In this document: piece after piece, positions 1 to 64,000 of the stretch
Position numbering within the stretch: the stretch's first letter is position 1
Layout of the letters: the number at the start of each line of letters is the position of its first letter
NCBI GenBank assembly: GCA_036351015.1
Contig: JAZBOG010000013.1
Coordinates: 2,998-66,997 of the forward strand
From: Bacteroidales bacterium
Lineage (GTDB): Bacteria; Bacteroidota; Bacteroidia; Bacteroidales; UBA12077
DNA: 64,000 bases
Direction of reading: 5' to 3'
Translations under genes and position numbers: made by a program
The notes under the pieces: generated by a model
Told to the model about the DNA's origin: nothing
Seen by the model: only the letters and a program-made list of their open reading frames with translations
Databases searched by the model: none

Positions 1-722
1 AAATTCTCTCGGTTCTCCTGGATAATGCAGTTAAATTTACTGAAAAAGGAAGGATTGAATTCGGTTTTACACATCCTTCCGAAGAGGATATTCAATTCTA
101 TGTTAAGGATACAGGGATCGGGCTGGATGATCAATATCAGGATGTAATCTTTGAAAGATTCAGGCAGGTTGATGAAGGAGCTACCAAAAAATATGACGGA
201 GCAGGCATCGGGCTCTCCATTGCCAAAAAACTTACCCAATTGTTAAATGGAAAAATCTGGGTTGAATCAACCCTGGGGATGGGAGCTACCTTTTATGTAA
301 AAATCCCCCACAAGGGTCAGGAAACCGTTACCGAGCCAGTACAACCGGATACTTTTCACTGGAGTAATAAAAGGATCCTGGTTGCCGAAGATAAAAAAAT
401 AAATTTCGACATCATCCGTGAAACGCTTAGTATAACCCAGGCTGATCTGATTTGGGCAAAAAACGGGAAAGAAGCCATTGAAATTGTCCGCTCGGATCAT
501 GTTGATCTGATCCTTATGGATATTCAGATGCCTGTGATGGATGGTTATGAAACTACCCGGGAGATCAAAAAAATAAATGCGGATATCCCGATTATTGCCC
601 AAACAGCCTATGCCTTACCTCAGGACAATTTCAAATGTATGGATGCCGGTTGTGACGATTACATTGCCAAGCCCATTTCCATTGATCAGTTTCTGAATAA
701 AATCAACCGGTTTTTATCGTAG
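1..722 (+). CDS. Hybrid sensor histidine kinase, C-terminal part (HATPase_c + receiver domain); 5-prime end lies outside the window
   Basis: The reading frame is open from position 3. The translation ILSVLLDNAVKFTEKG...DTGIGL...GAGIGLSIAKKL...GMGATFYVKIP carries the N/G1/G2 ATPase boxes. A REC domain follows (ILVAEDKKINF...DLILMDIQMPVMDGYE...IAKPI). Confidence 0.85.
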   Translation, partial: ILSVLLDNAVKFTEKGRIEFGFTHPSEEDIQFYVKDTGIGLDDQYQDVIFERFRQVDEGATKKYDGAGIGLSIAKKLTQLLNGKIWVESTLGMGATFYVKIPHKGQETVTEPVQPDTFHWSNKRILVAEDKKINFDIIRETLSITQADLIWAKNGKEAIEIVRSDHVDLILMDIQMPVMDGYETTREIKKINADIPIIAQTAYALPQDNFKCMDAGCDDYIAKPISIDQFLNKINRFLS

Positions 723-729
723 TAAATCG

Positions 730-1539
730 CTAAAGAGCTTTGCGCAGATGGCTTAATTTTGTCAACAGCTTTTCCAGGTAATCCAGGTGGAGCATATTGG
801 CTCCATCCGATTTGGCCTGTCGGGGATCCGGATGGGTTTCTATAAACAGGCCGTCAGCACCTACAGCAATCCCGGCTTTCGCAATCGTTTCGATCAGTTC
901 TGGTTTTCCTCCGGTAACTCCCGATGATTGGTTCGGTTGTTGTAAGCTGTGGGTAATATCTAATATTACAGGATGTCCAAATTGTTGCATTTCAGGGATT
1001 CCCCGGTAATCAATAATCAGGTCCTGGTAACCAAACATCGTTCCCCGTTCGGTTAACATCACCTTTTCGTTGCCGGATTCAACCACCTTATCTACGGCAA
1101 ACTTCATCGATGCCGGGGAAAGAAACTGACCTTTCTTGATATTTACCACTTTTCCCGTTTGAGCAGCGGCAACCAGCAGATCTGTTTGGCGGCAGAGAAA
1201 AGCGGGAATCTGTAATACATCCACATAGGAGGCTGCCCGTTCGGCCTCTTCGGCCGTATGAATATCGGTAACTACCGGTACCTTAAGCTGCTCACGTACT
1301 TTTCCCAGGATCTCTAATGCCTTTTCATCCCCAATGCCGGTGAATGAATCGATCCGGGAACGGTTGGCCTTACGGTATGAGGCTTTAAAAATATATGGAA
1401 TCTCCAGCCTGTCGGTTATCGCAATAACTTTTTCGGCGATCCTGAAAACCATCTCTTCACTTTCAACGACACAGGGGCCAGCCAGTAAGAAAAAATTATC
1501 CTTAGCTGTAAATTTTATGTGGGGAATTTGATCAAGCAT
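730..1539 (-). CDS. kdsA: 3-deoxy-8-phosphooctulonate (KDO-8-P) synthase
   Basis: The 269-aa product matches the KdsA family pattern over its full length (FLLAGPCVVESEE, FKASYRKANRS, DITHSLQQP, GLFIETHPDP). Confidence 0.9.
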   Translation of the reverse strand: MLDQIPHIKFTAKDNFFLLAGPCVVESEEMVFRIAEKVIAITDRLEIPYIFKASYRKANRSRIDSFTGIGDEKALEILGKVREQLKVPVVTDIHTAEEAERAASYVDVLQIPAFLCRQTDLLVAAAQTGKVVNIKKGQFLSPASMKFAVDKVVESGNEKVMLTERGTMFGYQDLIIDYRGIPEMQQFGHPVILDITHSLQQPNQSSGVTGGKPELIETIAKAGIAVGADGLFIETHPDPRQAKSDGANMLHLDYLEKLLTKLSHLRKAL

Positions 1540-1574
1540 AGTATAAGATTTAAAGGTTTATTCGGTGTATAAAA

Positions 1575-2867
1575 TTAATAATTATATTTTCCTTTCCAGA
1601 GATTTTTTAATCGATTGAGCAATTCTGTCTCTTTGCTGTTTTTTTGAGGTTTGTAAATAATTGTATTCTTTAGTGCTTCGGGCAAGAAATCATCCTGTAC
1701 AAAATTTCCTTCATAGCTGTGAGCATATTTATAATTCTTGCCATATCCCAAATTTTTCATCAAACGGGTGGGAGCATTTCTGATATGCAAAGGCACCGGC
1801 AGGTCTCCTTTTTCTTTCACCCATTGTTGTGCTTCGTTGATCGCCTGGTAGGCCGAATTACTTTTGGGCGATGTAGCCAGGTACAGGGTAACCTCGGAGA
1901 GGATAATCCGGGATTCGGGCCATCCGATTTTATTTACGGCATCAAACCCGTTGTTTGCCAGGAGCAGAGCATTGGGATTGGCCAGGCCGATATCTTCCGC
2001 CGAAAGAATCAGTAGCCTGCGGGCAATAAACTTCGGATCCTCACCTCCTTCAATCATCCTTGCCAGCCAATATACGGCTGCATTGGGATCACTGCCACGT
2101 ACCGATTTGATGAAAGCAGAAATTATATCATAATGCTGTTCCCCTTTTTTATCATAGGTTGCAATATTTTCCTGCAAAATTTCCACCACGACCTTATTGT
2201 TAATGGTAATCTTATCCCCCTGGAGCCTGGCTTTTTCGGTATTGATTACCAACTCCAGAATGTTATACAATTTCCTTGCGTCACCTCCCGAATAACGAAC
2301 CAGGGAGTCATACTCTGCAAGTTCTATGGGAAGTTCCCTTAAATAGGTGTCCTGTTTCAGGGCCCGGTCAATGAGTGTAGTCAAATCCTCTTCTTCCAGG
2401 GGTTTTAGAACATAAACCTGGCACCGCGAAAGGAGAGGAGAGATAACCTCAAAGGAGGGGTTCTCGGTAGTGGCTCCGATTAAAATAAAAATACCCTGTT
2501 CAACGGCTGCCAGCAGGGAGTCCTGCTGCGATTTATTAAACCGGTGGATTTCATCAATGAAAAGAATGGGGTTGGGTGCATCAAAAAACTGTTGTTTTTT
2601 GGCCTTTTCGATGGTTTCACGGACATCCTTCACCCCGGAGTGCACGGCACTCAAGGTAAAAAAAGGGCGATGCTGCTGGTTGGCAATGATTTTGGCCAGG
2701 GTGGTTTTTCCCACACCCGGGGGGCCCCATAGGATAAACGAAGGAATATTTCCTGATTCAATGGCTTTTCGTAAGATCGCATTTTCACCCACCAGGTGTT
2801 CCTGCCCGATATATTCATCCAGGGTTTTCGGTCGCAGCCGGTCGGCTAAAGGTTGATTGATGGCCAT
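1575..2867 (-). CDS. rarA: Replication-associated recombination protein A (AAA+ ATPase)
   Basis: It has Walker A GPPGVGKTT, Walker B FIDEIHRFNK and an MgsA-type C-terminal region (AVYWLARMIEGGEDP). The track ORF extends to 2948, but I placed the start at MAINQPLADRLRP. Confidence 0.88.
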   Translation of the reverse strand: MAINQPLADRLRPKTLDEYIGQEHLVGENAILRKAIESGNIPSFILWGPPGVGKTTLAKIIANQQHRPFFTLSAVHSGVKDVRETIEKAKKQQFFDAPNPILFIDEIHRFNKSQQDSLLAAVEQGIFILIGATTENPSFEVISPLLSRCQVYVLKPLEEEDLTTLIDRALKQDTYLRELPIELAEYDSLVRYSGGDARKLYNILELVINTEKARLQGDKITINNKVVVEILQENIATYDKKGEQHYDIISAFIKSVRGSDPNAAVYWLARMIEGGEDPKFIARRLLILSAEDIGLANPNALLLANNGFDAVNKIGWPESRIILSEVTLYLATSPKSNSAYQAINEAQQWVKEKGDLPVPLHIRNAPTRLMKNLGYGKNYKYAHSYEGNFVQDDFLPEALKNTIIYKPQKNSKETELLNRLKNLWKGKYNY

Positions 2868-3019
2868 ATTCAAACAATTGTTGGGTTTGCTTGATGAATC
2901 GACTGATGGATTGATGGATAACATTTTTTCCGATTCACCGTAAAACAATTTATATTTAACCCTACAAAAATAAACTTTTTAATCGTTATCCGAACGAAAC
3001 ACACGAAAAACCTGATATT

Positions 3020-4144
3020 ATGAAAAAACACAGATTCTTTGCAAAAATCATGGCCTTTTCTCTTTTGTTAGTATCATCAACAACTTTTGCTCAATTTAGC
3101 CAAATTGGAAATTTTATGGCAGGAAGCGCTGAAGATGCTGAGAAACTCTTCGAAGCCTATATTTCACCTTATGCCAATGGCATGGGAGCCGGTTTAAGTG
3201 CCGGCTGGTACAATACCGCCAAGTCACACAAGTTGGGTGGTTTTGATGTAACCGTAACCTTAAATACGGCTATTATTCCTTCTGCAGATAAAACTTTTGA
3301 TCCCGCAGGATTAAGTTTAGGGGAAGGGAGTTCACTGATTTCCAGGGTGGATTTTTCAGATAATGAATCTCCAACCGCCGCAGGTAAAAAAGAAGCAGGT
3401 ACCCTGGTAACCTATTATACCGAATTGCCTCTGGCCGGTGAAACAGAACTGGCTTCTTTTAATTTACCGAAAGGATCTGGATTTGGGTATACCCCAACCC
3501 CAATGGTTCAGTTAGGAGTCGGTACGGTAAAAGAAACAGACATTATTGTACGCTATTCCCCCGAATTAAGCATCGGTAGTGGTGGAAAAGTGGGATTATG
3601 GGGGGTTGGAATAAAACATAGCCTGAAGCAATGGATTCCTGCACTAAAAAGACTCCCTGTTTTCGAGATGTCTGTTATGGGTGGATATACACAATTAACC
3701 TCAACTACCGATATCAACTTTATGCCTTCATTTTACCAGGATTATTCCAGCAATGTAAATGTTTTGCCCTATGATGAAAGCTTTTATTCAGGACAACAGA
3801 TGCTACTGGATATCAACAATATTACAGCCAACCTACTGGTTTCTGCCAATCTGCCGGTAATCTGTATTTACGGTGGAGTAGGAATCAGCTCAAGTACAAC
3901 CAATTTGAAACTCGCCGGAAACTATCCATTTCCTCAGATACAGGGAGATCAGGTAGTAGTTGATTATGATACAGCGGTGAAAGACCCGATAGACATTTCC
4001 ATTAAAAATAAAGACGGAAGCGTAACCCAGCCCAGGTTAAACGCAGGTTTTCGGTTGAAATTTGCCGTGGTTACCCTCCATTTCGACTATACCTATGCCA
4101 ATTATTCCATCGCCACAGCCGGCCTGGGGGTAACCTTACGATAA
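3020..4144 (+). CDS. Secreted / outer-membrane-like protein of unknown function
   Basis: There is an N-terminal signal peptide (MKKHRFFAKIMAFSLLLVSSTTFAQ). The composition is beta-rich and Gly/Tyr-rich, and the C-terminal aromatic-containing strand is typical of OM barrels. I recognise no catalytic motif. Confidence 0.6.
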   Translation: MKKHRFFAKIMAFSLLLVSSTTFAQFSQIGNFMAGSAEDAEKLFEAYISPYANGMGAGLSAGWYNTAKSHKLGGFDVTVTLNTAIIPSADKTFDPAGLSLGEGSSLISRVDFSDNESPTAAGKKEAGTLVTYYTELPLAGETELASFNLPKGSGFGYTPTPMVQLGVGTVKETDIIVRYSPELSIGSGGKVGLWGVGIKHSLKQWIPALKRLPVFEMSVMGGYTQLTSTTDINFMPSFYQDYSSNVNVLPYDESFYSGQQMLLDINNITANLLVSANLPVICIYGGVGISSSTTNLKLAGNYPFPQIQGDQVVVDYDTAVKDPIDISIKNKDGSVTQPRLNAGFRLKFAVVTLHFDYTYANYSIATAGLGVTLR

Positions 4145-4167
4145 ACTACATCTTTAACAAAAAAAAT

Positions 4168-4199
4168 AAAACCCGCTGAAAGTTTCAGCGGGTTTTTTT
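4168..4199. terminator. Bidirectional intrinsic terminator between convergent genes
   Basis: The sequence AAAACCCGCTGAAAGTTTCAGCGGGTTTTTTT forms a 9-bp GC-rich stem flanked by an A-run and a T-run. Confidence 0.65.
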
Positions 4200-4215
4200 A
4201 GGCCTGGTATCAGGT

Positions 4216-6525
4216 TTACTTCGAATATTCGGTAATGTCGGTGGCAATCTTGAGCACTTTTAAGGGGGATCCGTCTTCGTCAAGAATGGGTGTATAGGTT
4301 GCCACAAAAACATATTTTTTTTCCTCAAATTCCACACGCTCGGTCTCCTTTTTCGTAATTCCGTTGCGTAAATCATTCCAGAACAACTCGTTATCCTTCA
4401 ACTGGGCTTTGGTCAGTTTCATGTTATCGGTATGATGGGTTCCGATCAGCTGATCGCTCGTGGTACCCACCAGTTGCAGGTAGTTGTCATTAACCGAGAT
4501 GATCCGCCCATCCAGGTCATATTCGATCACCAGGTTGGCACGGTTCAGCGCATCGAGTAATCCCTGCATTTCGGCACTTCGCCGGGCCGCTTCTTCCTGG
4601 GTAGCCTGGAGTTCTTCCATATTCTGACGCATCTCTTCTTCCTGGGCTGCCATCTCCTCACTCTGCTGCTGGGATTGTTCCAGCAACTGGTTGGTCCGGA
4701 TATTAATCTTGGTCGTAGAAATCGTTGAGGCAATACTTTCACCGACCTCTTCGACAAACTTAATTACATGATCCTCAAAGGAATTAAATCCTGCCAGCTC
4801 AACAACACCATGGATTTCATCGTTCACCTTTAGCGGAACAATAAGCAGGGCATTGGGAACCGATTCACCCAGCCCAGAAGTAATATTGATATACTCTTCG
4901 GGTAAATCGGTCATATAAATAGTTTTTTGCTCCTGAACACAACGACCGATTAATCCAACGCCTATATCAATCCGTTTTTCCATATATTTTCGCCGTTCGT
5001 AAGCGTAACAGGCAAGCAATTCAATAAACTTATCTTTCTGGTCATCATCATTAATAATAAATAATCCCCCCTGGTTGGCATCGATGTATTTAACCAGGTT
5101 ACTGATAATATGATACGCAAATTCGTTCATGTCGTCGTTATTCTGCCGCAGGATCTCTCCAAATTTAGCCAGTCCCTGGGTAGCCCAGTTTTGTTTTTGG
5201 TCTTCCACTTTTCTCTTTTCTTCCTGTTCCCGGGCAATCTTTAAACTTTTACGCATCTCTAACAACGAGTTTCCTAAAACATCCTTATCGCTCAGGAGTT
5301 CAAACTCCTTGTCCAGGTTTCCTTTTCCGATTTCCCGGGCAAAACCGGCAGTCTTGTTTAGCCCGTCGATCAACGTGTTGACCGATTGATTCATTTCCCC
5401 GATCTCGTCTTTTGATTTGATCTTAACTTTTTTCGACTCATCGATATCCCCCCGGGCTAAATCACTTAATACCCTAGTGGTTTTAACTACCGGTTGGGAA
5501 ATATTGTGAGCAATAATCCAGGTAATGAGAGCAATCAGGATTAAGCCTATCAATCCAACGATAATGGATCGCTTGAGTGTTGCTTTTGATTCTTCCATAA
5601 TGATATGAACAGGAACGGCAAAACCAAAGGACCAGGGGGTAGGACTTTCGCCAATATAAACGGGAGCAAAAGAGACCCAGTATTCTTTTCCGTCTTCACC
5701 GGTTATGGTATAGGAAAACTCTTCGCCTTCCTGGATATTTTGAAGCAATTCATCCGTTTCCAAGATCTTACTCCAGTCTTCTTCGATAAATTTACCTACC
5801 AGCTGTTCATTGTTATGGGCAACATATTGCCCGTTACAGGCGATTAAGAAGGCATAACTCTGGTCAATGGGGTGAATATTGACAATTAAATCCTGGAAAC
5901 GCTGCAAGGGAAGATCAAAGCCTGCTAATCCAACGGCTTTATTTTGATCTAATATGGGAACGGCAACACTGGTTTCCAGAACCTCTTCTTCTCCGGCCTG
6001 GTAGGTAAAATAGTAAGGATCCATAACATATTCAACCTTCTTATTCAGAATATCATAATAGGCACCGCGGGTAAACCCCGGAACCGTATCCAGAATCTCT
6101 TCCTTATAAAGTATCTGTCCACCCATCCGGTAATAGGTCAACCGCAAACGGCCATGAGGCTTATCCCAGTCGGGCCAGATAGCACTTAATTCCCAATTGT
6201 ACCAGGTGGATAAAAAATTGGGATTATCCTTAATTAAGTGCAGCAGCATCTCTTTCTGAATCTCTTTTCGATTCTGCGGATCAAGATTTTTATATCCTTT
6301 GGATACCTGTGCCAGAGCCCTGGTCATATTCATGTCCACATTTAAATCCGCTTTAACATAGTTGGCATATTCGCGGGCATAGGTGTCGGTTAACTCTTTG
6401 GCATTGTTAAATGCTATATTATTTAGTTTTAAACTAACATAACCCAAAGCTAATGCATAAATTATGGATGACGCGGTAAGAATATATACCAGCATCTTTG
6501 TTTTAAGATTCATCTTGATCTTCAT
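4216..6525 (-). CDS. Membrane sensor protein: periplasmic Cache-like domain, TM, HAMP, GAF, coiled coil, PAS; no recognisable output domain
   Basis: Two TM segments flank a roughly 290-aa extracytoplasmic region. A HAMP-like segment follows the second TM (ISQPVVKTTRVLSDLARGDID...). Next come a GAF-like block (GGLFIINDDD...IGRCVQEQKTIYMTD...VPLKVNDEIHGVVELA), a Glu/Gln-rich coiled coil and a C-terminal PAS-like block (VIEYDLDGRIISVND...). Confidence 0.75.
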   Translation of the reverse strand: MKIKMNLKTKMLVYILTASSIIYALALGYVSLKLNNIAFNNAKELTDTYAREYANYVKADLNVDMNMTRALAQVSKGYKNLDPQNRKEIQKEMLLHLIKDNPNFLSTWYNWELSAIWPDWDKPHGRLRLTYYRMGGQILYKEEILDTVPGFTRGAYYDILNKKVEYVMDPYYFTYQAGEEEVLETSVAVPILDQNKAVGLAGFDLPLQRFQDLIVNIHPIDQSYAFLIACNGQYVAHNNEQLVGKFIEEDWSKILETDELLQNIQEGEEFSYTITGEDGKEYWVSFAPVYIGESPTPWSFGFAVPVHIIMEESKATLKRSIIVGLIGLILIALITWIIAHNISQPVVKTTRVLSDLARGDIDESKKVKIKSKDEIGEMNQSVNTLIDGLNKTAGFAREIGKGNLDKEFELLSDKDVLGNSLLEMRKSLKIAREQEEKRKVEDQKQNWATQGLAKFGEILRQNNDDMNEFAYHIISNLVKYIDANQGGLFIINDDDQKDKFIELLACYAYERRKYMEKRIDIGVGLIGRCVQEQKTIYMTDLPEEYINITSGLGESVPNALLIVPLKVNDEIHGVVELAGFNSFEDHVIKFVEEVGESIASTISTTKINIRTNQLLEQSQQQSEEMAAQEEEMRQNMEELQATQEEAARRSAEMQGLLDALNRANLVIEYDLDGRIISVNDNYLQLVGTTSDQLIGTHHTDNMKLTKAQLKDNELFWNDLRNGITKKETERVEFEEKKYVFVATYTPILDEDGSPLKVLKIATDITEYSK

Positions 6526-6751
6526 GGGGTTGTATCTTTATGTGTTTAGGTTTAAGAATTATTGGATAATATCCACTATTTAGAGCACACAATGTATAAA
6601 AAAAAAATCATTTTTGAAAACAATAGAAAAAAATGGGCAAATCGGATCAAAGATTAAACAAAATGTTAATAAATCCATATCCAATCGTTAGTAAAAAAAG
6701 GAAATAAAGTGTTTTCTTAGCATAGCTGTTTACCAACAAATAACCAAACTT

Positions 6752-8545
6752 ATGATATTAGCACGTATTGACTGGGCAATTGTGTTTTCATTCTTTGTTC
6801 TTTCCCTGCTGATAGGGATCTATTCGGCCAGAAAAGCAGGAAAGAGTGCCTCGGAGTTTTTCCTTTCCAACCGGAACATGCCCTGGTGGTTACTGGGGGT
6901 ATCGATGGTAGCCACTACTTTCTCGTGTGATACCCCGAACCTGGTTACCGATATTGTACGGCAGGACGGGGTGTATGGTAACTGGGCCTGGTGGGCCTTC
7001 CTATTAACCGGTATGCTTACCGTCTTTATCTATGCCAAACTATGGCGCCGGTCGGGGGTAATGACAGATCTTGAATTTTATGAAATCCGCTACAGTGGAA
7101 AAATAGCTGCTTTTTTACGGGGATTCAGGGCCATATACCTGGGAGCCTTTTTTAATATTTTTATCATTGCTACGGTTTCGTTGGCATTAATAAAGATCAG
7201 TGCGGTCATGCTTCAATGGCCCCCTGTAAAAACGATTCTTATTGCTTCCCTGATCACTGTTATATACAGCACACTGGGCGGTTTACGGGGAATTTTACTC
7301 ACCGACTTTTTCCAGTTTTTTATGTCGATGGCAGGTGCCATTGGGGCTGCGATCATTGTATTAAAGATGCCCGAAGTAGGAGGGATGGAAGGTTTGGTTT
7401 CTCATCCCGAAGTCATTCCAAAACTCCGGTTTTTGCCTGATTTTTCCAATACCGAAGCATTAATAACCCTGTTGGTATTGCCCCTTGCCGTTCAATGGTG
7501 GAGCGTTTGGTACCCCGGGGCTGAACCCGGCGGAGGAGGATATATTGCCCAGCGTATGCTATCAGCACGTAACGAGAAGGGATCAATTCAGGCGACCTTG
7601 TTTTTCAACGTGGCTCATTATGCATTACGTCCCTGGCCATGGATCATTGTTGCCCTGGGCTCAGTCATTATCTTTCCTGACCTGATCAGTTTACAGCAAA
7701 CCTTTCCCAACATTGATCCTCAGCTGGTAAAACACGACCTGGCTTATCCGGCTATGCTCTCCATGCTTCCCAAAGGATTGCTGGGGCTGGTGGTGGCTTC
7801 GCTTATTGCCGCCTACATGTCTACGGTATCCACCCAGTTAAACTGGGGAGCTTCTTACCTGGTCAACGATTTTTATCAACGTTTTGTAAACACGAAAGCC
7901 TCTGAAAAACAGCTGGTAAGAGCCGGAAGGTTATTCACCGTTCTCCTGATGCTCTTGGCAGGTTTATTTACCCTGATCCTGAGTAATGCATTACAGGCTT
8001 TTCACATTATCCTGCAAATTGGCGCAGGTACCGGGCTGATTTTTATTCTTCGCTGGTTTTGGTGGAGGATCAATGCATTATCCGAGATTACAGCCATGGT
8101 GGTATCTTTCCTGGTTGCCCTCTTTTTACAGTTTGTCTATCCGCATTTGGGATATCCGCCCCTTTCAGGGCCGATCCAGATGCTCATCGGAGTCTTTATT
8201 ACCACGATGGCCTGGTTATCGGTTGCCCTTTTAACCCGGCCCACCGATGATAAAACCCTGATTCGGTTCTACCGGTTGGTTCAGCCAGGCGGACCGGGAT
8301 GGAAAAAAATGATTGCCAGAGCCCGGAAACAAGGCGTCGTGTTTAGCGACGAAAAGGAAAAAAGCTGGGATGTCCCCGCAGGGATCCTGTGCATGGTAAT
8401 CGGTGCCTTTGCCATCTATTCAGCACTCTTTGCTACCGGGTACTGGATCTACGGTCAATATCTTCAGGCTACAATTTTAACATTTGTGTCTATTTTGGCT
8501 ATCTTTGCCCTTCTTAAGTTATGGAGTAAACTCAAAATACAGTAA
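6752..8545 (+). CDS. Sodium:solute symporter (SSS) family transporter
   Basis: The 597-aa product is polytopic with about 13-14 TM segments. The pattern is SSS-like (GGGYIAQRMLSARNEK, WWxxW motifs). Confidence 0.85.
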   Translation: MILARIDWAIVFSFFVLSLLIGIYSARKAGKSASEFFLSNRNMPWWLLGVSMVATTFSCDTPNLVTDIVRQDGVYGNWAWWAFLLTGMLTVFIYAKLWRRSGVMTDLEFYEIRYSGKIAAFLRGFRAIYLGAFFNIFIIATVSLALIKISAVMLQWPPVKTILIASLITVIYSTLGGLRGILLTDFFQFFMSMAGAIGAAIIVLKMPEVGGMEGLVSHPEVIPKLRFLPDFSNTEALITLLVLPLAVQWWSVWYPGAEPGGGGYIAQRMLSARNEKGSIQATLFFNVAHYALRPWPWIIVALGSVIIFPDLISLQQTFPNIDPQLVKHDLAYPAMLSMLPKGLLGLVVASLIAAYMSTVSTQLNWGASYLVNDFYQRFVNTKASEKQLVRAGRLFTVLLMLLAGLFTLILSNALQAFHIILQIGAGTGLIFILRWFWWRINALSEITAMVVSFLVALFLQFVYPHLGYPPLSGPIQMLIGVFITTMAWLSVALLTRPTDDKTLIRFYRLVQPGGPGWKKMIARARKQGVVFSDEKEKSWDVPAGILCMVIGAFAIYSALFATGYWIYGQYLQATILTFVSILAIFALLKLWSKLKIQ

Positions 8546-8548
8546 GTT

Positions 8549-9469
8549 ATGGATTTAACCTTATTAGTTCTTGCAGCAGGGATGGGAAGCCGTTACGGAG
8601 GCTTAAAACAACTCGACCAGGTTGGCCCGTCGGGTGAAACAATCATCGATTACTCGGTATACGATGCCCTGGAAGCAGGCTTTACTAAAATCGTATTTAT
8701 TATCCGGAAGGATATTGAACAGGAGATGAAAGAACTGCTCTTTAAAAAATATAGCCAACGGATTCCCGTTGATTATGTTTTTCAGGAATTAGACAATGTC
8801 CCCGAAGGGATAAAAATACCGGAAAACCGGGTAAAACCCTGGGGAACCGGGCACGCCGTTTTAATGGCCAAAGATGTCATCCACGAGCCATTTGTGGTTA
8901 TTAATGCCGATGACTTTTATGGGAAAGGAGCCTTTCGGGTTGTGGCAGATTATATCCGGAGCCAGCAACATGATTTAAGCGGCAAGTATTGTATGGCCGG
9001 GTACCTGCTCAAAAATACCTTATCTGACCATGGTACCGTTTCCCGGGGCGTTTGCCGCGTAAACGAAAACCATGAACTGGTTGATATAACCGAAAGAACC
9101 AAAATTGGCCGGGAAAACCACCAGATTGTTGCGGATAGCGAACAAGGAAAACTATCTTTTACCGGGGATGAATATGTATCAATGAACTTCTGGGGGTTTA
9201 CTCCCGATGTATTCCCTGAACTGGAAGCTGAATTCAAAAAGTTTATTCAGCAAAATTCGGATCAGCCCAAAGCTGAATATTATATTCCAAGCATTGTAAG
9301 TCACCAGATGGAAAATCATCAGGCAACGGTAAAAGTAATCCCTGCCAATAGCCAGTGGTTTGGTGTTACCTACCGGGAGGATAAGCCGGTAGTGATCGAA
9401 AAAATCAAGGAATTGACCCGGGCAGGAGAATACCCGGCAAAACTTTGGGATGAACCTCTAAAATCATAA
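8549..9469 (+). CDS. Sugar-1-phosphate nucleotidyltransferase family protein
   Basis: The N-terminal LAAGMGSRYGG matches the GxG(T/S)R signature of NTP-transferases. The start lies 3 nt after the transporter stop. Confidence 0.8.
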   Translation: MDLTLLVLAAGMGSRYGGLKQLDQVGPSGETIIDYSVYDALEAGFTKIVFIIRKDIEQEMKELLFKKYSQRIPVDYVFQELDNVPEGIKIPENRVKPWGTGHAVLMAKDVIHEPFVVINADDFYGKGAFRVVADYIRSQQHDLSGKYCMAGYLLKNTLSDHGTVSRGVCRVNENHELVDITERTKIGRENHQIVADSEQGKLSFTGDEYVSMNFWGFTPDVFPELEAEFKKFIQQNSDQPKAEYYIPSIVSHQMENHQATVKVIPANSQWFGVTYREDKPVVIEKIKELTRAGEYPAKLWDEPLKS

Positions 9470-9503
9470 GAAAACCCGGATTCCCTGTTCCGGGATTTAC
9501 AGG

Positions 9504-10580
9504 ATGAAAACCATTCAAGCAGTTTTTGAACAATTTAACCTGGAAGGAACCTATCAAGGGGCCACCCCCTACGGTTCAGGACACATTAACGATACCTGGC
9601 TGGTAAAGACCTGCGGAACAGATGCTCCTGACTATATCCTACAACGAAACAATCCCCGGGTATTTACGGATATTCCCCGAATGCTCAGGAATATCAACAG
9701 GATTACCGAATACCTGCAGGCCCGGGAACCGGGATCCCCAAACCTGATCCTATACCCATCTCTCCGTGGAGAGCCTTTTGTTCAGGATAAAGAGGCTTAT
9801 TACTGGAGTGCTTATCCTTTTATCGATGGCGTAAGCTATAACCTTGTCCAAAATGAGCAACTGGCCCTGGAAGGAGGGAAGGCCTGGGGTAATTTTCTCC
9901 GTCAGGTAAAGGATTTTCCTATCCACCAGCTCCAAGTGACGCTTCCGGGTTTTCATAACCTGCAGGAACGATTAATCCAATGGGAGTCAGCCCTTGAGAA
10001 TGACAATAAGCAGCGGGCCAATGCCCGGCCTGAAATGATTGACTTTGTGCTTTCCCGTAAAAAAAGGATGCTTGAATACGAACAGGGCTTATTGAATTCA
10101 TCGGTTCCTCTCCGGGTAACCCATAATGATACAAAATTCAATAACATTTTATTTGACCGGAACGATCATTATCTAACGGTTATTGATTTAGGAACGATTA
10201 TGCCCGGGTATATGGCTTATGATTTCGGGGATGCAATACGTACCATTTGTAATACTTCGGCCGAAGATGAAACAGATCTCAATAAAACGTCCTTTTACCT
10301 GCCTTATTTTAAAGCGTTTACCCGGGGGTATCTTTCCCTTACCCAATCCTTTTTAACCGACCAGGAGCTTGATTTTCTGCCTTTTTCTCCCTTGTTCATG
10401 ACCTACCTGATTGGTTTACGGTTTTTTACCGATTATTTACGCAACGACATCTATTTTAAAACCCGTTATCCGGAGCATAACCTTCAACGAGCCAGGGTCC
10501 AGTTTCAACTGCTGCGTAGTATGGAAAAACAGCAACCCGCCATGATACAATCAATTCAGCACCTTCGTTACCACGGGTAG
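9504..10580 (+). CDS. APH-family phosphotransferase, NahK/anomeric sugar kinase-like
   Basis: It carries the Brenner motif HNDTKFNN (HxDxxxxN) followed by IDLGT (a DxG-like metal site). Its size (358 aa) and context next to a nucleotidyltransferase fit this call. Confidence 0.7.
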   Translation: MKTIQAVFEQFNLEGTYQGATPYGSGHINDTWLVKTCGTDAPDYILQRNNPRVFTDIPRMLRNINRITEYLQAREPGSPNLILYPSLRGEPFVQDKEAYYWSAYPFIDGVSYNLVQNEQLALEGGKAWGNFLRQVKDFPIHQLQVTLPGFHNLQERLIQWESALENDNKQRANARPEMIDFVLSRKKRMLEYEQGLLNSSVPLRVTHNDTKFNNILFDRNDHYLTVIDLGTIMPGYMAYDFGDAIRTICNTSAEDETDLNKTSFYLPYFKAFTRGYLSLTQSFLTDQELDFLPFSPLFMTYLIGLRFFTDYLRNDIYFKTRYPEHNLQRARVQFQLLRSMEKQQPAMIQSIQHLRYHG

Positions 10581-10945
10581 GATTCTTCCCACTCGTTATC
10601 GGTTAAATTGATAGTAATCCGCCGGTCTTCATAGAAATGAATCCCATCATTGGAATAGGTGCTTAATGAAGGATGGTTTGAAGTAACCTGGATGTTGTAA
10701 ATATAATCCCCTTCAGCACTTAAGGTAAATGTCCTGCTGCTCCCGGGTTGAATATTACTGCTGATTCGGTTGGAACCAAACCCCGTATGGGCATAGTAAA
10801 CCCCAGTGATAGCATAGAGGGTGGAAGAATTTTCCACCACAAAGAAAGCCTCTTTCTCAAAAGGTTTTTCACAGGTTATCAGTACTGGAAAAACCAATAC
10901 CATTGAGAAAAGTAGTCCCAGGGAAACGTTTTTTATTTTCATCAT
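10568..10945 (-). CDS. Small secreted hypothetical protein
   Basis: It has a signal-peptide-like N-terminus (MMKIKNVSLGLLFSMVLVFPVLITC) and a beta-rich body. It overlaps the convergent upstream gene end by 13 nt. Confidence 0.5.
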   Translation of the reverse strand: MMKIKNVSLGLLFSMVLVFPVLITCEKPFEKEAFFVVENSSTLYAITGVYYAHTGFGSNRISSNIQPGSSRTFTLSAEGDYIYNIQVTSNHPSLSTYSNDGIHFYEDRRITINLTDNEWEESYPW

Positions 10946-11085
10946 TTATGCGATTAATTTATTGCAAATTAGTCAATGATCACCTGAAAGTCAACAGGTT
11001 AAATAATTTATCCGGAATTCGCACGGTTTTTGTGGCTTCTCTTTAAAAAAATGCTTACATTTATTAACCTATAGAAAACGGTTTC

Positions 11086-11808
11086 ATGAAAAAAGCTTTC
11101 GCTCATCTCTCGGTTTTTGCACTGATCTTCCTTATTGTGGCTGCAATTCCGGTCAACACAATACAGGATCCTTACCAAAAGGTGAGGCAGCGAATGGTCC
11201 GGAACCAGATTGTAGCCCGGGGAATCAAAGATCAGAAAGTAATCCAGGCCATGTTAAATGTGCCACGCCACCTGTTTGTTCCGGAAAGCTACGGGCGGAT
11301 GGCTTATGAAGACCGTCCTTTGCCTATCGGTGAGGGGCAAACCATTTCCCAACCCTATATTGTGGCCCTGATGACAGAAACCCTGGCGCTGGACCCTACG
11401 ATGAAGGTGCTGGAGATCGGAACCGGTTCGGGTTACCAGGCAGCAATCCTCGGGGAAATCGTCCGGGAAGTTTATTCCATAGAAATTATTCAGTCGCTGG
11501 GAACAAAAGCTGAAAACCTGTTAGCCCGCCTGGGATATGATAATATCCACGTTAGAATTGGTGATGGATACCAGGGATGGCCCGGGAAAGCCCCCTTTGA
11601 TGCCATTATTGTTACCTGTGCACCCACTGATATTCCCAAACCCCTGGAAGAGCAACTCAGAGAGGGCGGACGAATGATCATTCCCGTAGGAGGCAGTATT
11701 GTTCAGGAGTTGGCGCTGCTGGAGAAAAAAGACGGAAAAATGATTAAGAAAGTGGTTGCCCCCGTGCGTTTTGTGCCCATGGTCCGCCAGGACGGAAAAC
11801 AATATTAA
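11086..11808 (+). CDS. pcm: Protein-L-isoaspartate O-methyltransferase (with N-terminal signal/anchor)
   Basis: It has the Pcm family pattern QTISQPYIVALMTE and the SAM motif LEIGTGSGYQAA. Confidence 0.9.
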   Translation: MKKAFAHLSVFALIFLIVAAIPVNTIQDPYQKVRQRMVRNQIVARGIKDQKVIQAMLNVPRHLFVPESYGRMAYEDRPLPIGEGQTISQPYIVALMTETLALDPTMKVLEIGTGSGYQAAILGEIVREVYSIEIIQSLGTKAENLLARLGYDNIHVRIGDGYQGWPGKAPFDAIIVTCAPTDIPKPLEEQLREGGRMIIPVGGSIVQELALLEKKDGKMIKKVVAPVRFVPMVRQDGKQY

Positions 11809-11853
11809 GATTGCCAATCGTTCAGAGATCTTTTTTCTCAAACAATATCTTGA

Positions 11854-12297
11854 TCAAATGATTTTCAGTTTTATCCATCCAAGAGTATAAATCAATGACC
11901 ACAACACTTGTCCTAAAAACAGGTAAAGATAGCTGCTCTTTTTTTTACCGTAATATTTTACATTCAAAAAAGCACCTACAGGAATCGACAGGATCACAGG
12001 GGTTAAAATAACAATTCCGGGGAGACCGTATTTTTTCTTAAGAATGATTAACCGGCGGTTACGTTTACCAAATGTTTTTCGTTTTTTTGTTTTGCAGCGC
12101 CAATTCTCCGGCCAGTAATGATCAAATAAGGAAAGTAAGCCCCTGGATAAGAAAGAAAAGAAGATTAACCCGAGAAGTCCGCCAAGGTTAGTATACAAAA
12201 GGGTTTCGTAAGAAGACATCTGAAATACATAGATGGCAACAGGAAAGGTAGCTGCAAATTTCCAGGTAGCAGAAAAGATAACAATCAGTTCTTTCAT
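11854..12297 (-). CDS. Small integral membrane protein, unknown function
   Basis: It has about 4 hydrophobic segments with a basic loop (KTKKRKTFGKRNRR). Confidence 0.5.
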   Translation of the reverse strand: MKELIVIFSATWKFAATFPVAIYVFQMSSYETLLYTNLGGLLGLIFFSFLSRGLLSLFDHYWPENWRCKTKKRKTFGKRNRRLIILKKKYGLPGIVILTPVILSIPVGAFLNVKYYGKKKSSYLYLFLGQVLWSLIYTLGWIKLKII

Positions 12298-12389
12298 GAT
12301 GAATAAAATTACTGAATTATAACAAATTTATTATTTTTTATTGATTTTAATTTACATCTTTGTATCTATATTATTAGATATTTACAATT

Positions 12390-12638
12390 ATGAAGTTTAA
12401 AAAATTAGAATTACAGGACGAGACCAACTGGCTGAAAAGGTTGATTAAATCACCCCAGACCAAAAAGACTATCTTGTTTACCATCCTGGGTGCGGGAGCA
12501 GGATTTCTCTATTTTTATATAAGTAAAGGAAGAGCGATGAATATCATGGAACCTGGCGAAATTATCCAAAGCCTGTTGGTGGGTGGTTTTTTTGGTTTTT
12601 TTATTACCAACAGCCCGTGTGCCAGGAACCGGTGTTAG
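12390..12638 (+). CDS. Small membrane protein, unknown function
   Basis: The 82-aa product has two hydrophobic segments. It is the last gene before the AT-rich spacer that opens the accessory block. Confidence 0.4.
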   Translation: MKFKKLELQDETNWLKRLIKSPQTKKTILFTILGAGAGFLYFYISKGRAMNIMEPGEIIQSLLVGGFFGFFITNSPCARNRC

Positions 12639-12797
12639 TTAGACAACAATATCTTAAATTGCTTTGAACTAAATACTGAGAATTTACAGGTAGATTAATT
12701 AATATTCCAATTCCTGCAGTATACTCAGGATTTAAAATTTTACAAATTCCTTATTATTAAACATTTTAATATAACTTCTTTTTTTGCTCTTTTTTGT

Positions 12798-12805
12798 TAA
12801 CTTTG
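12798..12805 (+). promoter_or_regulatory. Bacteroidota-type -7 promoter box (TAACTTTG) upstream of hsdR
   Basis: It matches the TAnnTTTG consensus and ends 35 nt upstream of the hsdR ATG, inside an AT-rich spacer. Confidence 0.35.
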
Positions 12806-12840
12806 AATTTACTGATTAATACCTTGTAGATTCAAGTATA

Positions 12841-15636
12841 ATGAGCCCGACAGAAGCAGTAACCAGAAAACAAATCATTGATATCAAGTTAAAAGATGCT
12901 GGGTGGAACGTGAAAGACCGTTCACAAGTAATCGAAGAATTTGATATTGAAGTAGGACTTCCTGAAGGTGTTTCTGAACCGCGAACAGAATATGATGGTC
13001 ATCAGTTCAGTGATTATGTGTTAGTAGGAAAAGATGGCAAACCGCTTGCCGTTGTTGAAGCAAAAAGAACTACCAAAGATGCTGAAATAGGTCGTGAACA
13101 AGCTAAACAATACTGCCAAAATATCGCAAATCAGAATGGGGGTGAACTTCCATTTTGTTTTTATACTAATGGATTAGAAATCTACTTTTGGGATTTAGGG
13201 AATTATCCACCTCGAAAAGTGGTTGGATTTCCTACCAGGGAAGACTTAGAACGTTATCAATACGTAAGAAAAAACAGGAAACCTTTGGCTGATGAACTAA
13301 TCAATCCGAATATTGCCGGGCGTGATTACCAAATGACTGCCATTAGAACTGTGATGGAATCTTTAGAAAAAAAACATCGCAAGTTTTTATTGGTAATGGC
13401 TACTGGAACAGGTAAAACAAGAACCTGTATTGCATTTGTGGATGCTTTAATGCGAGCTGGTTGGGCAGAACGAGTTTTATTCCTTGTTGATCGTATTGCT
13501 TTAAGAAATCAAGCAATAGATGCTTTTAAAGAACATCTGCCTAATGAACCACGTTGGCCCAATCCTGAAGATAAAGAGATTGAAAAGAATCGTCGAATAT
13601 ATGTATCGACATACCCAACGATGTTGAATATAATCCGCAGTGATAAAGCTTTATCTCCGCATTTTTTCGATCTAATAGTAATAGACGAGAGCCATCGTTC
13701 CATTTACAATACGTATCAGGAAGTATTGGACTATTTCAATACCATAAGCCTGGGTTTAACAGCTACACCAACCGATGTAATCGATCATAATACATTTGAT
13801 CTGTTCAATTGTGAAGATGGCATGCCAACGTTTGCCTATTCTTATGAAGAAGCTATAAACCACGAACCACCATACTTATGCGATTTTCAAGTAATGAAAT
13901 TGCACACTAAATTTCAGGTTGAAGGAATTAGTAAACGTACAATCAGCCTTGAAGATCAAAAAAGATTGATTCTGGAAGGAAAAGATGTAGAAGAAATCAA
14001 TTTTGAAGGAACGGACCTTGAAAAGAAAGTAATCAATAAGGGTACAAATACGCTTATCGTAAAGCAGTTTATGGAAGAGTGTATTAAAGATCCTAATGGT
14101 GTATTACCTGGTAAAACCATTTTCTTTTGCTCTTCGATGAAACATGCCCGAAGGATTGAAAAAATATTTGATGCACTATATCCTGAATACAAAGGCGACC
14201 TGGCAAAAGTAATTGTTTCAGACGACCCACGAGTTTATGGCAAAGGTGGATTATTGCACCAGTTTACTCACAGCGATATGCCCCGAGTGGCAATTAGTGT
14301 AGATATGCTTGATACAGGGATTGATGTGCGTGAGATTGTAAATCTTGTATTTGCAAAACCTGTATATTCCTATACCAAATTCTGGCAAATGATTGGTCGT
14401 GGAACTCGTTTATTAGAACCCAAGAAAATCAAACCCTGGTGCCCTGAAAAGGATGTTTTCCTGATTATTGATTGCTGGGATAACTTCGAGTATTTCAAAT
14501 TAACTCCAAAAGGAAAAGAATTAAAACCATCATTGCCTTTACCGGTTAAATTGGTTGGTATCAGATTGGATAAAATCGAAAAAGCAAAAGATACCAATCA
14601 TACTGAAATAGCTCAAAAAGAAATTGAAAAACTACGAAATCAGATAAGCGAATTACCTGAAAAATCCATTGTTATTCAGGATGCTGCAACAGATTTAGAG
14701 AAATTAAAAGATGAAAATTTCTGGATCAATCTATCTCATGATAAAATTGAATTCTTGAGAACCAATATCAAACCATTATTCAGAACAGTATCACAAAGCG
14801 ATTTTAAACGCATGCGTTTTGAAAAAGATGTATTGGAGACATCATTGGCTCACCTGGAAGAAGAAAAAGAAAAATTCGATGCTTTAAAGGATAATTTAAC
14901 CGAACAGATCAGTGAATTACCATTATCGGTTAATATTGTTGCACTTGAAAAGGATTTAATCAAAAAAGCTCAAACCAATCAATATTGGGTTACAGTAACG
15001 GATGATTTAATGGATGAACTGATTGAACGAATTGGACCTTTGATGAAATACAGGCAAGGAGAAGAAAAAACGGGTCCTGTAAGGCTTAATCTACAAGACG
15101 AAATCGTAAAAAAAGAGTTTGTTGAATTTGGTCCTGAACATGAATCGGTGAGTATTACCAAATACCGTGAAATGGTGGAAGAAAAGATCCGTGAACTGAC
15201 TGCCAATAATCCTATCCTTCAAAAATTAAAGGAAGGAATGGATATCAACGAGCAGGAAGCCGAACTCCTGGCTGAGCAGTTACACGATGAAGATCCTTAC
15301 ATTACTCTTGATTTGCTGCAAAAAGTGTATAAAAACCGCAGAGCTAAGTTTATCCAGTTTATCAAGCATATTTTAGGAATTGAAGTCTTGAAAAGTTTTC
15401 CTGAAACCGTAAGTGAATCTATAGATCAATTTATTCAGGAACATAATTATTTATCGACACGACAATTGGAGTTTATTAATCTTTTAAGAGATTATATCAT
15501 ACAACGTGGAAAAATTCAAAAAAAGGACCTTATTCAGGCTCCATTTACGGTAATTCATCCCCAAGGTATACGAGGTGTGTTTTCACCCAAAGAAATTGAA
15601 GAAATTCTTACACTTACACAAGAACTGGTAGCTTAA
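12841..15636 (+). CDS. hsdR: Type I restriction enzyme R subunit (EcoEI/IB-like C-terminus)
   Basis: The N-terminal HSDR_N nuclease has SDYVLVG...AVVEAKR (D...ExK). Helicase motifs are MATGTGKT (I), VIDESHR (II) and LGLTATP (III). The C-terminal block (STRQLEFINLLRDYIIQRG...FTVIHPQGIRGVF) resembles the EcoEI R C-terminal domain. Confidence 0.92.
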   Translation: MSPTEAVTRKQIIDIKLKDAGWNVKDRSQVIEEFDIEVGLPEGVSEPRTEYDGHQFSDYVLVGKDGKPLAVVEAKRTTKDAEIGREQAKQYCQNIANQNGGELPFCFYTNGLEIYFWDLGNYPPRKVVGFPTREDLERYQYVRKNRKPLADELINPNIAGRDYQMTAIRTVMESLEKKHRKFLLVMATGTGKTRTCIAFVDALMRAGWAERVLFLVDRIALRNQAIDAFKEHLPNEPRWPNPEDKEIEKNRRIYVSTYPTMLNIIRSDKALSPHFFDLIVIDESHRSIYNTYQEVLDYFNTISLGLTATPTDVIDHNTFDLFNCEDGMPTFAYSYEEAINHEPPYLCDFQVMKLHTKFQVEGISKRTISLEDQKRLILEGKDVEEINFEGTDLEKKVINKGTNTLIVKQFMEECIKDPNGVLPGKTIFFCSSMKHARRIEKIFDALYPEYKGDLAKVIVSDDPRVYGKGGLLHQFTHSDMPRVAISVDMLDTGIDVREIVNLVFAKPVYSYTKFWQMIGRGTRLLEPKKIKPWCPEKDVFLIIDCWDNFEYFKLTPKGKELKPSLPLPVKLVGIRLDKIEKAKDTNHTEIAQKEIEKLRNQISELPEKSIVIQDAATDLEKLKDENFWINLSHDKIEFLRTNIKPLFRTVSQSDFKRMRFEKDVLETSLAHLEEEKEKFDALKDNLTEQISELPLSVNIVALEKDLIKKAQTNQYWVTVTDDLMDELIERIGPLMKYRQGEEKTGPVRLNLQDEIVKKEFVEFGPEHESVSITKYREMVEEKIRELTANNPILQKLKEGMDINEQEAELLAEQLHDEDPYITLDLLQKVYKNRRAKFIQFIKHILGIEVLKSFPETVSESIDQFIQEHNYLSTRQLEFINLLRDYIIQRGKIQKKDLIQAPFTVIHPQGIRGVFSPKEIEEILTLTQELVA

Positions 15637-15692
15637 TGTGTTTAAATGAATTTTATATGGAAAATATTGCCTTAAAAATGAATAACTGGTTT

Positions 15693-15757
15693 TTATCGAT
15701 TAATAAGTCGATAAATATTTTTTATTCCATTAAAAATCGATAAATTTACTATATTTG
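15693..15757 (+). promoter_or_regulatory. Internal promoter/operator-like region in the hsdR-to-cassette spacer
   Basis: There is an inverted repeat TTATCGA-N8-TCGATAA (15693-15714) and a third ATCGATAAA half-site (15736-15744). A TATATTTG box (15750-15757, TAnnTTTG) ends 15 nt upstream of the ATG at 15773. Confidence 0.4.
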
Positions 15758-15772
15758 TAAAAAATTATAGTT

Positions 15773-16465
15773 ATGAAAAAAGCAGTAATTTCAGGAGACA
15801 TAGTTGCATACACAAGCTTAAGAACTAAAGATAAAGATTTAATTGACAGTGCTTTAAAGAATCTAATAAAAGAGTTAGAAGCAAGGTTTGATGCATTTTC
15901 AAGAATAATAAAAGGTGATTATATAGAATGCTATGTGCCTGATCCTAAAAATGCTTTAAGAGCTGCATTATGTATAAAAAGCTATATAAAATCCATATCA
16001 CAGGATATAAAAGATAAAAATAGGCGCTTAAACGCTTTTAAAACACATGGTATACGATTAGCGATTGGGATAGGGGAAATAAACCGATTTGATAAGGAAA
16101 AAGGAATAATTGATGGTGAAGCGATTTATTTTTCCGGAAGAATCATTAACAAAAGTAGAACCACTTCAGATAAAAAGAGAATCGTTATTAAGAAGACATT
16201 ATTCATTCAATCAAATAATCAGGATTTTGACCAAACAGTGGAAGTTATTCTCGGGCTCCTGGATGTATTCATAAGCAAAGCTACAGCTAAGCAATGTTCT
16301 GTTTTATACCTAAAATTAATAGGCAATACAGAGGATGAAATAACCGAAAAACTGAAATTAAAGTCACAGTCAACAGTTAACAAACATTCTACATCCATAG
16401 GCTGGAATGCTATAGAAGATGCTGTATTGTGGTTTGAAAAACAATTAATGGAAAATAATAAATAA
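15773..16465 (+). CDS. SatD-like protein: nucleotidyl-cyclase-homology core + C-terminal HTH
   Basis: AVISGDIVAYTSL aligns residue-for-residue with the class III cyclase motif xVLFADIVGFTxL. IIKGDYIECYV supplies the second GD. RLAIGIGEI resembles RIGIHTGEV, and GEAIYFSGRI resembles GdtVNlAARl but with Tyr in place of the Asn. The C-terminus (KQCSVLYLKLIGNTEDEITEKLKLKSQSTVNKH) is LuxR/sigma-r4-like. Confidence 0.7.
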   Translation: MKKAVISGDIVAYTSLRTKDKDLIDSALKNLIKELEARFDAFSRIIKGDYIECYVPDPKNALRAALCIKSYIKSISQDIKDKNRRLNAFKTHGIRLAIGIGEINRFDKEKGIIDGEAIYFSGRIINKSRTTSDKKRIVIKKTLFIQSNNQDFDQTVEVILGLLDVFISKATAKQCSVLYLKLIGNTEDEITEKLKLKSQSTVNKHSTSIGWNAIEDAVLWFEKQLMENNK

Positions 16466-17196
16466 TGGATTTTTATAAACTTTTTATTTTACAACTTATC
16501 GGGCATATTCTGGCAGATTTCTTTTTTCAGAGTGATTTATGGTCCAGGCATAAAAGAAGGTATGGATTTCGATCAAAAATTATGTACTGGCATGTTTTGA
16601 TTGTATTTCTAACTTCTTATGTACTTTCTTTTCAGTGGAATTTTATTTGGGCATCAGGCCTTATTCTTTTTATACACCTGCTCGTTGATGCTTTAAAGCT
16701 TAATATAGGCAGAATAAAAATTGACAAATCAAATCCATTCAGGAATTTTACATTTTTTATCGACCAAATATTACATATACTAACCATCTGGTTTGTAGTT
16801 TATATTTTCTCAAAATATGCTACAATAAATCCTGTAATAAACATTTCTGTAGCAAATTCTACCTTAGTTATCGTACTCGCATATTTACTTTGCTTAAAAC
16901 CTACAAATATTCTTATCAGAGAGGTATTCTCCATATATCGAATAAAAATTAAGAAGCAACCTGATGAAGATCTGTTAAATGCCGGTAAACTCATTGGAAA
17001 TATCGAGCGCATTTTGACTTTAACGCTTCTTCTTATTGGCCAGTACGAAGCCATAGGTTTTATCATTGCCGGTAAGTCTATTTTACGTTACGAGGGAGTA
17101 AAAACATCCAAAACAGAATATGTGCTTATAGGTACATTGCTAAGTTTTGGAATCGCCATATTAATTGGAATAATAGTTACCAAAATAAATATATAG
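16465..17196 (+). CDS. DUF3307-like polytopic membrane protein
   Basis: The start overlaps the upstream stop (TAATG). The N-terminal HILADFFFQ and the later GKLIGNIERILTLTLL...AGKSILRY...EYVLIGTLLSF fit my memory of the DUF3307 pattern. It has about 6-7 hydrophobic segments and ends 9 nt before hsdM. Confidence 0.7.
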   Translation: MDFYKLFILQLIGHILADFFFQSDLWSRHKRRYGFRSKIMYWHVLIVFLTSYVLSFQWNFIWASGLILFIHLLVDALKLNIGRIKIDKSNPFRNFTFFIDQILHILTIWFVVYIFSKYATINPVINISVANSTLVIVLAYLLCLKPTNILIREVFSIYRIKIKKQPDEDLLNAGKLIGNIERILTLTLLLIGQYEAIGFIIAGKSILRYEGVKTSKTEYVLIGTLLSFGIAILIGIIVTKINI

Positions 17197-17205
17197 CCAA
17201 CATCC

Positions 17206-18795
17206 ATGTTACAAAATAATGCTCAAATAAAATCATTAATCGATAAGCTTTGGAATCAGTTCTGGAGTGGTGGTATATCCAATCCTTTAACAGCCATTGA
17301 ACAAATTACCTATTTATTGTTCATGAAACGTTTAGATGATCTGGATTCGAAACGTAAAGCGGATGCCGAATTTACAGGCGAAACCTATAAATCGAAATTT
17401 GTAGGAGAGTGGTTGCCCCCCGGAATGGAAGATAAAAAGGAAAATTATGTGGATAAAGACAGCCTGCGATGGAGCAATTTCAAGCATATGAAAGCCGAAG
17501 ATATGCTTCAGCATGTGCAACTAAAAGTGTTTCCTTTCCTGAAAACCTTGAATGGAGAAACATCACAGTTTACGAAGCACATAGCAAATGCCGTGTTTAT
17601 TATTCCTAAAGCAAGTTTACTGGTTGAAGCCATTAAAACCATCGAAGAGATTTTTATTGAGATGGATAAGGATGCCGAAAAAGGTGGACAGGCATTTCAG
17701 GATATACAGGGTGATGTGTACGAATACCTGTTGAGTGAAATAGCAGCGGCAGGTAAAAACGGGCAATTCCGAACTCCACGCCATATTATTAAATTAATGG
17801 CTGAATTGGTGCAACCCCAATTAGGGCAGCGTATTGCCGACCCAGCATGTGGCACAGGCGGTTTCTTATTGGGAGCATACCAGTACATTGTGACACAGCT
17901 AAATAAAGATAAAAGCAAGTTAAAACCTGACGAAGATGGTTTTTTCCGTAGCTCTGTGAGTGGAATGCTAACTGAAAAAGTAAAAGATATTCTTGACCAG
18001 AGTATTTTTGGCTATGATGTAGATACTACCATGGTTCGCTTAGGATTAATGAACCTGATGATGCATGGTTTTGAAGACCCTAACATTGATTATACCGATA
18101 CTTTAAGCAAAAGCTACAACGAAGAAAACACCTACGATATAGTGATGGCAAACCCGCCGTTTACAGGCAGTATTGATAAAGGCGATATTAACGAAAGCTT
18201 TAAAACTGCTACCACCAAAACCGAATTATTGTTTGTTGAGCGAATTTTTAACATGCTAAAAATAGGTGGAACAGCAGCCGTGGTTGTGCCACAAGGCGTT
18301 TTATTTGGCTCCGGCAAAGCATTCAAACAAGTTCGGCAATTAATTATAGAGCAAGCCGAATTAAAAGCAGTAATAGCGGTGCCAAGCGGAGTATTCAAAC
18401 CTTATGCAGGAGTAAGTACCGCTATATTAGTATTTACCAAAGGTGGTGAAACAAATGATGTTTGGTTTTACGATATGCAAAGCGATGGATACAGTTTAGA
18501 TGATAAACGAGCAAAGCTGGATAATAACGGTGATTTACAGGATATTGTTGTACAATTTAACAATAGAAATAGAAATAAAAAAGAAAACAGTAAAAACAAC
18601 AGCCGCAAAGCAAAACATTTCTTTGTGCCTAAAAAGGATATTGTAGATGAAGGCTATGATTTAAGCATATCCCGTTACAAAGAAGATAATTTTGAAGAAA
18701 TAGAATATGAATCTCCTATGAAAATTCTTGAAAAATTGGAAAAAATAGAGAATGAGATAACCCAGGAGTTTAATGTCATAAAGGAGATGTTTTAA
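17206..18795 (+). CDS. hsdM: Type I R-M N6-adenine DNA methyltransferase subunit
   Basis: It has the HsdM_N pattern (LWNQFWSGGISNPLTAIEQITYLLFMKRLDD), SAM motif I DPACGTGGFL and catalytic motif IV NPPF (VMANPPFTGS). Confidence 0.95.
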   Translation: MLQNNAQIKSLIDKLWNQFWSGGISNPLTAIEQITYLLFMKRLDDLDSKRKADAEFTGETYKSKFVGEWLPPGMEDKKENYVDKDSLRWSNFKHMKAEDMLQHVQLKVFPFLKTLNGETSQFTKHIANAVFIIPKASLLVEAIKTIEEIFIEMDKDAEKGGQAFQDIQGDVYEYLLSEIAAAGKNGQFRTPRHIIKLMAELVQPQLGQRIADPACGTGGFLLGAYQYIVTQLNKDKSKLKPDEDGFFRSSVSGMLTEKVKDILDQSIFGYDVDTTMVRLGLMNLMMHGFEDPNIDYTDTLSKSYNEENTYDIVMANPPFTGSIDKGDINESFKTATTKTELLFVERIFNMLKIGGTAAVVVPQGVLFGSGKAFKQVRQLIIEQAELKAVIAVPSGVFKPYAGVSTAILVFTKGGETNDVWFYDMQSDGYSLDDKRAKLDNNGDLQDIVVQFNNRNRNKKENSKNNSRKAKHFFVPKKDIVDEGYDLSISRYKEDNFEEIEYESPMKILEKLEKIENEITQEFNVIKEMF

Positions 18796-20046
18796 ATGAA
18801 GATTCTCATTCGAAAACTTGAAGAAATAGCAGATGTTATAGCTGGTCAGTCGCCACCTTCAGTAACTTATAATGAGAAAGGAGATGGTTTGCCATTTTTT
18901 CAAGGGAAAACTGATTTTGGAGAAAAGCATCCCACAATAAGGATTTGGTGTTCAGAACCTAAAAAAATTGCACTCCCAAACGATATTCTGATATCTGTTC
19001 GAGCACCTGTTGGTCCTGTGAATATTGCAAATAAGAAATCATGTATTGGAAGGGGTTTAAGTGCAATCAGAACTAAAGAAGGTAATAGCATAGATTTCTT
19101 ATTTTATTTTTTAAAATCAAATGAAAGATTAATTGCAAAAAATGCATCAGGCTCAACTTTTAGTGCAATAACTCAAAAGGATTTAAAAGAATTAAAAATA
19201 CCAATCCCTGAAAAACTTAAAGATCAAATTCACATAGCCAATGTATTATCCCGAGCAGAAACATTAATTACCAAACGCAAAGAAAGTATTCAGTTACTGG
19301 ATGAACTTCTGAAATCTACCTTTTTGGATATGTTTGGTGATCCGGTTAGAAATGAAAAAGGGTGGGAGAAAAAAGCTACTATTTCATATGCTGATTGTAT
19401 TGTTCCTGGAAGAGACAAACCAAAAAGTTTTACTGGAGATATTCCGTGGGTTACTACTGATGATCTAGAACATTTATCAACAACAATAAAGTCAAAAAAG
19501 GATATTGGACTTTTAAGAGATGAAATAAAGCAAGTAAAAGCAAGATTAATTCCTAAAGACAGTGTTCTGATGACTTGTGTGGGTGATTTAGGAGTTATAT
19601 CATTAGCTGGGCAAGATATGGTAGTAAATCAACAATTACATTCTTTTCAGTGTAAAGAAGATATTAACAATAAATTCTTAATGTTTGCATTGTCTTATCA
19701 GAAAAAATATATGTACAGAAAAGCTTCAAAAACGACTGTTCCTTACATGAATAAGACTATATGCAATAGCATTCCAGTAATTAAGCCGCCATTGGAATTA
19801 CAAAACAAATTTGCTCAAATAGTTGAAAAAGTAGAAAAAATCAAAACCAAATACCAGGAAGGCTTGCAAGAACTGGAAAACCTGTATGCTTCGTTGAGCC
19901 AAAAAGCTTTTTCATCTGCCGGAAATTTATTGAAGGCAGGTAAAGGTGAGTTGGATTTGAGTAAGATGGAAATAGAGCAGGAGAGATTGGATATAGCTGC
20001 GGAAGAAGGAGTGGGGTATGGGAAAAAGAGTCATCTAAAAAAGTAA
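18796..20046 (+). CDS. hsdS: Type I R-M specificity subunit (two target-recognition domains)
   Basis: The ATG directly abuts the hsdM stop. There are two TRD-like halves separated by the conserved helical spacer (IANVLSRAETLITKRKESIQLLDELLKSTFLDMFGDP). The C-terminal conserved helix is FAQIVEKVEKIK...LYASLSQKAF. Confidence 0.9.
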   Translation: MKILIRKLEEIADVIAGQSPPSVTYNEKGDGLPFFQGKTDFGEKHPTIRIWCSEPKKIALPNDILISVRAPVGPVNIANKKSCIGRGLSAIRTKEGNSIDFLFYFLKSNERLIAKNASGSTFSAITQKDLKELKIPIPEKLKDQIHIANVLSRAETLITKRKESIQLLDELLKSTFLDMFGDPVRNEKGWEKKATISYADCIVPGRDKPKSFTGDIPWVTTDDLEHLSTTIKSKKDIGLLRDEIKQVKARLIPKDSVLMTCVGDLGVISLAGQDMVVNQQLHSFQCKEDINNKFLMFALSYQKKYMYRKASKTTVPYMNKTICNSIPVIKPPLELQNKFAQIVEKVEKIKTKYQEGLQELENLYASLSQKAFSSAGNLLKAGKGELDLSKMEIEQERLDIAAEEGVGYGKKSHLKK

Positions 20047-20047
20047 A

Positions 20048-20070
20048 AGGCTGCCATTTCTGACAGCCCT
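20048..20070. terminator. Hairpin between convergent hsdS and a small minus-strand ORF
   Basis: GGCTGCCATTTCTGACAGCC forms an imperfect 8-bp stem followed by CTTTTATTT. Confidence 0.5.
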
Positions 20071-20075
20071 TTTAT

Positions 20076-20219
20076 TTAACCTACTTTTCTATACTCTGTG
20101 TTATCACATTTTGGACAAGGTGGTAGTGTATCACTATCATCATCCAGTATTACTATTTGAAAACACTTTGTACATTGATACCTGCCTTTTCCAGGCTTCT
20201 CTCCAGTTCTGTAAATCAT
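20076..20219 (-). CDS. Small zinc-ribbon protein (47 aa), absent from the ORF track
   Basis: I translated it by hand as MIYRTGEKPGKGRYQCTKCFQIVILDDDSDTLPPCPKCDNTEYRKVG. The CxxC...CxxC arrangement resembles FmdB-type zinc ribbons. Confidence 0.5.
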   Translation of the reverse strand: MIYRTGEKPGKGRYQCTKCFQIVILDDDSDTLPPCPKCDNTEYRKVG

Positions 20220-20248
20220 TTTTTTTTTAAGATTTTAAAAGTTTAACA

Positions 20249-20416
20249 TTATTTTTCTTTCCGTACACCCTTAAATGGGTCTTCATCATGTTTTACATCC
20301 ATAAACTTACCATCTGGACCACGTTTAATCCAATGTCCATTAGGATGCTTAAACTGACTACGATCACGAACAGCTCCAACCCGGTGATTGTCACCGTATG
20401 GTTTATTTCTCGCCAT
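20249..20416 (-). CDS. Small basic hypothetical protein (55 aa), absent from the ORF track
   Basis: I translated it by hand as MARNKPYGDNHRVGAVRDRSQFKHPNGHWIKRGPDGKFMDVKHDEDPFKGVRKEK. The composition is more protein-like than the antisense 70-aa track ORF at 20288-20500. Confidence 0.45.
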   Translation of the reverse strand: MARNKPYGDNHRVGAVRDRSQFKHPNGHWIKRGPDGKFMDVKHDEDPFKGVRKEK

Positions 20417-21171
20417 TTTAATAGATTTTTCTCATCTTCTACAACCAGTAGGAGAAGACTAACCACCAAGGTCTTTTCTGTTCTTTTGATTTTTAATTAA
20501 ACTTTTCTTAAATTTGACTTGCACATTCAAAATGAAAAATTAATTAAGGCCAGGTCAAATTTCCTTGTAAAACGCACCTGGCTTTACTATATACAAAAAT
20601 ACCGCTTAATCCCTTTATTTCCGAGAGGTACAAAGCAAAAGTTTTCCACAAGGCACTATTTTAACTGCACTATTATCAATTAGTTATAATTATTTGTGTT
20701 AATTTTTAATAATCTATAACAACAACAAAATCAATATTTTATGACTTTTCTTTAAAACAAGCAATTTAAAACCCTTTAATACTCTTTTTATCAAGATCTT
20801 ATAACATATATGTGTTGAAAACTTCCTGATCAATTCAAAATTAAAGAATCATGAAATAGTAATCTTACAGTTTAAACTTCCTAAACCCGCATTGTTTTTT
20901 TAGATAAGTTTTGTAGTAAAAGTGGCTTTTACAAAGAATTAGTAGCTTAATGCTTTGTTGATTCAGTCAAACATTTAAAATATCAAATTTAGTTAATGAG
21001 TAAATTTGAATTATTAAAGATAATAACGTCTTTAATAACAAATGCTAAATACTTGGATATTAAAAAATAAAGATATAATTTCATAATTCCTGCCGCCCAA
21101 TTAGGGCATACATAAGAACGAAATTTGGATTGGAACCGGAGTGTTAATTTATTAATTAATATAAATATATC

Positions 21172-23121
21172 ATGAAAGTTCTTACTAAATCAAGATTTAA
21201 ATTAGGACTAGAATGTCCAAACAAGCTATTTTATACACAAAAAAAGGAATATGCCAACACGAAGGAGTTAGATCCGTTTCTTGAAGCTTTAGCCCAAGGT
21301 GGTTTCCAAGTTGAAGAACTCGCAAGAATGCATTACCAAAATGGAATCTTAATTGAAGGTAATGATGGAGACTATGAATATCTATGGAATAGAACATTAG
21401 AGTTGCTGAAACAAGATGATGTTATAATCTATGAAGCAGCATTTTTATATAATGAATTGTTTGTTCGAACTGATATCTTGGTAAAAAAAGGAAATAATAT
21501 TGAATTAATTGAAGTAAAGGCAAAATCATTTGATCCGAATGATGATAATATATTCATTGGCAAAAGAGGAGGTATGGTAAGTAAATGGAAAGCATACTTA
21601 TTCGATGTGGCTTTTCAAAAATATGTCATTCAGCAATGTTTCCCAGAATGGAATATTAATTCATTCATAATGATGGCTGATAAAACAAAAAAAGCGAGTA
21701 TAAATGGTTTAAATCAACTTTTTAGAATAAGCAGTAAAACGGATCATAGAACAGGTATTATAAATAAGGCTAATTCAATAGAAGATACTGGAGATTCAGT
21801 TTTAGGAAGAAAAAATATAACTCAAATAGTATCTGAAATTGAATCTGATAAGCACAAATATCATGATAATTTAACATTTATTGAATCAATAAATCTATTT
21901 AAGGATTTATATCTTAAAGATGAATATTGCAGTTGGCCAGCATCTTTTGGAGCTTGCAAAAATTGTGAGTTTAAAAGTTCGGATGATACGCTTAAATCAG
22001 GTTTTAAGGAGTGCTTTAAAAAACAGTTTAATTGGAGTGAATATGACTTTAATAAACCTAATATTCTAGATATATATGATTTTCGAAAAGGACATAAATT
22101 ATTTGCTGAAGGTATATTCTTTAAGGATGAATTAACCGAAGAAAAAATTGATCTAAAAACCGATCCTAAAAAACTTACTAATTCTCATAGACAATGGTTA
22201 CAAATTGAAAAAGAAGTAAGAAATGATAATTCCTTTTATATAGATAAAGATGGACTAAAGGAAACTATGAATGAATGGACTTTTCCTTTACACTTCATAG
22301 ATTTTGAGACCAGTGCAGTTGCGCTGCCTTTTAATGAAGGTAGAAAGCCATATGAGCAAATTGCTTTTCAATTTTCTCACCATGTATATCACAAAGATGG
22401 AAAAATAGAACATGCTAATGAGTACATAAACAATCAACCTGGTGTTTTTCCAAATTTTGAATTTATTAGGGAATTAAAAAAAGCGTTGGGAAATGATAAT
22501 GGTACAGTTTTCAGGTACGCTGATCATGAAAACAGCATTCTTAATGCAATTTATTCTCAATTACTAGACTCGAATGAAAGTGATAAAGAAGAGTTAATGA
22601 ATTTTATTCAAGACATATCACATTCAACCAAAGGAAATGCGATAGAATGGGAAGGGGCAAGGGATATGGTGGACCTTTGTAAAGTTGAGAAATACTTTTA
22701 TTATAATCCTTTTACAAAAGGATCTAATTCAATCAAACAAGTATTACCGGCTTCATTGAGTTCGAGTAGTTATCTACAAGAAAAGTATTCAAAGCCTATT
22801 TCACAAATCAACTTAACTAGTAAAAATTTTAGTAGTGATCATATATGGTTAAAAATAGAAAATGGTGCAGTAGAAAATCCATATAAATTACTTCCACCCG
22901 TATTTAATGAATGGAGTGATGATCAAGTTGAAAATGTATTATCAGAAATTGAAGATATTGCTGATGGTGGTGCTGCTCTTACAGCTTACGGCAAGTTACA
23001 ATATACCGATATGGAGCAGGAAGAAATTGATGCAATTACATCTGCTTTATTAAAATATTGCGAATTAGACACATTAGCAATGGTAATGATATATGAACAT
23101 TTTAAAGAAATAACCGAATAA
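21172..23121 (+). CDS. DUF2779-like protein: Cas4/RecB-like PD-(D/E)XK nuclease domain fused to a DEDD (DnaQ-like) exonuclease-like domain
   Basis: RTDILVKKGNNIELIEVKAKS gives the D...ExK motif. The Cys set C15 ... CSWPASFGACKNCEF...KEC is arranged like a Cas4 Fe-S cluster. In the C-terminal half, HFIDFETS gives DxE, YADHENSILNAI is HN-like and CELDTLAMV supplies an Asp. Confidence 0.75.
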   Translation: MKVLTKSRFKLGLECPNKLFYTQKKEYANTKELDPFLEALAQGGFQVEELARMHYQNGILIEGNDGDYEYLWNRTLELLKQDDVIIYEAAFLYNELFVRTDILVKKGNNIELIEVKAKSFDPNDDNIFIGKRGGMVSKWKAYLFDVAFQKYVIQQCFPEWNINSFIMMADKTKKASINGLNQLFRISSKTDHRTGIINKANSIEDTGDSVLGRKNITQIVSEIESDKHKYHDNLTFIESINLFKDLYLKDEYCSWPASFGACKNCEFKSSDDTLKSGFKECFKKQFNWSEYDFNKPNILDIYDFRKGHKLFAEGIFFKDELTEEKIDLKTDPKKLTNSHRQWLQIEKEVRNDNSFYIDKDGLKETMNEWTFPLHFIDFETSAVALPFNEGRKPYEQIAFQFSHHVYHKDGKIEHANEYINNQPGVFPNFEFIRELKKALGNDNGTVFRYADHENSILNAIYSQLLDSNESDKEELMNFIQDISHSTKGNAIEWEGARDMVDLCKVEKYFYYNPFTKGSNSIKQVLPASLSSSSYLQEKYSKPISQINLTSKNFSSDHIWLKIENGAVENPYKLLPPVFNEWSDDQVENVLSEIEDIADGGAALTAYGKLQYTDMEQEEIDAITSALLKYCELDTLAMVMIYEHFKEITE

Positions 23122-23123
23122 TT

Positions 23124-24131
23124 ATGCCAAAAAATAAAGAAGCACTCAAAAGATATAGAATTATACACAATGTCTTAAGAAGGGGTGGGAAGCACAAATC
23201 AAGCAGAATAATGGAGATCTGTAATGATGCAGGAATACCAGTTAAAATAAGAACAATTCAAAAAGATTTAGAAGATTTAGCGGAAGACACTGAATTAGGT
23301 TTTTTTCTTCCAATAAAAAAAGATGAGAGTTCCAAAACCTACTATTATGAAGAAATACCTGATTATATATTTCCATCGTTAGAGTTAGAGCCTGGCGAAA
23401 TAAATGCATTACTTTTTTATGCAAAAACAATTAGCCAGTATAAAGATTATCCTTTATTTAATGAAATATCAAAAGCAGTTCAGAAAGTACTAGAAAACTC
23501 AAATATTGCCCCACATACTAGAGAGTTATTTGAAAAAGAGACATTACTAGAAACAGAAAAACACCCTTCAATTGGTGGCATTGAGCTTATTGCAGACATT
23601 TTAGAAGCCATTACAACCAAAAGGGTTATTCAAGTAGATTATCAAAGATTTGATGACTTTATACGCAAACATGAAGTCAAACCAATTTTACTGAAAGAAG
23701 ATAAAAAATTATGGTATATAATTGGTTATAGCTTAGATAAAAATTCAATAATTACACTTGCTTTAGATAGAATAATTGATGTAACTGTCACAGAAAAGAA
23801 ATTCAGGAAAATAGAATTCAATAGCACAGAATATTTTAAATATTCATTTGGAATTACGGTTTTAAATCATGAACCTATTGAAGTTGTAATCTCATTTAAT
23901 CCTGAACAAGGAAATTACTTAAAAACACTACCAATACACTCAACCCAAACTATCTTATCAGATACAGATAGGGAATTTGTAATTTCAGTTAAAGTAATTC
24001 CATCATATGAGTTTTTCTCTAAAATAAGTAGTTATGGTGATCAAGCAACCGTAATTTCTCCAGAAACTATCCGCGATTATTTTATTGAGTCTATTACCAA
24101 CTCCTTAAAAAACTACGAATCAATACTATAG
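23124..24131 (+). CDS. WYL-domain transcriptional regulator (wHTH-WYL-WCX; BrxR/CapW-like architecture)
   Basis: It has an N-terminal HTH (RYRIIHNVLRRGGKHKSSRIMEICNDAGIPVKIRTIQKDLEDL), a WYL core (KKLWYIIGYSLDKNSIITLALDRI) and a C-terminal extension. The start lies 3 nt after the upstream stop. Confidence 0.85.
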   Translation: MPKNKEALKRYRIIHNVLRRGGKHKSSRIMEICNDAGIPVKIRTIQKDLEDLAEDTELGFFLPIKKDESSKTYYYEEIPDYIFPSLELEPGEINALLFYAKTISQYKDYPLFNEISKAVQKVLENSNIAPHTRELFEKETLLETEKHPSIGGIELIADILEAITTKRVIQVDYQRFDDFIRKHEVKPILLKEDKKLWYIIGYSLDKNSIITLALDRIIDVTVTEKKFRKIEFNSTEYFKYSFGITVLNHEPIEVVISFNPEQGNYLKTLPIHSTQTILSDTDREFVISVKVIPSYEFFSKISSYGDQATVISPETIRDYFIESITNSLKNYESIL

Positions 24132-24163
24132 TAAAAGAAACGAAAAATATTTATGATTTATTT

Positions 24164-24203
24164 ACATGGCGCAAGTACACTGCGCCATGTCGTATTTTCT
24201 TTG
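24164..24203 (+). terminator. Perfect 10-bp GC-rich hairpin with T-rich tail between the WYL gene and the Ubl operon
   Basis: ACATGGCGCA-AGTACAC-TGCGCCATGT (24164-24190) is followed by CGTATTTTCTTTG. It could be a terminator, an operator or both. Confidence 0.55.
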
Positions 24204-24239
24204 TAATGTAAAATTAGGTTTAATTTAAATTTTAGGACA

Positions 24240-24521
24240 ATGGTAACTAAAGAAAACAAAAATGATGCCCCAGGGCAAAACAAAGAATTTACGATTTATG
24301 TAAATGGAACGCCAGAAACATGGCATAGTAAAGAAATCTCATTCAGCGAAGTGGTATCACTGGCTTTTGAAAAACCACCTTATGGTGTAAATACGGAATA
24401 TCAAGTAGTTTTTTCAGAAGCATTGGGTCCATTAAAGGAAGGAACTTTGGCTGAAGGTCAAACGGTGCATATTAAAAAGGAAGGGACGCAATTCGATGTT
24501 AGCGCAACTGATAAGTCATAA
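24240..24521 (+). CDS. Small beta-grasp, ubiquitin-like (multiubiquitin-domain-like) protein
   Basis: The 93-aa product reads EFTIYVNGTPETWHSKEISFSEVVSLAF...YQVVF...GTLAEGQTVHIKKEGTQFDV, which fits my memory of the prokaryotic multiubiquitin domain pattern. It ends ...SATDKS with no terminal Gly. Confidence 0.65.
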   Translation: MVTKENKNDAPGQNKEFTIYVNGTPETWHSKEISFSEVVSLAFEKPPYGVNTEYQVVFSEALGPLKEGTLAEGQTVHIKKEGTQFDVSATDKS

Positions 24522-25674
24522 TGATGACATAAAACGACTATGGGATGAAGGACTTGTAATGGAAGAAAGAAATAGCTTCCTTATTATTCATAGAGTACCA
24601 TACTTAAATTCCAAAAAGGAAATTAAGTATGGTTCCCTTGTTTCAAACCTTCAATTGAGTGGATTTATAACAAATAAAAATCCTTCTCATACAGTATATT
24701 TTGCAGGAGAAATTCCATGCAAATTAAATGGAAAACCTTTTTCAATTGTGAATAATAGTAAAGCTTGTGAAATTGCTAATGGCTTTAAAGTTGACCATTA
24801 TTTTTCAAGTCTCCCTAAACCACATGGATATAAGGACTACTATCATAAAATGATGACGTATATTAATATGATATCTGCTCCAGCTAAAGCGTTAGATTCA
24901 TCAGTTACCGAAAAAGGTAAACAAATTCTTCAAACAGATGCAGAATCAGTTTTTAACTATATGGATACCAACTCTAGTAAACCAGAATTAAGTTTATTCT
25001 CTGAGTTATATAAAAACCAGAAAATTGGAATCATTGGACTTGGAGGAACGGGGTCATATATCTTAGATTTAGTAAGCAAAGTTCCTGTAAAAGAGATTCA
25101 TATCTACGATATGGACTGGTATTATAATAATAATGCGTTTAGGTCTCCTGGTGCGGCATCTATTAAAGATCTTTTAATCCCTAAGAAAAAAGTGGATTAT
25201 TACAAGGAAATTTATTCTAAGATGCATAAAGGAATCTTTGCACATCCTGAGAATATTACTTCAACTAATATTAATGAACTATTGAATTACCACTTTATTT
25301 TTTTAAGTATTGATAAAGGTGATATTAAAAAGGAAATAATTCAGTTGCTAGAAGAAAATAAAATCCCTTTTATTGATGTTGGAATGGGAATTTATAACAA
25401 TAAAGGTGCATTGACAGGTTTAATAAGAGTTACTACGGGGACACCAGAAAAAACAGATCATATCTGGAATAAAGGATGTATATCCTTTAAAGAAGGTCTT
25501 GATAATGAATATGACTCTAATATTCAAATAGCTGAACTTAATTCATTAAATGCTGCACTGGCAGTTATAAAATGGAAGAAACTGTTGGGATACTATCATG
25601 ATCTAACAAAAGAACATAATATGTTTTATCGAATTAATTCAAATAAAATGTTAAATGAAGAAACTGAGACATGA
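24496..25674 (+). CDS. E2-like domain fused to ThiF/E1-type adenylyltransferase
   Basis: The C-terminal Rossmann domain has KIGIIGLGGTGSYILD (GxGGxG), IHIYDMD, FRSPG and DVGMG. The N-terminal ~150 aa carry SHTVYFAGEIPC (H65-x9-C75), spaced like HPN...C of UBC enzymes. The ATG at 24496 overlaps the Ubl ORF by 26 nt; the next in-frame Met is at 24559. Confidence 0.8.
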   Translation: MLAQLISHNDDIKRLWDEGLVMEERNSFLIIHRVPYLNSKKEIKYGSLVSNLQLSGFITNKNPSHTVYFAGEIPCKLNGKPFSIVNNSKACEIANGFKVDHYFSSLPKPHGYKDYYHKMMTYINMISAPAKALDSSVTEKGKQILQTDAESVFNYMDTNSSKPELSLFSELYKNQKIGIIGLGGTGSYILDLVSKVPVKEIHIYDMDWYYNNNAFRSPGAASIKDLLIPKKKVDYYKEIYSKMHKGIFAHPENITSTNINELLNYHFIFLSIDKGDIKKEIIQLLEENKIPFIDVGMGIYNNKGALTGLIRVTTGTPEKTDHIWNKGCISFKEGLDNEYDSNIQIAELNSLNAALAVIKWKKLLGYYHDLTKEHNMFYRINSNKMLNEETET

Positions 25675-26029
25675 GTTTGTAGAGTTTATTCCTAAGGAAT
25701 TAGAAGATAATGTAATCTATATTTCGATTCGTTTCAAAACAGTAGTGCACAAATGTGCTTGCGGGTGTGGAAATAAAACTGTTACTAGGTTATCTCCAAC
25801 AGATTGGAAATTTACTTTTGATGGCGATTCTGTTACGCTTTATCCTTCAATCGGAAACTGGGGGTTTCCATGCCAATCTCATTACTGGATAACTAATAAT
25901 AAAATAGAATGGGCTGAAAGTTGGTCTAATAAATGGATATCTAGTAACAGAGAAACAGCCAAAAAAGAAAAAAGGAAATATTTCAAGAAAAAGAAAAGAT
26001 GGAATTTTCTAAAATCTATATTATCATAA
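25655..26029 (+). CDS. Zinc-ribbon protein, DUF6527-like
   Basis: The 124-aa product has HKCACGCGNK ... FPCQSHYW (CxCxC...CxxH) and a Lys-rich tail. It overlaps the E1 stop by 20 nt. Confidence 0.65.
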   Translation: MKKLRHEFVEFIPKELEDNVIYISIRFKTVVHKCACGCGNKTVTRLSPTDWKFTFDGDSVTLYPSIGNWGFPCQSHYWITNNKIEWAESWSNKWISSNRETAKKEKRKYFKKKKRWNFLKSILS

Positions 26030-26033
26030 AGAA

Positions 26034-26060
26034 ATCGTGAAATATATCACGATTTTTTTT
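26034..26060 (+). terminator. Intrinsic terminator closing the Ubl-E2/E1-Zn-ribbon operon
   Basis: ATCGTGA-AATATA-TCACGAT is a perfect 7-bp stem followed by T7, and it starts 5 nt after the stop codon. Confidence 0.75.
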
Positions 26061-26145
26061 AATGTTATGACTTAGAATACAGTAATTTAATTTGTGTTTT
26101 GTATTCTTATTAGTAACTTTAAATAAAATACAAATATGCCTAGTT

Positions 26146-27609
26146 ATGTTTATTAGAAATTTATTCTTTCTATTATTTATAGTGGATATACTTATTATAT
26201 GGCTTTTTCCTGAAGGAACATTAAAGAGTATAACAATAGCAATAATTTCTGTTTTATTATGTGCTTCTGGTTATTCATTCAAAGATATTTTTGAGAAGAA
26301 GCTTAAACAAAAATCAATAAAAAGATTTCAGAATATTATTATAGAGAGATTCAATAATTACTTTTATTTTCAATTAGGATTTAGAATTAATACCAATTCA
26401 TTGAAATATGAAGAGAATGAAATTGAGATACTTCAAGAATCCATAAAAAATTGTCTTGGTGAAGATTCAAGTAAGATAAAAGTTAATTCACTATTATTAT
26501 GTTATCAATGTAAAAAATGGGATGAAACTAAGTCTCCTGAAGATTTTCAACAGATACAAATTCAATCTGAAAATTTGGGAATAAAATATGGAGAGATTAC
26601 GTCAGATGTGCATATGTTTTTGGAGTATTATTCAAAATTAATTCTTAAAAAGGAAAACACTGAAAATGATAAAGAAATTTTTGATCAATTTTCAGTAAAA
26701 CATTATAAAGATCTTCAGTTTTATAGTATTAAAGAAGAACTTTATCAGTCAAAGAACCTACATGATACTTTAGTCAAACTTATAAAAGATGGGAAACTAT
26801 CAACATACGGAATAAATTCAGATTCATTATACAAACTCCAAAAAGACTTACAAACAAAGTACTTAAAACAAAACACTTACTTAATCTTTACTAATAAAAT
26901 TCCAGAAAATGTAAGATCCTATCTAAAAAGTTTACCAGGATTTTCGGGAAGTCGTATTTGGTCAAAAAATGTACCTGAACATAGCAGTTTGTTTGGTGCA
27001 TACATCGTAAGACCACCTGAAATACATTCAATTGATGAGTTAATTGAAATAATTAAATTAAAAGCTGGTAAGCAGGATTCCCAAACCTTAATAAGGATAA
27101 TTCCGCTTGATTTCTTGCATAGTAAAATATATACAATCCCAGAGGATCAAAGTTTTACAACAAGAGGTTTGCAAGAGAGTTACGAAACATTAGAATGGTT
27201 TAGAACAGGTTATGTCATGCAAGATTCAGTAATATGGAATGAAATTGCAAAATCTAGTATAAGTCCAAATGAATTATTAAAAGTAATTCCTTTCAATATT
27301 TTTTGCCCAGGAATTATACCTGTTGAGCAGAGTTTTTTAATTAAACATTATGATACAATTAAAACAGAATTTAATATTGAAAAATTAGATGAATGGCGTA
27401 ATGTGGATGCAAGTTTAATGCGTGATTATATTTTAAATTTAGGAAAACCTGAATATTCAGAAGAACATTTTAATAATACACTTAAACTTAATAAAGATTC
27501 TAGTGATGACGATTTCAAAGAAGCGGTAAGGGTAAGGATGTTAGAACTTTGCGAACAAATAAAAGATAAATCAAATGATTTTTATAATTCTATGCAACAC
27601 CAAAACTAA
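26146..27609 (+). CDS. Membrane-anchored protein of unknown function (2 N-terminal TM segments + ~430-aa soluble region)
   Basis: The track ORF begins at a TTG (26092). The first ATG (26146) gives MFIRNLFFLLFIVDILIIWLF...ITIAIISVLLCASGY. I recognise no motif in the remainder. Confidence 0.55.
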   Translation: MFIRNLFFLLFIVDILIIWLFPEGTLKSITIAIISVLLCASGYSFKDIFEKKLKQKSIKRFQNIIIERFNNYFYFQLGFRINTNSLKYEENEIEILQESIKNCLGEDSSKIKVNSLLLCYQCKKWDETKSPEDFQQIQIQSENLGIKYGEITSDVHMFLEYYSKLILKKENTENDKEIFDQFSVKHYKDLQFYSIKEELYQSKNLHDTLVKLIKDGKLSTYGINSDSLYKLQKDLQTKYLKQNTYLIFTNKIPENVRSYLKSLPGFSGSRIWSKNVPEHSSLFGAYIVRPPEIHSIDELIEIIKLKAGKQDSQTLIRIIPLDFLHSKIYTIPEDQSFTTRGLQESYETLEWFRTGYVMQDSVIWNEIAKSSISPNELLKVIPFNIFCPGIIPVEQSFLIKHYDTIKTEFNIEKLDEWRNVDASLMRDYILNLGKPEYSEEHFNNTLKLNKDSSDDDFKEAVRVRMLELCEQIKDKSNDFYNSMQHQN

Positions 27610-27615
27610 TCACTC

Positions 27616-28701
27616 ATGAATAAAGAGATATTACAAAATCATATTAAGAACTTCCTAAATAAACTTAACAATGAACCAGAAACCTTAAAAAGCGGCCAAG
27701 TCGAAAGAGAAGAAAGAATTGCATATTATCAAAGCTGGACGAAGGATAAAATACTTATCATGACACCAGATGATTTGCTTGAATATTTAAGTAAATTATG
27801 GGCTATGCTTATATGGGGTAATAAGCAATATGCTGTGGATAAAATGATTTTAGATAATGAATTAGATCATTTAAGAAAGGAATTGGCAGAACTACTTTGG
27901 GGGGCAGAAAACATTGAAAAACGGTGGGATAGGGGGCGTAAAAATATTAAAGGGATGGGGCCTGCCATGCTAAGTGAGCTTTTATGTCATGTTCATCCTG
28001 ACGATCACATATTATGGAATAGAAGAGCTTTTGTTGGTTTTAATTATTTAGAAATTAATAATTTACCACGTTACAATTATCAACTAACAGGTAAAAAATA
28101 TAAGGAACTATCAATTATTGCCAAGGATATTGCAATTGAGATGAAAAAAGCAGGTGCAAAAGATTACACATTATTAGCAGTTGATTATTTCATTTGGGAA
28201 GAACTTCAAGTCGAAGATAATCTTACACAAATACACAAAAAGGTAAAGGATGAAAAACCTGTAGAAAAACTCACAAGCGAAGAATCTAAGTTTATTCATA
28301 ATGATGTGCGTGACGCAATAAGTGAAATTGGAGATTGGTTAGGTTTTAAATCTCATATTGAAAAGAAAGTAGCTGACGGTTCTGTTGTTGATGCAGTGTG
28401 GGAAGCCACGATTGGTAATATGGGGCGAGTAATGTATGTATTTGAGGTTCAGACAAAAGGCTCAATTGATAGCTTAATTTTAAATCTGTTAAAGGCACGA
28501 AATAATCCAGCAGTTCAAGGTGTAGTAGCTGTTTCAGATGCAAAACAATTAGAAAAAATCAAGAAACATGCTGCTGGTGTACCTGGTTTAGGTGAAATTC
28601 TAAAAGTATGGGACTATAACGAAGTTCTAAAAGCTCATGAGAGCTTGGAATTTGTTAATTCTACTATAAACAAGCTTAATTTAGTACCTGAAGGTTTTTG
28701 A
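27616..28701 (+). CDS. Hypothetical protein with C-terminal PD-(D/E)XK-like nuclease motif
   Basis: The C-terminus reads ISEIGDWLGF...VVDAVWEAT...VMYVFEVQTKGS, an E...D...ExQxK arrangement. The N-terminal helical region contains IKGMGPAMLSELLCHVHPDDHILWN, which looks HhH-like. The start lies 6 nt after the upstream stop. Confidence 0.55.
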   Translation: MNKEILQNHIKNFLNKLNNEPETLKSGQVEREERIAYYQSWTKDKILIMTPDDLLEYLSKLWAMLIWGNKQYAVDKMILDNELDHLRKELAELLWGAENIEKRWDRGRKNIKGMGPAMLSELLCHVHPDDHILWNRRAFVGFNYLEINNLPRYNYQLTGKKYKELSIIAKDIAIEMKKAGAKDYTLLAVDYFIWEELQVEDNLTQIHKKVKDEKPVEKLTSEESKFIHNDVRDAISEIGDWLGFKSHIEKKVADGSVVDAVWEATIGNMGRVMYVFEVQTKGSIDSLILNLLKARNNPAVQGVVAVSDAKQLEKIKKHAAGVPGLGEILKVWDYNEVLKAHESLEFVNSTINKLNLVPEGF

Positions 28702-28943
28702 AAATTATCAATATGCTAAAATTACATGAAGCGATTGCAGTTGTTTTATTAAATAAGCCCAACAGAACAGCATCAGAGCAAGAGATTGCAGATGAAATAA
28801 ACAAAAGAAATTTGTATCAACGTAGGGATGGTAATCCGGTTCCAGCATACCAAATAATGCAAAGAACTAAACTTGCTAAAGGTCTATATCATCATTTGTT
28901 TGATTATCAGTCAAAAGACAGAATAGTTTTAAAGAATTTATAA
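28698..28943 (+). CDS. Small winged-helix (HARE/Mrr_N-like) protein
   Basis: LHEAIAVVLLNKPNRTASEQEIADEINKRNLY...GNPVPAYQIMQR fits a wHTH. The track start is a TTG overlapping the upstream stop; an alternative ATG lies at 28713. Confidence 0.5.
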   Translation: MKIINMLKLHEAIAVVLLNKPNRTASEQEIADEINKRNLYQRRDGNPVPAYQIMQRTKLAKGLYHHLFDYQSKDRIVLKNL

Positions 28944-28971
28944 ATAATATGTTTAATTAAAATTTAATATT

Positions 28972-29163
28972 ATGAGTTACAATTCACCCGAATTACAAGA
29001 TTTAGGAGATAATAATAGAACTGGTAACACTTGCCATGTTGCTGGAAGATGGTGCTGCAAAGATCATCCTTCAGTTGAAAAATCTGTGCGTAAAGATGAG
29101 TTTTTTCCTAAATGTGATCATGCTGGCGGTCATGATACTAAATGGTTATATGTAAAATATTAA
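28972..29163 (+). CDS. Small Cys/His-rich hypothetical protein
   Basis: The 63-aa product carries TCHVAGRWCCKDHP...PKCDHAGGHD, a possible metal-binding set. Confidence 0.4.
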   Translation: MSYNSPELQDLGDNNRTGNTCHVAGRWCCKDHPSVEKSVRKDEFFPKCDHAGGHDTKWLYVKY

Positions 29164-29176
29164 AATTTTAAATATT

Positions 29177-29368
29177 ATGAAAAAGTTTGAATACAAAATC
29201 ATTTTTGTAAAAAAAGAACATCAAAATGGTTTGCAGGATGTTTTAAATGAAATTGGCAAAGATGGATTCGAATTAATTAACTTCAGAGAAAAGGTTTCTG
29301 GTTTTGATCCTGACTTTGGAGATATGACAGAAATTGAATTAATATTTAAAAGAGAATTGAATTCATAA
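29177..29368 (+). CDS. DUF4177-like small protein
   Basis: MKKFEYKIIFVKKE...LNEIGKDGFELINF fits the DUF4177 pattern as I remember it. Confidence 0.5.
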   Translation: MKKFEYKIIFVKKEHQNGLQDVLNEIGKDGFELINFREKVSGFDPDFGDMTEIELIFKRELNS

Positions 29369-29597
29369 TTAAAGTTAACTCTCTGAGAATTGAATATTTG
29401 AAAATAGTTTGGATATATGATCGTATAACAGAAAAATCAGAAATTAAAATTCGACATTTTAACTTACCATTTTAGACAATTTAACTTATCTGCCACACGG
29501 GAAAGAAAATTATGTTAATTATGGTTTGCAGCCCTAAACACAATTTTCTGAAGCAATGTCCTATAATTAATATTATGTTAAATAGAAAGATTTAAAA

Positions 29598-29630
29598 GAA
29601 AGGGGGAAATAATTAAATCTCCCCCCTTTG
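29598..29630. terminator. Hairpin downstream of the minus-strand TPR gene, at the right edge of the accessory block
   Basis: AAAGGGGGA-AATAATTAAA-TCTCCCCCCTTTG forms an imperfect G/C stem flanked by A/T runs. Confidence 0.5.
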
Positions 29631-29649
29631 CTTAAAATCCTTTAAAATC

Positions 29650-30834
29650 TTATTGATTCTGTTCGGCCATCTTCTCAGAGATCGCTTCGTATTTATCGTT
29701 CATCTTCAAACGATAGTATAATGTTCTTAACGTTGACATGATGCCCATATCGTTGGGTTGTAACTCATGCGCCTTTTCAATATACGGCAATGATTTTTCG
29801 AATTCAGCATCCGCTTTTTCTTTGGCTTCAAGATATTTCTTGTTATCGGTAATCTTGTTAGCCTCTTCGGTTAACGCAACCCCTTCGTTGAAATAAAGTA
29901 CCCCTAAGTTATAATAAGCATCAAAAAAGGTAGGATCAATTTCAATGGCCTGCTTATACATCTCTTTGGCTTTTTCTTTGTTTCCTGTCTTATCGTAAAG
30001 GTGGGCTTCCGCATTATAGAACTGTGGATTGTCAGGATCACCTTCACGGGCCACTTTCAGATATTTAAAGGCTTCGTCAGCATCTTCAGCTTCGAGCAGG
30101 TAATAATTGATTAAAGTCCCCAGGATCGATTGATTTCCGGGATATTTCTCAAAGCCTTTCTTCAGGGTTGCCACATACTGATCGTTATCCCCTTTATTTT
30201 TGTAACACTCGGCCATCAATGCATAGGTATCCCCTTCGCCATAACCATATTTGGCGGATTCCTGATAATATTCAATCGCTTTGTCATACTTTTCAACCCG
30301 CTGTGCGGTAAGGGCGGTGTTAAAAATAATGGCAGTATCAATTTCGCCTTCAAACACAGGCATCTCTTTCACTTCCAGGGATTTCTCAAAATATTTGAAA
30401 GCTTTTTCAAAGTCTTCTGCCTGGTAGGCTTCCACTCCTTTGTTCACAAACATAGATGACATGTTTAAAAATTTGGCATCAATGGGTCCCTGATACATGT
30501 TGCTTCCTTCCATGGTATAGGCTTTCTTGTAATTATCAAAAGCATCAAACAATGGATATTCAGTTATACTTTTAAATTCAGGATTATCACTTTTGGCAAT
30601 GGCTTCGTAGGTTAATCCCTTAACATAATACGTTTTTGCCCAGTCCCTGGTATCTTCTGCTTTTTCGGCAGCATTCAGGGCTTTGATGGCGGTATCTAAT
30701 TTAACACCTTCTTCGGCCCAACGCTGAGCATTGGAAACTAATGCTTTATTACCACCACAGCTGCTGGCTAGAATGGCAATGACAGAGACCAATAACATTG
30801 GATAAAATTTCTTTATACGCTTCATGGTTTTCAT
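29650..30834 (-). CDS. TPR-repeat lipoprotein
   Basis: It has a lipobox-like signal (LVSVIAILASSCGG) and multiple TPR-like repeats (AxxYxxKGxxYxAIxxFxKALEIDP-type). Confidence 0.8.
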   Translation of the reverse strand: MKTMKRIKKFYPMLLVSVIAILASSCGGNKALVSNAQRWAEEGVKLDTAIKALNAAEKAEDTRDWAKTYYVKGLTYEAIAKSDNPEFKSITEYPLFDAFDNYKKAYTMEGSNMYQGPIDAKFLNMSSMFVNKGVEAYQAEDFEKAFKYFEKSLEVKEMPVFEGEIDTAIIFNTALTAQRVEKYDKAIEYYQESAKYGYGEGDTYALMAECYKNKGDNDQYVATLKKGFEKYPGNQSILGTLINYYLLEAEDADEAFKYLKVAREGDPDNPQFYNAEAHLYDKTGNKEKAKEMYKQAIEIDPTFFDAYYNLGVLYFNEGVALTEEANKITDNKKYLEAKEKADAEFEKSLPYIEKAHELQPNDMGIMSTLRTLYYRLKMNDKYEAISEKMAEQNQ

Positions 30835-30907
30835 AATTTAAGATTAAAATTTTTTTCAAAAGTAAAATAAATATAGTTTATGTCAAATTTTCGTACTCAA
30901 TTTTCAG

Positions 30908-33418
30908 TTAATCTTCCTGCTCATTTACATTTTCTTCCGGGTTTCCAGGAACATTATTGTTGCCGGGCTCCTCTTCATTTTCTTCTTTTTCAATTTGAGC
31001 CACAGCGGCAATCCTGTCATTATTGCGCAGGTTGATGAGCCTTACTCCCTGGGTAGCACGTCCGGTAACGCGGATATCTTGAACGGCAACCCGGATGGTA
31101 ATCCCGGAACGGTTGATGATCATCAGGTCAATATCATCATTCACCCCTTTGATGGCGACCATTTTCCCGGTTTTCTCGGTAATATTCAGGGTCTTTACTC
31201 CTTTTCCTCCCCGGTTGGTAATCCGGTATTCGTCAATGGTTGAGCGTTTTCCAAATCCTTTTTCTGAAACTACTAATATTTCATGATCCGATTCTTCGAC
31301 CCAAACCATTCCGATCACTTCATCATCGTCTTTACTCAGGGTTATTCCTCTTACGCCCGAGCCGGTTCTTCCAATGGCTCTTACCTTGGTTTCGTTAAAA
31401 CGAACCGCTTTCCCTTCGCGGGTAGCCAGGATGATGTCGCTTTTGCCGTCGGTCAATTTGGCTTCCAGCAAATAGTCGCCCTCCTTAATGGTAATGGCAT
31501 TCACCCCATTCACCCGTGGACGGGAATATGCTTCGAGCAGTGTTTTTTTCACGATTCCCTTTTTGGTACACATTACAATGTAATTGTTCCGGATATACGC
31601 TTCATCATCCAGGCTTTTTACATTGATAAATGCTTTGACCTTATCGTCGGGTTCGATATTAATCATATTCTGAATAGCCCGTCCTTTGGAGCTTCGGGTT
31701 CCTTCGGGAATCTGGTAGACCTTGAGCCAGAAACATTTTCCTTCGGCCGTAAAGAAAAGCATGGTATTATGCATCGAAGCAATAAACATGTGCTCCAGGA
31801 AGTCTTCGTCGCGTGTTGTGCTTCCCTTTGAGCCGACCCCTCCCCGATGCTGTGTTTTGAAGTCCGTAACCGGAGTTCGTTTAATATACCCCAAATGCGA
31901 GATGGTAATTACCATGTCCTCGTCAGCATAGAAATCCTCGGGGTTAAACTCGCCTTCATCCGGAACAATCTCTGTTCTACGTTCATCTCCATAGGTCTCC
32001 TTCACCTCGATCAACTCCTCCTTAATAATCTGCATCCGCAGTTCCTCACTCTCCAGTATCGATTTTAAATACTCAATCAGCTTTTGCAGCTCCTGGTATT
32101 CTTCTTTCACCTTATCTCTTTCTAAACCAGTTAGCTTCTGAAGCCTCATGTCAAGTATTGCTTTAGCCTGAACTTCCGAAAGCTGAAATTTGGACATTAA
32201 ACCTTCTTTGGCTTCGTCCGGAGTTCTTGAGGCCCTGATCAGGGCAATCACTTCGTCGAGATGGTCCAGGGCAATCAATAATCCTTCAAGGATATGTGCT
32301 TTTTTCTCGGCCTGGTCCAGCTCGTACTGGGTACGCCGGACAACTATTTCATGACGATGATTTACAAAGCTATGAATGAGCTGTTTAAGGTTAAGTGTTT
32401 TAGGTCTTCCTTTAACTAATGCAATATTGTTGACATTAAAGGATGTTTGCAGTTGAGTATATTTGTACAATTTATTTAAGACCACATTGGCAATGGCATC
32501 CTTGCGAATATCGTAAACAATACGCATTCCGTTGCGGTCCGACTCATCGTTAATATTGGATATTCCTTCAATTTTTTTATCATTGACCAGCTCGGCCGTT
32601 TTTTTGATCAATTCGGCTTTATTCACCTGGTAGGGAATTTCTGTAACAATAATTCTTTCCCTTCCATTGGCATCCGTTTCAATTTCCACCCGGGAGCGGA
32701 TCACAATTCTTCCCCTGCCGGTTTCAAAAGCATCCTTAATACCCTGGTAGCCATAGATAATACCACCTGTAGGAAAATCAGGAGCTTTGATATGATTCAT
32801 CAGTTCGGCAATCTCGATATCATTATTATCGATATAGGCAATAATGGCGTCGATGGACTCGGATAAATTATGCGGGGGCATGTTGGTAGCCATCCCCACA
32901 GCGATTCCGGAAGCTCCGTTTACCAAGAGGTTTGGGATCCGTGTAGGGAGTACGGTAGGTTCCTGCAACGAATCATCAAAATTTAGCTGAAAATCCACGG
33001 TATTCTTGTCCAGGTCGCGAAGAATGGCTTCGGTTACTTTTTCCAGCCGGGCTTCGGTATAACGCATGGCTGCGGGGCTATCCCCGTCCACCGAACCGAA
33101 GTTACCCTGTCCGTCGACCAGCGGATATCGTAACGACCAGTGTTGTGCCATGCGGACCATCGCTTCATAAACCGATGAGTCACCATGAGGGTGATATTTA
33201 CCCAGCACCTCTCCCACAATTCTGGCCGATTTTTTATGAGATTTGTTGGAGGTTAAACCCAATTCTGACATTCCAAACAATACCCTGCGGTGTACCGGTT
33301 TAAAACCATCCCGTACATCCGGCAATGCTCTGGAAACAATAACCGACATTGAATAGTCAATGTAGGCCGATTTCATCTCCTCTTCGATATTTATCTTAAC
33401 AATTCGTTCTTCTGCCAT
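30908..33418 (-). CDS. gyrA: DNA gyrase subunit A
   Basis: It has [27 protein letters not shown], the active-site region [10 protein letters not shown] and C-terminal beta-pinwheel repeats. I placed the start at [15 protein letters not shown]; the track ORF extends 15 codons further. Confidence 0.95.
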
Positions 33419-33768
33419 ATATTCATGTATTTGATTAATTTTCCATCGTTTTTCTAAAATCATACAAAAATACTAAAATAGGTGCTTTAAAACGAATATT
33501 TTGGGGTTATAATTTAGGATTTTTCAACAACCGGCTGTTTATAACCTTTGCCAGAGAGAATAGGGATTTCATGCAATTTTGAACGATGGCTGAACAAGTT
33601 GAAAATGAATTTGTTTTAGTATTTAATTAACATCACCCCAAAAGAATTAAAACCGGACTGTTTAAATCTATTTTGGTAGAAATCAGGGATTATTTTTTAA
33701 TTTTAAAGGGTTATGTATTAATTTTGTTTTTTTTAGAAAGTGTAGAATATTATTTTGAGATAACGATT

Positions 33769-36321
33769 ATGGATGCAAAATTTTCACAACGAATAAAGGA
33801 TGTTTTAAGCTTTAGTAAGGAAGAAGCGGTAAGGCTCGGGAATGCCTACATTGGTACCGAGCATTTGCTGTTAGGCATTTTACGTGAAGGCGAAGGGATT
33901 GCAATTAATCTATTGGAAAATTTAAATATAAATCTTGTAGAACTCAAAACCTCCATTGAAGAGAGGATTAAGTCAGATGAGAATTTAAAACTTTCTGATT
34001 CGGATAATATCCCCCTGTTTAAAACTGCCGAACGGGCGCTCAAGCTGGTTTATCTTGAAGCACGTTCATTCAACAGCCCAACGGTAAATACCGGGCATTT
34101 ACTGTTAGCCATATTAAAGGACGAGAACAGTGTAGTTACGCAATTTCTTGAAGAGAAGAGTATTAACTATCAAACCCTGAGAACAGAGATGGAGTCGATC
34201 ATTCCTGAGGCCAAAGCGGATTTTGAAGATGAAGAGAATGAGATTCCTTTCGGTTCGGGAAAAGGCGGAAGTCATGGTTCCTCACAGCCCGGGCAGAAGG
34301 CCAAGTCAGAAACCCCTGTTTTGGATAATTTTGGAATTGATTTAACCAAGGCCGCCGAGGATAATGCATTGGATCCCATTGTAGGGCGGGAAAAAGAGAT
34401 TGAGCGACTGGCACAGATTTTAAGCCGAAGGAAGAAGAACAATCCGGTATTAATTGGAGAACCCGGGGTTGGAAAATCGGCCATTGTAGAAGGGCTGGCC
34501 CTGCGTATTGTTCAGCGGAAAGTATCGCGGGTACTCTTCGATAAGCGAGTGATCACGCTTGACCTGGCATCCATTGTAGCCGGAACAAAATACCGGGGAC
34601 AGTTTGAAGAACGGATGAAAGCCATTTTAAACGAGCTTTCCAAGTCGACCAATATTATCCTGTTTATTGACGAGATTCATACCATCGTAGGGGCCGGTGG
34701 TGCAACCGGGTCCCTGGACGCAGCCAACATGCTCAAGCCGGCTCTCGCCCGGGGCGAGATTCAGTGTATCGGTGCCACTACCCTGGATGAATACCGCCAG
34801 CATATTGAAAAAGATGGTGCCCTGGAACGCCGTTTTCAGAAGATTATGGTAGATCCCACATCGGAAGAAGAAACCGTAGAGATCCTCCACAATATTAAGG
34901 CCAGGTACGAAGATCATCATAACGTAAACTATACCGATGATGCCATTGAGGCCTGTGTAAAGCTAACCATGCGTTACATCAGCGACCGGCACCTCCCCGA
35001 CAAGGCGATTGATGCCCTGGACGAATCCGGTTCGCGGGTACATATCTCCAATATTGTGGTTCCCAGTCGAATCATTGAGTTAGAAAAACAAATTGAAGGG
35101 ATACGTAACGAAAAAATTGCTGCCGTAAAAAATCAGAACTTTGAGAAAGCAGCCAATTTCAGGGATAATGAAAAGAAACTCATGGATAACCTGGAAAAAG
35201 AGAAAGAGAACTGGGAAAAGGAACTGGTAAAGAACCGGGAAACCGTTTCGGAAGAAGAAGTTGCCGAGGTGGTTGCGATGATGACCGGGGTACCCGTACA
35301 ACGGATTGCTCAGGCCGAAGGAACCCGGTTAATGAAGATGGGTGACGAATTGAAGAAAAATGTCATTGGCCAGGATGAAGCCATTGGCAAAATCGTTAAA
35401 TCCATTCAGCGAAACCGTGCCGGTTTAAAAGACCCCAACAAACCCATCGGATCCTTCATCTTTTTGGGACCAACGGGTGTTGGAAAAACCCAGCTGGCAA
35501 AAATCCTGGCACTGTATCTCTTCGACAGTGTGGATAACCTGATCCGGATGGATATGAGTGAATATATGGAGAAGTTCTCGGTATCGAGACTTGTCGGAGC
35601 ACCTCCCGGCTACATAGGTTATGAAGAAGGAGGACAACTCACCGAAAAGGTACGCCGTAAACCCTATTCGGTTGTTTTACTTGATGAGATAGAAAAAGCA
35701 CATCCTGATGTATTCCATCTACTTCTTCAGGTGCTGGACGAGGGTCAGCTGACCGACAGCCTGGGACGAAGAGTGGATTTCAGAAATACCATTATCATCA
35801 TGACTTCGAACATTGGAAGTCGGCAGATCAAAGACTTTGGCCAGGGAGTTGGTTTTTCCACCAAGGCGAAACAGGAATCCGCCAGCCAGCATACCAAGAG
35901 TGTGATTCAAAATGCACTCAAACGCTCATTTGCTCCCGAGTTTCTGAACCGCCTGGATGATGTGGTGATTTTTAATTCCTTAACCAAAGACGATATCTAT
36001 CAAATCATTGATATTGAGTTGAGAGGACTCTATCAGCGGGTTGAGAATCTTGGCTACTCCATCGAAATAAGTAAGGATGCCAAAGACTATATTACCGAAA
36101 AAGGATTTGATGTGAATTTTGGTGCAAGACCTCTGAAACGAGCCATTCAAAAATATCTTGAAGACCCGATGGCCGAAGTGATCATCAAAACCTCCATCAA
36201 GGAAGGTGAGATTCTAAAAGTTACCTATGATCAGGAGAAAGATGAGATTATCATTACTCCCACTCCGGGGAAAAAAGAACCCTCCCGGGGGAAACCAAAG
36301 GAACAACAAAAAAAGGATTAA
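33769..36321 (+). CDS. clpC: ATP-dependent Clp protease ATP-binding subunit ClpC-type (double AAA+)
   Basis: It has Clp_N repeats, Walker A GEPGVGKS and GPTGVGKT, and a UVR-like coiled coil between the NBDs. I placed the start at [13 protein letters not shown]; the track ORF begins 32 codons upstream. Confidence 0.92.
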
Positions 36322-36332
36322 AAACCTAAACA

Positions 36333-36370
36333 AAGCCTTACCGATATTGTTATAACGTAAGGCTTTTTTT
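36333..36370 (+). terminator. Intrinsic terminator after clpC
   Basis: AAGCCTTAC-N15-GTAAGGCTT is a 9-bp stem followed by T7. Confidence 0.7.
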
Positions 36371-36392
36371 AAAACATAAAAATTGTATAACC

Positions 36393-36908
36393 ATGGAAAA
36401 AAATAAAAATAAAGTAACCTTTGGAGGAAAACCAGTAACCCTTTTGGGCAAAGAAACCAGGGTAAATGATCAGGCCGTTGACTTTACGGTGTTGAATAAC
36501 AACCTGGAACCCGTAAAATTATCAGACTTTGAGGGGAAAGTAAAAATCTTATCGCTTTTCCCTTCCATTGATACCGGGGTTTGCTCAAAACAGAGTCATA
36601 CCTTTAATGAAAAAGCTGCAAACCTGAGTGATGATATTGTAATCCTGGCCATCTCCAACGATTTGCCTTTTGCGTTGAAGAGATTTTGCGGAGCAGAAGG
36701 AATTGATAACCTGATTACTTTATCGGATCATAAAGAATTGGATTTTTCATCCAAATATGGATTTTTAATTGAAGAGTTAAGGCTCATTGCCCGGGGAGTA
36801 ATTGTTGTAGATAAGAATAACACTGTAAAATATGTGGAATATGTTCCGGAAATTGGAAATGAACCGGACTATGAATCAGCCATCAATGCGGCAAAATTAC
36901 TGATTTAA
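36393..36908 (+). CDS. tpx: Thiol peroxidase
   Basis: It shows the Tpx family pattern FPSIDTGVCS (peroxidatic Cys) and is 171 aa long. Confidence 0.9.
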   Translation: MEKNKNKVTFGGKPVTLLGKETRVNDQAVDFTVLNNNLEPVKLSDFEGKVKILSLFPSIDTGVCSKQSHTFNEKAANLSDDIVILAISNDLPFALKRFCGAEGIDNLITLSDHKELDFSSKYGFLIEELRLIARGVIVVDKNNTVKYVEYVPEIGNEPDYESAINAAKLLI

Positions 36909-36933
36909 TTCATCCTCAAGGATTTTATAACGG

Positions 36934-36962
36934 CCACAGCATCCCCCTGCTGTGGTTTTTTT
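36934..36962. terminator. Bidirectional terminator between tpx and rimO
   Basis: CCACAGCA-TCCCCC-TGCTGTGG is followed by T7. Confidence 0.65.
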
Positions 36963-38271
36963 ATTCTGCAACTTCTCCATACAGGTCAAAATCATCGGCT
37001 CTGGTAATCTTCACCTGATAGAACGAACCTACCCTCAGGATTTTGGGAGAATTTCCAATAATCACCTCATTGTCTACCTCGGGAGAATCATATTCCGTTC
37101 GGCCGATAGAATAACCTCCTTCTTTGCGGTCAATTAAAACATTTAATTTTTTGCCTATTTTATCCTGGTTTAACTGATAAGAGATCTCCTGCTGAATTTC
37201 CATCAGCTCATTTAAACGGGACTGTTTAACGGCCAGGGGGATATCATCCTTATAGTTTTTTGCCGAACGGGTATCTTCTTCTTCCGAATAGGTAAACACT
37301 CCCAGTCGTTCGAATCTGGCAAATTTAACGAAATCCAGAAGTTGCTTAAAGTCCTCGTCGGTTTCTCCGGGATGACCTACCAGCAATGTTGTACGTAAAG
37401 AAATCCCCGGGACCTCATTCCTGATTTTTTCAATTAAAGCATAGGTATCCCTGGCAGTATGCCCCCGGCGCATCATTTTAAGCAGTTTATCGCTAATATG
37501 TTGAACCGGAAGATCGAGGTATTTGCAAATATTTGGTCGGGTTTGAATTAAATGTAAAACATTTTCAGGGAATTGTGCCGGATACGCGTAATGCAATCGT
37601 AGCCATTGCACCCCCTCAAGATCTGACAATTGTTCGAGCAGTTCGGCCAGTTTAGAGGTTTGGTCAAGGTCATATCCATAATAGGATAAGTCCTGGGCGA
37701 TAAGGATCAATTCCCTGGCTCCGTTTTTTACCAGGAACCTGGCTTCGCTTACCAGTTGAGCAACCGGTTTCGATATATGCTTTCCTTTGATTAAGGGAAT
37801 GGCACAAAAGGCACATCTTCGATTACACCCTTCGGAGATTTTGAGGTAAGCATAGTGTTTGGGAGTAGTCACCTGCCGTTCATTCATGAATTCGGGCCGG
37901 TAGTTACCTCCAAGATATTCGATCAACTCTTTGTGCTGGTATACTCCAAAGAACTGATCTACGTGAGGAATCTCTTTCTCCAGCTCAGCCTTGTATCTTT
38001 CCGACAAACAACCAAAAACAATAACTTTTTCTACTTTTCGCTGATGTTTTAGCGTTTCGAACTGCAAAATCGTATCAATGGATTCTTCTTTGGCATCCTG
38101 GATAAACCCACAGGTATTAATGATGACAATTTCAGCAGGCTGGTTTACGTTATGCTTTACCGAATAACCATTCAACCCCAGTTGTTTCATCAGGTATTCT
38201 GAATCCACCAGGTTTTTGGAGCATCCCAGGGTAATTACATTGATCGTTTTAGGAAGTTTTGTTTGCATCAA
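36961..38271 (-). CDS. rimO: Ribosomal protein S12 methylthiotransferase
   Basis: It has an MTTase N-domain (TLGCSKNLVDSE), the radical-SAM motif CNRRCAFCAIP and a C-terminal TRAM domain. Confidence 0.92.
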   Translation of the reverse strand: MMQTKLPKTINVITLGCSKNLVDSEYLMKQLGLNGYSVKHNVNQPAEIVIINTCGFIQDAKEESIDTILQFETLKHQRKVEKVIVFGCLSERYKAELEKEIPHVDQFFGVYQHKELIEYLGGNYRPEFMNERQVTTPKHYAYLKISEGCNRRCAFCAIPLIKGKHISKPVAQLVSEARFLVKNGARELILIAQDLSYYGYDLDQTSKLAELLEQLSDLEGVQWLRLHYAYPAQFPENVLHLIQTRPNICKYLDLPVQHISDKLLKMMRRGHTARDTYALIEKIRNEVPGISLRTTLLVGHPGETDEDFKQLLDFVKFARFERLGVFTYSEEEDTRSAKNYKDDIPLAVKQSRLNELMEIQQEISYQLNQDKIGKKLNVLIDRKEGGYSIGRTEYDSPEVDNEVIIGNSPKILRVGSFYQVKITRADDFDLYGEVAE

Positions 38272-38298
38272 TACCTGTTTTTCAAAGTGTTTTTGGAG

Positions 38299-39249
38299 TT
38301 ATTCGGAAAAGAGAGAATCGACAAATTCTCTTTTGTTAAAAACCTGCAGGTCTTCCATTTTTTCACCAATGCCAATATATTTCACTGGAATTTTGAATTG
38401 ATCTGAGATTCCGATAACCACCCCTCCTTTGGCTGTTCCATCCAGTTTGGTAAGGGCCAGGGAGGTAACATCCGTAGCACGGGTAAACTGCCTGGCTTGT
38501 TCGAAGGCATTCTGACCGGTAGATCCATCAAGGATTAATAGTATCTCATGGGGGGCACCCGGAACGACTTTATCCATAACCTTTTTAATCTTGGAAAGTT
38601 CGTTCATCAGGTTTACTTTATTATGTAAGCGTCCGGCGGTATCGATGATGACCACATCGGCATCGTTGGCTTTTGCAGAGGAAAGGGCATCAAAAGCCAC
38701 TGAAGCGGGATCCGATCCCATCTTTTGTTTCACGATGGGTACCCCCACCCGGTCAGCCCAAATGGTCAGCTGATCAACGGCAGCGGCCCGGAAGGTATCG
38801 GCAGCTCCCAGGTAAACCTTTTTCCCCATATTTTTAAACTGATAAGCCAGTTTTCCGATGGTGGTCGTTTTCCCCACACCGTTAACACCCACAACCATAA
38901 CAACATAAGGCTTGTCAACTGAACTAAAATTTAATTCAATGTCGGAGGAGTTATTTTCTTCCAGCAAAGCAGCAATTTCCTCTTTCAGAATAATATTTAA
39001 TTCTTCGGTACCCAGGTATTTGTCCCGGGAAACACGATCTTCTATCCGTTCGATAATTTTCAGGGTAGTATCCACGCCCACGTCGGAGGTAATCAACACT
39101 TCTTCCAGGTTATCCAACACTTCATCGTCCACTTTTGATTTTCCGATCACCGCACGGGATAACTTTTTCAATACATTCTCCTTTGTTTTTTCCAGTCCTT
39201 TATCTAAGGTTTGTTTCTTCTCCTTCGAGAAAATTCCAAATGTACCCAT
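38299..39249 (-). CDS. ftsY: Signal recognition particle receptor
   Basis: It has SRP GTPase motifs GVNGVGKTTT, DTAGR and TKLD. Confidence 0.93.
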   Translation of the reverse strand: MGTFGIFSKEKKQTLDKGLEKTKENVLKKLSRAVIGKSKVDDEVLDNLEEVLITSDVGVDTTLKIIERIEDRVSRDKYLGTEELNIILKEEIAALLEENNSSDIELNFSSVDKPYVVMVVGVNGVGKTTTIGKLAYQFKNMGKKVYLGAADTFRAAAVDQLTIWADRVGVPIVKQKMGSDPASVAFDALSSAKANDADVVIIDTAGRLHNKVNLMNELSKIKKVMDKVVPGAPHEILLILDGSTGQNAFEQARQFTRATDVTSLALTKLDGTAKGGVVIGISDQFKIPVKYIGIGEKMEDLQVFNKREFVDSLFSE

Positions 39250-39372
39250 GGTTTTTCCTTTCCAAATTAATATAACACAGCCGGTAAATTTAATATAATT
39301 TGAGCATATGGCAGATATAAAAAAAGCTTTCTTAGCAAAAGAAAGCTTTTTTCATCTGAACATACGTTTGAT

Positions 39373-39525
39373 TTATTTTTTTGCAAAAAAATCTTTTATT
39401 TTTTCATTGTTGACCATTTCTTCAATGTACTGGTAGCTCCCTTTTTCGGTTTTAACCATTTTTATGCATTTGGTTAAATTTCTACCAGCTCCTGTTTGTA
39501 ATGTTGCAACTGCTTTTTTAGCCAT
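39373..39525 (-). CDS. DUF4295-like small protein (50 aa), absent from the ORF track
   Basis: I translated it by hand as MAKKAVATLQTGAGRNLTKCIKMVKTEKGSYQYIEEMVNNEKIKDFFAKK. Its position directly downstream of rpmG is the conserved Bacteroidota arrangement. Confidence 0.7.
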   Translation of the reverse strand: MAKKAVATLQTGAGRNLTKCIKMVKTEKGSYQYIEEMVNNEKIKDFFAKK

Positions 39526-39532
39526 AATTCAA

Positions 39533-39715
39533 TTATTTTATTTCTTTATGAACGGTTACTTTCTTGAGTATTGGATTGTACTTTTTTAGTTCAAGTCGTT
39601 CCGATGTATTTTTCTTGTTCTTAGTAGTTATATATCTTGACGTTCCTGGTTGACCTGAATCTTTGTGTTCTGTGCATTCCAGAATAACCTGTACTCTGTT
39701 TCCTTTTTTTGCCAT
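39533..39715 (-). CDS. rpmG: 50S ribosomal protein L33
   Basis: [18 protein letters not shown]...YITTKNKKN...LELKKYNP matches L33. Confidence 0.95.
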
Positions 39716-39731
39716 AATCTACTCCCCCTTT

Positions 39732-39974
39732 TTAATACTTGTTAATATAACCTTTTTCCTTTGCTTTTTCCAAAGCAGCTTTCAAACCAATTTTATTGAT
39801 TGTTCGAATAGCAGAAACCGAAACTTTCAAAGTTATCCAACGATCTTCTTCTTCAAAATAGAATTTTTTTGTCAATAAATTTGGATAAAATTTTCGTTTA
39901 GTTCTCCTCTTGGAGTGGGAAACATTATTCCCAACCATTACCTTTTTTCCTGTAATTTGACAGATTCGTGACAT
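39732..39974 (-). CDS. rpmB: 50S ribosomal protein L28
   Basis: [33 protein letters not shown] matches L28. Confidence 0.95.
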
Positions 39975-40083
39975 TTTTATCTAATTTTTTATCGTATTCT
40001 AAAAACAGATCGCAAAATACGTGATTTTTATTTAATTATTCAAATATATTGACAATTATTTTTAAAAAAAAACAGTATTTTTT

Positions 40084-41319
40084 TTATACGAGTAATTTTC
40101 GGAGCATATTGATTGCAGTTAATGATGCCCGCTGGATATTTCGATCCCGTTGGTCTCCGAAAACGTATCCGGCCGAAACGATGTTATTCTTCGTGGCAAC
40201 GGCAATCCAGGTCGTCCCTACGGGTTTCTCCAGGCTTCCTCCGCCAGGACCGGCTATACCTGAAGTTGCAATGGCAAAGTCTGTATCATAGCATTTTAAA
40301 ATTCCCCGGGCCATCTCTTCAACAACCTGTTTACTTACAGCACCGTAAGTTTCTATATTTCTTTTACTTACACCTAAGATTTTCTCTTTAATTTCATTGG
40401 AATAGGCAACCACCCCTCCCTTAAAATATGCCGAACTTCCGGAAACAGAGGTAATTAACCTGCTGATATTTCCTCCGGTACAGCTTTCCGCCACACTTAG
40501 GGTATAATGCTGTTGTTTCAACAGATTCCCTGCAATCACCTCCAGCCGGTCTTCGTCGAAGCCACAAAGGTATTCCGGGATAATTCCTTGCAGTTCGGCT
40601 AATTTCTCATGAATATTCTTTTCGAAATCTTCCCGGTTCGTTCCTGTTGCCGTTATCCTTAATTTAATAATCCCCGGAGATGGTAAATAAGCGAGGGCCC
40701 AATGATGAGGTAATTCCCTTTCCCATTTTTCCAGGATCTCTGCTAATTTGGATTCGGGTACTCCCTGGGTTAAAATGATTTTATGAAATATCGGGGAGCC
40801 ATCATTTCTGAGCTGCAATTCGCGGAGAATATGACGATTCATCATTTCTTTCATTTCAAAAGGTACCCCGGGCATTGAAATTACAATCCTTCCCTGATCT
40901 TCGAACCACATGCCGGGAGCAGTGCCTATGGTATTGGGAATGACCCGGCAGTTTTCAGGCACCAGTGCCTGTTCTATATTTCGCTGGTTCAGTTCAGCAT
41001 TTCGTTTAAGTAAAAAGGTCCTGATATTATCCAGCACTGCATCATTCGTCACCAGCTTTACTCCAAAATACTCTGCCAGCGCTTTTTTGGTGATATCATC
41101 ATTGGTGGGGCCTAATCCTCCGGTAAAAAGCACCAGGTCGGTGGAGGGGTCAACCTGATCTAATGCTTTAAATATAGAGCTCTTTTGATCTGATATTGAA
41201 ATTATTTTACAAATATTAATTCCAGATAAATTCAGCTGGTTGGCAATCCAGGATGCATTGGTATCGACAATTTGTCCGATCAGGAGTTCATCACCAATGG
41301 TTATTATTTCAGCATTCAT
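40084..41319 (-). CDS. cinA: CinA family protein (MoCF-binding domain + nicotinamide-nucleotide amidohydrolase PncC domain)
   Basis: The N-terminus has IITIGDELLIGQIVDTN...TGGLGPTNDDITK. The C-terminal CinA domain has SVAESCTGG...ATSGIAGPGGG. Confidence 0.9.
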   Translation of the reverse strand: MNAEIITIGDELLIGQIVDTNASWIANQLNLSGINICKIISISDQKSSIFKALDQVDPSTDLVLFTGGLGPTNDDITKKALAEYFGVKLVTNDAVLDNIRTFLLKRNAELNQRNIEQALVPENCRVIPNTIGTAPGMWFEDQGRIVISMPGVPFEMKEMMNRHILRELQLRNDGSPIFHKIILTQGVPESKLAEILEKWERELPHHWALAYLPSPGIIKLRITATGTNREDFEKNIHEKLAELQGIIPEYLCGFDEDRLEVIAGNLLKQQHYTLSVAESCTGGNISRLITSVSGSSAYFKGGVVAYSNEIKEKILGVSKRNIETYGAVSKQVVEEMARGILKCYDTDFAIATSGIAGPGGGSLEKPVGTTWIAVATKNNIVSAGYVFGDQRDRNIQRASLTAINMLRKLLV

Positions 41320-42605
41320 AACAATTTTCGGTTAACTTGTTCAATAAACTGCAATCGCTTCAACAGAGGAGGGTGAGAATAATGGACAAAAACATATACG
41401 GGATGCGGGGTGAGGTTGGATAAATTATTGACCGAAAGGTTTTTCAGGGCATCCTGGAGTAACCGTCCATCAAAATGCAGGGCTGCAAAACGGTCTGCTG
41501 CATATTCATTTTTACGGGAGACCCTGTTCATGAACAACCCGGTAAGGGTTGAAATAGGGCTGTAAAGAAATCCAAAGGCCACGAGTCCCAGGTGGAAACT
41601 TGCCTCATGGGCTCCCAGGGCTCTGGATAAAACAGGGTTATTGATAAAGAGGGATAAGATGTAGAAGGTAATACCGGTTTGCAAAATGGACGCAAAAACA
41701 GCCATAAAGGTATGTTTTTTCTTGTAATGTCCAATTTCGTGGGCAAGGACAGCTACAATCTCTTCCGGAGATAATTTATCGATCAAGGTATCGAACAATA
41801 CGATTTTTTTCTTTTTTCCCAGGCCGCTAAAAAAGGCATTGGCTTTACTGCTTCGTTTTGAGCCATCCATGATATATACATTTTCAAGCCGGAAATCAAC
41901 CTTCTCACAGAACTGAGTAATCTGTTTTTTCAACTCCCCATCCTCCAAAGGCCTGAGTTTATTAAATAGGGGTAAAAGCAAGGAGGTGTAAAACATGGTC
42001 ATAAAAATCATGAAAAGACTAACAGCCAGCCATCCATAAATCCAGAATACCGGACCGGTTTGTTGATAAAACCAGATTATTAAAGCCAAAAGACCACCTC
42101 CTAAAACAGCCATGATGAACCAGCTTTTAAGTTTATCTGTGACAAAAAGGCCGGGGGTAGTTTTGTTAAACCCAAACTTTTCTTCAATCACAAAAGTATC
42201 ATAAATACTGAAGGGTGTATTAATGATATCCGATGCAAACATGATGATTCCAAAAAATACAAGTGCAGTCAGGACTGAGTTCGAGGTAACGGACCGGGCG
42301 ATTTCGTCCACCCAGGCAAATCCTGACAAGAACAGAAAACCTAAAAGGATGAGCAAGTTAACAGTGCTTGTCACCACCGAAAACCGGTGATTGGCTTTTT
42401 CATACTCCTGGGATTGTCTGTATTTCTCCTTGTTGTAAATACCTGTAAGTTCTTTGGGTAATTTTACATTTCTATGGGTAGCATTTAAATAATTCAACCA
42501 TTGATCCAAAATATAATCAACGATTAAGATGCCAACAATTATGTAGAATAGCGTTTGATGCATCATCAATAGATTTGAGATTTTCCTGAGGCCCAAAATT
42601 AACAA
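41316..42605 (-). CDS. M48 family (Ste24-like) zinc metallopeptidase
   Basis: It is polytopic, with HEIGH followed by downstream E/NEYxAD. The true start may be the internal Met pair at about 42563-42566. Confidence 0.85.
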   Translation of the reverse strand: MLILGLRKISNLLMMHQTLFYIIVGILIVDYILDQWLNYLNATHRNVKLPKELTGIYNKEKYRQSQEYEKANHRFSVVTSTVNLLILLGFLFLSGFAWVDEIARSVTSNSVLTALVFFGIIMFASDIINTPFSIYDTFVIEEKFGFNKTTPGLFVTDKLKSWFIMAVLGGGLLALIIWFYQQTGPVFWIYGWLAVSLFMIFMTMFYTSLLLPLFNKLRPLEDGELKKQITQFCEKVDFRLENVYIMDGSKRSSKANAFFSGLGKKKKIVLFDTLIDKLSPEEIVAVLAHEIGHYKKKHTFMAVFASILQTGITFYILSLFINNPVLSRALGAHEASFHLGLVAFGFLYSPISTLTGLFMNRVSRKNEYAADRFAALHFDGRLLQDALKNLSVNNLSNLTPHPVYVFVHYSHPPLLKRLQFIEQVNRKLL

Positions 42606-42632
42606 AAAAGTACAAAGAAAGGAACTTTAAGA

Positions 42633-43622
42633 TCAGAGTTGCTGTTGAAGTTGCTGAAGCTCATCTTTTCTTTGTTGTAGAATATAGATGTACTCTTTGG
42701 TTCTTGATTTCTTTTTAATTACATAGGACCGGGCTGCATATTTCAGGGCCAGGTCAAGCTTGCCGAGCATCTCGCTGGCCACAGCCATATTATAGTTTGC
42801 CCTGCTTGCCAGTTCGCGATCCTGATCCTGAATATACTTATCCCATAATTCTGCGGCTTCCAGCCATTGATGTTCCTCTGCCAGTTCGGCTGCTTTTTCA
42901 AAATCCTCATTTCCGGAAACGAAATATTGCCTGGTTTCCAACTGCCACCGGGGAAAAATCCGGTTTGCATAATCATAAGCTGCAAAATAACTGACTTCCC
43001 GAATAGATTGCTCCAGGGAAGGTAACTGGCTTTTCAGTTTGTTCAGCGTATACGCAGTAGCATCCCAGAATAACGTGTCGGTATAGGTATACTGATCAAT
43101 CATTTTTTCATTTGGCAGGTCAAATACTTTCAAGTAAGCCTGAACGGCAATTTCCCGGTAAGCATAATACTCCGGAACATCATACCCTCCAATAATGAAC
43201 TGATCACTTTCCATGGAAAGGTTTAATGAATCAAGGACAATAAACAGATCGGCATGATTCCCGGAAATATTTTTTAAATATCGCCAGTTAATGGCTGACT
43301 GGATATAAAAATGGTTGTTGCTGGGATATCCTTTTACATATAAAAAATCAGAGGAATCAATCATTGCTGCAGTATAGCTTGCATCTCTAAAACCCAGGGC
43401 CATTTCGCTGGTAATTAACTTATACAGGATGGTATCAATCTCCCCATCGTTATTGATATCATTTTCTAAATTGATAAAAGCTATTTTATTAAAATCTCCG
43501 GGGAAATTTATTTCCGAGGGTTTCATGGTTTCTATGGAGAGGGTTTTCAACTGTGGAGTGCAATTTTGCAGGAAAAATGAGAGTATTATAATAACAAGTA
43601 AAAATCTTCTGTTCGTTTTCAT
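42633..43622 (-). CDS. Lipoprotein with C-terminal TPR-like helices, unknown function
   Basis: It has a signal plus lipobox-like sequence (FFLQNCT) and a helical C-terminus (WLEAAELWDKY...ANYNMAVASEMLGKLDLALKYA). Confidence 0.6.
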   Translation of the reverse strand: MKTNRRFLLVIIILSFFLQNCTPQLKTLSIETMKPSEINFPGDFNKIAFINLENDINNDGEIDTILYKLITSEMALGFRDASYTAAMIDSSDFLYVKGYPSNNHFYIQSAINWRYLKNISGNHADLFIVLDSLNLSMESDQFIIGGYDVPEYYAYREIAVQAYLKVFDLPNEKMIDQYTYTDTLFWDATAYTLNKLKSQLPSLEQSIREVSYFAAYDYANRIFPRWQLETRQYFVSGNEDFEKAAELAEEHQWLEAAELWDKYIQDQDRELASRANYNMAVASEMLGKLDLALKYAARSYVIKKKSRTKEYIYILQQRKDELQQLQQQL

Positions 43623-43773
43623 GTTTTAAAGTTCGATTAATACTTAATAAATACAAAATAAGTGCCAAAATTGTTTGTTTCGGGGACTATTTTTCTATGT
43701 CATAATACTGAAATGTGAAAAAAAAGCACTTACAAAAGGGATAAGTGCTTATAAAACGTTTGTTTTCTATTCA

Positions 43774-44520
43774 TCAGGTTTGCATGGCACCGCAAACATT
43801 TATTACCTGACCACTAACATATGCGGAGAGGTCAGAAGCTAAAAAGAGGGTGGTATTGGCAACATCTTCGGGTGTCCCTCCGCGTCGTAAGGGAATTTTT
43901 TGTTCCCACTCTTTACGGACTTCTTCCGACAGTTTAGCCGTCATTTCGGTAATGATGAATCCGGGAGCAATGGCATTGCAGCGAATATTGCGGGATCCCA
44001 CTTCTTTGGCTACAGATTTGGTAAACCCGATAATTCCTGCTTTGGATGCTGAATAATTGGCTTGTCCTGCATTACCTGCAACCCCAACTACAGAACTCAT
44101 GTTAATAATACTACCAGACTTTTGTTTCAACATATATTTCTGGGCTGCTTTGGTAAAATTAAAAACAGATTTTAAATTCACCTGAATCACTGCATCCCAT
44201 TGTTGCTCTGTCATTCGCATAAGGAGCGTATCCTGGGTGATCCCTGCATTATTAACCAGGATATCTATACTTCCAAATTCTTTCTGAATTTGATCTACAA
44301 TTTCCTGTGTTTCTTCAAATTTACTGGCATCGGATGCATACCCTTTTGCTTTTACACCCAGGGCAGCAATTTCTTTTTCCACTTCCCGGGCTGCTTCATT
44401 GTACTGCAAATCTGTAAATGCAAGGTTTGCTCCATGTTCAGCAAGTTTTAAGGCAATGGCCTTACCTATACCCCTTGCTGCACCAGTTACTATTGCGGTT
44501 TTACCTTCCAATAATTTCAT
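43774..44520 (-). CDS. fabG: 3-oxoacyl-[ACP] reductase
   Basis: It has the SDR motifs TGAARGIG, NNAG and YSASKAG, with a full-length FabG-like pattern. Confidence 0.9.
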   Translation of the reverse strand: MKLLEGKTAIVTGAARGIGKAIALKLAEHGANLAFTDLQYNEAAREVEKEIAALGVKAKGYASDASKFEETQEIVDQIQKEFGSIDILVNNAGITQDTLLMRMTEQQWDAVIQVNLKSVFNFTKAAQKYMLKQKSGSIINMSSVVGVAGNAGQANYSASKAGIIGFTKSVAKEVGSRNIRCNAIAPGFIITEMTAKLSEEVRKEWEQKIPLRRGGTPEDVANTTLFLASDLSAYVSGQVINVCGAMQT

Positions 44521-45289
44521 ACATTCAAAATTTAAGGGTTTAACGTCGATAAAAAAACAAAAATAATTAAAGTAAATGTATTAATTGATAAAAAGCGGGA
44601 GAAAGTACACTTTTTTATACCTTAAGAACGAGTAATCCCCAAATAATATGTTCACAAATGTAATATTCATTTATTTTTTAATATTTTATTTACAAATGTA
44701 ACCTCCCCGATTCTATTTTTCGTTTTGTCTGGTAGAACAATCATTCTAAAATATTTTATTGATCATTTAATCAGTTACTTATAGGATTCAACTAAAGTGA
44801 TTTTTTATCTATTTAAGGTTATTTGCCCGGATATTGGAAAAAAACACATCACATTTAATTTTAAGATACTGATAACCAATATTTTTTATTTATTAACTTA
44901 AGTATAACATTAAAATATCGATTAATCCAGACCTGTTTGTTCGGTTACCTTTTGCCTTTTGCTGTTAGCCATCTATAATTCCCTTTTCCTTAAGCTATAC
45001 ACGTTATGCAGCCGGAATGACAAGAAAACACAACAGGTTTGCCTGCAATTTTCTCAGAATTTTACTTTAAACCGTAGCATTTTTCCTTTATCGTTTATTG
45101 CAAAAGCACTTTACTAATCTCGAAAAGGGATTCGTGGGGAATAAATTAAATAAGGAGGAGATGATCCGGAAAAACGACATTTAATCTAACTCATTGAATT
45201 GAATAGAATCCCATAAAATAGGATTTTAAACCTGTCAATATCAGCTATAGCTAAAAAAATCTACAAACATTATTCAATCAGGATGATTG

Positions 45290-45358
45290 TTACATTTGTC
45301 AATTGAAAGATTTACATTTGTAAATACATTTGTCAAATTTTTATATTACATTTGTAAA
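45290..45358 (+). promoter_or_regulatory. Four tandem copies of (T/A)TACATTTGT(C/A)AA immediately upstream of the XRE regulator gene
   Basis: Copies lie at 45290-45302, 45312-45324, 45325-45337 and 45346-45358. Each contains TACATTTG (TAnnTTTG). The TTACA-TT-TGTAA copies are perfect palindromes. Confidence 0.55.
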
Positions 45359-45384
45359 TACTCTTTTTAAGACAGACATTAATC

Positions 45385-45792
45385 ATGCGAGAAAGAATTT
45401 TAGCCTTTTTAAAAGAGAACCAGCTATCGGCAACCCGGTTTGCAGATACCATCGGTGTTCAGCGGTCCAGTATATCTCACCTGCTTTCCGGACGCAATAA
45501 ACCCAGTTTCGATTTTATTGAAAAAACTCTTCTAGCCTACCCTGAGCTTAATGCTCAATGGTTAATCACGGGAAAAGGAGAAATGTATACTCATCAAAAA
45601 ACAATCTTTGACCAGGAACATCTCCCCACAAAATCTGCCGAAAAATTATCTCCTCGAGAATCGAATATTCAAACCGAATCCGGAGATAAGGACGAAGTAA
45701 AAAAACCTGAGGAGGATAATAAATACAACGAAAAAATTGAACGAATCGTTCTTTTTTATCGTAGTGGAAAATTTCAGGAATATAAACCTTAA
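45385..45792 (+). CDS. XRE-family helix-turn-helix transcriptional regulator
   Basis: LSATRFADTIGVQRSSISHLLSGRNKPSFDFIEKTL is a Cro/C1-type HTH. The C-terminal tail is acidic/basic and low in complexity. Confidence 0.8.
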   Translation: MRERILAFLKENQLSATRFADTIGVQRSSISHLLSGRNKPSFDFIEKTLLAYPELNAQWLITGKGEMYTHQKTIFDQEHLPTKSAEKLSPRESNIQTESGDKDEVKKPEEDNKYNEKIERIVLFYRSGKFQEYKP

Positions 45793-45832
45793 ATTATCCA
45801 ATAAAACTATATTATCTTTGTATAAAAATTCC

Positions 45833-46885
45833 ATGTATAAAAATATTATCCGTCCCATTCTTTTCCTGTTAAAGCCTGAACCAATCCATCATTTAATTGT
45901 ATTTATCCTTCGGGTATTTTTCAAAATTCCTGGTGTTAAAGCTGTCCTAAAACGCAGATATATCCTAAAAGACCCCCGATTAAAGCGTTCTTTCCTTGGT
46001 CTGGAATTTTCAAATCCTGTAGGTTTTGCAGCAGGTTTTGATAAAAATGCTGAAGTATTCAGTGAATTTTCCACGTTTGGTTTCTCTTTTATAGAAATCG
46101 GTACGGTAACCCCCAAAGCCCAGCCGGGCAATCCTAAACCCCGATCATTCCGAATCCCTGATGACCAGGGATTAATTAATCGTATGGGATTTAATAATAA
46201 AGGTGTTGATTATGCCACTCAAAAATTAAAAAAGAAACAACGAAAGATCATTATTGGAGGAAACCTGGGAAAAAATACACTAACCCCGAATGAAGAAGCC
46301 CTCCACGATTATATTTATGGTTTTGAAAAGTTATATCCATATGTAGATTATCTCGTGGTCAATTTGAGTTGTCCCAATATTAAAGATCTCGATAAACTGC
46401 AGGATAAGGATTCCACGCTTGCCATTCTTCATCAATTAAGCAGTATCCGACAAACAAAGAAGACTTACAAACCCATACTGTTAAAAATTTCTCCCGACTT
46501 AACTGATGAACAATTGGATGATGTGGTAGAAACCTATCACAGGACGTCTATCGATGGAGTTGTGGCAACCAATACCACACGATCCAGGGAAAATTTAAAA
46601 ACCAAAGCCGAAAAAATTCAGCAGATTGGTGATGGAGGACTTAGCGGAGCTCCATTATCCCAGCGTTCGACAGAAATTATCAGGTATCTTCATAAAAAAT
46701 CAAAGGGAAAGATGCCCATCATCGGTGTTGGAGGGATCATGACGGTTAAAGATGCCCTGGAAAAACTGGACGCCGGAGCAACCTTAATTCAGGTATATAC
46801 CGGATTTATCTACCAGGGGCCGGCCTTTGTAAAGAAAATCAATCAGGCTATTCTCAAGAATTCATTGGACCGTTTGCCAGGATAA
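45833..46885 (+). CDS. pyrD: Dihydroorotate dehydrogenase (quinone), class 2
   Basis: It has GLEFSNPVGFAAGFDKN, IEIGTVTP, NLSCPN and GVGGI. I placed the start at MYKNIIRPILF; the track ORF start at 45737 overlaps the upstream gene. Confidence 0.92.
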   Translation: MYKNIIRPILFLLKPEPIHHLIVFILRVFFKIPGVKAVLKRRYILKDPRLKRSFLGLEFSNPVGFAAGFDKNAEVFSEFSTFGFSFIEIGTVTPKAQPGNPKPRSFRIPDDQGLINRMGFNNKGVDYATQKLKKKQRKIIIGGNLGKNTLTPNEEALHDYIYGFEKLYPYVDYLVVNLSCPNIKDLDKLQDKDSTLAILHQLSSIRQTKKTYKPILLKISPDLTDEQLDDVVETYHRTSIDGVVATNTTRSRENLKTKAEKIQQIGDGGLSGAPLSQRSTEIIRYLHKKSKGKMPIIGVGGIMTVKDALEKLDAGATLIQVYTGFIYQGPAFVKKINQAILKNSLDRLPG

Positions 46886-46991
46886 AAGCAGATTTTTCTC
46901 TTTTCTGTTAGAGGGATCCAGCAGGTAAACTTCTCGCCCCTCTCTGAAAGGGACAAAAAAAAGCCTGGCTTTTGGCAGGCTTTTTTTCAGG

Positions 46992-47064
46992 TGACCCAGC
47001 AGGGGCTCGAACCCTGGACCCCATCCTTAAAAGGGATGTGCTCTACCAGCTGAGCTACTGAGTC
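46992..47064 (-). tRNA. tRNA-Lys (anticodon UUU)
   Basis: The reverse complement GACTCAG-TA-GCTC-AGCTGGTA-GAGC-A-CATCC-CTTTTAA-GGATG-GGGTC-CAGGG-TTCGAGC-CCCTG-CTGGGTC-A folds as a 73-nt cloverleaf. No CCA is encoded. A TAGTTTTG box lies upstream (forward 47082-47089). Confidence 0.9.
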
Positions 47065-47409
47065 GGTTAAAATTGCGTTTGCAAAACTAATACCTTAATT
47101 CTTAAAATCAAATTTTCACACCAAAAAAATTTAAAAAATTTTTTAATTGTAAATATTTTCTTTAATTAAACACCCAAAATGCACTAATTTATAACATCTT
47201 ACTGGAATTCTTTACATTTACAGAACCCAAAACTTTTCCCTCACCTTTTTTTGAGATAGACCCAGCAGGTAAACTTCCCGTCTCTCTGTCAGGTTTTTAC
47301 GTGACCCAGCAGGGGCTTCCCGACACAACTCCCGTTGGTCGGGATAAACTTCTCGCCCCTCTCTGAAAGGGACAAAAAAAAGCCTGGCTTTTGGCAGGCT
47401 TTTTTCAGG

Positions 47410-47482
47410 TGACCCAGCAGGGGCTCGAACCCTGGACCCCATCCTTAAAAGGGATGTGCTCTACCAGCTGAGCTACTGAGTC
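47410..47482 (-). tRNA. tRNA-Lys (anticodon UUU), second identical copy
   Basis: It has the same 73-nt sequence as 46992-47064. Its own TATTTTTG box lies upstream (forward 47493-47500). Confidence 0.9.
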
Positions 47483-47689
47483 ATTCGGATTGCAAAAATA
47501 ACACCTTATTCTTTCAAAACAAATATTTGAGCTTAAAATCTTCAATTAATTTTCAAGCAATTGTCATTCTGAGAATTATAATAACACGACCCACGCGAAT
47601 AGAGAAAAAAATTTCAGAATGGTATAAAAAATTTGTATAAATTAATAGATTTACATTACTTAGTTTTACGAATTAATAGTTATTAATGA

Positions 47690-48496
47690 ATGAAAAATAA
47701 AGTGGTGATTATAACCGGTGCTTCTTCCGGAATTGGCCGTGCATGTGCATATGAGTTTGCTTCCCGTAGAGCTAAAATAGTTTGTGCTTCCCGCAATTAT
47801 GAGCAGCTGAAAATTATTGAAAAGGATCTAAAGGCAAAAGGATCTGAAGCTTTTGCGGTTCAAGCGGATGTGTCGCTGGAAGAAGACTGTAAAAACCTGA
47901 TTGCACAAACCATTGAAAAATACGGAAAAATTGATATCTTAATTAATAATGCAGGAATATCTATGCGCGCATTATTCAAAGATGTTGATTTAAACGTTAT
48001 CAGGCGTTTAATGGATGTTAATTTCTGGGGTGCGGTTTATTGTACCAAGTATGCCTTACCCCATATTCTTGATTCCAGGGGGTCGATAGCAGGAATCACA
48101 TCGATCGCAGGGTTTCATGGTTTGCCCGGTCGTTCAGGCTATTCAGCTTCCAAGTTTGCCCTTCATGGGTTTTTAGAGACCTTAAGGATCGAAAATCTGA
48201 AAAATGGTTTACATGTATTAATAGCCGCACCAGGTTTTACAGCTTCCAATGTGCGGAAGTCTGCCCTGTCGGCAGACGGGTCACCCCAGGGACAATCTCC
48301 TTTAAATGAAAGTAAGTTAATGCCTGCCGAAAAAGTTGCCCGCCAAATTGCCAAAGGCATTATCTTTCGAAAAAGGAATATTATTATTTCCTTTGAAGGA
48401 AAGTTATCCGTTCTTTTACAACGGGTGATTCCAAAATCCCTGGACAGACTGTTTTATAATCATATGGCAAAAGAACCAGATTCACCCTTTACTTAA
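47690..48496 (+). CDS. Short-chain dehydrogenase/reductase family oxidoreductase
   Basis: It has TGASSGIG, NNAG and YSASK. Confidence 0.85.
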   Translation: MKNKVVIITGASSGIGRACAYEFASRRAKIVCASRNYEQLKIIEKDLKAKGSEAFAVQADVSLEEDCKNLIAQTIEKYGKIDILINNAGISMRALFKDVDLNVIRRLMDVNFWGAVYCTKYALPHILDSRGSIAGITSIAGFHGLPGRSGYSASKFALHGFLETLRIENLKNGLHVLIAAPGFTASNVRKSALSADGSPQGQSPLNESKLMPAEKVARQIAKGIIFRKRNIIISFEGKLSVLLQRVIPKSLDRLFYNHMAKEPDSPFT

Positions 48497-48507
48497 GTCC
48501 CTGTATT

Positions 48508-48918
48508 ATGTTCACTTATGAAACCAAGCTCAGAGTAAGGTATGGCGAAACCGACAAGATGGGTTATGTTTATTACGGCAATTACCCACTCTATTATGAA
48601 GTTGGAAGAACAGAATTAATGCGTTCCCTTGGTTTTTCCTACAAAACCATTGAAGAAATGGGTATTATGTTGCCTGTTAGATCTCTAGAGGTTAAATACT
48701 ATAAACCGGCAGTATACGACGATCATTTGACGATAAAAACGATCATCAAAGAATTGCCAAAAGCAAGAATCACTTTCTATTACCAGATCTTCAACGAAAA
48801 CGAGGAATTGCTTAACCAGGGTTTAACGACACTTGTTTTTGTGGACGAATCGACACGAAAGCCCCGGAGGGCTCCTTTAGAGTTAATCGAACAACTTAGG
48901 CCCCATTTTAAGGATTAG
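48508..48918 (+). CDS. Acyl-CoA thioesterase, 4HBT/YbgC family
   Basis: VRYGETDKMGYVYYGNYPLYYE shows the hotdog-fold catalytic Asp pattern. Confidence 0.85.
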   Translation: MFTYETKLRVRYGETDKMGYVYYGNYPLYYEVGRTELMRSLGFSYKTIEEMGIMLPVRSLEVKYYKPAVYDDHLTIKTIIKELPKARITFYYQIFNENEELLNQGLTTLVFVDESTRKPRRAPLELIEQLRPHFKD

Positions 48919-49136
48919 CGGATTTTACTAATGATCCAGATAATAAAGCTGATCACGATGCTAAGCAATAACATTGTGGCAAAAGGAGCATAAAAAGAAA
49001 AATGCTCTTTTTTTATTTTAATATCGCCGGGTAAATTTCCAAACCATTGCAGTTTATCCCCAAACACGTAAAAAATAATTCCCAGAATAATAAGTACAAT
49101 TCCTAATATAAGAATGACTTTACCTGTTTGTTGCAT
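48915..49136 (-). CDS. DUF2905-like small membrane protein
   Basis: FGNLPGDIKIKKEHFSFYAPFATMLLLSIV fits the DUF2905 pattern. I placed the start at MQQTGK. Confidence 0.6.
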   Translation of the reverse strand: MQQTGKVILILGIVLIILGIIFYVFGDKLQWFGNLPGDIKIKKEHFSFYAPFATMLLLSIVISFIIWIISKIR

Positions 49137-49278
49137 AACTAAGACCACTCATTATCAATATTATAAACAAATTATATCTTTTTTTTGTAATGATTAAGTT
49201 ACTGATTCGTCTTGTTATTGAATTAAGCTTGATTCTATAGTTAAACCGATTTAAAAACAAATTTAAAAAAATAATATT

Positions 49279-49788
49279 ATGAAACGAATAAGTATAATTA
49301 TCACCTTCATTGCGCTTCCATTTTTAGTCAATGCACAGGATTTTGTAGACCAGCTCATTGAGAAGTATCAGGGAAAATCAGGATTTACCACGGTAGTTAT
49401 CCACAAGAATTTATTTGAATTTGCAGCAGCTATAGAGGATGATGAAGATCTTCAGAAAATGAAAGGAATGATTGATAACATCCGGATTATAGCCCTGGAA
49501 GATGAATTAAATCCTGAAAAAGTCAATTTTTATGAGGAAATCATCGGACAGGTTGACAAAAAAAGCTATCAGCAACTGATGAGTGTTAAAGAAACAGACC
49601 ATGATGTTATCTTCTATGCGAAATATGCAGGAAAAGATATTGAAGAGATCCTGTTAATTGCGGGTGGAAATCACGAGAATGCAGTAATCAGCATCAAAGG
49701 CAAACTAAACCTCAAAGAGATGGCTTCGCTTTCCAGATCGGTTCACATGAGCGGTTTTGAGCATTTCGATGCATTAGATAACGAATAA
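49279..49788 (+). CDS. DUF4252-like secreted protein (paralog 1)
   Basis: It has a signal peptide. The pattern YQGKSGFTTVVI...IRIIALED...LLIAGGNHENAVISIKGKLNLKEMASLS is shared with 50938-51450. Confidence 0.7.
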   Translation: MKRISIIITFIALPFLVNAQDFVDQLIEKYQGKSGFTTVVIHKNLFEFAAAIEDDEDLQKMKGMIDNIRIIALEDELNPEKVNFYEEIIGQVDKKSYQQLMSVKETDHDVIFYAKYAGKDIEEILLIAGGNHENAVISIKGKLNLKEMASLSRSVHMSGFEHFDALDNE

Positions 49789-49858
49789 GAAAGGGAGAAA
49801 TTAAACTCCCTTTCTAAAAAATTATTTGTAATTTAACTGCCTCTTGAATGACCAATAA

Positions 49859-50404
49859 ATGACTACGGAAGACTTTAAAGAAAATATTTTGCCCTTAAAC
49901 CGGAAATTATTGGGTTTTGCCAACCGTTTTATGAAAGATCTGGATGATGCAAAGGATATTGTTCAAGAAATTTATATCAAACTTTGGAATATGCGTCAGG
50001 ATCTTGACCAGTACCATAGTGTTGAAGCCTTAGCTATGAGAATGACACGCAACTTATGCCTGGATAAGATCAAGCTAAACAAAACGGTTCCTTTAAACGG
50101 ATTCCGCAAAGAAAATATCGAAGACAAACACCATGTTTATGAAAAAAAGGAGGAATTGGAGCTTGCCGTAAAAAGAGTAAAAGATATTATCGATCACCTG
50201 GAAGAGCCTCAAAAAACCATCATTCTCTTAAGAGATATCGAGGGCTATGACAACCAGGAAATTGCCCAGATATTAAATATGAATGTAAATACCATTCGAG
50301 TGAATTTGTCAAGAACAAGAAAAAAAATCAGGGATATATTATTAAAAAAATATTATCAACATGAACCGGGAAAAAATAAAAGCTCTATTAGAGAAATATT
50401 ATAA
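49859..50404 (+). CDS. ECF-type RNA polymerase sigma-70 factor
   Basis: Region 2 is DAKDIVQEIYIKLW and region 4 is LRDIEGYDNQEIAQILNMNVNTIRVNLSRTRKKI. Confidence 0.9.
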   Translation: MTTEDFKENILPLNRKLLGFANRFMKDLDDAKDIVQEIYIKLWNMRQDLDQYHSVEALAMRMTRNLCLDKIKLNKTVPLNGFRKENIEDKHHVYEKKEELELAVKRVKDIIDHLEEPQKTIILLRDIEGYDNQEIAQILNMNVNTIRVNLSRTRKKIRDILLKKYYQHEPGKNKSSIREIL

Positions 50405-50930
50405 TGGGGATACCACGCTGGAAGAAGAAGAAGAATTAAGAACCTATTTCAACGGCACCTCCATCGATCAGGAATTCCTCCCGTATCGGGATATTTTTAT
50501 CTTTTCCACTCACGAAATAGAAGCTGCGGAAGATATTCCTGAATTTGGCGATGAAATCTTGGAAAATATCAACAACCATCAAAACAGGAAAACACAGAAG
50601 AACAGAAAGATAATAAATTACACCTTAAGTATTGCTGCAAGCATTTCGATTCTTATTGTTTCTTTCTTTTTCATTCAGAATGAGTTTAAGAATGAACATG
50701 CCAACTCCTTCCAGGACACCTATGAGAATCCAGAGCTTGCCTATCTGCAAGCTAAAGAAGCCCTGCTTTATGTGTCGGCCAAATTAAATTCGGGAACCGA
50801 GCACCTGGAACCGCTTCAAACGATTGATAAAGGCGCAGATGAACTCAGGGTTTTATCCACTTTCAACCAGGGTTTAAATGAGTTAAAAACCTTTGAAAAA
50901 TATAATGTTGTAAAAAAATATATTAAATAA
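50361..50930 (+). CDS. Putative anti-sigma factor (single-pass membrane protein)
   Basis: It sits directly downstream of the ECF sigma and overlaps it. The N-terminal cytoplasmic helix is LLEKYYNGDTTLEEEEEL, and there is one TM segment (YTLSIAASISILIVSFFFI). Confidence 0.55.
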   Translation: MNREKIKALLEKYYNGDTTLEEEEELRTYFNGTSIDQEFLPYRDIFIFSTHEIEAAEDIPEFGDEILENINNHQNRKTQKNRKIINYTLSIAASISILIVSFFFIQNEFKNEHANSFQDTYENPELAYLQAKEALLYVSAKLNSGTEHLEPLQTIDKGADELRVLSTFNQGLNELKTFEKYNVVKKYIK

Positions 50931-50937
50931 AAATGCT

Positions 50938-51450
50938 ATGAAAAAGATAATTTTAAATTGTATCGTATTCTTCATTCCGCTATTCTCTTTGGCCCAGAAT
51001 ACGCCTGTTGATGAGCTTTTTGAAAAATACAGCGGGAAAGAAGGATTTACATCCGTTTACATTACCAGTTATATGTTTAGTATGTTTTCAGAAATGGAGT
51101 CGGATGATCCTGAATTTGATGAGCTGGTAAAAAACTTAACCGGAATCAAGATCCTGGCTACCGATGAGACCTTTTCCGGAAATGTTAACTTTTATAACGA
51201 AATAATTAATAAACTCCCCATGTCCAAATACAAAGAATTAATGGTTGTGAAAGAAAAGGACCAGGATGTAAAATTTCTTGTTCATGAGAAGGATGGGAAA
51301 ATTATTGAATTATTACTTATTGCCGGGGGAAAAAACGAAAATGCTTTAATCAGTATTCAGGGGAATATTGATTTAAAAAATATCTCCAAATTATCCAAAT
51401 CGATGCAAATTGAAGGATTAGAACATCTTGAAGAAATAGAAGAAAAATGA
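50938..51450 (+). CDS. DUF4252-like secreted protein (paralog 2)
   Basis: YSGKEGFTSVYI...IKILATDE...LLIAGGKNENALISIQGNIDLKNISKLS parallels 49279-49788. Confidence 0.7.
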   Translation: MKKIILNCIVFFIPLFSLAQNTPVDELFEKYSGKEGFTSVYITSYMFSMFSEMESDDPEFDELVKNLTGIKILATDETFSGNVNFYNEIINKLPMSKYKELMVVKEKDQDVKFLVHEKDGKIIELLLIAGGKNENALISIQGNIDLKNISKLSKSMQIEGLEHLEEIEEK

Positions 51451-51965
51451 AAAAATTAGTTGCCCTCTTGTTAATGGTATTATTCCTTGGACAATCATGT
51501 ATTACTGACCAGAAAAGGTATAAGGAAACCGATATTTTTGAAGAATTTGAGACACAACAAGGATTTGTTGTTTTACACCTCCCTCCTGTTCTTTTTAAAT
51601 TAGTTCTTAATTTATCGGAAGAGAAGAACCAGTTTAACACTGATCTAACTGACAAGATTGAAGTAATTAAGATAATTTTTTTCGAAGAAACCAAACACAC
51701 AGTTTCCAATCAAGAGGTCAGTCAAACCCTTCAACAAAAGGCAAAGGATGCAAATTACCAGCTTCTTACCCAAATCGCCCAGGAGGGTACCAATATTTCC
51801 ATTTTCATTTTTGAGCAAGACAAAATCATTCATGAAATTTTGTTTACTGCCCTCTCGGAAAAGGATTACTTTGGTGTAAATGTGGTAGGAAATTTTACAC
51901 GTGAAGAAGTATTAAAGATTTATCAATCCATTAATATGCAACAAGTAAAATCTATGGGCAACTAA
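51447..51965 (+). CDS. DUF4252-like protein (divergent paralog 3)
   Basis: It starts with an ATGA overlap on the upstream gene and has a lipoprotein-like signal (LGQSC). The architecture is similar (QQGFVVLHL...IKIIFFEE...). Confidence 0.5.
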   Translation: MKKLVALLLMVLFLGQSCITDQKRYKETDIFEEFETQQGFVVLHLPPVLFKLVLNLSEEKNQFNTDLTDKIEVIKIIFFEETKHTVSNQEVSQTLQQKAKDANYQLLTQIAQEGTNISIFIFEQDKIIHEILFTALSEKDYFGVNVVGNFTREEVLKIYQSINMQQVKSMGN

Positions 51966-51999
51966 GCCCATAGATTTTTTCTAAGTATTTTGCAAAGAA

Positions 52000-53223
52000 T
52001 TATATTTTATGGGCGTTTTGCTCTACCTGCCGAAAGACCCTAAGAAAGTTTTCCCCCCATATTTTCTGAATCTCCTTTTGGGTATACCCCCTTTTCAGCA
52101 TTTCAATGGTGATATTTTTCATCTGGCTGGCATCCATGCATCCTTCAACACCTCCACCCCCATCAAAATCTGTTCCTATTCCAACATAATCAATCCCAAT
52201 TGTATTAACCACGTAATCAATGTGATCGACCACATCGGATACCGTGGCTAACTCTTTAGGAAAATTTTTATCGGTTTCTCTCCATTCCATTACGGCTTTT
52301 TGATGTTCTTCCTCAGATAAGCCCTCAAAATGATTGTATTTTTCACGCAAGGCCGTAAATGCAGAATCCCTGGCAGGATTGGGTGCTGCTTCTTTTATAT
52401 AGTCACTTAGAATACATATCTGGATTACCCCTCCATTTTTTTTCAAAGCATGCAGCATGGTATCGGAGAAATTTCTTGGGCTGTTACACAAGGCTCTTAC
52501 GCTTGAATGCGAAGCAATTACCGGTGTCTTTGTAATGTTTAATACATCAAAATAGGCCGAGTCCGAGATGTGGGAGACATCAATCATCAACCCCAGTTGA
52601 TTCATTCTTTGGACCACTTCTTCCCCGAAACTGCTTAAGCCATTATGTTCCGGTCCTTCAGGGTCAGTTGAGGAATCACAAAGGTCATTGTTGCGAGTGT
52701 GAGCCAAGGTAATATAACGAGCCCCCAGATCATAAAATGTATCTACCATCATTAAATCAGTGCCAATGGGGTATCCATTTTCCAATCCAATATATACTGC
52801 CCGTTTACCTGCTTCTTTGATACGATAGATATCTCCCGGCCGATAGGCTATTTCGGCCATATCAGGATACTTTCCGACCTGCTTGTGCAAAGCATCAAAA
52901 ATTTTGAGAGCTCTTTCTTTTGCTTTCCGGTTTCCTTCATCATCTCTAGCTCTTTGCCCAATAAATACAGCCATAAAAGCAGCATCCAATCGTCCGGCTT
53001 TCATTTTAGGAAAATCTACCCGTGAACGTGTTTCTTCGAAATCATTCCATTTTCCAATATCAAAATCCGGATCTAAAAAATTCAGCGGGGTATCCGTGTG
53101 GGTATCAATCGAAACAATCTTGTCGTGAATTTTTTCTGCCTGCTCTTCCAGGCTTTCTTCCTTACAGGAAGTAAATAAAAAAATAAAACTCAGGATAAAG
53201 AGGTATAAAAATTTATTTTTCAT
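52000..53223 (-). CDS. Membrane dipeptidase (peptidase family M19)
   Basis: DTHTDTP supplies the HxD zinc site. ITLAHTRNN, DVSHIS and GIGTDFDG are also present. I placed the start at MKNKFLYLFIL. Confidence 0.88.
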   Translation of the reverse strand: MKNKFLYLFILSFIFLFTSCKEESLEEQAEKIHDKIVSIDTHTDTPLNFLDPDFDIGKWNDFEETRSRVDFPKMKAGRLDAAFMAVFIGQRARDDEGNRKAKERALKIFDALHKQVGKYPDMAEIAYRPGDIYRIKEAGKRAVYIGLENGYPIGTDLMMVDTFYDLGARYITLAHTRNNDLCDSSTDPEGPEHNGLSSFGEEVVQRMNQLGLMIDVSHISDSAYFDVLNITKTPVIASHSSVRALCNSPRNFSDTMLHALKKNGGVIQICILSDYIKEAAPNPARDSAFTALREKYNHFEGLSEEEHQKAVMEWRETDKNFPKELATVSDVVDHIDYVVNTIGIDYVGIGTDFDGGGGVEGCMDASQMKNITIEMLKRGYTQKEIQKIWGENFLRVFRQVEQNAHKI

Positions 53224-53486
53224 GGGTTGAATGATTTTAAGTGATAACAATTTTATTAGATGAGATTTTTATTTCATGGTTTAAAATCAGATTAGTTCTG
53301 TTTATAGTTAAATAGATTAATATAAAGATAAAGACACCTCTAGATACTTATATTAAAAAAAAGATTTTTTCAATGCTTTTAAACACAAATCGATATGCTT
53401 AAAATCATCAGATTCCATGGATTTATTAAATAGTTTTGAGTCGTTCAAGTAATTTAAATTTATAGATAAACTAAAAAAAAAGAATT

Positions 53487-53918
53487 ATGGCTATATCAAC
53501 CGTTAAACTTGAAGCTCAAGTAAAAGAAGGTTTCAAAACAGACATTAAGTGTTCGCACAATTTTGTTATTGATCAACCCAAACAAGGGGGAGGACAGGAT
53601 TTAGGTCCTAATCCGCTGGAAATTTTCCTTTCATCGTTACCTGCCTGTATTTGTGCTATAGGAAAAATCATTTCGAATCAAAAAAGATTAAACGTACGAG
53701 GGATAAATGTAAAGGTAGAAGGTGATATCGATAAAGATTTCTTAATGGGTAAAAGTGAAGAAGGAAGAGCCGGATTCACAGAAATCAGGAGTTATATCGA
53801 TGTAGATGCAGATCTTTCCACAGAAGAAAAAGAATCTTTCATCAGGGAAATCGAAAAGCGATGTCCGATTGCAGACAATATGGCTTATCAGAGTAATCTT
53901 AAAGCAATTTTAGTTTAG
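53487..53918 (+). CDS. OsmC family peroxiredoxin-like protein
   Basis: It has GPNPLEIFLSSLPACI and a C-terminal RCPI, the two-Cys OsmC pattern. Confidence 0.85.
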   Translation: MAISTVKLEAQVKEGFKTDIKCSHNFVIDQPKQGGGQDLGPNPLEIFLSSLPACICAIGKIISNQKRLNVRGINVKVEGDIDKDFLMGKSEEGRAGFTEIRSYIDVDADLSTEEKESFIREIEKRCPIADNMAYQSNLKAILV

Positions 53919-53940
53919 GAGCTATTAAAATAGTAAGAAA

Positions 53941-53970
53941 AGAGGCTGCCTTATTGGACAGCCTCTTTTT
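53941..53970. terminator. Bidirectional terminator between the OsmC gene and the S9 peptidase gene
   Basis: AGAGGCTGCC-TTATTG-GACAGCCTCT has one mismatch and is followed by T6. Confidence 0.6.
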
Positions 53971-54006
53971 TATTTATTTTTTTGAGAATAAGGTTTATTT
54001 CTAGAA

Positions 54007-56415
54007 TTATTCAGTTTCTTTCAAATACTTTTCCAGCCACTGATCCTGCTCCCACAATACATGTAATACCGATTCGCGGGCAGCATAACCATGACTTTCC
54101 CTGGGCAGCAATACCAATCGAACAGTTGCTCCCAGCCCTTTTAGTGCATTAAAATAGCGTTCACTCTGCATGGTATAGGTTCCAGAATTATTATCGGCAG
54201 CGCCATGAATGAGCAACAAAGGAGTTTTCATCTTATGGGCATGCATAAAAGGGGACATTTCATAATAAATTTCCGGAGCTTCCCAATAATTACGTTCTTC
54301 ACTTTGAAAGCCAAAAGGGGTTAGCGTTCTGTTATATGCTCCGCTACGGGCAATTCCTGCGGCAAAAAGGTTAGAATGACTCAACAGGTTTGCTGTCATA
54401 AAGGCACCATAAGAATGCCCCCCTACAGCTACTTTATTTCGGTCGATATATCCCATCTCATCCACAGCATCGATAGCTGCTTTGGCATTGGCAACCAGTT
54501 GTTCAACAAACGTATCGTTGGGTTCGTTTTCGCCTTCGCCAACAACAGGGAAAGCAGCGTCGTCAAGCACTACATAACCACGTGTAACCCAAAACACAGG
54601 GGATCCATAGTAAGGATAGATAAATTCATGGGGAGAGGAGGTTACCTGTCCGGCAGTACTTTTATCTTTATATTCCCGCGGGTAAGCCCACATGATCATA
54701 GGGTATTTCTCCCCTTCCTGGTAATCGGTGGGTAAGTATAAAGTTCCTGACAACTCTAAGCCATCCTCACGTTGATATTTAATTACTTCCTTATGGACAT
54801 TTTGCAGGCTCTCGAAGGGATTTTTAAAATTTGAAATCCGGGTTAACTCACCCGTTTGAATATTTCGGAAATAGTAATTGGGATATTGACTTTTCGATTC
54901 AATTCTTGTAAGCAATTTCCCTTTCGCGGGGTCTATCAAATCGACAATATTTTCCAGGGTTTCTTTTCCATCGGCACGCCAGAGTCGATCGGTACTTTTT
55001 GTAGTAAGATTAAACTGATCAAGAAAAGGGCGGATTCCTTCCTCACAATATCCTCTGCCAATTAAATACAAATGATCTGTCTCCATTAGCAACACATTTC
55101 GTCCGTAATTATTGCGTACGGTAACGAAATACCCCGGGTCATTATATCTGTCCTGGTAATTCCGGTCAAAAATAATTTCGGGTTGAACCGACTGATCCGA
55201 AGGGCTAAAGAGATATGATTTTGTATTTCGAGTATTCCACCAGTAATCCGTTGCTACAGCAACGTTATCGTTTCCCCAGGTAATCCCGGAAAAACGGTTA
55301 ATAGTTTTTAACAAACTTTGCTTTTCGCCTTGAAATGGGGCATTTAACTCAAACACTTCATCCCGGTGTTGAGCCTCCCGGGATGGATCTCCTCCATCTA
55401 GAGCTTCCACCCAGTATAATGTTGAGGGTTTGTCTGTTCTCCAGGCAAGATCACGCATTCCTTCTCGTTCGGCCATAAATCCCTGGGGCAGATCTTCAAT
55501 CAGGTGAACCTCTAACATCTTTTTAATTTCGGCTCCACCCTTATCATAAATAACTGTTTTGGATGGGAAACGATAAAAAGGAACAAGGTAGGAAAAAGGT
55601 TTTTCAATGGTAGTAACCAAGATGTAATTTCCATCGGGCGAGAAATTGAGTCCTCTGTACATTGCCTTTTTTTTCCAGGGAGTACTATTCCCTTTTAGGT
55701 CAACCTGAACCAGTTCAGATAGCGCGAGTTGTTCGAAATTAAACTCATCATTTTTATTTTCCAACAGATCCTGGTAGGTTCTGTTCTGTGCTTTCTGTCC
55801 TTCGTTAACGGATACCGTTGGTCCTGAGGGGACTACCAGGGTTTCATCGATCAAAGGTTTTCTGTCCCCGGGCAGCACCTTAACCAGAAGGGATTTCCCA
55901 TCCTGAAACCATTCGAAAGGAGTCCCAAGGTTTGCATTCAGATTGTCTGTAGTTAATTTATTTAAACGGCCTTTGGAGATATCCAGCACCCATAATTCAA
56001 CTCCACCAGGAGTTGTATTTGTGAAGGCCATCATGGACTGGTCGGGCGACCAGGCAAAATTGGATAACCGGGCATTCTCCGGTAATCCATGCAAAGGGAC
56101 TGTTTTTTGTTTTTTCACATTGAATACTTCGATATGAGTATAGTACCGGACCCTGCTGGGGCTGTTCGTTACCGGATTAATACGCAATCCGCCAAGACGA
56201 AGTTCTTTTTCCGAGAGTTCTTCAATACTTTTATACTGGTTACGGTACATAAAAAGAGCATAAGTACCTTCTGCATTCATATAGAAAGAAGGCGGGAGGT
56301 CAACATCAGCAAGTTCCAGAATCTCTTTCGGAGGGGTTTGATAGGAAATATCAAGCTGGGCTTGGGTACTAATAAAAATAGCAGATAAGATAAAAGAAAA
56401 TAACAGTTTTTTCAT
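54007..56415 (-). CDS. S9 family serine peptidase (beta-propeller + alpha/beta hydrolase)
   Basis: It has a signal peptide and the nucleophile motif GGHSYGAFM (GxSxG). Downstream HGAADNN and ESHGY supply the Asp/His of the triad. Confidence 0.9.
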   Translation of the reverse strand: MKKLLFSFILSAIFISTQAQLDISYQTPPKEILELADVDLPPSFYMNAEGTYALFMYRNQYKSIEELSEKELRLGGLRINPVTNSPSRVRYYTHIEVFNVKKQKTVPLHGLPENARLSNFAWSPDQSMMAFTNTTPGGVELWVLDISKGRLNKLTTDNLNANLGTPFEWFQDGKSLLVKVLPGDRKPLIDETLVVPSGPTVSVNEGQKAQNRTYQDLLENKNDEFNFEQLALSELVQVDLKGNSTPWKKKAMYRGLNFSPDGNYILVTTIEKPFSYLVPFYRFPSKTVIYDKGGAEIKKMLEVHLIEDLPQGFMAEREGMRDLAWRTDKPSTLYWVEALDGGDPSREAQHRDEVFELNAPFQGEKQSLLKTINRFSGITWGNDNVAVATDYWWNTRNTKSYLFSPSDQSVQPEIIFDRNYQDRYNDPGYFVTVRNNYGRNVLLMETDHLYLIGRGYCEEGIRPFLDQFNLTTKSTDRLWRADGKETLENIVDLIDPAKGKLLTRIESKSQYPNYYFRNIQTGELTRISNFKNPFESLQNVHKEVIKYQREDGLELSGTLYLPTDYQEGEKYPMIMWAYPREYKDKSTAGQVTSSPHEFIYPYYGSPVFWVTRGYVVLDDAAFPVVGEGENEPNDTFVEQLVANAKAAIDAVDEMGYIDRNKVAVGGHSYGAFMTANLLSHSNLFAAGIARSGAYNRTLTPFGFQSEERNYWEAPEIYYEMSPFMHAHKMKTPLLLIHGAADNNSGTYTMQSERYFNALKGLGATVRLVLLPRESHGYAARESVLHVLWEQDQWLEKYLKETE

Positions 56416-56578
56416 AGCTATCGTTCATTTTGGTTATGATCTTTAGATGATTCATAAGATTAGAAGTTTAATACAAATCTTTTTTTAATGAATAAAATAC
56501 TTGACAAGTTGATTCTGAGAGTTTATATTTATTAACTGACAGTTTATCATTTTTAATTTTTTCATAAAAATTGTTGCC

Positions 56579-56749
56579 ATGTCACACGAAAAAACAATTC
56601 ACGACGGGAAAAAGAAAAAAAATCCCATTAAGAAATTAAAGGAAAGGCGAGCAGAGCGAAAAGCCCGGCGCGCAGAGAAAAATCAGGAGAACCTGTTTGA
56701 ATCCAAGCATAAGCGAAAACCCAGACAGCGGCAGGTCTCTTCATCATAA
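56579..56749 (+). CDS. Possible small, very basic protein (56 aa)
   Basis: I translated it by hand as MSHEKTIHDGKKKKNPIKKLKERRAERKARRAEKNQENLFESKHKRKPRQRQVSSS. The support is weak (composition only). Confidence 0.3.
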   Translation: MSHEKTIHDGKKKKNPIKKLKERRAERKARRAEKNQENLFESKHKRKPRQRQVSSS

Positions 56750-56839
56750 AATTTCAAACTCCCAAAAACATATTGGGAGTTTTTTGATTATAAAAGACAA
56801 ATTATACCTTTGCCCCCGAAAACCGGGAAATTACTTTTC

Positions 56840-57955
56840 ATGCATTTATCCATTGAGCGTAAACCCACTGAGTCATTACACCGACGGCGTGTACTTCCCC
56901 AGACTTCTTACTGGGCGAGGGTTAAGGAAAAGCAGGGTTATCAGCCCCGGGCCTTTACCGTAGAAACAGAACCAGTATCGCTGCAAAAGCATTCGTTAAA
57001 GGAGGATCTGCTAATCATTATTCGTACTATCGGCAAGGAAGGTTCTGTTGCTTATATTCCTTATGGCCCTGATATTGAACTACCCGAAGAGGAACAAGGT
57101 GTTTTTCTGGAGGAGTTATCCGAGGCTCTGCGTCCCTATCTTCCCTCCGATTGTATCTTTATCCGGTATGATCTGTCCTGGGCATCGCCATGGCAGGATG
57201 ATGAGGATTGCTATAATGAATCCGGGGTATGGCTGGGACCTCCGGAAATAAGACTTCAGGAGCTGAGGATGAATTTTGACACACAAAACTGGAATCTTCG
57301 CAAAGCACCGTCGGATATTCTTCCCTCACATACCCTTTTTCTAAACCTGAAAAAGGATAAGGATGAGCTATTACAAAGTATGAAATCGAAGACCCGTTAT
57401 AATATCCGGTTATCGCACCGGAAAGGGGTACGGGTAAAAGATGTTTCGGCGGACAATTTATGGATTTGGCATAAACTATATCAGGAAACAGCCATTAGAA
57501 ATGGTATTGCCTACCAGGATATTCATCATTTTAAGACCATCTTAGAAACGCGGGCAGAAGATACGGCTTCACCAGCTGAAGTACATATGCTTCTGGCTGA
57601 AGAAGAAGAAGAAGAAGAAGATCCTCTGGCTGCTTTATTAATGGTAATTTCCGGAGGGCGTGCAACCTATCTGTATGGGGCATCTACAACAAAAAAAAGG
57701 AATCTTATGGGGACCTATGCTTTACAGTGGGAAGCGATATGTAAAGCCAAAAGTAAAGGATGTAAAGAATACGATTTTTTTGGTATCTCTCCTACACCCG
57801 ATAAAGCTCATCCCATGTATGGATTATACCGGTTTAAAAAAGGGTTTGGCGGATCGGAATACCACCGACAGGGATGCTGGGACTATCCATTACAGGAAGA
57901 AGCCTATGAGATCTACCGGTCGGTAGAAATTTCCAGCAAAGGTTATTATGTATAA
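56840..57955 (+). CDS. FemAB-family aminoacyltransferase-like protein (peptidoglycan bridge formation family)
   Basis: The pattern is Fem/MurM-like (KSKTRYNIRLSHRKG, YLYGAS...KRNLMGTYALQWEAI, YDFFGI, LYRFKKGFGG). I placed the start at MHLSIERKP. It contains a (GAA)7 poly-Glu tract. Confidence 0.72.
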   Translation: MHLSIERKPTESLHRRRVLPQTSYWARVKEKQGYQPRAFTVETEPVSLQKHSLKEDLLIIIRTIGKEGSVAYIPYGPDIELPEEEQGVFLEELSEALRPYLPSDCIFIRYDLSWASPWQDDEDCYNESGVWLGPPEIRLQELRMNFDTQNWNLRKAPSDILPSHTLFLNLKKDKDELLQSMKSKTRYNIRLSHRKGVRVKDVSADNLWIWHKLYQETAIRNGIAYQDIHHFKTILETRAEDTASPAEVHMLLAEEEEEEEDPLAALLMVISGGRATYLYGASTTKKRNLMGTYALQWEAICKAKSKGCKEYDFFGISPTPDKAHPMYGLYRFKKGFGGSEYHRQGCWDYPLQEEAYEIYRSVEISSKGYYV

Positions 57956-57966
57956 AACATAAAAAA

Positions 57967-57985
57967 AGCCCTGACTAACAGGGCT
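57967..57985 (+). terminator. Hairpin after the FemAB-like gene
   Basis: AGCCCTG-ACTAA-CAGGGCT is preceded by an A-run and followed by TTTT. Confidence 0.6.
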
Positions 57986-58012
57986 TTTCAAAGTCAAAAT
58001 TAGTAATTCAAA

Positions 58013-58204
58013 CTATTTAAGTTTAACATTTACTGCATTTAATCCCTTTTTACCTTCTTGGAGTTCAAAAGTTACTTCATCATCTTCCTTAATTTTATCA
58101 ATTAACCCGGAAACATGAACAAAGTATTCTTTGTCTGACTCTGCATCTTTAATAAACCCATACCCTTTTGATTCATTAAAGAATTTTACTTTACCTTCTT
58201 TCAT
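58013..58204 (-). CDS. Cold-shock domain protein
   Basis: GKVKFFNESKGYGFI (RNP1) and FVHVS (RNP2) are present. Confidence 0.93.
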   Translation of the reverse strand: MKEGKVKFFNESKGYGFIKDAESDKEYFVHVSGLIDKIKEDDEVTFELQEGKKGLNAVNVKLK

Positions 58205-58335
58205 AAAAAAAATATAAATTATTAAATATATATCAAAGGTATGAATAATAATTTAAATTTGCTTACAAGATTCTTTGAATAATTTCTCCTCAGATTTTTC
58301 TTAAATCATCCTGGCCAAAAATTGTGCAAAAAAAA

Positions 58336-58361
58336 AGCCGGATAAATTAATCTATCCGGCT
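58336..58361 (-). terminator. Intrinsic terminator after the fasciclin gene
   Basis: On the minus strand, AGCCGGATA-GATTAATT-TATCCGGCT is followed by T9. Confidence 0.65.
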
Positions 58362-58380
58362 TAAAGTAGACAAAGCAGAA

Positions 58381-60156
58381 CTACTTGGTGGGCGGTAATA
58401 AAACTTTATCAATCACATGAACTACACCGTTACTGCCTTGTACATCGGTTAATATCACATTGGTATCCCCGTTAATGGTAACTGATGAACCAACATTTAT
58501 TGTAATATCTCCATTTAAGGTGCTAACATTACCTGAAGATAAATCAGTTGAAAGTACATTTCCGCTAACCACATGATACTGAAGAATAGGTACCAGATCT
58601 TCTGCAGTTAAATCTTCAATTCCTGTAATTTCCAATTCAGCAAATAAAGCCTCAAAAGCATCATTGGTTGGCGCAAATACCGTAAATGGACCGTCTCCAC
58701 TTAATGTTTCCACTAAATCAGCTTTAACCACCGCTTCAACCAGAATACTAAAGTTCGGATTGTTAATGGCAATACCCACTATGGTAGGAGGCAATAAGAC
58801 TTTATCGATTACATGAATTACCCCATTGGAAGCATCAATATTTGCTGTAGTTACATTTGTGTTTCCATTTAGGGCAACCCCATCGGATAAATCAACCAGG
58901 AGATCAACATTTGTCGACTCCGGACCACTACTCAAGGTAGCAACGTAACCATTTGTCAGGTCGGTTGACATTACTTTTCCTGAAACAACATGATAAAGCA
59001 GAATAGGCACTAATTGTTCGGCAGTAAGGTCATCAAGACTAGCCACGCCAAGATCACTAAGCAGAGCATCAAAAGCATCATTGGTAGGCGCAAAAACTGT
59101 AAACGCACCGTCACCCTGCAGAGTTGAAACCAGGTCGGCTTTTGTAAGAGCTGCTACCAGCGATGAAAAATTATCATCTGCCGAAGCTATGTCAACAATA
59201 GTTTGAGGTTCTTCTTCAGGAAGCAATACTTTATCAATTACATGAACTACCCCATTGGTTCCCTGAACATCTGTTAATAATACATTGGACATCCCATTGA
59301 TGGTTACCGAAGAACCAACATCAACGGAGAAAGTACCATTGAGGGTAGCTACTTCGCCGGAGCTTAGATCGGAAGATAAAACATTTCCGCTAACCACATG
59401 ATACTGAAGAATAGGTACCAGATCTTCAGCAGTTAAATCTTCAATTCCTGTAATTTCCAATTCAGCAAATAAAGCTTCAAAAGCATCGTTGGTAGGCGCA
59501 AAAACAGTAAATGGACCGTTTCCATTTAGGGTTTCAACCAATCCGGCTTTTACCACAGCATCAACCAAAATACTAAAATCGGGATTATTTACAGCAATAT
59601 CCACAACTGTTGGAGGAAGTAATACTTCATCCACAACATGAATTACTCCATTGGAAGCTTCAATATCGGCTGTAGTTACATTTGTTGTAGAATTCAGTGA
59701 AACTCCGCCATTAACATTCACGAGCAGGGAGGCCTTGGTATTGTCTGCGCCAGGGCTTAAAGTAGAAACATACCCGTTATTTAATGCAGAAGACATGACC
59801 TTACCGCTCACCACATGATACAGTAGGATTGGCTCTAGTTGTTCTGCGGTTAATTCATCCAGGCTACTTACGCCTAAATCAGCAAGTAAGGCGTTAAATG
59901 CTGCATTGGTTGGAGCAAAAACAGTAAAAGGGCCATTTCCTTCTAATGTTGAAACCAGGTCAGCTTTTGATAAAGCTGCAACAAGTGTAGAGAAGTTGTC
60001 ATCAGCTACAGCTATCTCAACAATATTCTCCAGCTGATCATCAATCACATCATTAATTACATCATCGTCATCATCTTTATCACAAGATGTAAACATCAAT
60101 CCGGCTAATAAAGCGATAGCTGCGATTGATAAAAATTTTTTACCGATTGTTTTCAT
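58381..60156 (-). CDS. Lipoprotein with four FAS1 (fasciclin) domains
   Basis: It has a signal plus lipobox (LMFTSCDK). There are four copies of the pattern GPFTVFAPTN(A/D)AF...LLYHVVSG...NGVIHVIDKVLLP. Confidence 0.9.
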   Translation of the reverse strand: MKTIGKKFLSIAAIALLAGLMFTSCDKDDDDDVINDVIDDQLENIVEIAVADDNFSTLVAALSKADLVSTLEGNGPFTVFAPTNAAFNALLADLGVSSLDELTAEQLEPILLYHVVSGKVMSSALNNGYVSTLSPGADNTKASLLVNVNGGVSLNSTTNVTTADIEASNGVIHVVDEVLLPPTVVDIAVNNPDFSILVDAVVKAGLVETLNGNGPFTVFAPTNDAFEALFAELEITGIEDLTAEDLVPILQYHVVSGNVLSSDLSSGEVATLNGTFSVDVGSSVTINGMSNVLLTDVQGTNGVVHVIDKVLLPEEEPQTIVDIASADDNFSSLVAALTKADLVSTLQGDGAFTVFAPTNDAFDALLSDLGVASLDDLTAEQLVPILLYHVVSGKVMSTDLTNGYVATLSSGPESTNVDLLVDLSDGVALNGNTNVTTANIDASNGVIHVIDKVLLPPTIVGIAINNPNFSILVEAVVKADLVETLSGDGPFTVFAPTNDAFEALFAELEITGIEDLTAEDLVPILQYHVVSGNVLSTDLSSGNVSTLNGDITINVGSSVTINGDTNVILTDVQGSNGVVHVIDKVLLPPTK

Positions 60157-60325
60157 AACATTAATTTTTTAGTTTTTAATAGTTTTTAATGAATGGAAAA
60201 CAACGGTGCTTAAAAAATGTTCATTTATTTTTATATTTTTTTAAACAAATATTTATAAATTAATACAAAACTCCCTCTTATAGAAGATTATAGCGTATTA
60301 TATGTATAATTATTTTTATTTATTT

Positions 60326-60904
60326 TTAAACAATCTTTTTGTTTTTAAAATCAAAATACAGGATCATTGTATCCAGGGCGTATTTGATTGCATCATTTAC
60401 AGGAAGTTGTAATGTGCTCATTTGAGGATCAATGCTATACAATTGCATGGAATATTTTGTAATCTGTGGATATTTGGAAGGGGAAGAAATTTTTTGTTCC
60501 CACAGAATCGTTGATGGGTTTGTTTTAATTTTACTACAGGCAATCAGTACTTGATTTCCTTTTTTACCGGTATTTGCAGTAAATCCAAAAAGCCGGCAGA
60601 TAAACCCCCTGTATGGATAATACTGACAGGCACCCAGTTCAGAGAATGGATTGTATAAGCCACAGAGATCTGCATTTGCCTGGTGCTTGAGTTTTTCGAT
60701 CCAAAGAAAAGCTATCCTTTTTTGATACAGGAAATAGGCTAGTGGGAGAAACTCCAGGGGACTTGCAAGGATTCCTTTTTTAGTACAACATTCATTACAG
60801 TTTTCGGGACAACGAATATTGCTTTTCCTTTTTACAAGGTCAATATCCTTATCGAGGGAAGAATAAATTTTTTTTACTGCCCTAACTTTATCGGTAATGG
60901 TCAT
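60326..60904 (-). CDS. YkgJ-family cysteine-cluster protein
   Basis: CPENCNECC matches the CxxCxxCC motif, and there are additional downstream Cys residues. Confidence 0.7.
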   Translation of the reverse strand: MTITDKVRAVKKIYSSLDKDIDLVKRKSNIRCPENCNECCTKKGILASPLEFLPLAYFLYQKRIAFLWIEKLKHQANADLCGLYNPFSELGACQYYPYRGFICRLFGFTANTGKKGNQVLIACSKIKTNPSTILWEQKISSPSKYPQITKYSMQLYSIDPQMSTLQLPVNDAIKYALDTMILYFDFKNKKIV

Positions 60905-61031
60905 GTCAGAAATTATTACAGGACCAAAATTAACTAAAATCAGGGTTCAAGGATCTGTTGTCTAAAAATATTATATACCTAGCTATCAGAACTTTACAAA
61001 TCAAGCAAAGGAACAATGCACAGAATTACGT

Positions 61032-61640
61032 TTATTTCAGGTTATCTTTAAAAACTTTTTTAAACTTTTCCAGTTTTGGAGTAATTACGAAAGAACAATA
61101 GGGTTGAAATTTATTATTTTCGTAATAATCCTGATGATATTCTTCGGCTTGATAGAATGATTCGAAGGGAGAAATTTCAGTAACAATAGGTTTTTGATAG
61201 ATTCCTGCCTCATCCAGTTTCTGTTTAAGGGTTTGGGCAATCCTTTTCTGTTCGCTGGAGTGATAAAAGATAACAGAACGATATTGTGTTCCCACATCCG
61301 CCCCCTGGCGGTTTAAAGTAGTAGGATCATGGGTTTGCCAGAAGATCTCCAAGAGAGACTGATAAGAGATTATGCGGGGGTTATAGGATATCTGAACGAC
61401 TTCGGCATGACCGGTATTCCCGGTACAGACTTCTTTATAGGCTGGATTTTTAATTTTTCCTCCGGAATATCCCGAAACCACTGATTCAACTCCATTAACT
61501 TTTTCGAAGATCGCTTCGGTACACCAGAAACAACCTGAACCAAATGTTGCTAATTCCATGCTGAAATTTTTTTGTGAATAAATTTCATGGCTCATCATCG
61601 CCATGATTAAAAGACTAATGATTAACTTTACCTTTTTCAT
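61032..61640 (-). CDS. msrA: Peptide-methionine (S)-S-oxide reductase (secreted form)
   Basis: The active site GSGCFWCTEAIF is present, along with GHAEVVQISYNP. I placed the start at MKKVKLIISLL (signal peptide). The track ORF extends 60 codons upstream and overlaps the divergent gene. Confidence 0.9.
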   Translation of the reverse strand: MKKVKLIISLLIMAMMSHEIYSQKNFSMELATFGSGCFWCTEAIFEKVNGVESVVSGYSGGKIKNPAYKEVCTGNTGHAEVVQISYNPRIISYQSLLEIFWQTHDPTTLNRQGADVGTQYRSVIFYHSSEQKRIAQTLKQKLDEAGIYQKPIVTEISPFESFYQAEEYHQDYYENNKFQPYCSFVITPKLEKFKKVFKDNLK

Positions 61641-61701
61641 TCTTACTTTTACAGGATAACATGAATGAAAGCAAAATTGTTTAAACAGATCACTCATTTT
61701 G

Positions 61702-62229
61702 ATGAATTTCAGAGAACAGTTACTGGCAGAACTGTCCAAAAGGAATATTGAGTACATCGCCTCTGTTGTAGGTGAAGACCGGGCATTATTCAAGGAATTG
61801 ATGGATTTAATTTTCACCAACGAGCCTTATGTATCCGGGCGTGCTGCCTGGGTTTTAGAAACCCTCTGGCATAGCTACCCCTGGATGATCGAACCCTTTA
61901 TTCAACCAATAATTCAGTTTTTACCCAGGGCTAAATATAACAACCAACGCAGGCATTTTACCAAGATTCTTTCTGCCCTTCCATTAGATTGTTTAGACGA
62001 AGACCACCTGGGCATTTTAATCGATTGTTGCTTTACCTGGCTGGAAGAACCAAACTACCCCCCAGCGGTTAAGGTATATTCGATGCAAATCCTTCAGAAT
62101 TTTGTAGCAAAAGAACCGACCATTGCTTCCGAGCTCATTGCCATAATAGAGCATCAGATGGAAGATGCAACCCCCGGATTACAAAACAGGGGATATAAGA
62201 CCCTTAAGGCTCTTTACAAATTGATATAA
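61702..62229 (+). CDS. Helical-repeat (HEAT/ARM-like) hypothetical protein
   Basis: The pattern is all-helical (RAAWVLETLWHSYPWMIEPFIQPII...). I placed the start at the ATG one codon after the track TTG. Confidence 0.5.
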   Translation: MNFREQLLAELSKRNIEYIASVVGEDRALFKELMDLIFTNEPYVSGRAAWVLETLWHSYPWMIEPFIQPIIQFLPRAKYNNQRRHFTKILSALPLDCLDEDHLGILIDCCFTWLEEPNYPPAVKVYSMQILQNFVAKEPTIASELIAIIEHQMEDATPGLQNRGYKTLKALYKLI

Positions 62230-62348
62230 TCGGATATTTCAAATCCATAGTTCCAAGCAATAAATTTATTTCGAATTTATATATACATATATATTAATAG
62301 TTAAATTAATTTATTAATTTTGCACCTTCATTCAAAAAGAGATTTAAA

Positions 62349-62540
62349 ATGAAGAGAAATATTGTAGTAAACGAAAGTTATTGTCCTCAAAATCATCCCT
62401 GTCCTTCAACCGGGATATGTCCTGTTGGAGCTATTACTCAGAAGAGTCCCTTTAGCGCTCCGGAAATTGATTACAGTAAATGTACCGGTTGTGGTATTTG
62501 TACCCGATCATGTATGGTATTTCAATGTACAAATTGTTAA
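62349..62540 (+). CDS. Small 4Fe-4S ferredoxin-like protein
   Basis: It has CPxxxxCPSTGICPVGAI and CTGCGICTRSC cluster motifs. Confidence 0.6.
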   Translation: MKRNIVVNESYCPQNHPCPSTGICPVGAITQKSPFSAPEIDYSKCTGCGICTRSCMVFQCTNC

Positions 62541-62727
62541 AAAAGGCTGTCCAAAAGTAGAATTATTCAGGTTTTCAGCATAACTCCCAAAGAATTAAAC
62601 TGCTATAAATCAGTCTTCCGGAGCGCCCCATTTGCCAACAGGCAGGCTTCAGTCAGGTCTTTAGGGCATGGGGCACAATTGTTTTTTAGCGTTAACGGAT
62701 TAGAATGCTTTTTGGACAGCCTTTCCT

Positions 62728-63597
62728 TTATAATCTTGATGATTTTCTTGATTTAATCCTAAAAAGGAGATACATACTCACCAGGGCATAAACCAAAATC
62801 GCTAGAAGAGAAGTTTCAATTCCGAAAGCTCCTCCATTCAATAATCGGTGATTATTTTCTAAATGAATGGCAACAATACTGTTTATTTCATTAACCGGGG
62901 CACTTGAAACTTTTAAAATCCTGCCGGCAAAAAACATATTCCAGGCCATATGTACCAAGGCAGCAGCAAAAACATTCCGGGAATAAACCACGATCAAACT
63001 AAACATGATTCCAACCAAGCTTCCTCCAATCAATAAAAGAGCAAAATCAATCCAATGAAATGATTTTAACATGGTAACATGCATTATCCCGAATAAAACA
63101 GAAGGTATTAATACCGCTATCCTCAAATTCCATTTTTCTTTCAGAAGCCCCAGGATATAGCCCCTGAACAATGTTTCTTCGAGAAAACCTCCATTGATAG
63201 CCATGGCTATGGTTGACAGGATATAGAAAATCAACCAGGTAGAATCCAGGGATCCTCTTTTATCCATGATCGTTACAGGATTAAAAATCACGATCAAAAT
63301 GAAAAAAGCGATTGAAATCACAAGTCCAAACAACAACCATTTAAACAGGCTTTGTGTAAAATTTCTCAGATAAAAAGTTTCTCTGTTCATCTTAATTACT
63401 TTTTGTGCAAATAAAGACATCAAGAAAAGGGTCAGTGGGAGGCGCAGGATTAGCTCTCTAACGATAAATTTAAGGTTTACCGAGGGGATCCATTGGGTTG
63501 CAAGGTCGCTTATTATTGCAACGATAAAGAATATCGCTATTAAAGCAATACAATACAAAAGGGTTAACCACCAGGGTACATGCATTTTCTTTTCCAT
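62728..63597 (-). CDS. CPBP family intramembrane glutamic endopeptidase (CAAX protease/Abi family)
   Basis: It is polytopic, with EETLFRGY, FGIMH and HMAWN motifs. Confidence 0.8.
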   Translation of the reverse strand: MEKKMHVPWWLTLLYCIALIAIFFIVAIISDLATQWIPSVNLKFIVRELILRLPLTLFLMSLFAQKVIKMNRETFYLRNFTQSLFKWLLFGLVISIAFFILIVIFNPVTIMDKRGSLDSTWLIFYILSTIAMAINGGFLEETLFRGYILGLLKEKWNLRIAVLIPSVLFGIMHVTMLKSFHWIDFALLLIGGSLVGIMFSLIVVYSRNVFAAALVHMAWNMFFAGRILKVSSAPVNEINSIVAIHLENNHRLLNGGAFGIETSLLAILVYALVSMYLLFRIKSRKSSRL

Positions 63598-63813
63598 AAT
63601 TTTATTTTTTTTAATTAATTAACCGAAAATAGGCTTATCCCCGGGGAGTCAAAAACTTATTCCAGGTAGTGCAACTTAGGGGTGATAAAGATTAATTATC
63701 CTTATGTAAAAGTAGTTTACATGGTATTTTATTCATTTTACATCATTTTTTGCTACTTTTAAACAATAAATTATGATTTACCCATAGAAAAGATGATTTT
63801 CGTTTAAAAATCT

Positions 63814-64000
63814 ATGAAAAAAACAACGTATATAATTCATGTGTTGATTTGGGTTTTTCCCGTTATTTATATTCTTTTTTTAACAGATAATTTTATCATT
63901 GGTGTATTTAGCCGTGCTGAGGGTAATTTAAAGATTCCACTACTGTATGGTACGCTTTTAAATATGCTGCTTTTTTATTCCATATCATTCTATATTATTC
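63814..64000 (+). CDS. 5-prime part of a membrane protein gene that runs off the window end
   Basis: The frame is open from the ATG at 63814 to the window end. The product MKKTTYIIHVLIWVFPVIYILF...LLYGTLLNMLLFYSISFYII is hydrophobic and resembles the N-termini of Bacteroidota membrane sensor kinases. That assignment is tentative. Confidence 0.4.
   Translation, partial: MKKTTYIIHVLIWVFPVIYILFLTDNFIIGVFSRAEGNLKIPLLYGTLLNMLLFYSISFYII

Follow-up and report, generated by a model that had tools for sequence, protein, structure and literature searches.

The SatD family (PF16264) is named after the sat operon of S. mutans, the phenotype of which was reportedly assigned to ffh in a study from 2001. 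Functional studies of DUF3307, SatD, PF16264 or pEC34A were not found in the literature searched, in which DUF3307 is mentioned solely in a phage gene table, SatD by name only, and SatCDE, among the accessible papers, merely as part of an 'acid tolerance' cluster. PrrC, encoded in the EcoprrI Type I restriction-modification (R-M) locus, is an anticodon nuclease kept latent by the R-M proteins, and Pycsar joins PycC to a TM or TIR effector. WYL regulators (BrxR/CapW) and mycobacterial cyclase-LuxR-HTH proteins such as Rv0386 are ligand-sensing autoregulators that occur in defence islands and elsewhere.

Here we describe a SatD/DUF3307 pair located in the window, the 64-kb stretch of Bacteroidales DNA under analysis. 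The two-gene cassette is probably an autonomous, self-regulating module that now lies between hsdR and hsdM in one Bacteroidales lineage. It resembles BrxR/CapW and Rv0386 in the predicted fusion of an HTH to a small-molecule or enzymatic domain, in palindromic operator-like sites over its own promoter and in the control that it would exert on downstream genes, while its putative sensor domain has a cyclase-homology fold and not a WYL fold. The breadth of the pair, the family-wide 28-29-bp repeat array and the covariation of repeat arms with residue 204 are new here, and we know of no described counterpart to a 28-29-bp periodic array of 2-6 operators combined with an obligate DUF3307 partner.

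The cassette and its host operon

In the window, hsdR is separated from hsdM and hsdS by two genes of the same direction and a 136-bp spacer (coordinates re-checked), neither of which is an R-M component, as the initial annotation had it; Pfam and PADLOC confirm the identities of the R-M genes. hsdR (12841..15636, + strand) encodes an EcoEI/EcoAI-like Type I restriction subunit of 931 aa (Pfam ResIII, 4e-42, and EcoEI_R_C, 3e-27; PADLOC REase_I, 5e-162), with a similarity to the NCBIfam EcoAI/FtnUII model that falls under that model's cut-off; a TAnnTTTG regex scan places a candidate Bacteroidota -7 box, TAACTTTG (12798..12805, + strand), 35 nt before its ATG. The Type I methyltransferase gene hsdM (17206..18795, + strand; Pfam N6_Mtase, 4.5e-63, and HsdM_N; PADLOC MTase_I, 3.5e-173) is followed by hsdS (18796..20046, + strand), encoding a specificity subunit with two target-recognition domains (Pfam Methylase_S in two stretches; PADLOC Specificity_I, 4e-73). 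All three genes are full length with the domains expected from Pfam and PADLOC, i.e., the host Type I R-M system is intact. A G+C-rich hairpin directly after the hsdS stop (20045..20072), called by the terminator scan on the - strand only, the side of the T-run, is likely the end of the operon; its palindromic stem would form in the + strand transcript too, where termination is putative.

A promoter box of the Bacteroidota type lies in the spacer (15637-15772), along with an inverted repeat whose arms match perfectly. ORF1 (15773..16465, + strand, 230 aa) encodes a divergent SatD-family protein, with a predicted cyclase-homology fold over residues ~1-147 and a LuxR/sigma70-r4-type HTH over residues ~150-228, and ORF2 (16465..17196, + strand, 243 aa) a DUF3307 polytopic membrane protein. 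The start of ORF2 overlaps the stop of ORF1 (TAATG, 16463-16467), an overlap that was re-verified.

The region from 12.8 to 28.7 kb of the window looks like a defence island, comprising the Type I R-M system, a DUF2779 protein with a WYL/WCX regulator, and ThiF-DUF6791 plus DUF6527. The AT-richness of the cassette (27.5-33% GC, against 35-39% in hsdR and 36-41% in hsdM) had been taken as compatible with its insertion; the difference is real, but AT content is about as high in hsdS (32-34% GC) and in the downstream island (26-32%), so that base composition alone is weak evidence and was dropped as a strong sign of insertion. A scan of positions 12000-21500 against Rfam gave no match.

Predicted fold and conserved residues of ORF1

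The AF2 model of ORF1 (pLDDT 91.3) was compared with the PDB by Foldseek, and all 47 matches at E ≤ 1e-3 are nucleotidyl-cyclase structures (probability 0.99-1.00), comprising 46 class III adenylyl/guanylyl cyclase entries and, at rank 47, the Pycsar cUMP synthase 7r65. Class III cyclases such as Rv1900c (1ybt), Ma1120 (4wp8), CyaB (3r5g) and bPAC (5mbb) match with a probability of 1.0, the target-normalised TM-score being about 0.5 over 131-160 aligned columns. From the model, ORF1 is confidently predicted to join a cyclase-homology fold of class III to an HTH of the LuxR/sigma-70-region-4 type.

Sequence similarity to class III cyclases was sought at several levels: Pfam Guanylate_cyc (PF00211) matched neither ORF1 nor any of 37 homologues, searches of PDB chain sequences with ORF1 and with the family profile matched no cyclase, and hhalign gave no significant profile similarity (probability 0.5%, E 0.11) to five real class III cyclase domains that a consensus bait had retrieved from plasmids. 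The link of ORF1 to cyclases is therefore one of fold alone. The motifs quoted in the initial annotation are present and the cyclase fold that it anticipated is recovered by Foldseek, but the close alignment with the class III core finds no significant counterpart in sequence or profile comparisons. The fused HTH and the membrane-protein partner also set ORF1 apart from these enzymes, and no residues of ORF1 were assignable as base-specifying.

The assignment to SatD likewise holds in part. ORF1 itself does not match PF16264 even at E ≤ 10 (its only Pfam match is GerE, 0.022), which places it in a divergent Bacteroidota clade, whereas 26 of the 37 homologues match SatD (best E 5e-8) and many ORF1 homology matches carry a precomputed PF16264 assignment; together with the same two-gene layout in haloarchaea, and an ORF2 that passes the DUF3307 cut-off, this makes ORF1 a member of the family at profile level. 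The C-terminal HTH is recovered as GerE in 35/37 homologues and as Sigma70_r4_2 in 18/37, as anticipated.

D9, D49, R95 and R123 are invariant among close homologues. Across 134 representatives with at most 50% identity to each other, D9 is retained in 130, G48 in 133, D49 in 132, R95 in 129 and R123 in 106, and D9, G48, D49 and R95 are the sole residues invariant between bacterial and archaeal copies. D9 and D49 pair with the metal Asp columns of cyclases in a low-confidence alignment; judging from the motif xxGDIxxxTxL in the first strand, from the GD hairpin and from the R-x-x-I-G strand, D9, D49 and R95 presumably occupy metal/phosphate positions. By motif and secondary-structure register, the transition-state Asn corresponds to Y119, and in the 134 relatives this position is most commonly Y (77), Q (15), R (10), H (9) or E (6), and N in none. 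Judged by these alignments, the putative metal-binding Asp pair and phosphate-binding Arg are retained in ORF1 but the transition-state Asn is not, in agreement with the retained Asp pair and the Tyr substitution noted earlier.

Long SatD relatives (472-626 aa) were considered as possible SatD-DUF3307 fusions and rejected, their C-terminal extensions being unrelated.

ORF2 and its homologues

ORF2 matches Pfam DUF3307 (PF11750) over residues 6-118 with 77.6 bits (cut-off 23, E 1e-21), confirming its proposed nature as a DUF3307-like polytopic membrane protein; the same domain was matched in 39/39 homologues, and lenient Pfam scans gave nothing else. Its AF2 model (pLDDT 88) is all-helical, with 10 helices, and had no meaningful Foldseek match in the PDB (best E 1.4). 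No cNMP-binding domain was found in ORF2, either in the all-helical model or by Pfam, which gives DUF3307 alone. Many polar residues inside the predicted helices are invariant.

A promoter box and an operator-like repeat array precede ORF1

The promoter box and inverted repeat that the initial annotation saw in the spacer turn out to be conserved features of the family. The Bacteroidota-type -7 box of the cassette, TATATTTG (15750..15757, + strand), lies 15 nt before the ORF1 ATG and probably serves hsdMS too; a TAnnTTTG box is present at 66/80 SatD-like loci, 16-17 nt before the ATG in 48 of these 66. Upstream of it, the perfect inverted repeat TTATCGA-N8-TCGATAA (15693..15714) is the only copy without mismatch in the 64-kb window and is one of a class of sites that precede SatD-like genes across the family. 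A second, degenerate copy with 3 mismatches (15722..15743) follows 29 bp downstream and covers the expected -33 region.

One or more strict inverted-repeat sites precede 63/80 SatD-like genes (79%) versus 44/1055 other genes (4%), and two or more precede 37/80 versus 3/1055. In 1.35 Mb of locus DNA, 62 adjacent site pairs fall at a SatD promoter and a single one elsewhere. The spacing between adjacent sites is 29 bp, as in the window, in 48/53 pairs across the family; arrays in relatives consist of 2-6 copies spaced by 28-29 bp, and arrays of this period likewise precede the Vibrio, Salinivibrio and distant Bacteroidota copies. The window, with one perfect and one degenerate site, has fewer than most relatives, which have three; haloarchaeal copies have several upstream inverted repeats in which a period was not detected, and pEC34A has a single repeat. 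The inner triplet of the repeat varies with residue 204 of the ORF1 family (R with CAC, K with TCG or TCA, E with CCG or CCT, Q with CTA or CTT), a position in the putative recognition helix that co-varies with the repeat arms, although this covariation is confounded by phylogeny. The family thus combines an HTH, from the GerE/sigma70-r4 matches, with enriched palindromic sites at its own promoter, as in HTH autoregulators, and we read the array upstream of ORF1 as a candidate autoregulatory operator.

The pair is widespread and mostly found outside defence loci

A DUF3307 gene lies directly downstream of the SatD-like gene in 77/80 species loci, and the same adjacency occurs in distant Bacteroidota, Vibrio, Sphingomonas, Salinivibrio, E. 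coli/Klebsiella plasmids and haloarchaea. SatD/DUF3307 is an obligate unit, here newly recognised from Bacteroidota to Vibrio, E. coli/Klebsiella mini-plasmids and haloarchaea; in the latter the two genes are annotated as 'SatD family protein' followed by 'DUF3307 domain-containing protein', with D9, G48-D49 and R95 invariant in the alignment.

Among ~100 loci, most copies are ordinary chromosomal modules, and a minority lie in defence islands or on mobile DNA. In 32 Flavobacteriaceae loci the pair occupies a common housekeeping order (pabB-like/FMN reductase, pair, tilS, pepX, pfkA, gapA), and further contexts are AddA/radical-SAM/AddB, IMPDH and mfd/trxB/LolA. None of the 80 loci come from the same genome twice, and the gene tree broadly follows taxonomy. 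About 75 of the 80 species loci are without any R-M gene nearby, as are more than 90% of the pairs sampled. A three-gene block beside L002, L035 and L072 was considered as a second R-M-like system and rejected, as it encodes an AddA-like helicase, a radical SAM protein and an AddB-like nuclease.

The minority includes a Sphingomonas plasmid copy between TIR and ImmA/IrrE genes on one side and an annotated Pycsar-type cyclase with its effector on the other, the L091 pair adjoining an EcoRI-type methylase and a GmrSD/HNH protein, and the L088 pair adjoining MazEF and AAA_21/DUF4276. Mobilizable plasmids of 3.77 kb carry nothing but the pair as cargo, and IS elements flank it on other plasmids. 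No relatives were found on IMG/VR viral contigs or in GenBank phages, and the pEC34A pair had no match in 5,426 complete E. coli genomes.

Nesting in the R-M operon

The order hsdR-ORF1-ORF2-hsdM recurs in four further loci (L081, L093, L020, L027) and, together with the remnants L041 and L095, shows that the arrangement is not a chance pattern of ORFs. Nesting occurs in one Bacteroidales clade, with five loci (window included) and these two R-M 'scars', and is kept although the R-M genes are just 67-77% identical. In L095 the whole pair is intact beside an hsdM stub of 56-60 aa, and in L041 the SatD-like gene is intact beside an hsdR stub, the DUF3307 gene being cut to a 37-aa remnant.

The presence of extra non-R-M genes inside a Type I R-M operon, in the window as in L081, L093, L020 and L027, recalls PrrC, and a PrrC-like backup role had been suggested on this basis. 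However, neither ORF1 nor ORF2 has an ABC-ATPase or anticodon-nuclease domain, and since the pair is R-M-free in most genomes by far and outlives R-M as both genes (L095) or as the SatD-like gene (L041), it does not depend on R-M as PrrC does, which argues against such a relationship.

hsdM is present in four nested loci, at a gap of 9, 9, 12 and 6 nt from ORF2 (9 nt in the window). No TAnnTTTG box was found within 200 nt upstream of hsdM in L081, L020 and L027, and the window has none in the stretch from the cassette box (15750) to hsdM. In the terminator scan, + strand calls fell at 13132 (in hsdR), 18286 (in hsdM) and 20382 (beyond hsdS), and none across the cassette or at the ORF2/hsdM junction. 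Because hsdM follows ORF2 so closely and has no promoter box of its own, the cassette promoter is a candidate driver of hsdMS; read-through, put forward as probable in the initial annotation, is plausible from these sequence features.

Function of the cassette

In the autonomous module that we favour, ORF1 dimers would bind the inverted repeats and, as these overlap the -33/-7 promoter region, would repress transcription of the cassette itself. The cyclase-like domain may bind, and possibly convert, a metal-nucleotide, and would thereby tune DNA binding by ORF1 and/or signal to the DUF3307 partner. hsdM and hsdS would be transcribed from the cassette promoter and by read-through out of hsdR, methylase and specificity expression falling under ORF1 control as a by-product. 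DNA binding by ORF1, repression rather than activation, and nucleotide binding are all putative steps. In this reading the primary function of the module is independent of the R-M system. The near-absolute conservation of the catalytic-type Asp pair suggests real enzymology, which the favoured account leaves without a purpose.

SatD and DUF3307, database families without an assigned mechanism, gain a concrete, testable anatomy: a cyclase fold with a conserved, putatively metal-binding dyad and an HTH, an obligate polytopic partner without a solved structural match, and a distinctive operator-like array of 28-29-bp period conserved across bacterial phyla, with multiple upstream inverted repeats in haloarchaeal copies also. 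The family is now accessible to EMSA, reporter assays and nucleotide LC-MS.

The copies in defence islands or on mobile DNA are left unexplained by autoregulation and count against it. In a different view, which we consider unlikely, the pair would act by nucleotide signalling against phage or in abortive infection, Pycsar-like, with a cyclase-like generator and a membrane effector, as a second line of defence in the R-M locus, the HTH serving only autoregulation. Such a module would fit the cyclase-homology fold with its conserved, putatively metal-binding Asp pair, the presence of 7r65, albeit as a weaker match, among the fold matches, the invariant polar residues of the membrane partner, the island-like surroundings in the window, the Sphingomonas, L091 and L088 neighbourhoods, and the plasmids on which the pair is sole cargo or IS-flanked. 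As in Pycsar, a cyclase-fold protein accompanies a membrane protein, and one pair adjoins an annotated Pycsar-type operon. However, PADLOC has no Pycsar match for ORF1 or ORF2, its only match to either being a marginal CARF model (E 0.005) over the HTH region of ORF1; ORF2 is all-helical without a cNMP-binding domain; ORF1 lacks the transition-state Asn and, unlike Pycsar, comes with an HTH and an operator array; searches of viral contigs and of the phage collection gave no relatives; and most copies are stable and syntenic among housekeeping genes, one per genome in the 80 loci. The Pycsar/CBASS-like defence logic proposed from the sequence is thus not upheld, and the search for homologous pairs in R-M or defence loci returned mainly ordinary chromosomal neighbourhoods. 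As the pair is widespread and mostly outside defence loci, finding it at this site is no proof of an immune role, and a single nested occurrence is poor ground for inferring a defence function; the minority of copies in defence or mobile contexts leaves a conflict role weakened yet conceivable.

A broader version, also doubtful, would make SatD/DUF3307 an ancient, so far unrecognised nucleotide-based conflict module of Bacteria and Archaea, acting in defence or in plasmid/island addiction, with the syntenic Flavobacteriaceae copies domesticated. The cyclase-fold/HTH protein would polymerise on the 29-bp-periodic operator array and, on a trigger such as restriction loss or invading DNA, would make a non-canonical nucleotide by which the DUF3307 membrane protein is switched on. 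If true, such a function would account for the nesting in R-M, the defence-island copies and the sole-cargo mini-plasmids.

Less probable still is a toxin-antitoxin-like addiction pair, in which ORF1 would be HTH autorepressor and antitoxin, and the DUF3307 membrane protein a toxin, stabilising the host island or plasmid. Two tightly coupled genes, probably autoregulated, with operators overlapping the promoter, carried as sole cargo on small plasmids, on several other plasmids and beside IS elements, would agree with this, as would the state of L041, where loss of the DUF3307 gene with the SatD-like gene intact is the order expected if ORF2 is toxic. Long vertical inheritance at fixed housekeeping positions family-wide, apparently in single copy, is nevertheless atypical of such systems; both proteins are large (230 and 243 aa) with enzyme-like invariant residues, and no known toxin or antitoxin domain was matched, weak generic HTH hits aside.

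Finally, it is very unlikely that the cassette is a dedicated, C-protein-like R-M controller that adjusts when or how strongly hsdM/hsdS are expressed relative to hsdR, e.g., for a derepressed methylase burst upon entering a new host: the short ORF2-hsdM gap without an hsdM promoter box, the uninterrupted stretch in the terminator scan and the nested order held across diverged R-M genes would suit it, but most pairs are R-M-free, the cassette survives R-M decay, and the operator array and promoter are alike in R-M and non-R-M contexts, so that control of hsdMS looks positional and not the purpose of the module, while ORF1 and ORF2 are far bigger than C proteins and the membrane partner would have no role. 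For R-M biology, the arrangement offers a case in which Type I methylase and specificity genes are apparently transcribed from the promoter of a probably autoregulated cassette that is unrelated to them.

Architecture of the nested cassette

We consider it somewhat probable that the cassette between hsdR and hsdM is an autonomous, autoregulated unit, comprising a SatD-type cyclase-fold/HTH protein (ORF1) and a DUF3307 membrane partner (ORF2), which in this lineage would have come to lie within a Type I R-M operon. The anatomy proposed in the initial annotation, i.e., two extra genes between hsdR and hsdM, is confirmed by the ORF table and the raw sequence. On the + strand, hsdR (12841-15636; ResIII and EcoEI_R_C in Pfam, REase_I 5e-162 in PADLOC) is followed after a 136-bp spacer by ORF1 (230 aa, 15773-16465), ORF2 (243 aa, 16465-17196), whose start overlaps the ORF1 stop (TAATG), and, after a 9-nt gap, by hsdM (17206-18795; HsdM_N and N6_Mtase, MTase_I 3.5e-173) and hsdS (18796-20046; two target-recognition domains). 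By Pfam, PADLOC and NCBIfam the R-M system is intact, and the exact ORF1 protein is already recorded from an NCBI 'Bacteroidales bacterium' MAG. The cassette does have a lower GC content (27.5-33%) than hsdR and hsdM (35-41%), as first noted, but this is not specific to it: because hsdS (32-34%) and the DNA downstream (26-32%) are equally AT-rich, base composition sets apart the whole 12-29 kb stretch from the housekeeping genes upstream of 12 kb (43-50%), and not the cassette in particular.

A near-identical operon occurs in a second Bacteroidales locus, L081, where ORF1 is 88% identical to that of the window and the flanks are the same. Identity between the two is 88-92% for hsdR, hsdM and the cassette but only ~38% for hsdS (18796-20046 in the window, 13017-14336 in L081), so specificity domains may well have been swapped. 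The genes downstream of the L081 operon also differ from those of the window, and include Metallophos, IS21 and an nSTAND NTPase.

ORF1 is predicted to combine a cyclase fold with an HTH domain

ORF1 alone has no match in Pfam, NCBIfam or PDB sequence searches. It has 849 relatives in the database, many with precomputed PF16264, and an exhaustive search gave 1232 clusters (50% identity) at E<=1e-3. The names SatD and DUF3307 are upheld, with SatD matched by 26 of 37 aligned ORF1 homologues (GerE by 35, Sigma70_r4_2 by 18) and ORF2 passing the DUF3307 model, over residues 6-118 only. The cyclase-like reading of ORF1 also stands: an AlphaFold model built on the homologue alignment (pLDDT 91.3, pTM 0.90) gave 47 Foldseek matches in the PDB at E<=1e-3, all of them nucleotidyl-cyclase structures aligned over ~131-160 columns, 46 being class III adenylyl/guanylyl cyclase entries (5mbb, 2w01, 4wp8, 1ybt, 3r5g and others) and a Pycsar cUMP synthase ranking 47th. 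From these matches ORF1 is predicted to consist of a cyclase-homology domain (residues ~1-147) and a helical HTH domain (~150-228). The modelled link to cyclases holds at the level of fold only; the family profile found no cyclase among PDB sequences, and its alignment with five real class III domains was not significant (E 0.11), D9, D49 and R95 pairing in that alignment with the cyclase metal Asp, GD and Arg columns.

Among 134 family representatives, D9 (130), G48 (133), D49 (132), R95 (129), G115 (133) and G122 (130) are near-universal. The position of the transition-state Asn, assigned by secondary structure and motif register, is occupied by Y, Q, R, H or E; N is found there in none of them. 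The residue mapping first proposed, including the change from Asn to Tyr, is plausible. The strong conservation of the Asp dyad would favour metal-nucleotide chemistry over a dead scaffold.

In place of the stand-alone form of 230 aa, one clade of SatD-like proteins (P0281, P0305, P0310, P0325 and P0341; 472-626 aa) carries long low-complexity or TPR-like C-terminal extensions; that these are DUF3307 fusions was rejected, the extensions not being DUF3307.

The ORF2 model (pLDDT 88, ten helices) has no neighbour among PDB structures (best E 1.4). The many invariant polar residues in the ORF2 alignment include D18, H43, H71, D75, D100, H104, K145, N148, E181, R182, K204, R208 and E218.

SatD-like and DUF3307 genes form an obligate unit

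In 77 of 80 loci on one-genome-per-species contigs, the SatD-like gene is followed directly by a DUF3307 gene; of the three loci where it is not, two lie at contig ends. The order is kept in distant Bacteroidota (35-37% identity), and the same pair, annotated 'SatD family' and 'DUF3307', is present on replicons of Vibrio, Sphingomonas, Salinivibrio, Segatella, E. coli/Klebsiella and two haloarchaea. SatD-like and DUF3307 genes are thus an obligate unit. Comparison by hhalign shows the SatD-like protein of the E. coli plasmid to be a homologue of the ORF1 family (94.8%, E 5e-8), and only D9, G48, D49 and R95 are invariant over all copies from bacterial replicons and haloarchaea. L022 (10001-13358), possibly a natural 'solo' SatD, is the sole locus where the contig continues yet no DUF3307 gene is detectable after the SatD-like gene.

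A putative periodic operator array precedes the SatD-like gene

The promoter and inverted repeat initially noted before the cassette are both borne out. A scan for TAnnTTTG places the -7 box TATATTTG at 15750-15757 (+ strand), and the perfect repeat TTATCGA-N8-TCGATAA (15693-15714), unique in the window at 0 mismatches, is followed 29 bp downstream by a copy with 3 mismatches. When the upstream regions of the 80 loci were aligned on the Bacteroidota -7 box, found in 66 and lying 16-17 nt from the ATG in 48 of these, two to three tandem inverted repeats TTATnnn-N8-nnnATAA abutted the promoter. At least one strict site precedes 63/80 SatD-like genes; for other genes the figure is 44/1055, and for shuffles 12%. 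Two or more sites precede 37/80 SatD-like and 3/1055 other genes. Sites start 29 bp apart in 48 of 53 cases, and adjacent site pairs in 1.35 Mb of locus DNA number 62 at the SatD-like promoter and one elsewhere. The inner triplet varies by lineage, both arms in step, and goes with residue 204 of the putative recognition helix (CAC where this residue is R, TCG or TCA where it is K, CCG or CCT where it is E, CTA or CTT where it is Q), a correlation confounded by phylogeny. From these sequence patterns we infer that ORF1 binds the repeats as dimers and autoregulates; repression would be the favoured mode, because the expected -33 region falls within the last site.

Arrays with a period of 28-29 bp also precede the Vibrio, Salinivibrio and distant Bacteroidota copies. 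Haloarchaeal promoters have several inverted repeats with no period detected, and the E. coli plasmid pEC34A has one repeat. The longest array among those seen is in L097 (Paludibacteraceae; 4830-5000), where the SatD-like gene is preceded by six tandem 29-bp repeats (AATATAGCCAAAAACGTCTATATTTGCAG), all of them inverted repeats.

A literature search found no functional study of the pair, and a regulatory architecture is now defined for this uncharacterised family. Autoregulators of the HTH type are a known kind, as are accessory genes lodged within R-M operons, and the system is not categorically new.

Transcription of hsdM and hsdS

Between 12300 and 20100, + strand TAnnTTTG boxes occur at 12798 before hsdR, at 15750 before the cassette, and at five other places inside hsdR, hsdM or hsdS; the stretch from the cassette box to hsdM contains none, and neither do the 200 nt upstream of hsdM in the nested loci L081, L020 and L027. 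The gap from ORF2 to hsdM is 9, 9, 12 and 6 nt in the window and these three loci. Terminator-like sites on the + strand were called inside hsdR (13132) and hsdM (18286), the cassette and the ORF2/hsdM junction being free of such calls, and a strong hairpin directly after hsdS (20045-20072) was called on the - strand. As neither box nor + strand terminator intervenes, hsdM and hsdS are likely transcribed from the cassette promoter, as initially suggested, plus read-through from hsdR, in which case ORF1 would incidentally govern methylase and specificity expression. Because the same promoter and operator architecture is found where R-M is absent, such control looks like a result of position and not the purpose of the module.

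Ordinary and R-M-nested contexts

None of the genomes behind the 80 loci gave two, and a neighbor-joining tree of the concatenated pair broadly tracks taxonomy. The homologous pairs sit mainly in housekeeping contexts, which the initial annotation had itself named as grounds against its defence reading. In 32 Flavobacteriaceae loci the gene order is pabB-like, FMN reductase, pair, tilS, pepX, pfkA, gapA. Ordinary neighbours are also found in Paludibacteraceae, where the context is stable over many sampled contigs, in a Bacteroidia MAG and in Carboxylicivirga. In the other 45 loci the 80 flanking genes are diverse (IMPDH five times, also DAHP synthase, P-type ATPases, PAS kinases and others), with ResIII in only 3/80 and N6_Mtase in only 2/80.

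Nesting in R-M is confined to one Bacteroidales clade (window, L081, L093, L020 and L027), within which nested and AddAB-adjacent loci interleave. Two loci carry R-M remnants. In L041 (Draconibacterium MAG), hsdR residues 60-111 (9642-9797) lie just 5' of an intact SatD-like gene, DUF3307 being a 37-aa remnant; in L095 (Williamwhitmania contig), hsdM residues 1-56/60 (7427-7606) lie immediately 3' of an intact DUF3307 gene. In both lineages R-M has decayed and at least the SatD-like gene is retained; the nested arrangement was therefore once wider, R-M decaying around the cassette. Between L027 (nested, 8263-9695) and L035 (AddAB-adjacent, 10001-11433), ORF1 is 82% and ORF2 only 66% identical, a disparity that suggests mosaic exchange or recombination within the pair, perhaps in connection with the gain or loss of R-M; the L027 DUF3307 is equally close to that of the window (68%).

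The AddAB-type neighbourhood is a conserved block of an AddA-like UvrD helicase, a radical-SAM gene and an AddB-like PD-(D/E)XK nuclease immediately upstream of the pair (L002, 2674-9843; L035, L072 and L094), the block being split by the pair in L072. A radical-SAM gene within an AddAB-type operon is unusual.

Conflict-associated and mobile contexts

We retain a conflict role for the pair as an unlikely reading, because a sufficient number of copies are found in defence or mobile settings. In the window, the neighbourhood downstream of the R-M genes resembles a defence island, with a DUF2779 protein (21172-23121), a WYL+WCX regulator (23124-24131), an E1-like DUF6791+ThiF protein (24496-25674), DUF6527 (25655-26029) and two proteins without any Pfam match (26092-27609 and 27616-28701); a TPR protein, gyrA and clpB mark the limits of this stretch (21172-28701), whose GC content is 26-32% as compared with 43-50% upstream of 12 kb. 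Elsewhere, L091 adjoins an EcoRI-type methylase, a GmrSD/HNH protein, an SMC-like ATPase and Ntox44, and L088 is a glycosyltransferase locus with MazEF and AAA_21/DUF4276. No relatives of the pair were found in the viral contigs and phage collection searched. The Pycsar/CBASS-like working first envisaged lacks several defining features: ORF2 has no cNMP-binding or other recognised domain beyond DUF3307, and PADLOC models gave no match to the pair beyond one marginal hit. Defining features are likewise missing for a PrrC-like back-up role, the SatD-like gene persisting where R-M has decayed (L041, L095).

On a Sphingomonas insulae plasmid (L108, 5201-9652), the pair has as its immediate neighbours an annotated Pycsar effector, an E2-associated Cys-rich protein and an adenylate/guanylate cyclase, and upstream of it are a TIR protein, HTH+ImmA/IrrE and an ATPase+helicase.

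In pEC34A (L103, NC_019077.1), a 3.77-kb ColE1-type mobilizable E. coli plasmid with Rop and MobA, the pair (1792-3481; a divergent SatD-like gene and a 332-aa DUF3307 gene) is unmatched among 5,426 complete E. coli genomes and is the only cargo, as it is in six near-identical or related Klebsiella plasmids. pEC34A would offer a convenient experimental system for the pair.

What the first reader, a model, noticed from the sequence alone, without database searches (positions are those of the whole stretch)
21172..24131. DUF2779-type dual-nuclease-like protein co-transcribed with a WYL regulator at the head of the gene array
The 649-aa ORF combines two motif sets. The first is a Cas4/RecB-like PD-(D/E)XK motif (DILV...ELIEVKAKS) with a four-Cys arrangement (C15; CKNCEF; KEC), as in Fe-S nucleases. 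The second lies in the C-terminal half and has a DnaQ-like DxE (IDFETS), an HN-type motif (ADHENS) and a distal Asp (CELDTLAM). The WYL regulator gene starts 3 nt after its stop, and the regulator has the BrxR/CapW-like wHTH-WYL-WCX architecture. WYL regulators of that type are known to sit at the front of defence operons (BREX, CBASS and others) and to respond to DNA damage or nucleic-acid ligands. So the nuclease-like gene may be a stand-alone effector, and the regulator may control the downstream Ubl operon. DUF2779 has, to my knowledge, no assigned defence function.
Basis: partly seen in the sequence, partly recalled or inferred. Interest (0 to 1): 0.6.

Follow-up and report, generated by a model that had tools for sequence, protein, structure and literature searches.

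The report
Nuclease-plus-WYL switch heading swappable defence operons
A two-headed DNA nuclease gene and a DNA-damage-type (WYL) regulator, with the regulator's DNA box, form a portable front end found before many different anti-phage operons in Bacteroidota; the parts are known kinds, but the nuclease partnership and the activator-like promoter layout are not described.

Summary
ORF 21172-23121 is an intact DUF2779 protein. It has a Cas4/RecB-like PD-(D/E)XK half with four invariant Cys and a DEDDy/YprB-type exonuclease half. It is coupled by a 2-nt spacer to a wHTH-WYL-WCX regulator (23124-24131).

New here: the regulator is DriD-like, with a three-helix bundle. The palindrome at 24166-24188 is its conserved box. 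The box is found only after WYL genes. It lies 15 nt (16 in two loci) from a TTTG -7-type box, where a -33 element should be. The cargo behind it varies: type II Bub here; Bil-like, CBASS I/II/III, Pycsar and PDC-M48 elsewhere.

DUF2779 precedes WYL in 23 of 80 close-homologue loci and in most close WYL relatives, and also on an Aliarcobacter plasmid. The pairing is facultative. A recombination breakpoint lies exactly at the DUF2779/WYL junction. No box lies upstream of DUF2779, so it is not the regulated effector.

Best reading: an ssDNA-sensing switch for the Bub operon, with DUF2779 as a constitutively co-expressed first-line nuclease or ssDNA source (inferred). The dual-nuclease architecture and the WYL-Bub link are already published. 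I rate this a new variant of a known kind.

The parts
20868..21171 (+). Conserved 5' flank of the module; it holds a sigmaA -7-type box TAAATTTG at 21001-21008, a candidate promoter of the DUF2779-WYL operon
   Evidence: Nucleotide homology with the closest relative L149 begins at about 20868. TAAATTTG is at 21001. No WYL box or half-site is present here.
21172..23121 (+). DUF2779 gene: N-terminal Cas4/RecB-like PD-(D/E)XK nuclease (D101, E114, K116, Q149; Cys15/262/265/281) plus C-terminal DEDDy/YprB-type exonuclease (D377, E379, E453, D501, Y629-x3-D633)
   Evidence: Pfam PF11074; invariant residues; AF2 model pLDDT 92.8, pTM 0.90; fold matches.
23124..24131 (+). DriD-like wHTH / three-helix-bundle / WYL / WCX transcription factor, translationally coupled to DUF2779
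   Evidence: Pfam WYL+WCX; PDB profile hits to DriD, PafBC and BrxR; AF2 model; Foldseek gives DriD 8tp8 E 1.7e-14, CapW 9e-10, BrxR 5e-9.
24166..24188 (.). 23-bp palindromic WYL box ATGGCGCA-N7-TGCGCCAT, spanning about -42 to -20 of the cargo promoter; it can also fold as a terminator-like hairpin (24164-24190)
   Evidence: Unique in the window. The pattern ATSRCG-N11-CGYSAT occurs once per WYL-bearing locus and never in 58 WYL-less loci. Fixed spacing to TTTG. Terminator-like by pattern scan.
24196..24203 (+). -7-type promoter box TTTCTTTG of the Bub operon; the G lies 15 nt after the palindrome; predicted transcription start near 24208
   Evidence: TTTG at +15 in 21 of 23 module copies and at +16 in 2, also in L143 and L145. 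The flavobacterial sigmaA box TAnnTTTG occupies -12 to -5 (PMC9723704).
24240..26029 (+). Regulated cargo: type II Bub operon, BubA Ubl (24240-24521), BubBD E2-E1 fusion (24496-25674), BubE DUF6527 protease (25655-26029)
   Evidence: Pfam Multi_ubiq, DUF6791+ThiF, DUF6527; definition of type II Bub in PMC11601596.

Best explanation
Window 20868-24242 is a portable 'head module' of Bacteroidota defence islands. It comprises a constitutively expressed bicistron (DUF2779 dual nuclease, then a DriD-like WYL transcription factor) followed by the factor's 23-bp palindromic box. The box is placed where the -33 element of the next promoter should be.

Shown: the box, its 15-nt spacing to the -7-type TTTG, and the WYL gene are inherited together in front of unrelated cargo operons (type II Bub here).

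Inferred from the family (DriD, PafBC, CapW, BrxR all sense ssDNA): the WYL dimer binds the box and switches the Bub operon on when single-stranded DNA appears during phage attack or DNA damage. The most likely mode is activation that replaces the missing -33 contact, as in DriD. De-repression is the alternative.

DUF2779 is not under the box, so it sits on the input side. It is most likely a first-line Fe-S Cas4-like 5'-3' plus DEDDy 3'-5' nuclease acting on free DNA ends. Its resection products would supply the ssDNA cue that licenses the second-line cargo. This last step is inference only.
For: Architecture and invariant catalytic residues of DUF2779.

WYL model and DriD as best structural match over 341 columns, including a three-helix bundle.

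Box ATSRCG-N11-CGYSAT occurs only after WYL genes: 16 loci plus the window with the exact pattern, near-variants in the rest, and none in 58 WYL-less loci.

Two box variants track WYL subfamilies.

Spacing to TTTG is 15 nt in 21 of 23 copies.

No -33 TTTG at the proper distance (sequence).

The DriD box ATACGAC-N7-GTCGTAT has the same 13-bp CG-to-CG spacing. It sits over the missing -35 at a fixed distance from -10 (PMC13004042).

Cargo varies: Bub, Bil-like, CBASS I/II/III, Pycsar, PDC-M48.

DUF2779-WYL adjacency:
- 23 of 80 loci, and WYL is the only recurrent neighbour among 500 neighbour clusters.
- It is clustered on the DUF2779 tree (0 of 500 shuffles).
- DUF2779 is frequent on the WYL side: at least 13 of 19 top WYL relatives (by matching contig lengths), and two of three further relatives checked directly.
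- It is also seen on an Aliarcobacter plasmid.

No box or half-site upstream of DUF2779.

Restricted phage infection is a natural ssDNA cue for WYL regulators (bioRxiv 10.1101/2025.11.13.688357).
Against: The pairing is facultative. 57 of 80 close DUF2779 homologues lack a +1 WYL. A 68%-identical WYL with box and Bub cargo has a type II R-M system instead of DUF2779.

A recombination breakpoint sits exactly at the DUF2779/WYL junction: 95% nt identity drops to about 60%. The Mantel r is only 0.42. The two genes are therefore not tightly co-adapted.

Two DriD ssDNA-contacting arginines (R204, R207) align to I210 and A213 here (alignment with PMC10853764), so the ligand is unproven.

The palindrome also satisfies a terminator pattern, and in some loci its flanks extend the hairpin with compensatory changes.

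No nuclease, Fe-S or DNA-binding assay exists.
Confidence: 0.6

Rival explanations
1. The WYL protein is a CapW/BrxR-type repressor. It sits on the box and blocks RNA polymerase at the cargo promoter until ssDNA binding releases it.
For: CapW and BrxR are the WYL regulators known at the head of CBASS, BREX and 8% of Bub operons, and both are ssDNA-released repressors. A box spanning -42 to -20 would occlude polymerase. CapW and BrxR are significant fold matches (E 1e-9 to 1e-8).
Against: DriD and PafBC (activators) match better (E 1e-14 to 1e-11; TM 0.56 against 0.32-0.36) and share the three-helix bundle. The promoter lacks a -33 element and the box has a rigid phase to the -7 box, as in DriD promoters. 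The regulator gene is not autoregulated from this box, unlike brxR and capW.
Confidence: 0.33
2. DUF2779 is an independent stand-alone nuclease (defence or repair) that merely shares an island and a transcript with the regulator. It neither feeds nor is controlled by the WYL switch.
For: Most close homologues occur without WYL, beside R-M, patatin, Fic and other island genes. There is a recombination breakpoint at the junction. WYL-box-Bub exists without it. The family is large and patchy: 62 of 401 Bacteroidota genomes, about 40 of them full-length, and quasi-essential in a minimal Mycoplasma (PMC13621843).
Against: WYL is the only recurrent neighbour. The genes are tightly coupled (gaps mostly of a few nt or overlapping) in 23 loci. 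Adjacency recurs in Campylobacterota and Bacillota plasmids. In the unbiased sample roughly 5 of about 40 full-length copies lie within 5 kb of a WYL gene, against about 0.1% expected (rough estimate).
Confidence: 0.35
3. DUF2779 damps the switch. By degrading ssDNA and short oligonucleotides from both ends, it keeps the WYL sensor off in uninfected cells and resets it after an attack.
For: It combines 5'-3' (Cas4-like) and 3'-5' (DEDDy) exonuclease domains. It is co-expressed with the sensor rather than with the cargo. The cargo includes abortive-infection systems such as CBASS and Pycsar, which need tight control.
Against: There is no direct evidence. The same data fit the signal-generating role. 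WYL-cargo modules work without it.
Confidence: 0.15
4. The palindrome is only an intrinsic terminator of the DUF2779-WYL transcript, not a protein-binding site.
For: It has a 10-bp stem with 6 GC pairs, a 7-nt loop and a T-rich tail, and is picked by the terminator scan. The hairpin is extended with compensatory flanks plus T-runs in L029, L030 and L040.
Against: The stem sequence itself is conserved (ATSRCG...CGYSAT) across WYL proteins only 37-72% identical to the window's. It occurs only next to WYL genes in about 1.6 Mb of loci. Its distance to the next promoter box is fixed at 15 nt, while its distance from the WYL stop varies from 8 to 34 nt. It resembles the DriD box. The fold z-score of the spacer is only -1.76.
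Confidence: 0.07

Closest known systems
DriD (Caulobacter crescentus), ssDNA-activated WYL transcription activator
   Same: Same wHTH / three-helix bundle / WYL / WCX layout and length (335 vs 327 aa), and the best fold match. Both use a palindromic box with an N7 spacer and the same 13-bp CG-to-CG spacing. In both, the box overlies a missing -35/-33 element at a fixed distance from the -10/-7 box.
   Different: DriD controls chromosomal DNA-damage genes from a bidirectional promoter. Here the factor heads mobile defence cargo in Bacteroidota sigmaA promoters, is not autoregulated from the box, and is co-transcribed with a nuclease. Two ssDNA-contacting arginines are not conserved.
CapW / BrxR, WYL repressors of CBASS, BREX and some Bub operons
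   Same: A WYL regulator at the front of defence operons with a palindromic operator. The same cargo classes occur: CBASS, and Bub (8% of 544 Bub operons carry such a regulator, PMC11601596).
   Different: CapW and BrxR are about 285-295 aa and give weaker fold matches. They are autoregulating repressors, and no nuclease partner has been described for them.
DUF2779 / PF11074 family (RNase H-like family F.17 of Majorek 2014; MMSYN1_0389 of JCVI-syn3.0)
   Same: Same fusion of a Cas4-like PD-(D/E)XK domain with a DEDD-type exonuclease domain, with Tyr in place of His in Exo III.
   Different: The window protein keeps all four Cys (MMSYN1_0389 has two). It lies in a defence island coupled to a WYL regulator. 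No function has been assigned in either case.
CapH+CapP and CapK+CapS two-gene regulators upstream of immune operons
   Same: An enzyme plus a transcription factor encoded as a pair in front of many different immune operons, responding to DNA damage or ssDNA.
   Different: Those enzymes (a protease, a kinase) modify the repressor. Here the enzyme is a nuclease, the factor senses a nucleic-acid ligand itself, and the coupling is facultative.
DdaA (Moraxellaceae), WYL activator of DNA-damage and defence genes
   Same: A precedent for a WYL activator that raises R-M and CRISPR immunity under DNA damage (PMC12392091).
   Different: DdaA is a global chromosomal regulator that replaces SOS, not a cassette-borne local switch.

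Membership tests
DUF2779 (Pfam PF11074) | Match to the family model above the gathering score | tested here: met
   79.7 bits vs cut-off 23.3, residues 374-520; all 60 aligned homologues match.
Cas4/RecB-like PD-(D/E)XK nuclease | Catalytic D ... E-x-K and the Q motif | tested here: met
   D101, E114, K116 and Q149 are invariant in 60 sequences.
Cas4/RecB-like PD-(D/E)XK nuclease | Four Cys (one N-terminal, three C-terminal) for an Fe-S cluster | tested here: met
   C15, C262, C265 and C281 are invariant. The spacing is CX2CX15C, not the CX2CX5C I recall for Cas4. Cluster binding itself cannot be tested here.
Cas4/RecB-like PD-(D/E)XK nuclease | Significant sequence or fold similarity to Cas4-family proteins | tested here: inconclusive
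   Pfam PDDEXK_1 and Cas_Cas4 matches are only sub-threshold, in 4 and 2 of 60 members. There is no PDB sequence hit. Foldseek PDB: Cas4-Cas1 7mi4 prob 0.96 but E 0.088. The generic PD-(D/E)XK fold is significant in BFVD, E 3.6e-6. Published HHpred gives E 2e-6 for a family member (PMC13621843).
DEDD (DnaQ-like) 3'-5' exonuclease | Exo I DxE, Exo II acidic residue, Exo III (H/Y)x3-4D | tested here: met
   D377-x-E379 and Y629-x3-D633 are invariant. The Exo II position is ambiguous (E453 of HEN, or D501, both invariant).
DEDD (DnaQ-like) 3'-5' exonuclease | RNase H-like exonuclease fold | tested here: met
   BFVD: CroV 'YprB ribonuclease H-like domain' protein at E 1e-12 over both domains. PDB: DinG with its exonuclease domain, prob 0.98, E 8e-3.
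wHTH-WYL-WCX transcription factors (DriD, PafBC, CapW, BrxR) | WYL and WCX domains with an N-terminal winged HTH | tested here: met
   Pfam WYL 6.5e-11, WCX 2.9e-8. The model shows a wHTH at residues 1-76. 32 PDB matches with E<=1e-3, all WYL-domain proteins (DriD, PafBC, CapW, BrxR and one CRISPR-associated WYL protein).
wHTH-WYL-WCX transcription factors (DriD, PafBC, CapW, BrxR) | Dimer binding a palindromic operator in the regulated promoter | tested here: inconclusive
   A conserved 23-bp palindrome co-inherited with the gene at fixed promoter spacing is strong comparative evidence. Binding itself is not testable here.
wHTH-WYL-WCX transcription factors (DriD, PafBC, CapW, BrxR) | ssDNA as the WYL-domain ligand | not testable with these tools
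   The WYL Tyr (Y198) and the LDR Arg (R216) are invariant, but the equivalents of DriD R204 and R207 are I210 and A213.
DriD-type activator subclass | Three-helix bundle between wHTH and WYL; box replaces the -35/-33 element at a fixed distance from the -10/-7 box | tested here: met
   Helices 90-104, 110-124 and 130-139. DriD is the best match, TM 0.56. The 15-nt spacing and the absent -33 box compare with PMC13004042. Activation itself is untested.
Known anti-phage system containing DUF2779 | Match of DUF2779 to any PADLOC-DB v2 model | tested here: not met
   No PADLOC hit. No defence paper among the 7 that mention DUF2779 or the 2 that mention PF11074.
Type II Bub operon (cargo) | BubA Ubl, BubBD E2-E1 fusion, BubE DUF6527 | tested here: met
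   Multi_ubiq, DUF6791+ThiF and DUF6527 in order, with overlapping reading frames (PMC11601596).

The most novel reading that the evidence does not exclude
DUF2779 and the WYL factor form a two-component invader sensor. The dual nuclease attacks free ends of incoming linear DNA. Its resection products are the ligand that makes the DriD-like factor activate whichever abortive-infection cargo lies behind the box. This would be the first dedicated ligand-generating enzyme for a WYL regulator. It would be a third enzyme-plus-regulator pair, after CapH/CapP and CapK/CapS, found ahead of diverse immune operons, and it recurs across phyla.
Probability: 0.25. Interest if true: 0.8.

Novelty: new variant of a known kind. 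Interest (0 to 1): 0.55.

Why it matters
How inducible anti-phage systems sense infection is an open question. WYL regulators are known to read ssDNA, but where that ssDNA comes from is unclear.

This locus gives three things:
- A precisely delimited, conserved box-promoter unit that predicts activator-type (DriD-like) control of Bub, CBASS, Pycsar and Bil operons in Bacteroidota, where almost nothing is known about defence regulation.
- A candidate enzymatic source (or sink) of the signal in DUF2779, a large family (more than 5,500 clusters at 50% identity) with no assigned function.
- A practical beacon. Whatever follows the box is likely defence cargo, including operons with no database match (L143, L033).

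Tried and rejected
- A single-protein scan of genome contigs found no relatives because the patterns were too specific. An alignment-based scan worked.
- Sequence and profile searches of the PDB with DUF2779 gave nothing meaningful.
- NCBIfam gave only a sub-threshold UU173 tail match.
- PADLOC gave no hit for DUF2779.
- Whole-protein Foldseek against the PDB was weak (best E 8e-3). The viral library gave significant matches.
- Rfam found no RNA family in 20000-24300.
- I searched for a second WYL box or half-site upstream of DUF2779 in the window and in 22 loci and found none. I therefore rejected the idea that DUF2779 is an output of this regulator.
- I rejected 'DUF2779 is a phage gene': 0 of 50,697 phage records match.
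- I rejected 'housekeeping single-copy gene': it is patchy (62 of 401 genomes), has two copies in some genomes, and its tree ignores taxonomy.
Full report
**Observation**

They lie in a low-GC block (0.28-0.35 against about 0.43) from roughly 12.4 to 29.5 kb. This block also holds a type I R-M system and is bounded on the right by a TPR lipoprotein gene and gyrA.

Pfam assigns DUF2779 to the first protein and WYL+WCX to the second. The next three genes are Multi_ubiq, DUF6791+ThiF and DUF6527. That is a type II Bub operon as defined in PMC11601596.

**DUF2779 protein**

The family is very large. There are more than 7,400 word-index hits. Among 50%-identity representatives, 5,511 score E<=1e-3 and 736 score E<=1e-30.

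- C15, D101, E114, K116, Q149, C262, C265 and C281 in the first half.
- D377, E379, E453, D501, Y629 and D633 in the second half.

The second half is therefore a DEDDy-type active site (Y-x3-D). The AlphaFold model is confident (pLDDT 92.8, pTM 0.90).

Foldseek results differ by library:
- Against the PDB the matches are weak but thematically consistent: DinG with its exonuclease domain, Cas4-Cas1, MGME1, ACE1 and SSO0001 Cas4, with best E 8e-3.
- Against BFVD the matches are significant. Giant-virus proteins match over both domains (CroV YprB RNase H-like protein, E 1e-12). More than 20 phage PD-(D/E)XK nucleases also match (E down to 3.6e-6).

Sequence-level matches to Cas4/PDDEXK Pfam models are only sub-threshold.

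The dual-nuclease architecture is already in the literature: Majorek 2014 family F.17 and MMSYN1_0389 in mSphere 2026. This part is confirmed but not new. No PADLOC model and no defence paper covers DUF2779. It is absent from 50,697 phage records and present on 30 plasmids.

**WYL protein**

A profile of 21 orthologues hits DriD, PafBC and BrxR chains in the PDB. The model (pLDDT 83) shows four parts in order: a winged HTH (1-76), three helices (90-139), the WYL domain and the WCX domain.

Foldseek ranks DriD first (E 1.7e-14, 341 aligned columns, TM 0.56). PafBC follows (1e-11), then CapW (9e-10) and BrxR (5e-9, TM 0.32-0.36).

**The box**

In 80 genome loci carrying close DUF2779 homologues, every locus with a downstream WYL gene has one 23-bp palindrome 8-34 nt after the WYL stop. 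The pattern ATSRCG-N11-CGYSAT occurs once in each of 16 such loci and once in the window. It never occurs in the 58 WYL-less loci, nor elsewhere in about 1.6 Mb. The remaining loci carry near-variants.

There are two variants. ATGGCGCA-N7-TGCGCCAT goes with WYL proteins at least 49% identical to the window's. ATCGCGAAAT-N3-ATTTCGTGAT goes with those at about 40%.

The G of a T-rich TTTG box lies 15 nt after the palindrome in 21 of 23 module copies, and 16 nt in the other two. The same holds in L143 and L145. The flavobacterial sigmaA box TAnnTTTG occupies -12 to -5 (PMC9723704). The palindrome therefore spans about -42 to -20, and no -33 TTTG is present.

This matches the logic reported for DriD. 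Its box, ATACGAC-N7-GTCGTAT, has the same 13-bp CG-to-CG spacing. That box lies over an absent -35 at an invariant distance from -10 (PMC13004042).

The palindrome also satisfies a terminator pattern. In some loci its flanks extend the hairpin with compensatory changes, so a second role as terminator of the upstream bicistron is plausible.

**Cargo**

The operon behind the box differs between loci:
- Type II Bub: window, L003, L014, L017, L036, L041, L044.
- Ubl + Prok-E2_E + ThiF: L001; L002, L018 and L039 by matching gene sizes.
- Ubl + E1 + JAB: L020; L079 by matching gene sizes.
- CBASS with Cap15: L008.
- CBASS III with HORMA/TRIP13/SAVED: L029; L025, L027, L030 and L040 by matching gene sizes.
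- CBASS II: L042, inferred from gene sizes only.
- Pycsar: L004.
- A Bil operon: L149.
- A PDC-M48/E2 set: L145.
- Unknowns: L033, L143.

L145 sits at the same chromosomal site as the window (TPR gene and gyrA to its right) but carries different cargo.

**Link between DUF2779 and WYL**

- WYL is the only recurrent neighbour of DUF2779. It is at +1 on the same strand in 23 of 80 loci, with gaps mostly of a few nt or overlapping. The other 670 neighbour proteins fall into 500 clusters.
- The +1 WYL trait is clustered on the DUF2779 tree: 11 changes against 20.3 in shuffles, 0 of 500. Whole subclades are linked, and the tree ignores taxonomy.
- From the WYL side, at least 13 of 19 of the closest relatives on contigs of at least 8 kb share a contig with a top DUF2779 hit. 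Two of three apparent exceptions also have DUF2779 at -1. One has a type II R-M system instead.
- In an even sample of 401 Bacteroidota genomes, 62 carry DUF2779 (about 40 full-length) and 146 carry WYL genes. Several pairs are adjacent or within a few kb. By my rough estimate this is about 100-fold above chance.
- The same order, DUF2779 then WYL, is annotated on an Aliarcobacter plasmid. A WYL gene lies four genes away on a Selenomonas plasmid. This agrees with earlier scan notes from other phyla.

**Limits of the link**

- Pairwise identities of the two proteins correlate only moderately (Mantel r 0.42).
- Against the closest relative L149, nucleotide identity is 0.81-0.95 across DUF2779 (0.95 in its last 150 nt). 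It falls to 0.57-0.75 from position 23094 onward. Homology starts near 20868 and ends near 24242. So WYL, box and cargo are exchanged as a cassette against a conserved DUF2779 anchor.
- No box or 8-mer half-site lies within 400 nt upstream of DUF2779 in any of 23 loci. Candidate constitutive sigmaA promoters lie at 20483-20516 and 21001. DUF2779 is therefore not the regulated output.

**Interpretation**

- Shown: a portable module of DUF2779, a DriD-like WYL factor and a box-promoter unit precedes diverse defence cargo.
- Inferred from family knowledge: the factor senses ssDNA and switches the Bub operon on. I favour activation (about 0.55) over de-repression (about 0.35).
- Inferred only: DUF2779, expressed with the sensor, acts on free DNA ends as a first-line nuclease whose products feed the switch. 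This echoes the finding that restricted infection is the natural cue for WYL regulators.
- Live alternatives: independence of DUF2779, or a damping role.

**Novelty**

Already described: the domain architecture of DUF2779, WYL regulators at defence operons, the WYL-Bub association, and WYL activators of defence genes (DdaA).

Not described, as far as the searchable literature shows: the recurrent DUF2779-WYL bicistron, the DriD-type box geometry in Bacteroidota defence promoters, and cassette exchange at the DUF2779/WYL junction.

Noticed in passing
window 26092-28943: Three tightly packed genes after BubE (505, 361 and 81 aa) have no Pfam, NCBIfam or PADLOC match. They are absent from the other Bub-bearing loci, so they look like a separate unknown island cassette.
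   Followed up: partly
window 20249-20416 (-); L083 820-987, L084 3016-3183: The 55-aa basic ORF upstream of DUF2779 has 64-68% identical copies about 0.5 kb downstream of 45%-identical WYL genes in two other genomes. It may be another recurrent island passenger.
   Followed up: no
window 20483-20582: A canonical Bacteroidota promoter, TTTG-N20-TAAATTTG (20483-20516, + strand), lies 650 nt upstream of DUF2779. It is followed by the hairpin GCCAGGT-N20-ACCTGGC. No Rfam match; this could be a long leader or a small RNA.
   Followed up: partly
L082 1209-1498 (= L144 7015-7291): In the genome whose WYL is 68% identical but lacks DUF2779, a GC-rich insert of about 290 nt separates the WYL stop from the box. 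Its nature is unknown.
   Followed up: no
L039 10001-11968: DUF2779 is split into two ORFs (a likely frameshift or pseudogene), while the WYL gene, the box and the Ubl/E2/E1 cargo behind it stay intact.
   Followed up: no
L145 3311-6211: At the same chromosomal site as the window (TPR gene and gyrA on the right), the box is followed by a LmuA-like N-terminal domain protein, a CBASS-type E2 and a PADLOC candidate PDC-M48A protein. This is cargo exchange at one hotspot.
   Followed up: partly
L143 7104-12360; L033 13027-14307: The cargo behind the box has no Pfam or PADLOC match (137, 224, 190 aa and others; 427 aa). These are candidate undescribed defence genes flagged by the head module.
   Followed up: partly
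L024, L032, L034, L037, L038, L049 (around 8000-14500): A second recurrent DUF2779 context without WYL: a patatin-like protein (594 aa) upstream, and an EEP-like 392-aa plus a PG_binding 413-aa protein downstream.
   Followed up: partly
L067: A contig labelled as a Rhizobium MAG carries a DUF2779 that nests among Bacteroidota sequences with very short branches. This is probably a binning contaminant.
   Followed up: no
BFVD hits A0A3G4ZWN9, E3T4R0, A0A3G5AGZ9: Giant viruses (Faunusvirus, CroV, Sylvanvirus) encode proteins that match both DUF2779 domains end to end (E 1e-12 to 6e-8).
   Followed up: no

What the first reader, a model, noticed from the sequence alone, without database searches (positions are those of the whole stretch)
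24240..26061. Hairpin-bounded Ubl / E2-E1 fusion / Zn-ribbon (DUF6527-like) operon lacking a JAB peptidase
Three ORFs overlap by 26 nt and 20 nt. They sit between a 10-bp GC hairpin (24164-24190) and a perfect terminator (26034-26060). ORF1 (93 aa) has the pattern of a prokaryotic multiubiquitin-type beta-grasp domain. ORF2 (392 aa) carries an unmistakable ThiF/E1 Rossmann adenylation domain (GLGGTGS, YDMD, FRSPG). Ahead of that domain are ~150 aa with SHTVYFAGEIPC, where H65 and C75 are spaced like the HPN...Cys of UBC E2 enzymes. That makes ORF2 a candidate E2-E1 fusion. ORF3 (124 aa) has a CxCxC...CxxH metal-binding signature and a Lys-rich tail. Ubiquitin-like conjugation machinery in bacteria was predicted by comparative genomics (Iyer/Burroughs/Aravind). 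It has been shown to act in antiphage immunity in CBASS (Cap2/Cap3) and in Bil systems. This arrangement differs from those: a single short Ubl without a C-terminal Gly, a fused E2-E1, a small Zn-ribbon protein, no JAB or other recognisable deubiquitinase, and a WYL regulator immediately upstream. It may belong to the more diverged, poorly characterised class; if I remember correctly, a 'Bub'-type pathway using non-thioester chemistry has been reported. The location in a defence island next to a Type I R-M system and nuclease genes points to an immune role.
Basis: partly seen in the sequence, partly recalled or inferred. Interest (0 to 1): 0.8.

Follow-up and report, generated by a model that had tools for sequence, protein, structure and literature searches.

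The report
Type II Bub ubiquitin-like conjugation operon
This three-gene cluster is a clear new example of the recently described bacterial "Bub" ubiquitin-like protein-tagging system (Type II), with a DNA-damage-type WYL regulator in front of it; the kind is already known and its biological role is still unproven.

Summary
Three overlapping ORFs (24240-24521, 24496-25674, 25655-26029; overlaps 26 and 20 nt) lie between two real hairpins. They are a textbook Type II Bub (formerly "6E.2"/DUF6527) operon (Ye, Gong, Chambers and Corbett, bioRxiv 10.1101/2024.11.21.623953). BubA is a single beta-grasp Ubl, BubBD an E2-E1 fusion, and BubE a DUF6527 protein. A CapW/BrxR-like WYL-WCX regulator lies upstream.

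BubBD is 42% identical over 387 residues to the assayed E. coli ZDHYS365 BubBD. It keeps the E2 Ser (S104), the Arg (R216) and the crossover-loop Tyr (Y339), each invariant in 80/80 relatives. BubE keeps the C4 zinc site and the Ser65-His76 protease dyad.

- The E2 nucleophile is Ser104, not Cys75. Cys75 is replaced by His, Tyr or Phe in some relatives.
- The E1 nucleophile is a Tyr.
- The operon does not lack a deconjugating peptidase, because BubE is one.

The missing C-terminal Gly is the Type II norm (Ser in 63/65 relatives). The cassette co-occurs in about 79/80 genomes. An antiphage role is contextual only; none has been demonstrated for Bub. Verdict: new member of a known kind.

The parts
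23124..24131 (+). WYL-WCX transcription regulator (CapW/BrxR-like), same strand, immediately upstream of bubA
   Evidence: Pfam WYL 6.5e-11 and WCX 2.9e-08. PADLOC WYL 4.9e-29. Weak matches to solved WYL-domain regulators. A 46%-identical orthologue sits in the same position before a Bub operon in Brumimicrobium L002.
24164..24190 (.). Perfect palindrome ACATGGCGCA-N7-TGCGCCATGT between the WYL gene and bubA; candidate operator for the dimeric WYL repressor and/or terminator of the WYL transcript
   Evidence: Fold dG -16.6, z -4.2. Flagged terminator-like. Unique in the window. The core ATRGCGCA-N7-TGCGCCAT is conserved at the same position in L002 within otherwise AT-rich, unalignable DNA.
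24240..24521 (+). bubA: single beta-grasp ubiquitin-like protein (Ubl1), residues 1-12 disordered, C-terminus ...FDVSATDKS
   Evidence: Pfam Multi_ubiq 5.8e-14. Sequence match to the C-terminal beta-grasp of PDB 9cd2, sharing the same TDKS end. AF2 pLDDT 77.8; Foldseek best hit 9cd2, E 1.5e-7, TM 0.71-0.73. S93 is invariant in 33 homologues.
24496..24521 (+). 26-nt bubA/bubBD overlap (dual-coding; probable translational coupling)
   Evidence: Exactly 26 nt in 63/67 relatives from many phyla. ATG in 68/68; bubA stop TAG or TAA at +24..+26.
24496..25674 (+). bubBD: E2-E1 fusion. E2-like domain (DUF6791) covers residues ~10-158 with H65 and S104. The ThiF/E1 adenylation domain covers residues ~170-392 with G181-G186, D205/D207, R216 and crossover-loop Y339
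   Evidence: Pfam DUF6791 3.4e-48 plus ThiF. NCBIfam NF004805, 488 bits, full length. 42% identity to E. coli ZDHYS365 BubBD, E 2e-91. H65, S104, R216 and Y339 are 80/80. AF2 pLDDT 86.3; top Foldseek hits are Citrobacter BubCD E1 (9eav/9ea5), E ~5e-14.
25655..26029 (+). bubE: DUF6527 zinc-binding Ser-His protease (C34/C36/C38/C73 zinc site; S65/H76 dyad) with a basic C-terminal tail ending in a hydrophobic stretch
   Evidence: Pfam DUF6527 9.1e-27. 47% identity to E. coli BubE, E 3e-36. Cys, Ser and His positions conserved in 79-80/80. The tail has 13 K/R in 36 residues and ends RWNFLKSILS.
26028..26059 (+). Intrinsic-terminator-like hairpin plus T-run, beginning just before the bubE stop codon (26027-26029) with its core stem 2 nt after it
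   Evidence: dG -13.0, z -4.0, 0/200 shuffles as good. The core 9-bp stem at 26032-26055 was found by the scan.

Best explanation

Proposed mechanism, by homology to the characterised E. coli ZDHYS365 and Citrobacter systems:
1. The ThiF-type E1 half of a BubBD homodimer adenylates the C-terminal carboxylate of BubA (...TDKS), using the G181-G186 loop, D205/D207 and R216.
2. Tyr339 on the flexible crossover loop takes BubA as an oxyester.
3. BubA passes to Ser104 of the E2-like half (with His65 nearby), probably on the opposite protomer.
4. BubA is then attached to a lysine of an unknown target.
5. BubE, a zinc-stabilised Ser65-His76 protease with a basic/hydrophobic tail, removes BubA from conjugates and so limits the pathway.

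The WYL-WCX protein probably keeps the operon off until DNA damage or ssDNA appears, possibly through the conserved palindrome at 24164-24190.

Shown here: architecture, homology, residue conservation, folds of BubA and the E1 half, and co-occurrence. Inferred: all chemistry, the regulator's site and signal, the target, and any antiphage role.
For: - Gene order and domains match Type II Bub as defined in the paper.
- Identity to the experimentally tested E. coli proteins: BubBD 42% (E 2e-91), BubE 47% (E 3e-36), BubA beta-grasp 33% with an identical TDKS end.
- Catalytic positions S104, R216 and Y339 are invariant in 80/80 relatives; S104 and H65 are 149/149 in diverse representatives. Mutating the E. 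coli equivalents S106, R219 and Y342 abolishes product formation.
- BubE has the C4 site and the Ser-His dyad in 79-80/80. Citrobacter S92A and H102A lose protease activity.
- The BubA model matches PDB 9cd2. The BubBD model's best matches are the Citrobacter BubCD structures, and its loop at 336-339 is low-confidence, consistent with a mobile crossover loop.
- The cassette co-occurs with BubE in 79/80 loci and a BubA-type ORF in 63/67. PGAP annotates the same triad on 128 plasmids.
- WYL-WCX regulator. The paper finds HTH-WYL regulators at 8% of Bub operons.
Against: - No biochemistry was done on these proteins.
- The UBC-like fold of the N-terminal half could not be tested on its own. Profile comparison with Citrobacter BubB and with UBE2D2 gave no signal, and Foldseek hits were dominated by the E1 half.
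- The Lys described as invariant next to the E2 Ser (E. coli K108) is Leu106 here (Lys in 76/80). However, a Lys lies two residues on, the closest relative shows the same shift, and the K108 mutant stays active in vitro.
- The E. coli sequences were machine-read from a PDF with some letter transpositions, so the R and Y numbering is mapped by alignment and invariance, not by exact index.
- No phage protection has been shown for any Bub operon.
Confidence: 0.88

Rival explanations
1. A thioester-based E2-E1 system: His65...Cys75 act like the HPN...Cys of canonical UBC enzymes, and Cys75 carries the Ubl.
For: H65 is invariant and C75 is Cys in 78/80 close relatives, including E. coli BubBD. The 10-residue spacing equals the H75-C85 spacing of UBE2D2 (my own knowledge of that sequence). 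The preprint text held here does not report a mutant of this Cys.
Against: C75 is replaced by His, Tyr or Phe in 24/149 diverse representatives, whereas S104 is 149/149. E. coli S106A abolishes product formation. In the AF2 model, C75 lies 5 residues after strand 66-70 (near where the HPN loop would be), while S104 lies 11 residues before the long helix 115-133, the position expected for the E2 nucleophile (inference from secondary-structure order only).
Confidence: 0.05
2. A sulfur-carrier or cofactor/peptide-modification pathway (ThiS/ThiF, MoaD/MoeB, MccB or PaaA-like) rather than protein conjugation: the E1 only adenylates the small protein's C-terminus for sulfur transfer or cyclisation.
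For: The E1 half resembles ThiF, MccB and PaaA structurally and by sequence. There is no Gly-Gly end and no catalytic Cys.
Against: The best matches are Bub proteins, not ThiF or MoeB, and the NCBIfam ThiF/MoeB scores are far below their cut-offs. There are no sulfurtransferase/rhodanese or thiamine/molybdopterin genes nearby. Homologous E. coli and Citrobacter systems form protein-protein conjugates. The locus sits in a low-GC island with R-M genes.
Confidence: 0.03
3. A decayed or inactive copy: the K106L change and residence in a MAG island mean the operon is no longer functional.
For: L106 replaces a Lys present in 76/80 relatives.
Against: All three ORFs are intact and full-length against their family models. 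Every residue shown to be required is present. The closest relative shares the same S-S-[L/M]-P-K variant, suggesting a lineage-specific shift of the Lys rather than decay. The K108 mutant of the E. coli enzyme stays active. The precise 26-nt and 20-nt overlaps and the terminator are preserved.
Confidence: 0.04

Closest known systems
Type II Bub operon (6E.2), e.g. E. coli ZDHYS365 BubA/BubBD/BubE (Ye, Gong, Chambers and Corbett, bioRxiv 10.1101/2024.11.21.623953; PDB 9cd2 for BubA)
   Same: Same three genes in the same order, and no JAB. BubBD is 42% identical and BubE 47% identical. BubA ends in the same TDKS. The Ser, Tyr and Arg catalytic positions and the BubE dyad and zinc site are retained. 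It has the optional HTH-WYL regulator.
   Different: BubA here has one beta-grasp domain (93 aa) against three in E. coli; single-domain BubA is a common described variant. The Lys next to the E2 Ser is displaced by two residues (SSLPK against SNKP). The host is a Bacteroidales MAG. The operon is in a chromosomal low-GC island after a Type I R-M system.
Type I Bub operon (6E.1), Citrobacter sp. RHBSTW-00271 BubAB/BubCD/BubE (PDB 9ea4, 9ea5, 9eae, 9eav)
   Same: Same pathway logic: E1 crossover-loop Tyr, E2 Ser, and the BubE Ser-His protease. The E1 domain is the best structural match to the model (E ~5e-14).
   Different: Type I fuses the Ubl to the E2 and a JAB peptidase to the E1, and its BubA ends in Gly after JAB cleavage. 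Here the E2 is fused to the E1, there is no JAB, and BubA is made with a free C-terminal Ser.
Type II CBASS Cap2/Cap3 and Bil (BilABCD) systems
   Same: Bacterial E1/E2-type conjugation machinery in defence-island contexts. Cap2 is also an E2-E1 fusion.
   Different: Those systems use catalytic cysteines (thioesters) and JAB peptidases. Cap2 conjugates a CD-NTase, not a Ubl. PADLOC Cap2 (E1-E2) models match only the Rossmann segment 172-290, and weakly (best 6e-08). No CD-NTase or JAB gene is present.
CapW/BrxR wHTH-WYL-WCX repressors
   Same: WYL and WCX domains; located directly upstream of a defence-type operon; a palindrome in the downstream intergenic region.
   Different: The N-terminal wHTH was not detected by Pfam at E <= 0.1. 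Binding to the palindrome and the inducing signal are untested. The gene starts 3 nt after a DUF2779 gene and may be co-transcribed with it.

Membership tests
Type II Bub operon | Gene complement and order: Ubl (BubA), E2-E1 fusion (BubBD), DUF6527 (BubE); no JAB/JAMM peptidase | tested here: met
   ORFs and Pfam domains. No JAB in the operon or its neighbours. Definition taken.
Type II Bub operon | BubA is a beta-grasp (Multi_ubiq) protein homologous to solved Type II BubA | tested here: met
   PF14452 5.8e-14. The AF2 model matches 9cd2 at TM 0.71-0.73, rmsd 2.4 A.
Type II Bub operon | BubBD is homologous over its full length to an experimentally tested BubBD | tested here: met
   42% identity over 387 aa, E 2e-91, against E. 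coli ZDHYS365 BubBD. DUF6791 plus ThiF.
Type II Bub operon | Invariant E2 serine (E. coli S106) | tested here: met
   S104 aligns with S106. It is 80/80 and 149/149.
Type II Bub operon | Invariant histidine accompanying the E2 serine | tested here: met
   H65 is 80/80 and 149/149. That H65 is the paper's accompanying His is an inference from invariance, not from coordinates.
Type II Bub operon | Lysine accompanying the E2 serine (E. coli K108). The paper describes it as invariant, but its mutation does not abolish activity, so I treat it as accessory rather than defining | tested here: not met
   L106 here; Lys in 76/80 and 133/149. K108 lies two residues on, and the closest relative has SSMPK. 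The K108 mutant is active.
Type II Bub operon | E1 adenylation site (Gly-rich loop, Asp residues, Arg equivalent to R219) | tested here: met
   G183, G184, G186, D205, D207 and R216 are all 80/80. ThiF domain. The model matches BubCD, ThiF and UBA5.
Type II Bub operon | Invariant crossover-loop tyrosine (E. coli Y342) and no conserved Cys there | tested here: met
   Y339 is 80/80. It is the only conserved hydroxyl or thiol residue in 314-341. C328 is Cys in 3/80. The loop at 336-339 has low pLDDT.
Type II Bub operon | BubE: DUF6527 with a C4 zinc site and a Ser-His dyad | tested here: met
   PF20137 9e-27. C34/C36/C38/C73, S65 and H76 are 79-80/80. 47% identity to E. coli BubE.
Type II Bub operon | UBC-like fold of the BubB (E2) half | tested here: inconclusive
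   hhalign against Citrobacter BubB and UBE2D2 gave probability below 1%. The secondary-structure order of the model (helix, four strands, hairpin, Ser104, long helix) is compatible with a UBC-like fold but is not a fold test.
Type II Bub operon | ATP-dependent BubA conjugation through oxyester intermediates; BubE deconjugation | not testable with these tools
   This needs biochemistry. It is known only for the E. coli and Citrobacter homologues.
Type II CBASS (Cap2/Cap3) or Bil | Catalytic Cys in E1 and E2; JAB peptidase; CD-NTase (CBASS) or separate E1/E2 (Bil) | tested here: not met
   No JAB or CD-NTase. PADLOC E1-E2 hits are weak and confined to residues 172-290. The only conserved Cys is not universal.
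CapW/BrxR regulator | wHTH-WYL-WCX architecture next to a defence-type operon | tested here: inconclusive
   WYL and WCX are found. The wHTH was not detected by the profile libraries. DNA binding is untested. A palindrome is conserved in one orthologous locus.

The most novel reading that the evidence does not exclude
These are the strictly fixed 26-nt bubA/bubBD overlap, the invariant C-terminal Ser of Type II BubA (instead of Gly), and the near-invariant His65/Cys75 pair in the E2 half. Possible meanings include obligatory translational coupling or co-translational loading of BubA onto BubBD, a Ser-specific adenylation/deconjugation code, or a second (Cys/His) site in the E2 domain. Separately, the WYL-Bub module may act as a second-line response triggered by DNA fragments made by the adjacent Type I R-M system.
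Probability: 0.12. Interest if true: 0.5.

Novelty: new member of a known kind. Interest (0 to 1): 0.25.

Why it matters
Bub is a recently described, mechanistically unusual pathway in which ubiquitin-like conjugation proceeds without any catalytic cysteine. Its targets and biological role are still unknown. This locus adds a compact Bacteroidales example: a single-domain Ubl, a WYL regulator with a candidate operator, and residence in an R-M island. It could serve as another test case. It does not change what is known about the system. The comparative by-products (a fixed 26-nt overlap and an invariant C-terminal Ser in Type II BubA) are small but testable additions.

Tried and rejected
- PADLOC models: nothing for BubA or BubE, and only weak Cap2 Rossmann hits for BubBD. 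PADLOC-DB 2.0 predates Bub.
- Profile-profile comparison of the E2 half with Citrobacter BubB and human UBE2D2: no signal.
- PDB profile search with the full BubBD alignment: only E1-half matches.
- Look-up of the exact source contig: not on record.
- tblastn of the window's DUF2779 protein and of the downstream 505-, 361- and 81-aa proteins against 80 Bub loci: 0 hits, so they are not part of the conserved unit.
- Type I R-M adjacency as a general rule: rejected, at only 4/80 loci.
- Phage genomes: no BubBD homologue in 50,697 records.
- Search for the peer-reviewed version of the Bub paper: not in the library.
- Programmed frameshift in the 26-nt overlap making a BubA-BubBD fusion: considered and rejected. 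There is no slippery motif, and E. coli BubA works as a separate protein (sequence inspection).
Full report
**1. Observation**

They overlap by 26 and 20 nt.

The upstream element 24164-24190 is a perfect 10-bp palindrome with a 7-nt loop (dG -16.6 kcal/mol, z = -4.2). The downstream hairpin at 26028-26059 is followed by a T-run (dG -13.0, z = -4.0). In both cases 0 of 200 shuffles folded as well.

Pfam assigns the following:
- ORF1: Multi_ubiq (5.8e-14).
- ORF2: DUF6791 (3.4e-48, residues 10-158) plus ThiF (4.7e-11).
- ORF3: DUF6527 (9.1e-27).
- The upstream gene 23124-24131: WYL plus WCX.

NCBIfam NF004805 covers ORF2 end to end (488 bits), which confirms the ATG at 24496. HsdR, HsdM and HsdS are confirmed upstream.

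**2. What it is**

The literature search found that this gene set has been described and named (Ye, Gong, Chambers and Corbett, bioRxiv 10.1101/2024.11.21.623953).
- "6E/DUF6527" operons are now called Bub (bacterial ubiquitination-like).
- Type II Bub consists of BubA (Ubl), BubBD (E2-E1 fusion) and BubE (DUF6527). It typically has no JAB peptidase.
- 8% of 544 catalogued Bub operons carry an HTH-WYL (CapW/BrxR-like) regulator.
- The current Pfam name of PF20137 is already "BubE".

I compared the window proteins with the E. coli ZDHYS365 Type II proteins that were assayed in that paper. Their sequences come from supplementary Table S2 and were machine-read.
- BubBD is 42% identical over 387 residues (E 2e-91).
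- BubE is 47% identical (E 3e-36).

**3. Residue-level membership**

I used 80 BubBD-encoding loci from reference genomes of many phyla.
- H65, S104, R216 and Y339 are invariant in 80/80.
- S104 aligns exactly with E. coli S106.
- R216 and Y339 align with the Arg and with the crossover-loop position of E. coli R219 and Y342. The OCR text has local transpositions, so this mapping rests on alignment plus invariance.
- Mutating S106, R219 or Y342 abolishes product formation in vitro.
- In 149 more diverse representatives of the E2 domain, H65 and S104 remain 149/149. It is the only conserved Cys in the protein.
- The Lys next to the Ser (E. coli K108) is Leu106 here (Lys in 76/80). The closest relative has Met at this position, and both have a Lys two residues further on (SSLPK and SSMPK). 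The E. coli K108 mutant is still active. I treat this as a lineage variant.
- BubE keeps C34/C36/C38/C73 (zinc site) and S65/H76 (protease dyad) at 79-80/80. It also has the basic tail with a hydrophobic end that the paper describes for BubE extensions.

**4. Structure**

The AF2 model of BubBD has mean pLDDT 86.3. Confidence is low only at the E2-E1 linker (145-149) and at 336-339, the crossover loop that carries Y339. Its best PDB matches are the Citrobacter BubCD structures (E ~5e-14), followed by PaaA, MccB, ThiF and UBA5.

The BubA model has pLDDT 77.8, with residues 1-12 disordered. It matches the solved Type II BubA 9cd2 (TM 0.71-0.73, rmsd 2.4 A), then other bacterial multi-ubiquitin proteins and ubiquitin-fold domains.

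The UBC-like fold of the E2 half could not be tested on its own. Profile comparisons with Citrobacter BubB and with UBE2D2 gave no signal. The order of secondary-structure elements is compatible with a UBC-like fold, with S104 lying 11 residues before the long helix 115-133. The E2 assignment therefore rests on homology to the assayed E. coli protein.

**5. Co-occurrence and geometry**
- BubE follows BubBD in 79/80 loci, and BubA is detectable by tblastn in 67/80.
- By ORF geometry, an upstream ORF stops exactly 26 nt inside BubBD in 63/67 loci, and its last residue is Ser in 63/65, most often as TDKS.
- The overlap is conserved at the nucleotide level. The ATG is present in 68/68, and the bubA stop is TAG or TAA at +24..+26.
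- The BubBD/BubE junction overlaps by 4 nt in 31 loci and by 20 nt in 12 loci, the latter including this window.
- The preprint text and supplement held here mention neither the Ser end nor the fixed overlap.

**6. Context**

The operon lies in a ~18-kb low-GC island (~30% GC against ~45% in the flanks, roughly 12000-30000). In order, the island holds:
- HsdR, two inserted genes, then HsdM and HsdS;
- a DUF2779 protein whose stop is 3 nt before the WYL gene;
- the WYL gene and the Bub operon;
- three genes with no family match.

None of these neighbours recurs next to Bub in the 80 loci. The one exception is a 46%-identical WYL gene in Brumimicrobium (L002), which sits in the same position. 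There, the palindrome core ATRGCGCA-N7-TGCGCCAT is conserved between the WYL stop and bubA, within otherwise AT-rich DNA. It occurs only once in the window. This favours an operator for the dimeric WYL repressor, but a terminator role is not excluded.

Type I R-M genes flank Bub in only 4/80 loci. However, the closest relative (74% identity) also sits directly after an HsdR, beside a different HTH-domain gene, and a Tunicatimonas plasmid copy lies beside a methyltransferase-helicase pair and umuDC. The triad is annotated on 128 plasmid records and is absent from 50,697 phage records.

**7. Function**

The conjugation and deconjugation chemistry is inferred from the homologues. The antiphage role is contextual only. 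The authors report no phage protection by any Bub operon, and a 2026 paper repeats this.

**8. Verdict**

This is a well-formed Type II Bub operon with a CapW/BrxR-like regulator, that is, a new member of a known kind. Three of its claims do not hold: the cysteine-based E2 site, the suggestion that a deubiquitinase is missing, and the suggestion that the arrangement differs from described systems.

Noticed in passing
window 24496-24521; loci L001-L080 at the BubBD start: The bubA stop lies exactly 26 nt inside bubBD in 63/67 relatives from many phyla. The overlap is conserved at the nucleotide level (consensus TTCAATGTCACAGCAACTGATAAGTCGTAG). Both reading frames are constrained: the BubA tail ...NVTATDKS and the BubBD N-terminus MSxQLI. 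The Bub preprint text held here does not mention this.
   Followed up: partly
window 24513-24518 (BubA K92-S93); A2 alignment: Type II BubA proteins end in an invariant Ser (TDKS in 39 of 65; Ser in 63/65) instead of the Gly typical of ubiquitin-like proteins and of Type I BubA.
   Followed up: partly
window 24811-24813 (BubBD L106): The Lys next to the E2 Ser (Lys in 76/80 relatives; E. coli K108) is Leu here and Met in the closest relative L001. Both have a Lys two residues downstream (SSLPK and SSMPK), which looks like a lineage-specific shift.
   Followed up: yes
window 24718-24720 (BubBD C75) with H65: The motif H-x5-G-x2-P-C is almost universal in Type II E2 domains. H65 is 149/149 and C75 is 125/149 (otherwise His, Tyr or Phe). 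The role of this Cys is not addressed in the text I could read. Cys/His interchange would suit a metal or structural site better than a nucleophile.
   Followed up: partly
window 24164-24190; L002 5675-5697: A GC-rich palindrome between the WYL gene and bubA is conserved in sequence in Brumimicrobium mesophilum, whose WYL protein is 46% identical. It is a candidate WYL operator.
   Followed up: partly
window ~12000-30000: An ~18-kb island of ~30% GC lies in a ~45% GC background, between a PCMT methyltransferase gene and the TPR/gyrA genes. There is no tRNA at its edges. It carries the Type I R-M system, DUF2779, WYL-Bub and unknown genes.
   Followed up: partly
window 15773-17196: Two genes are inserted between hsdR and hsdM: a 230-aa protein with no family match and a DUF3307 protein.
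   Followed up: no
window 21172-23121: A 649-aa DUF2779 protein ends 3 nt before the WYL gene start, so the regulator may be co-transcribed with it. It is not found next to Bub in any of the 80 related loci.
   Followed up: partly
window 26092-28943: Three same-strand genes lie after the Bub terminator: a ~505-aa protein with a hydrophobic N-terminus, a 361-aa protein and an 81-aa protein. None has a Pfam, NCBIfam or PADLOC match. The 361-aa protein has 'hypothetical' homologues on plasmids of Monoglobus, Methanothermobacter and haloarchaea. This may be an uncharacterised island cargo module.
   Followed up: partly
L082 6674-7423 and L083 2959-3708: The closest BubBD relative (74% identity) has an HTH_3/HTH_19-SocA_Panacea gene in the place of the WYL regulator, and lies directly after a Type I hsdR. 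The gene in front of the same Bub cassette therefore differs between close relatives.
   Followed up: no
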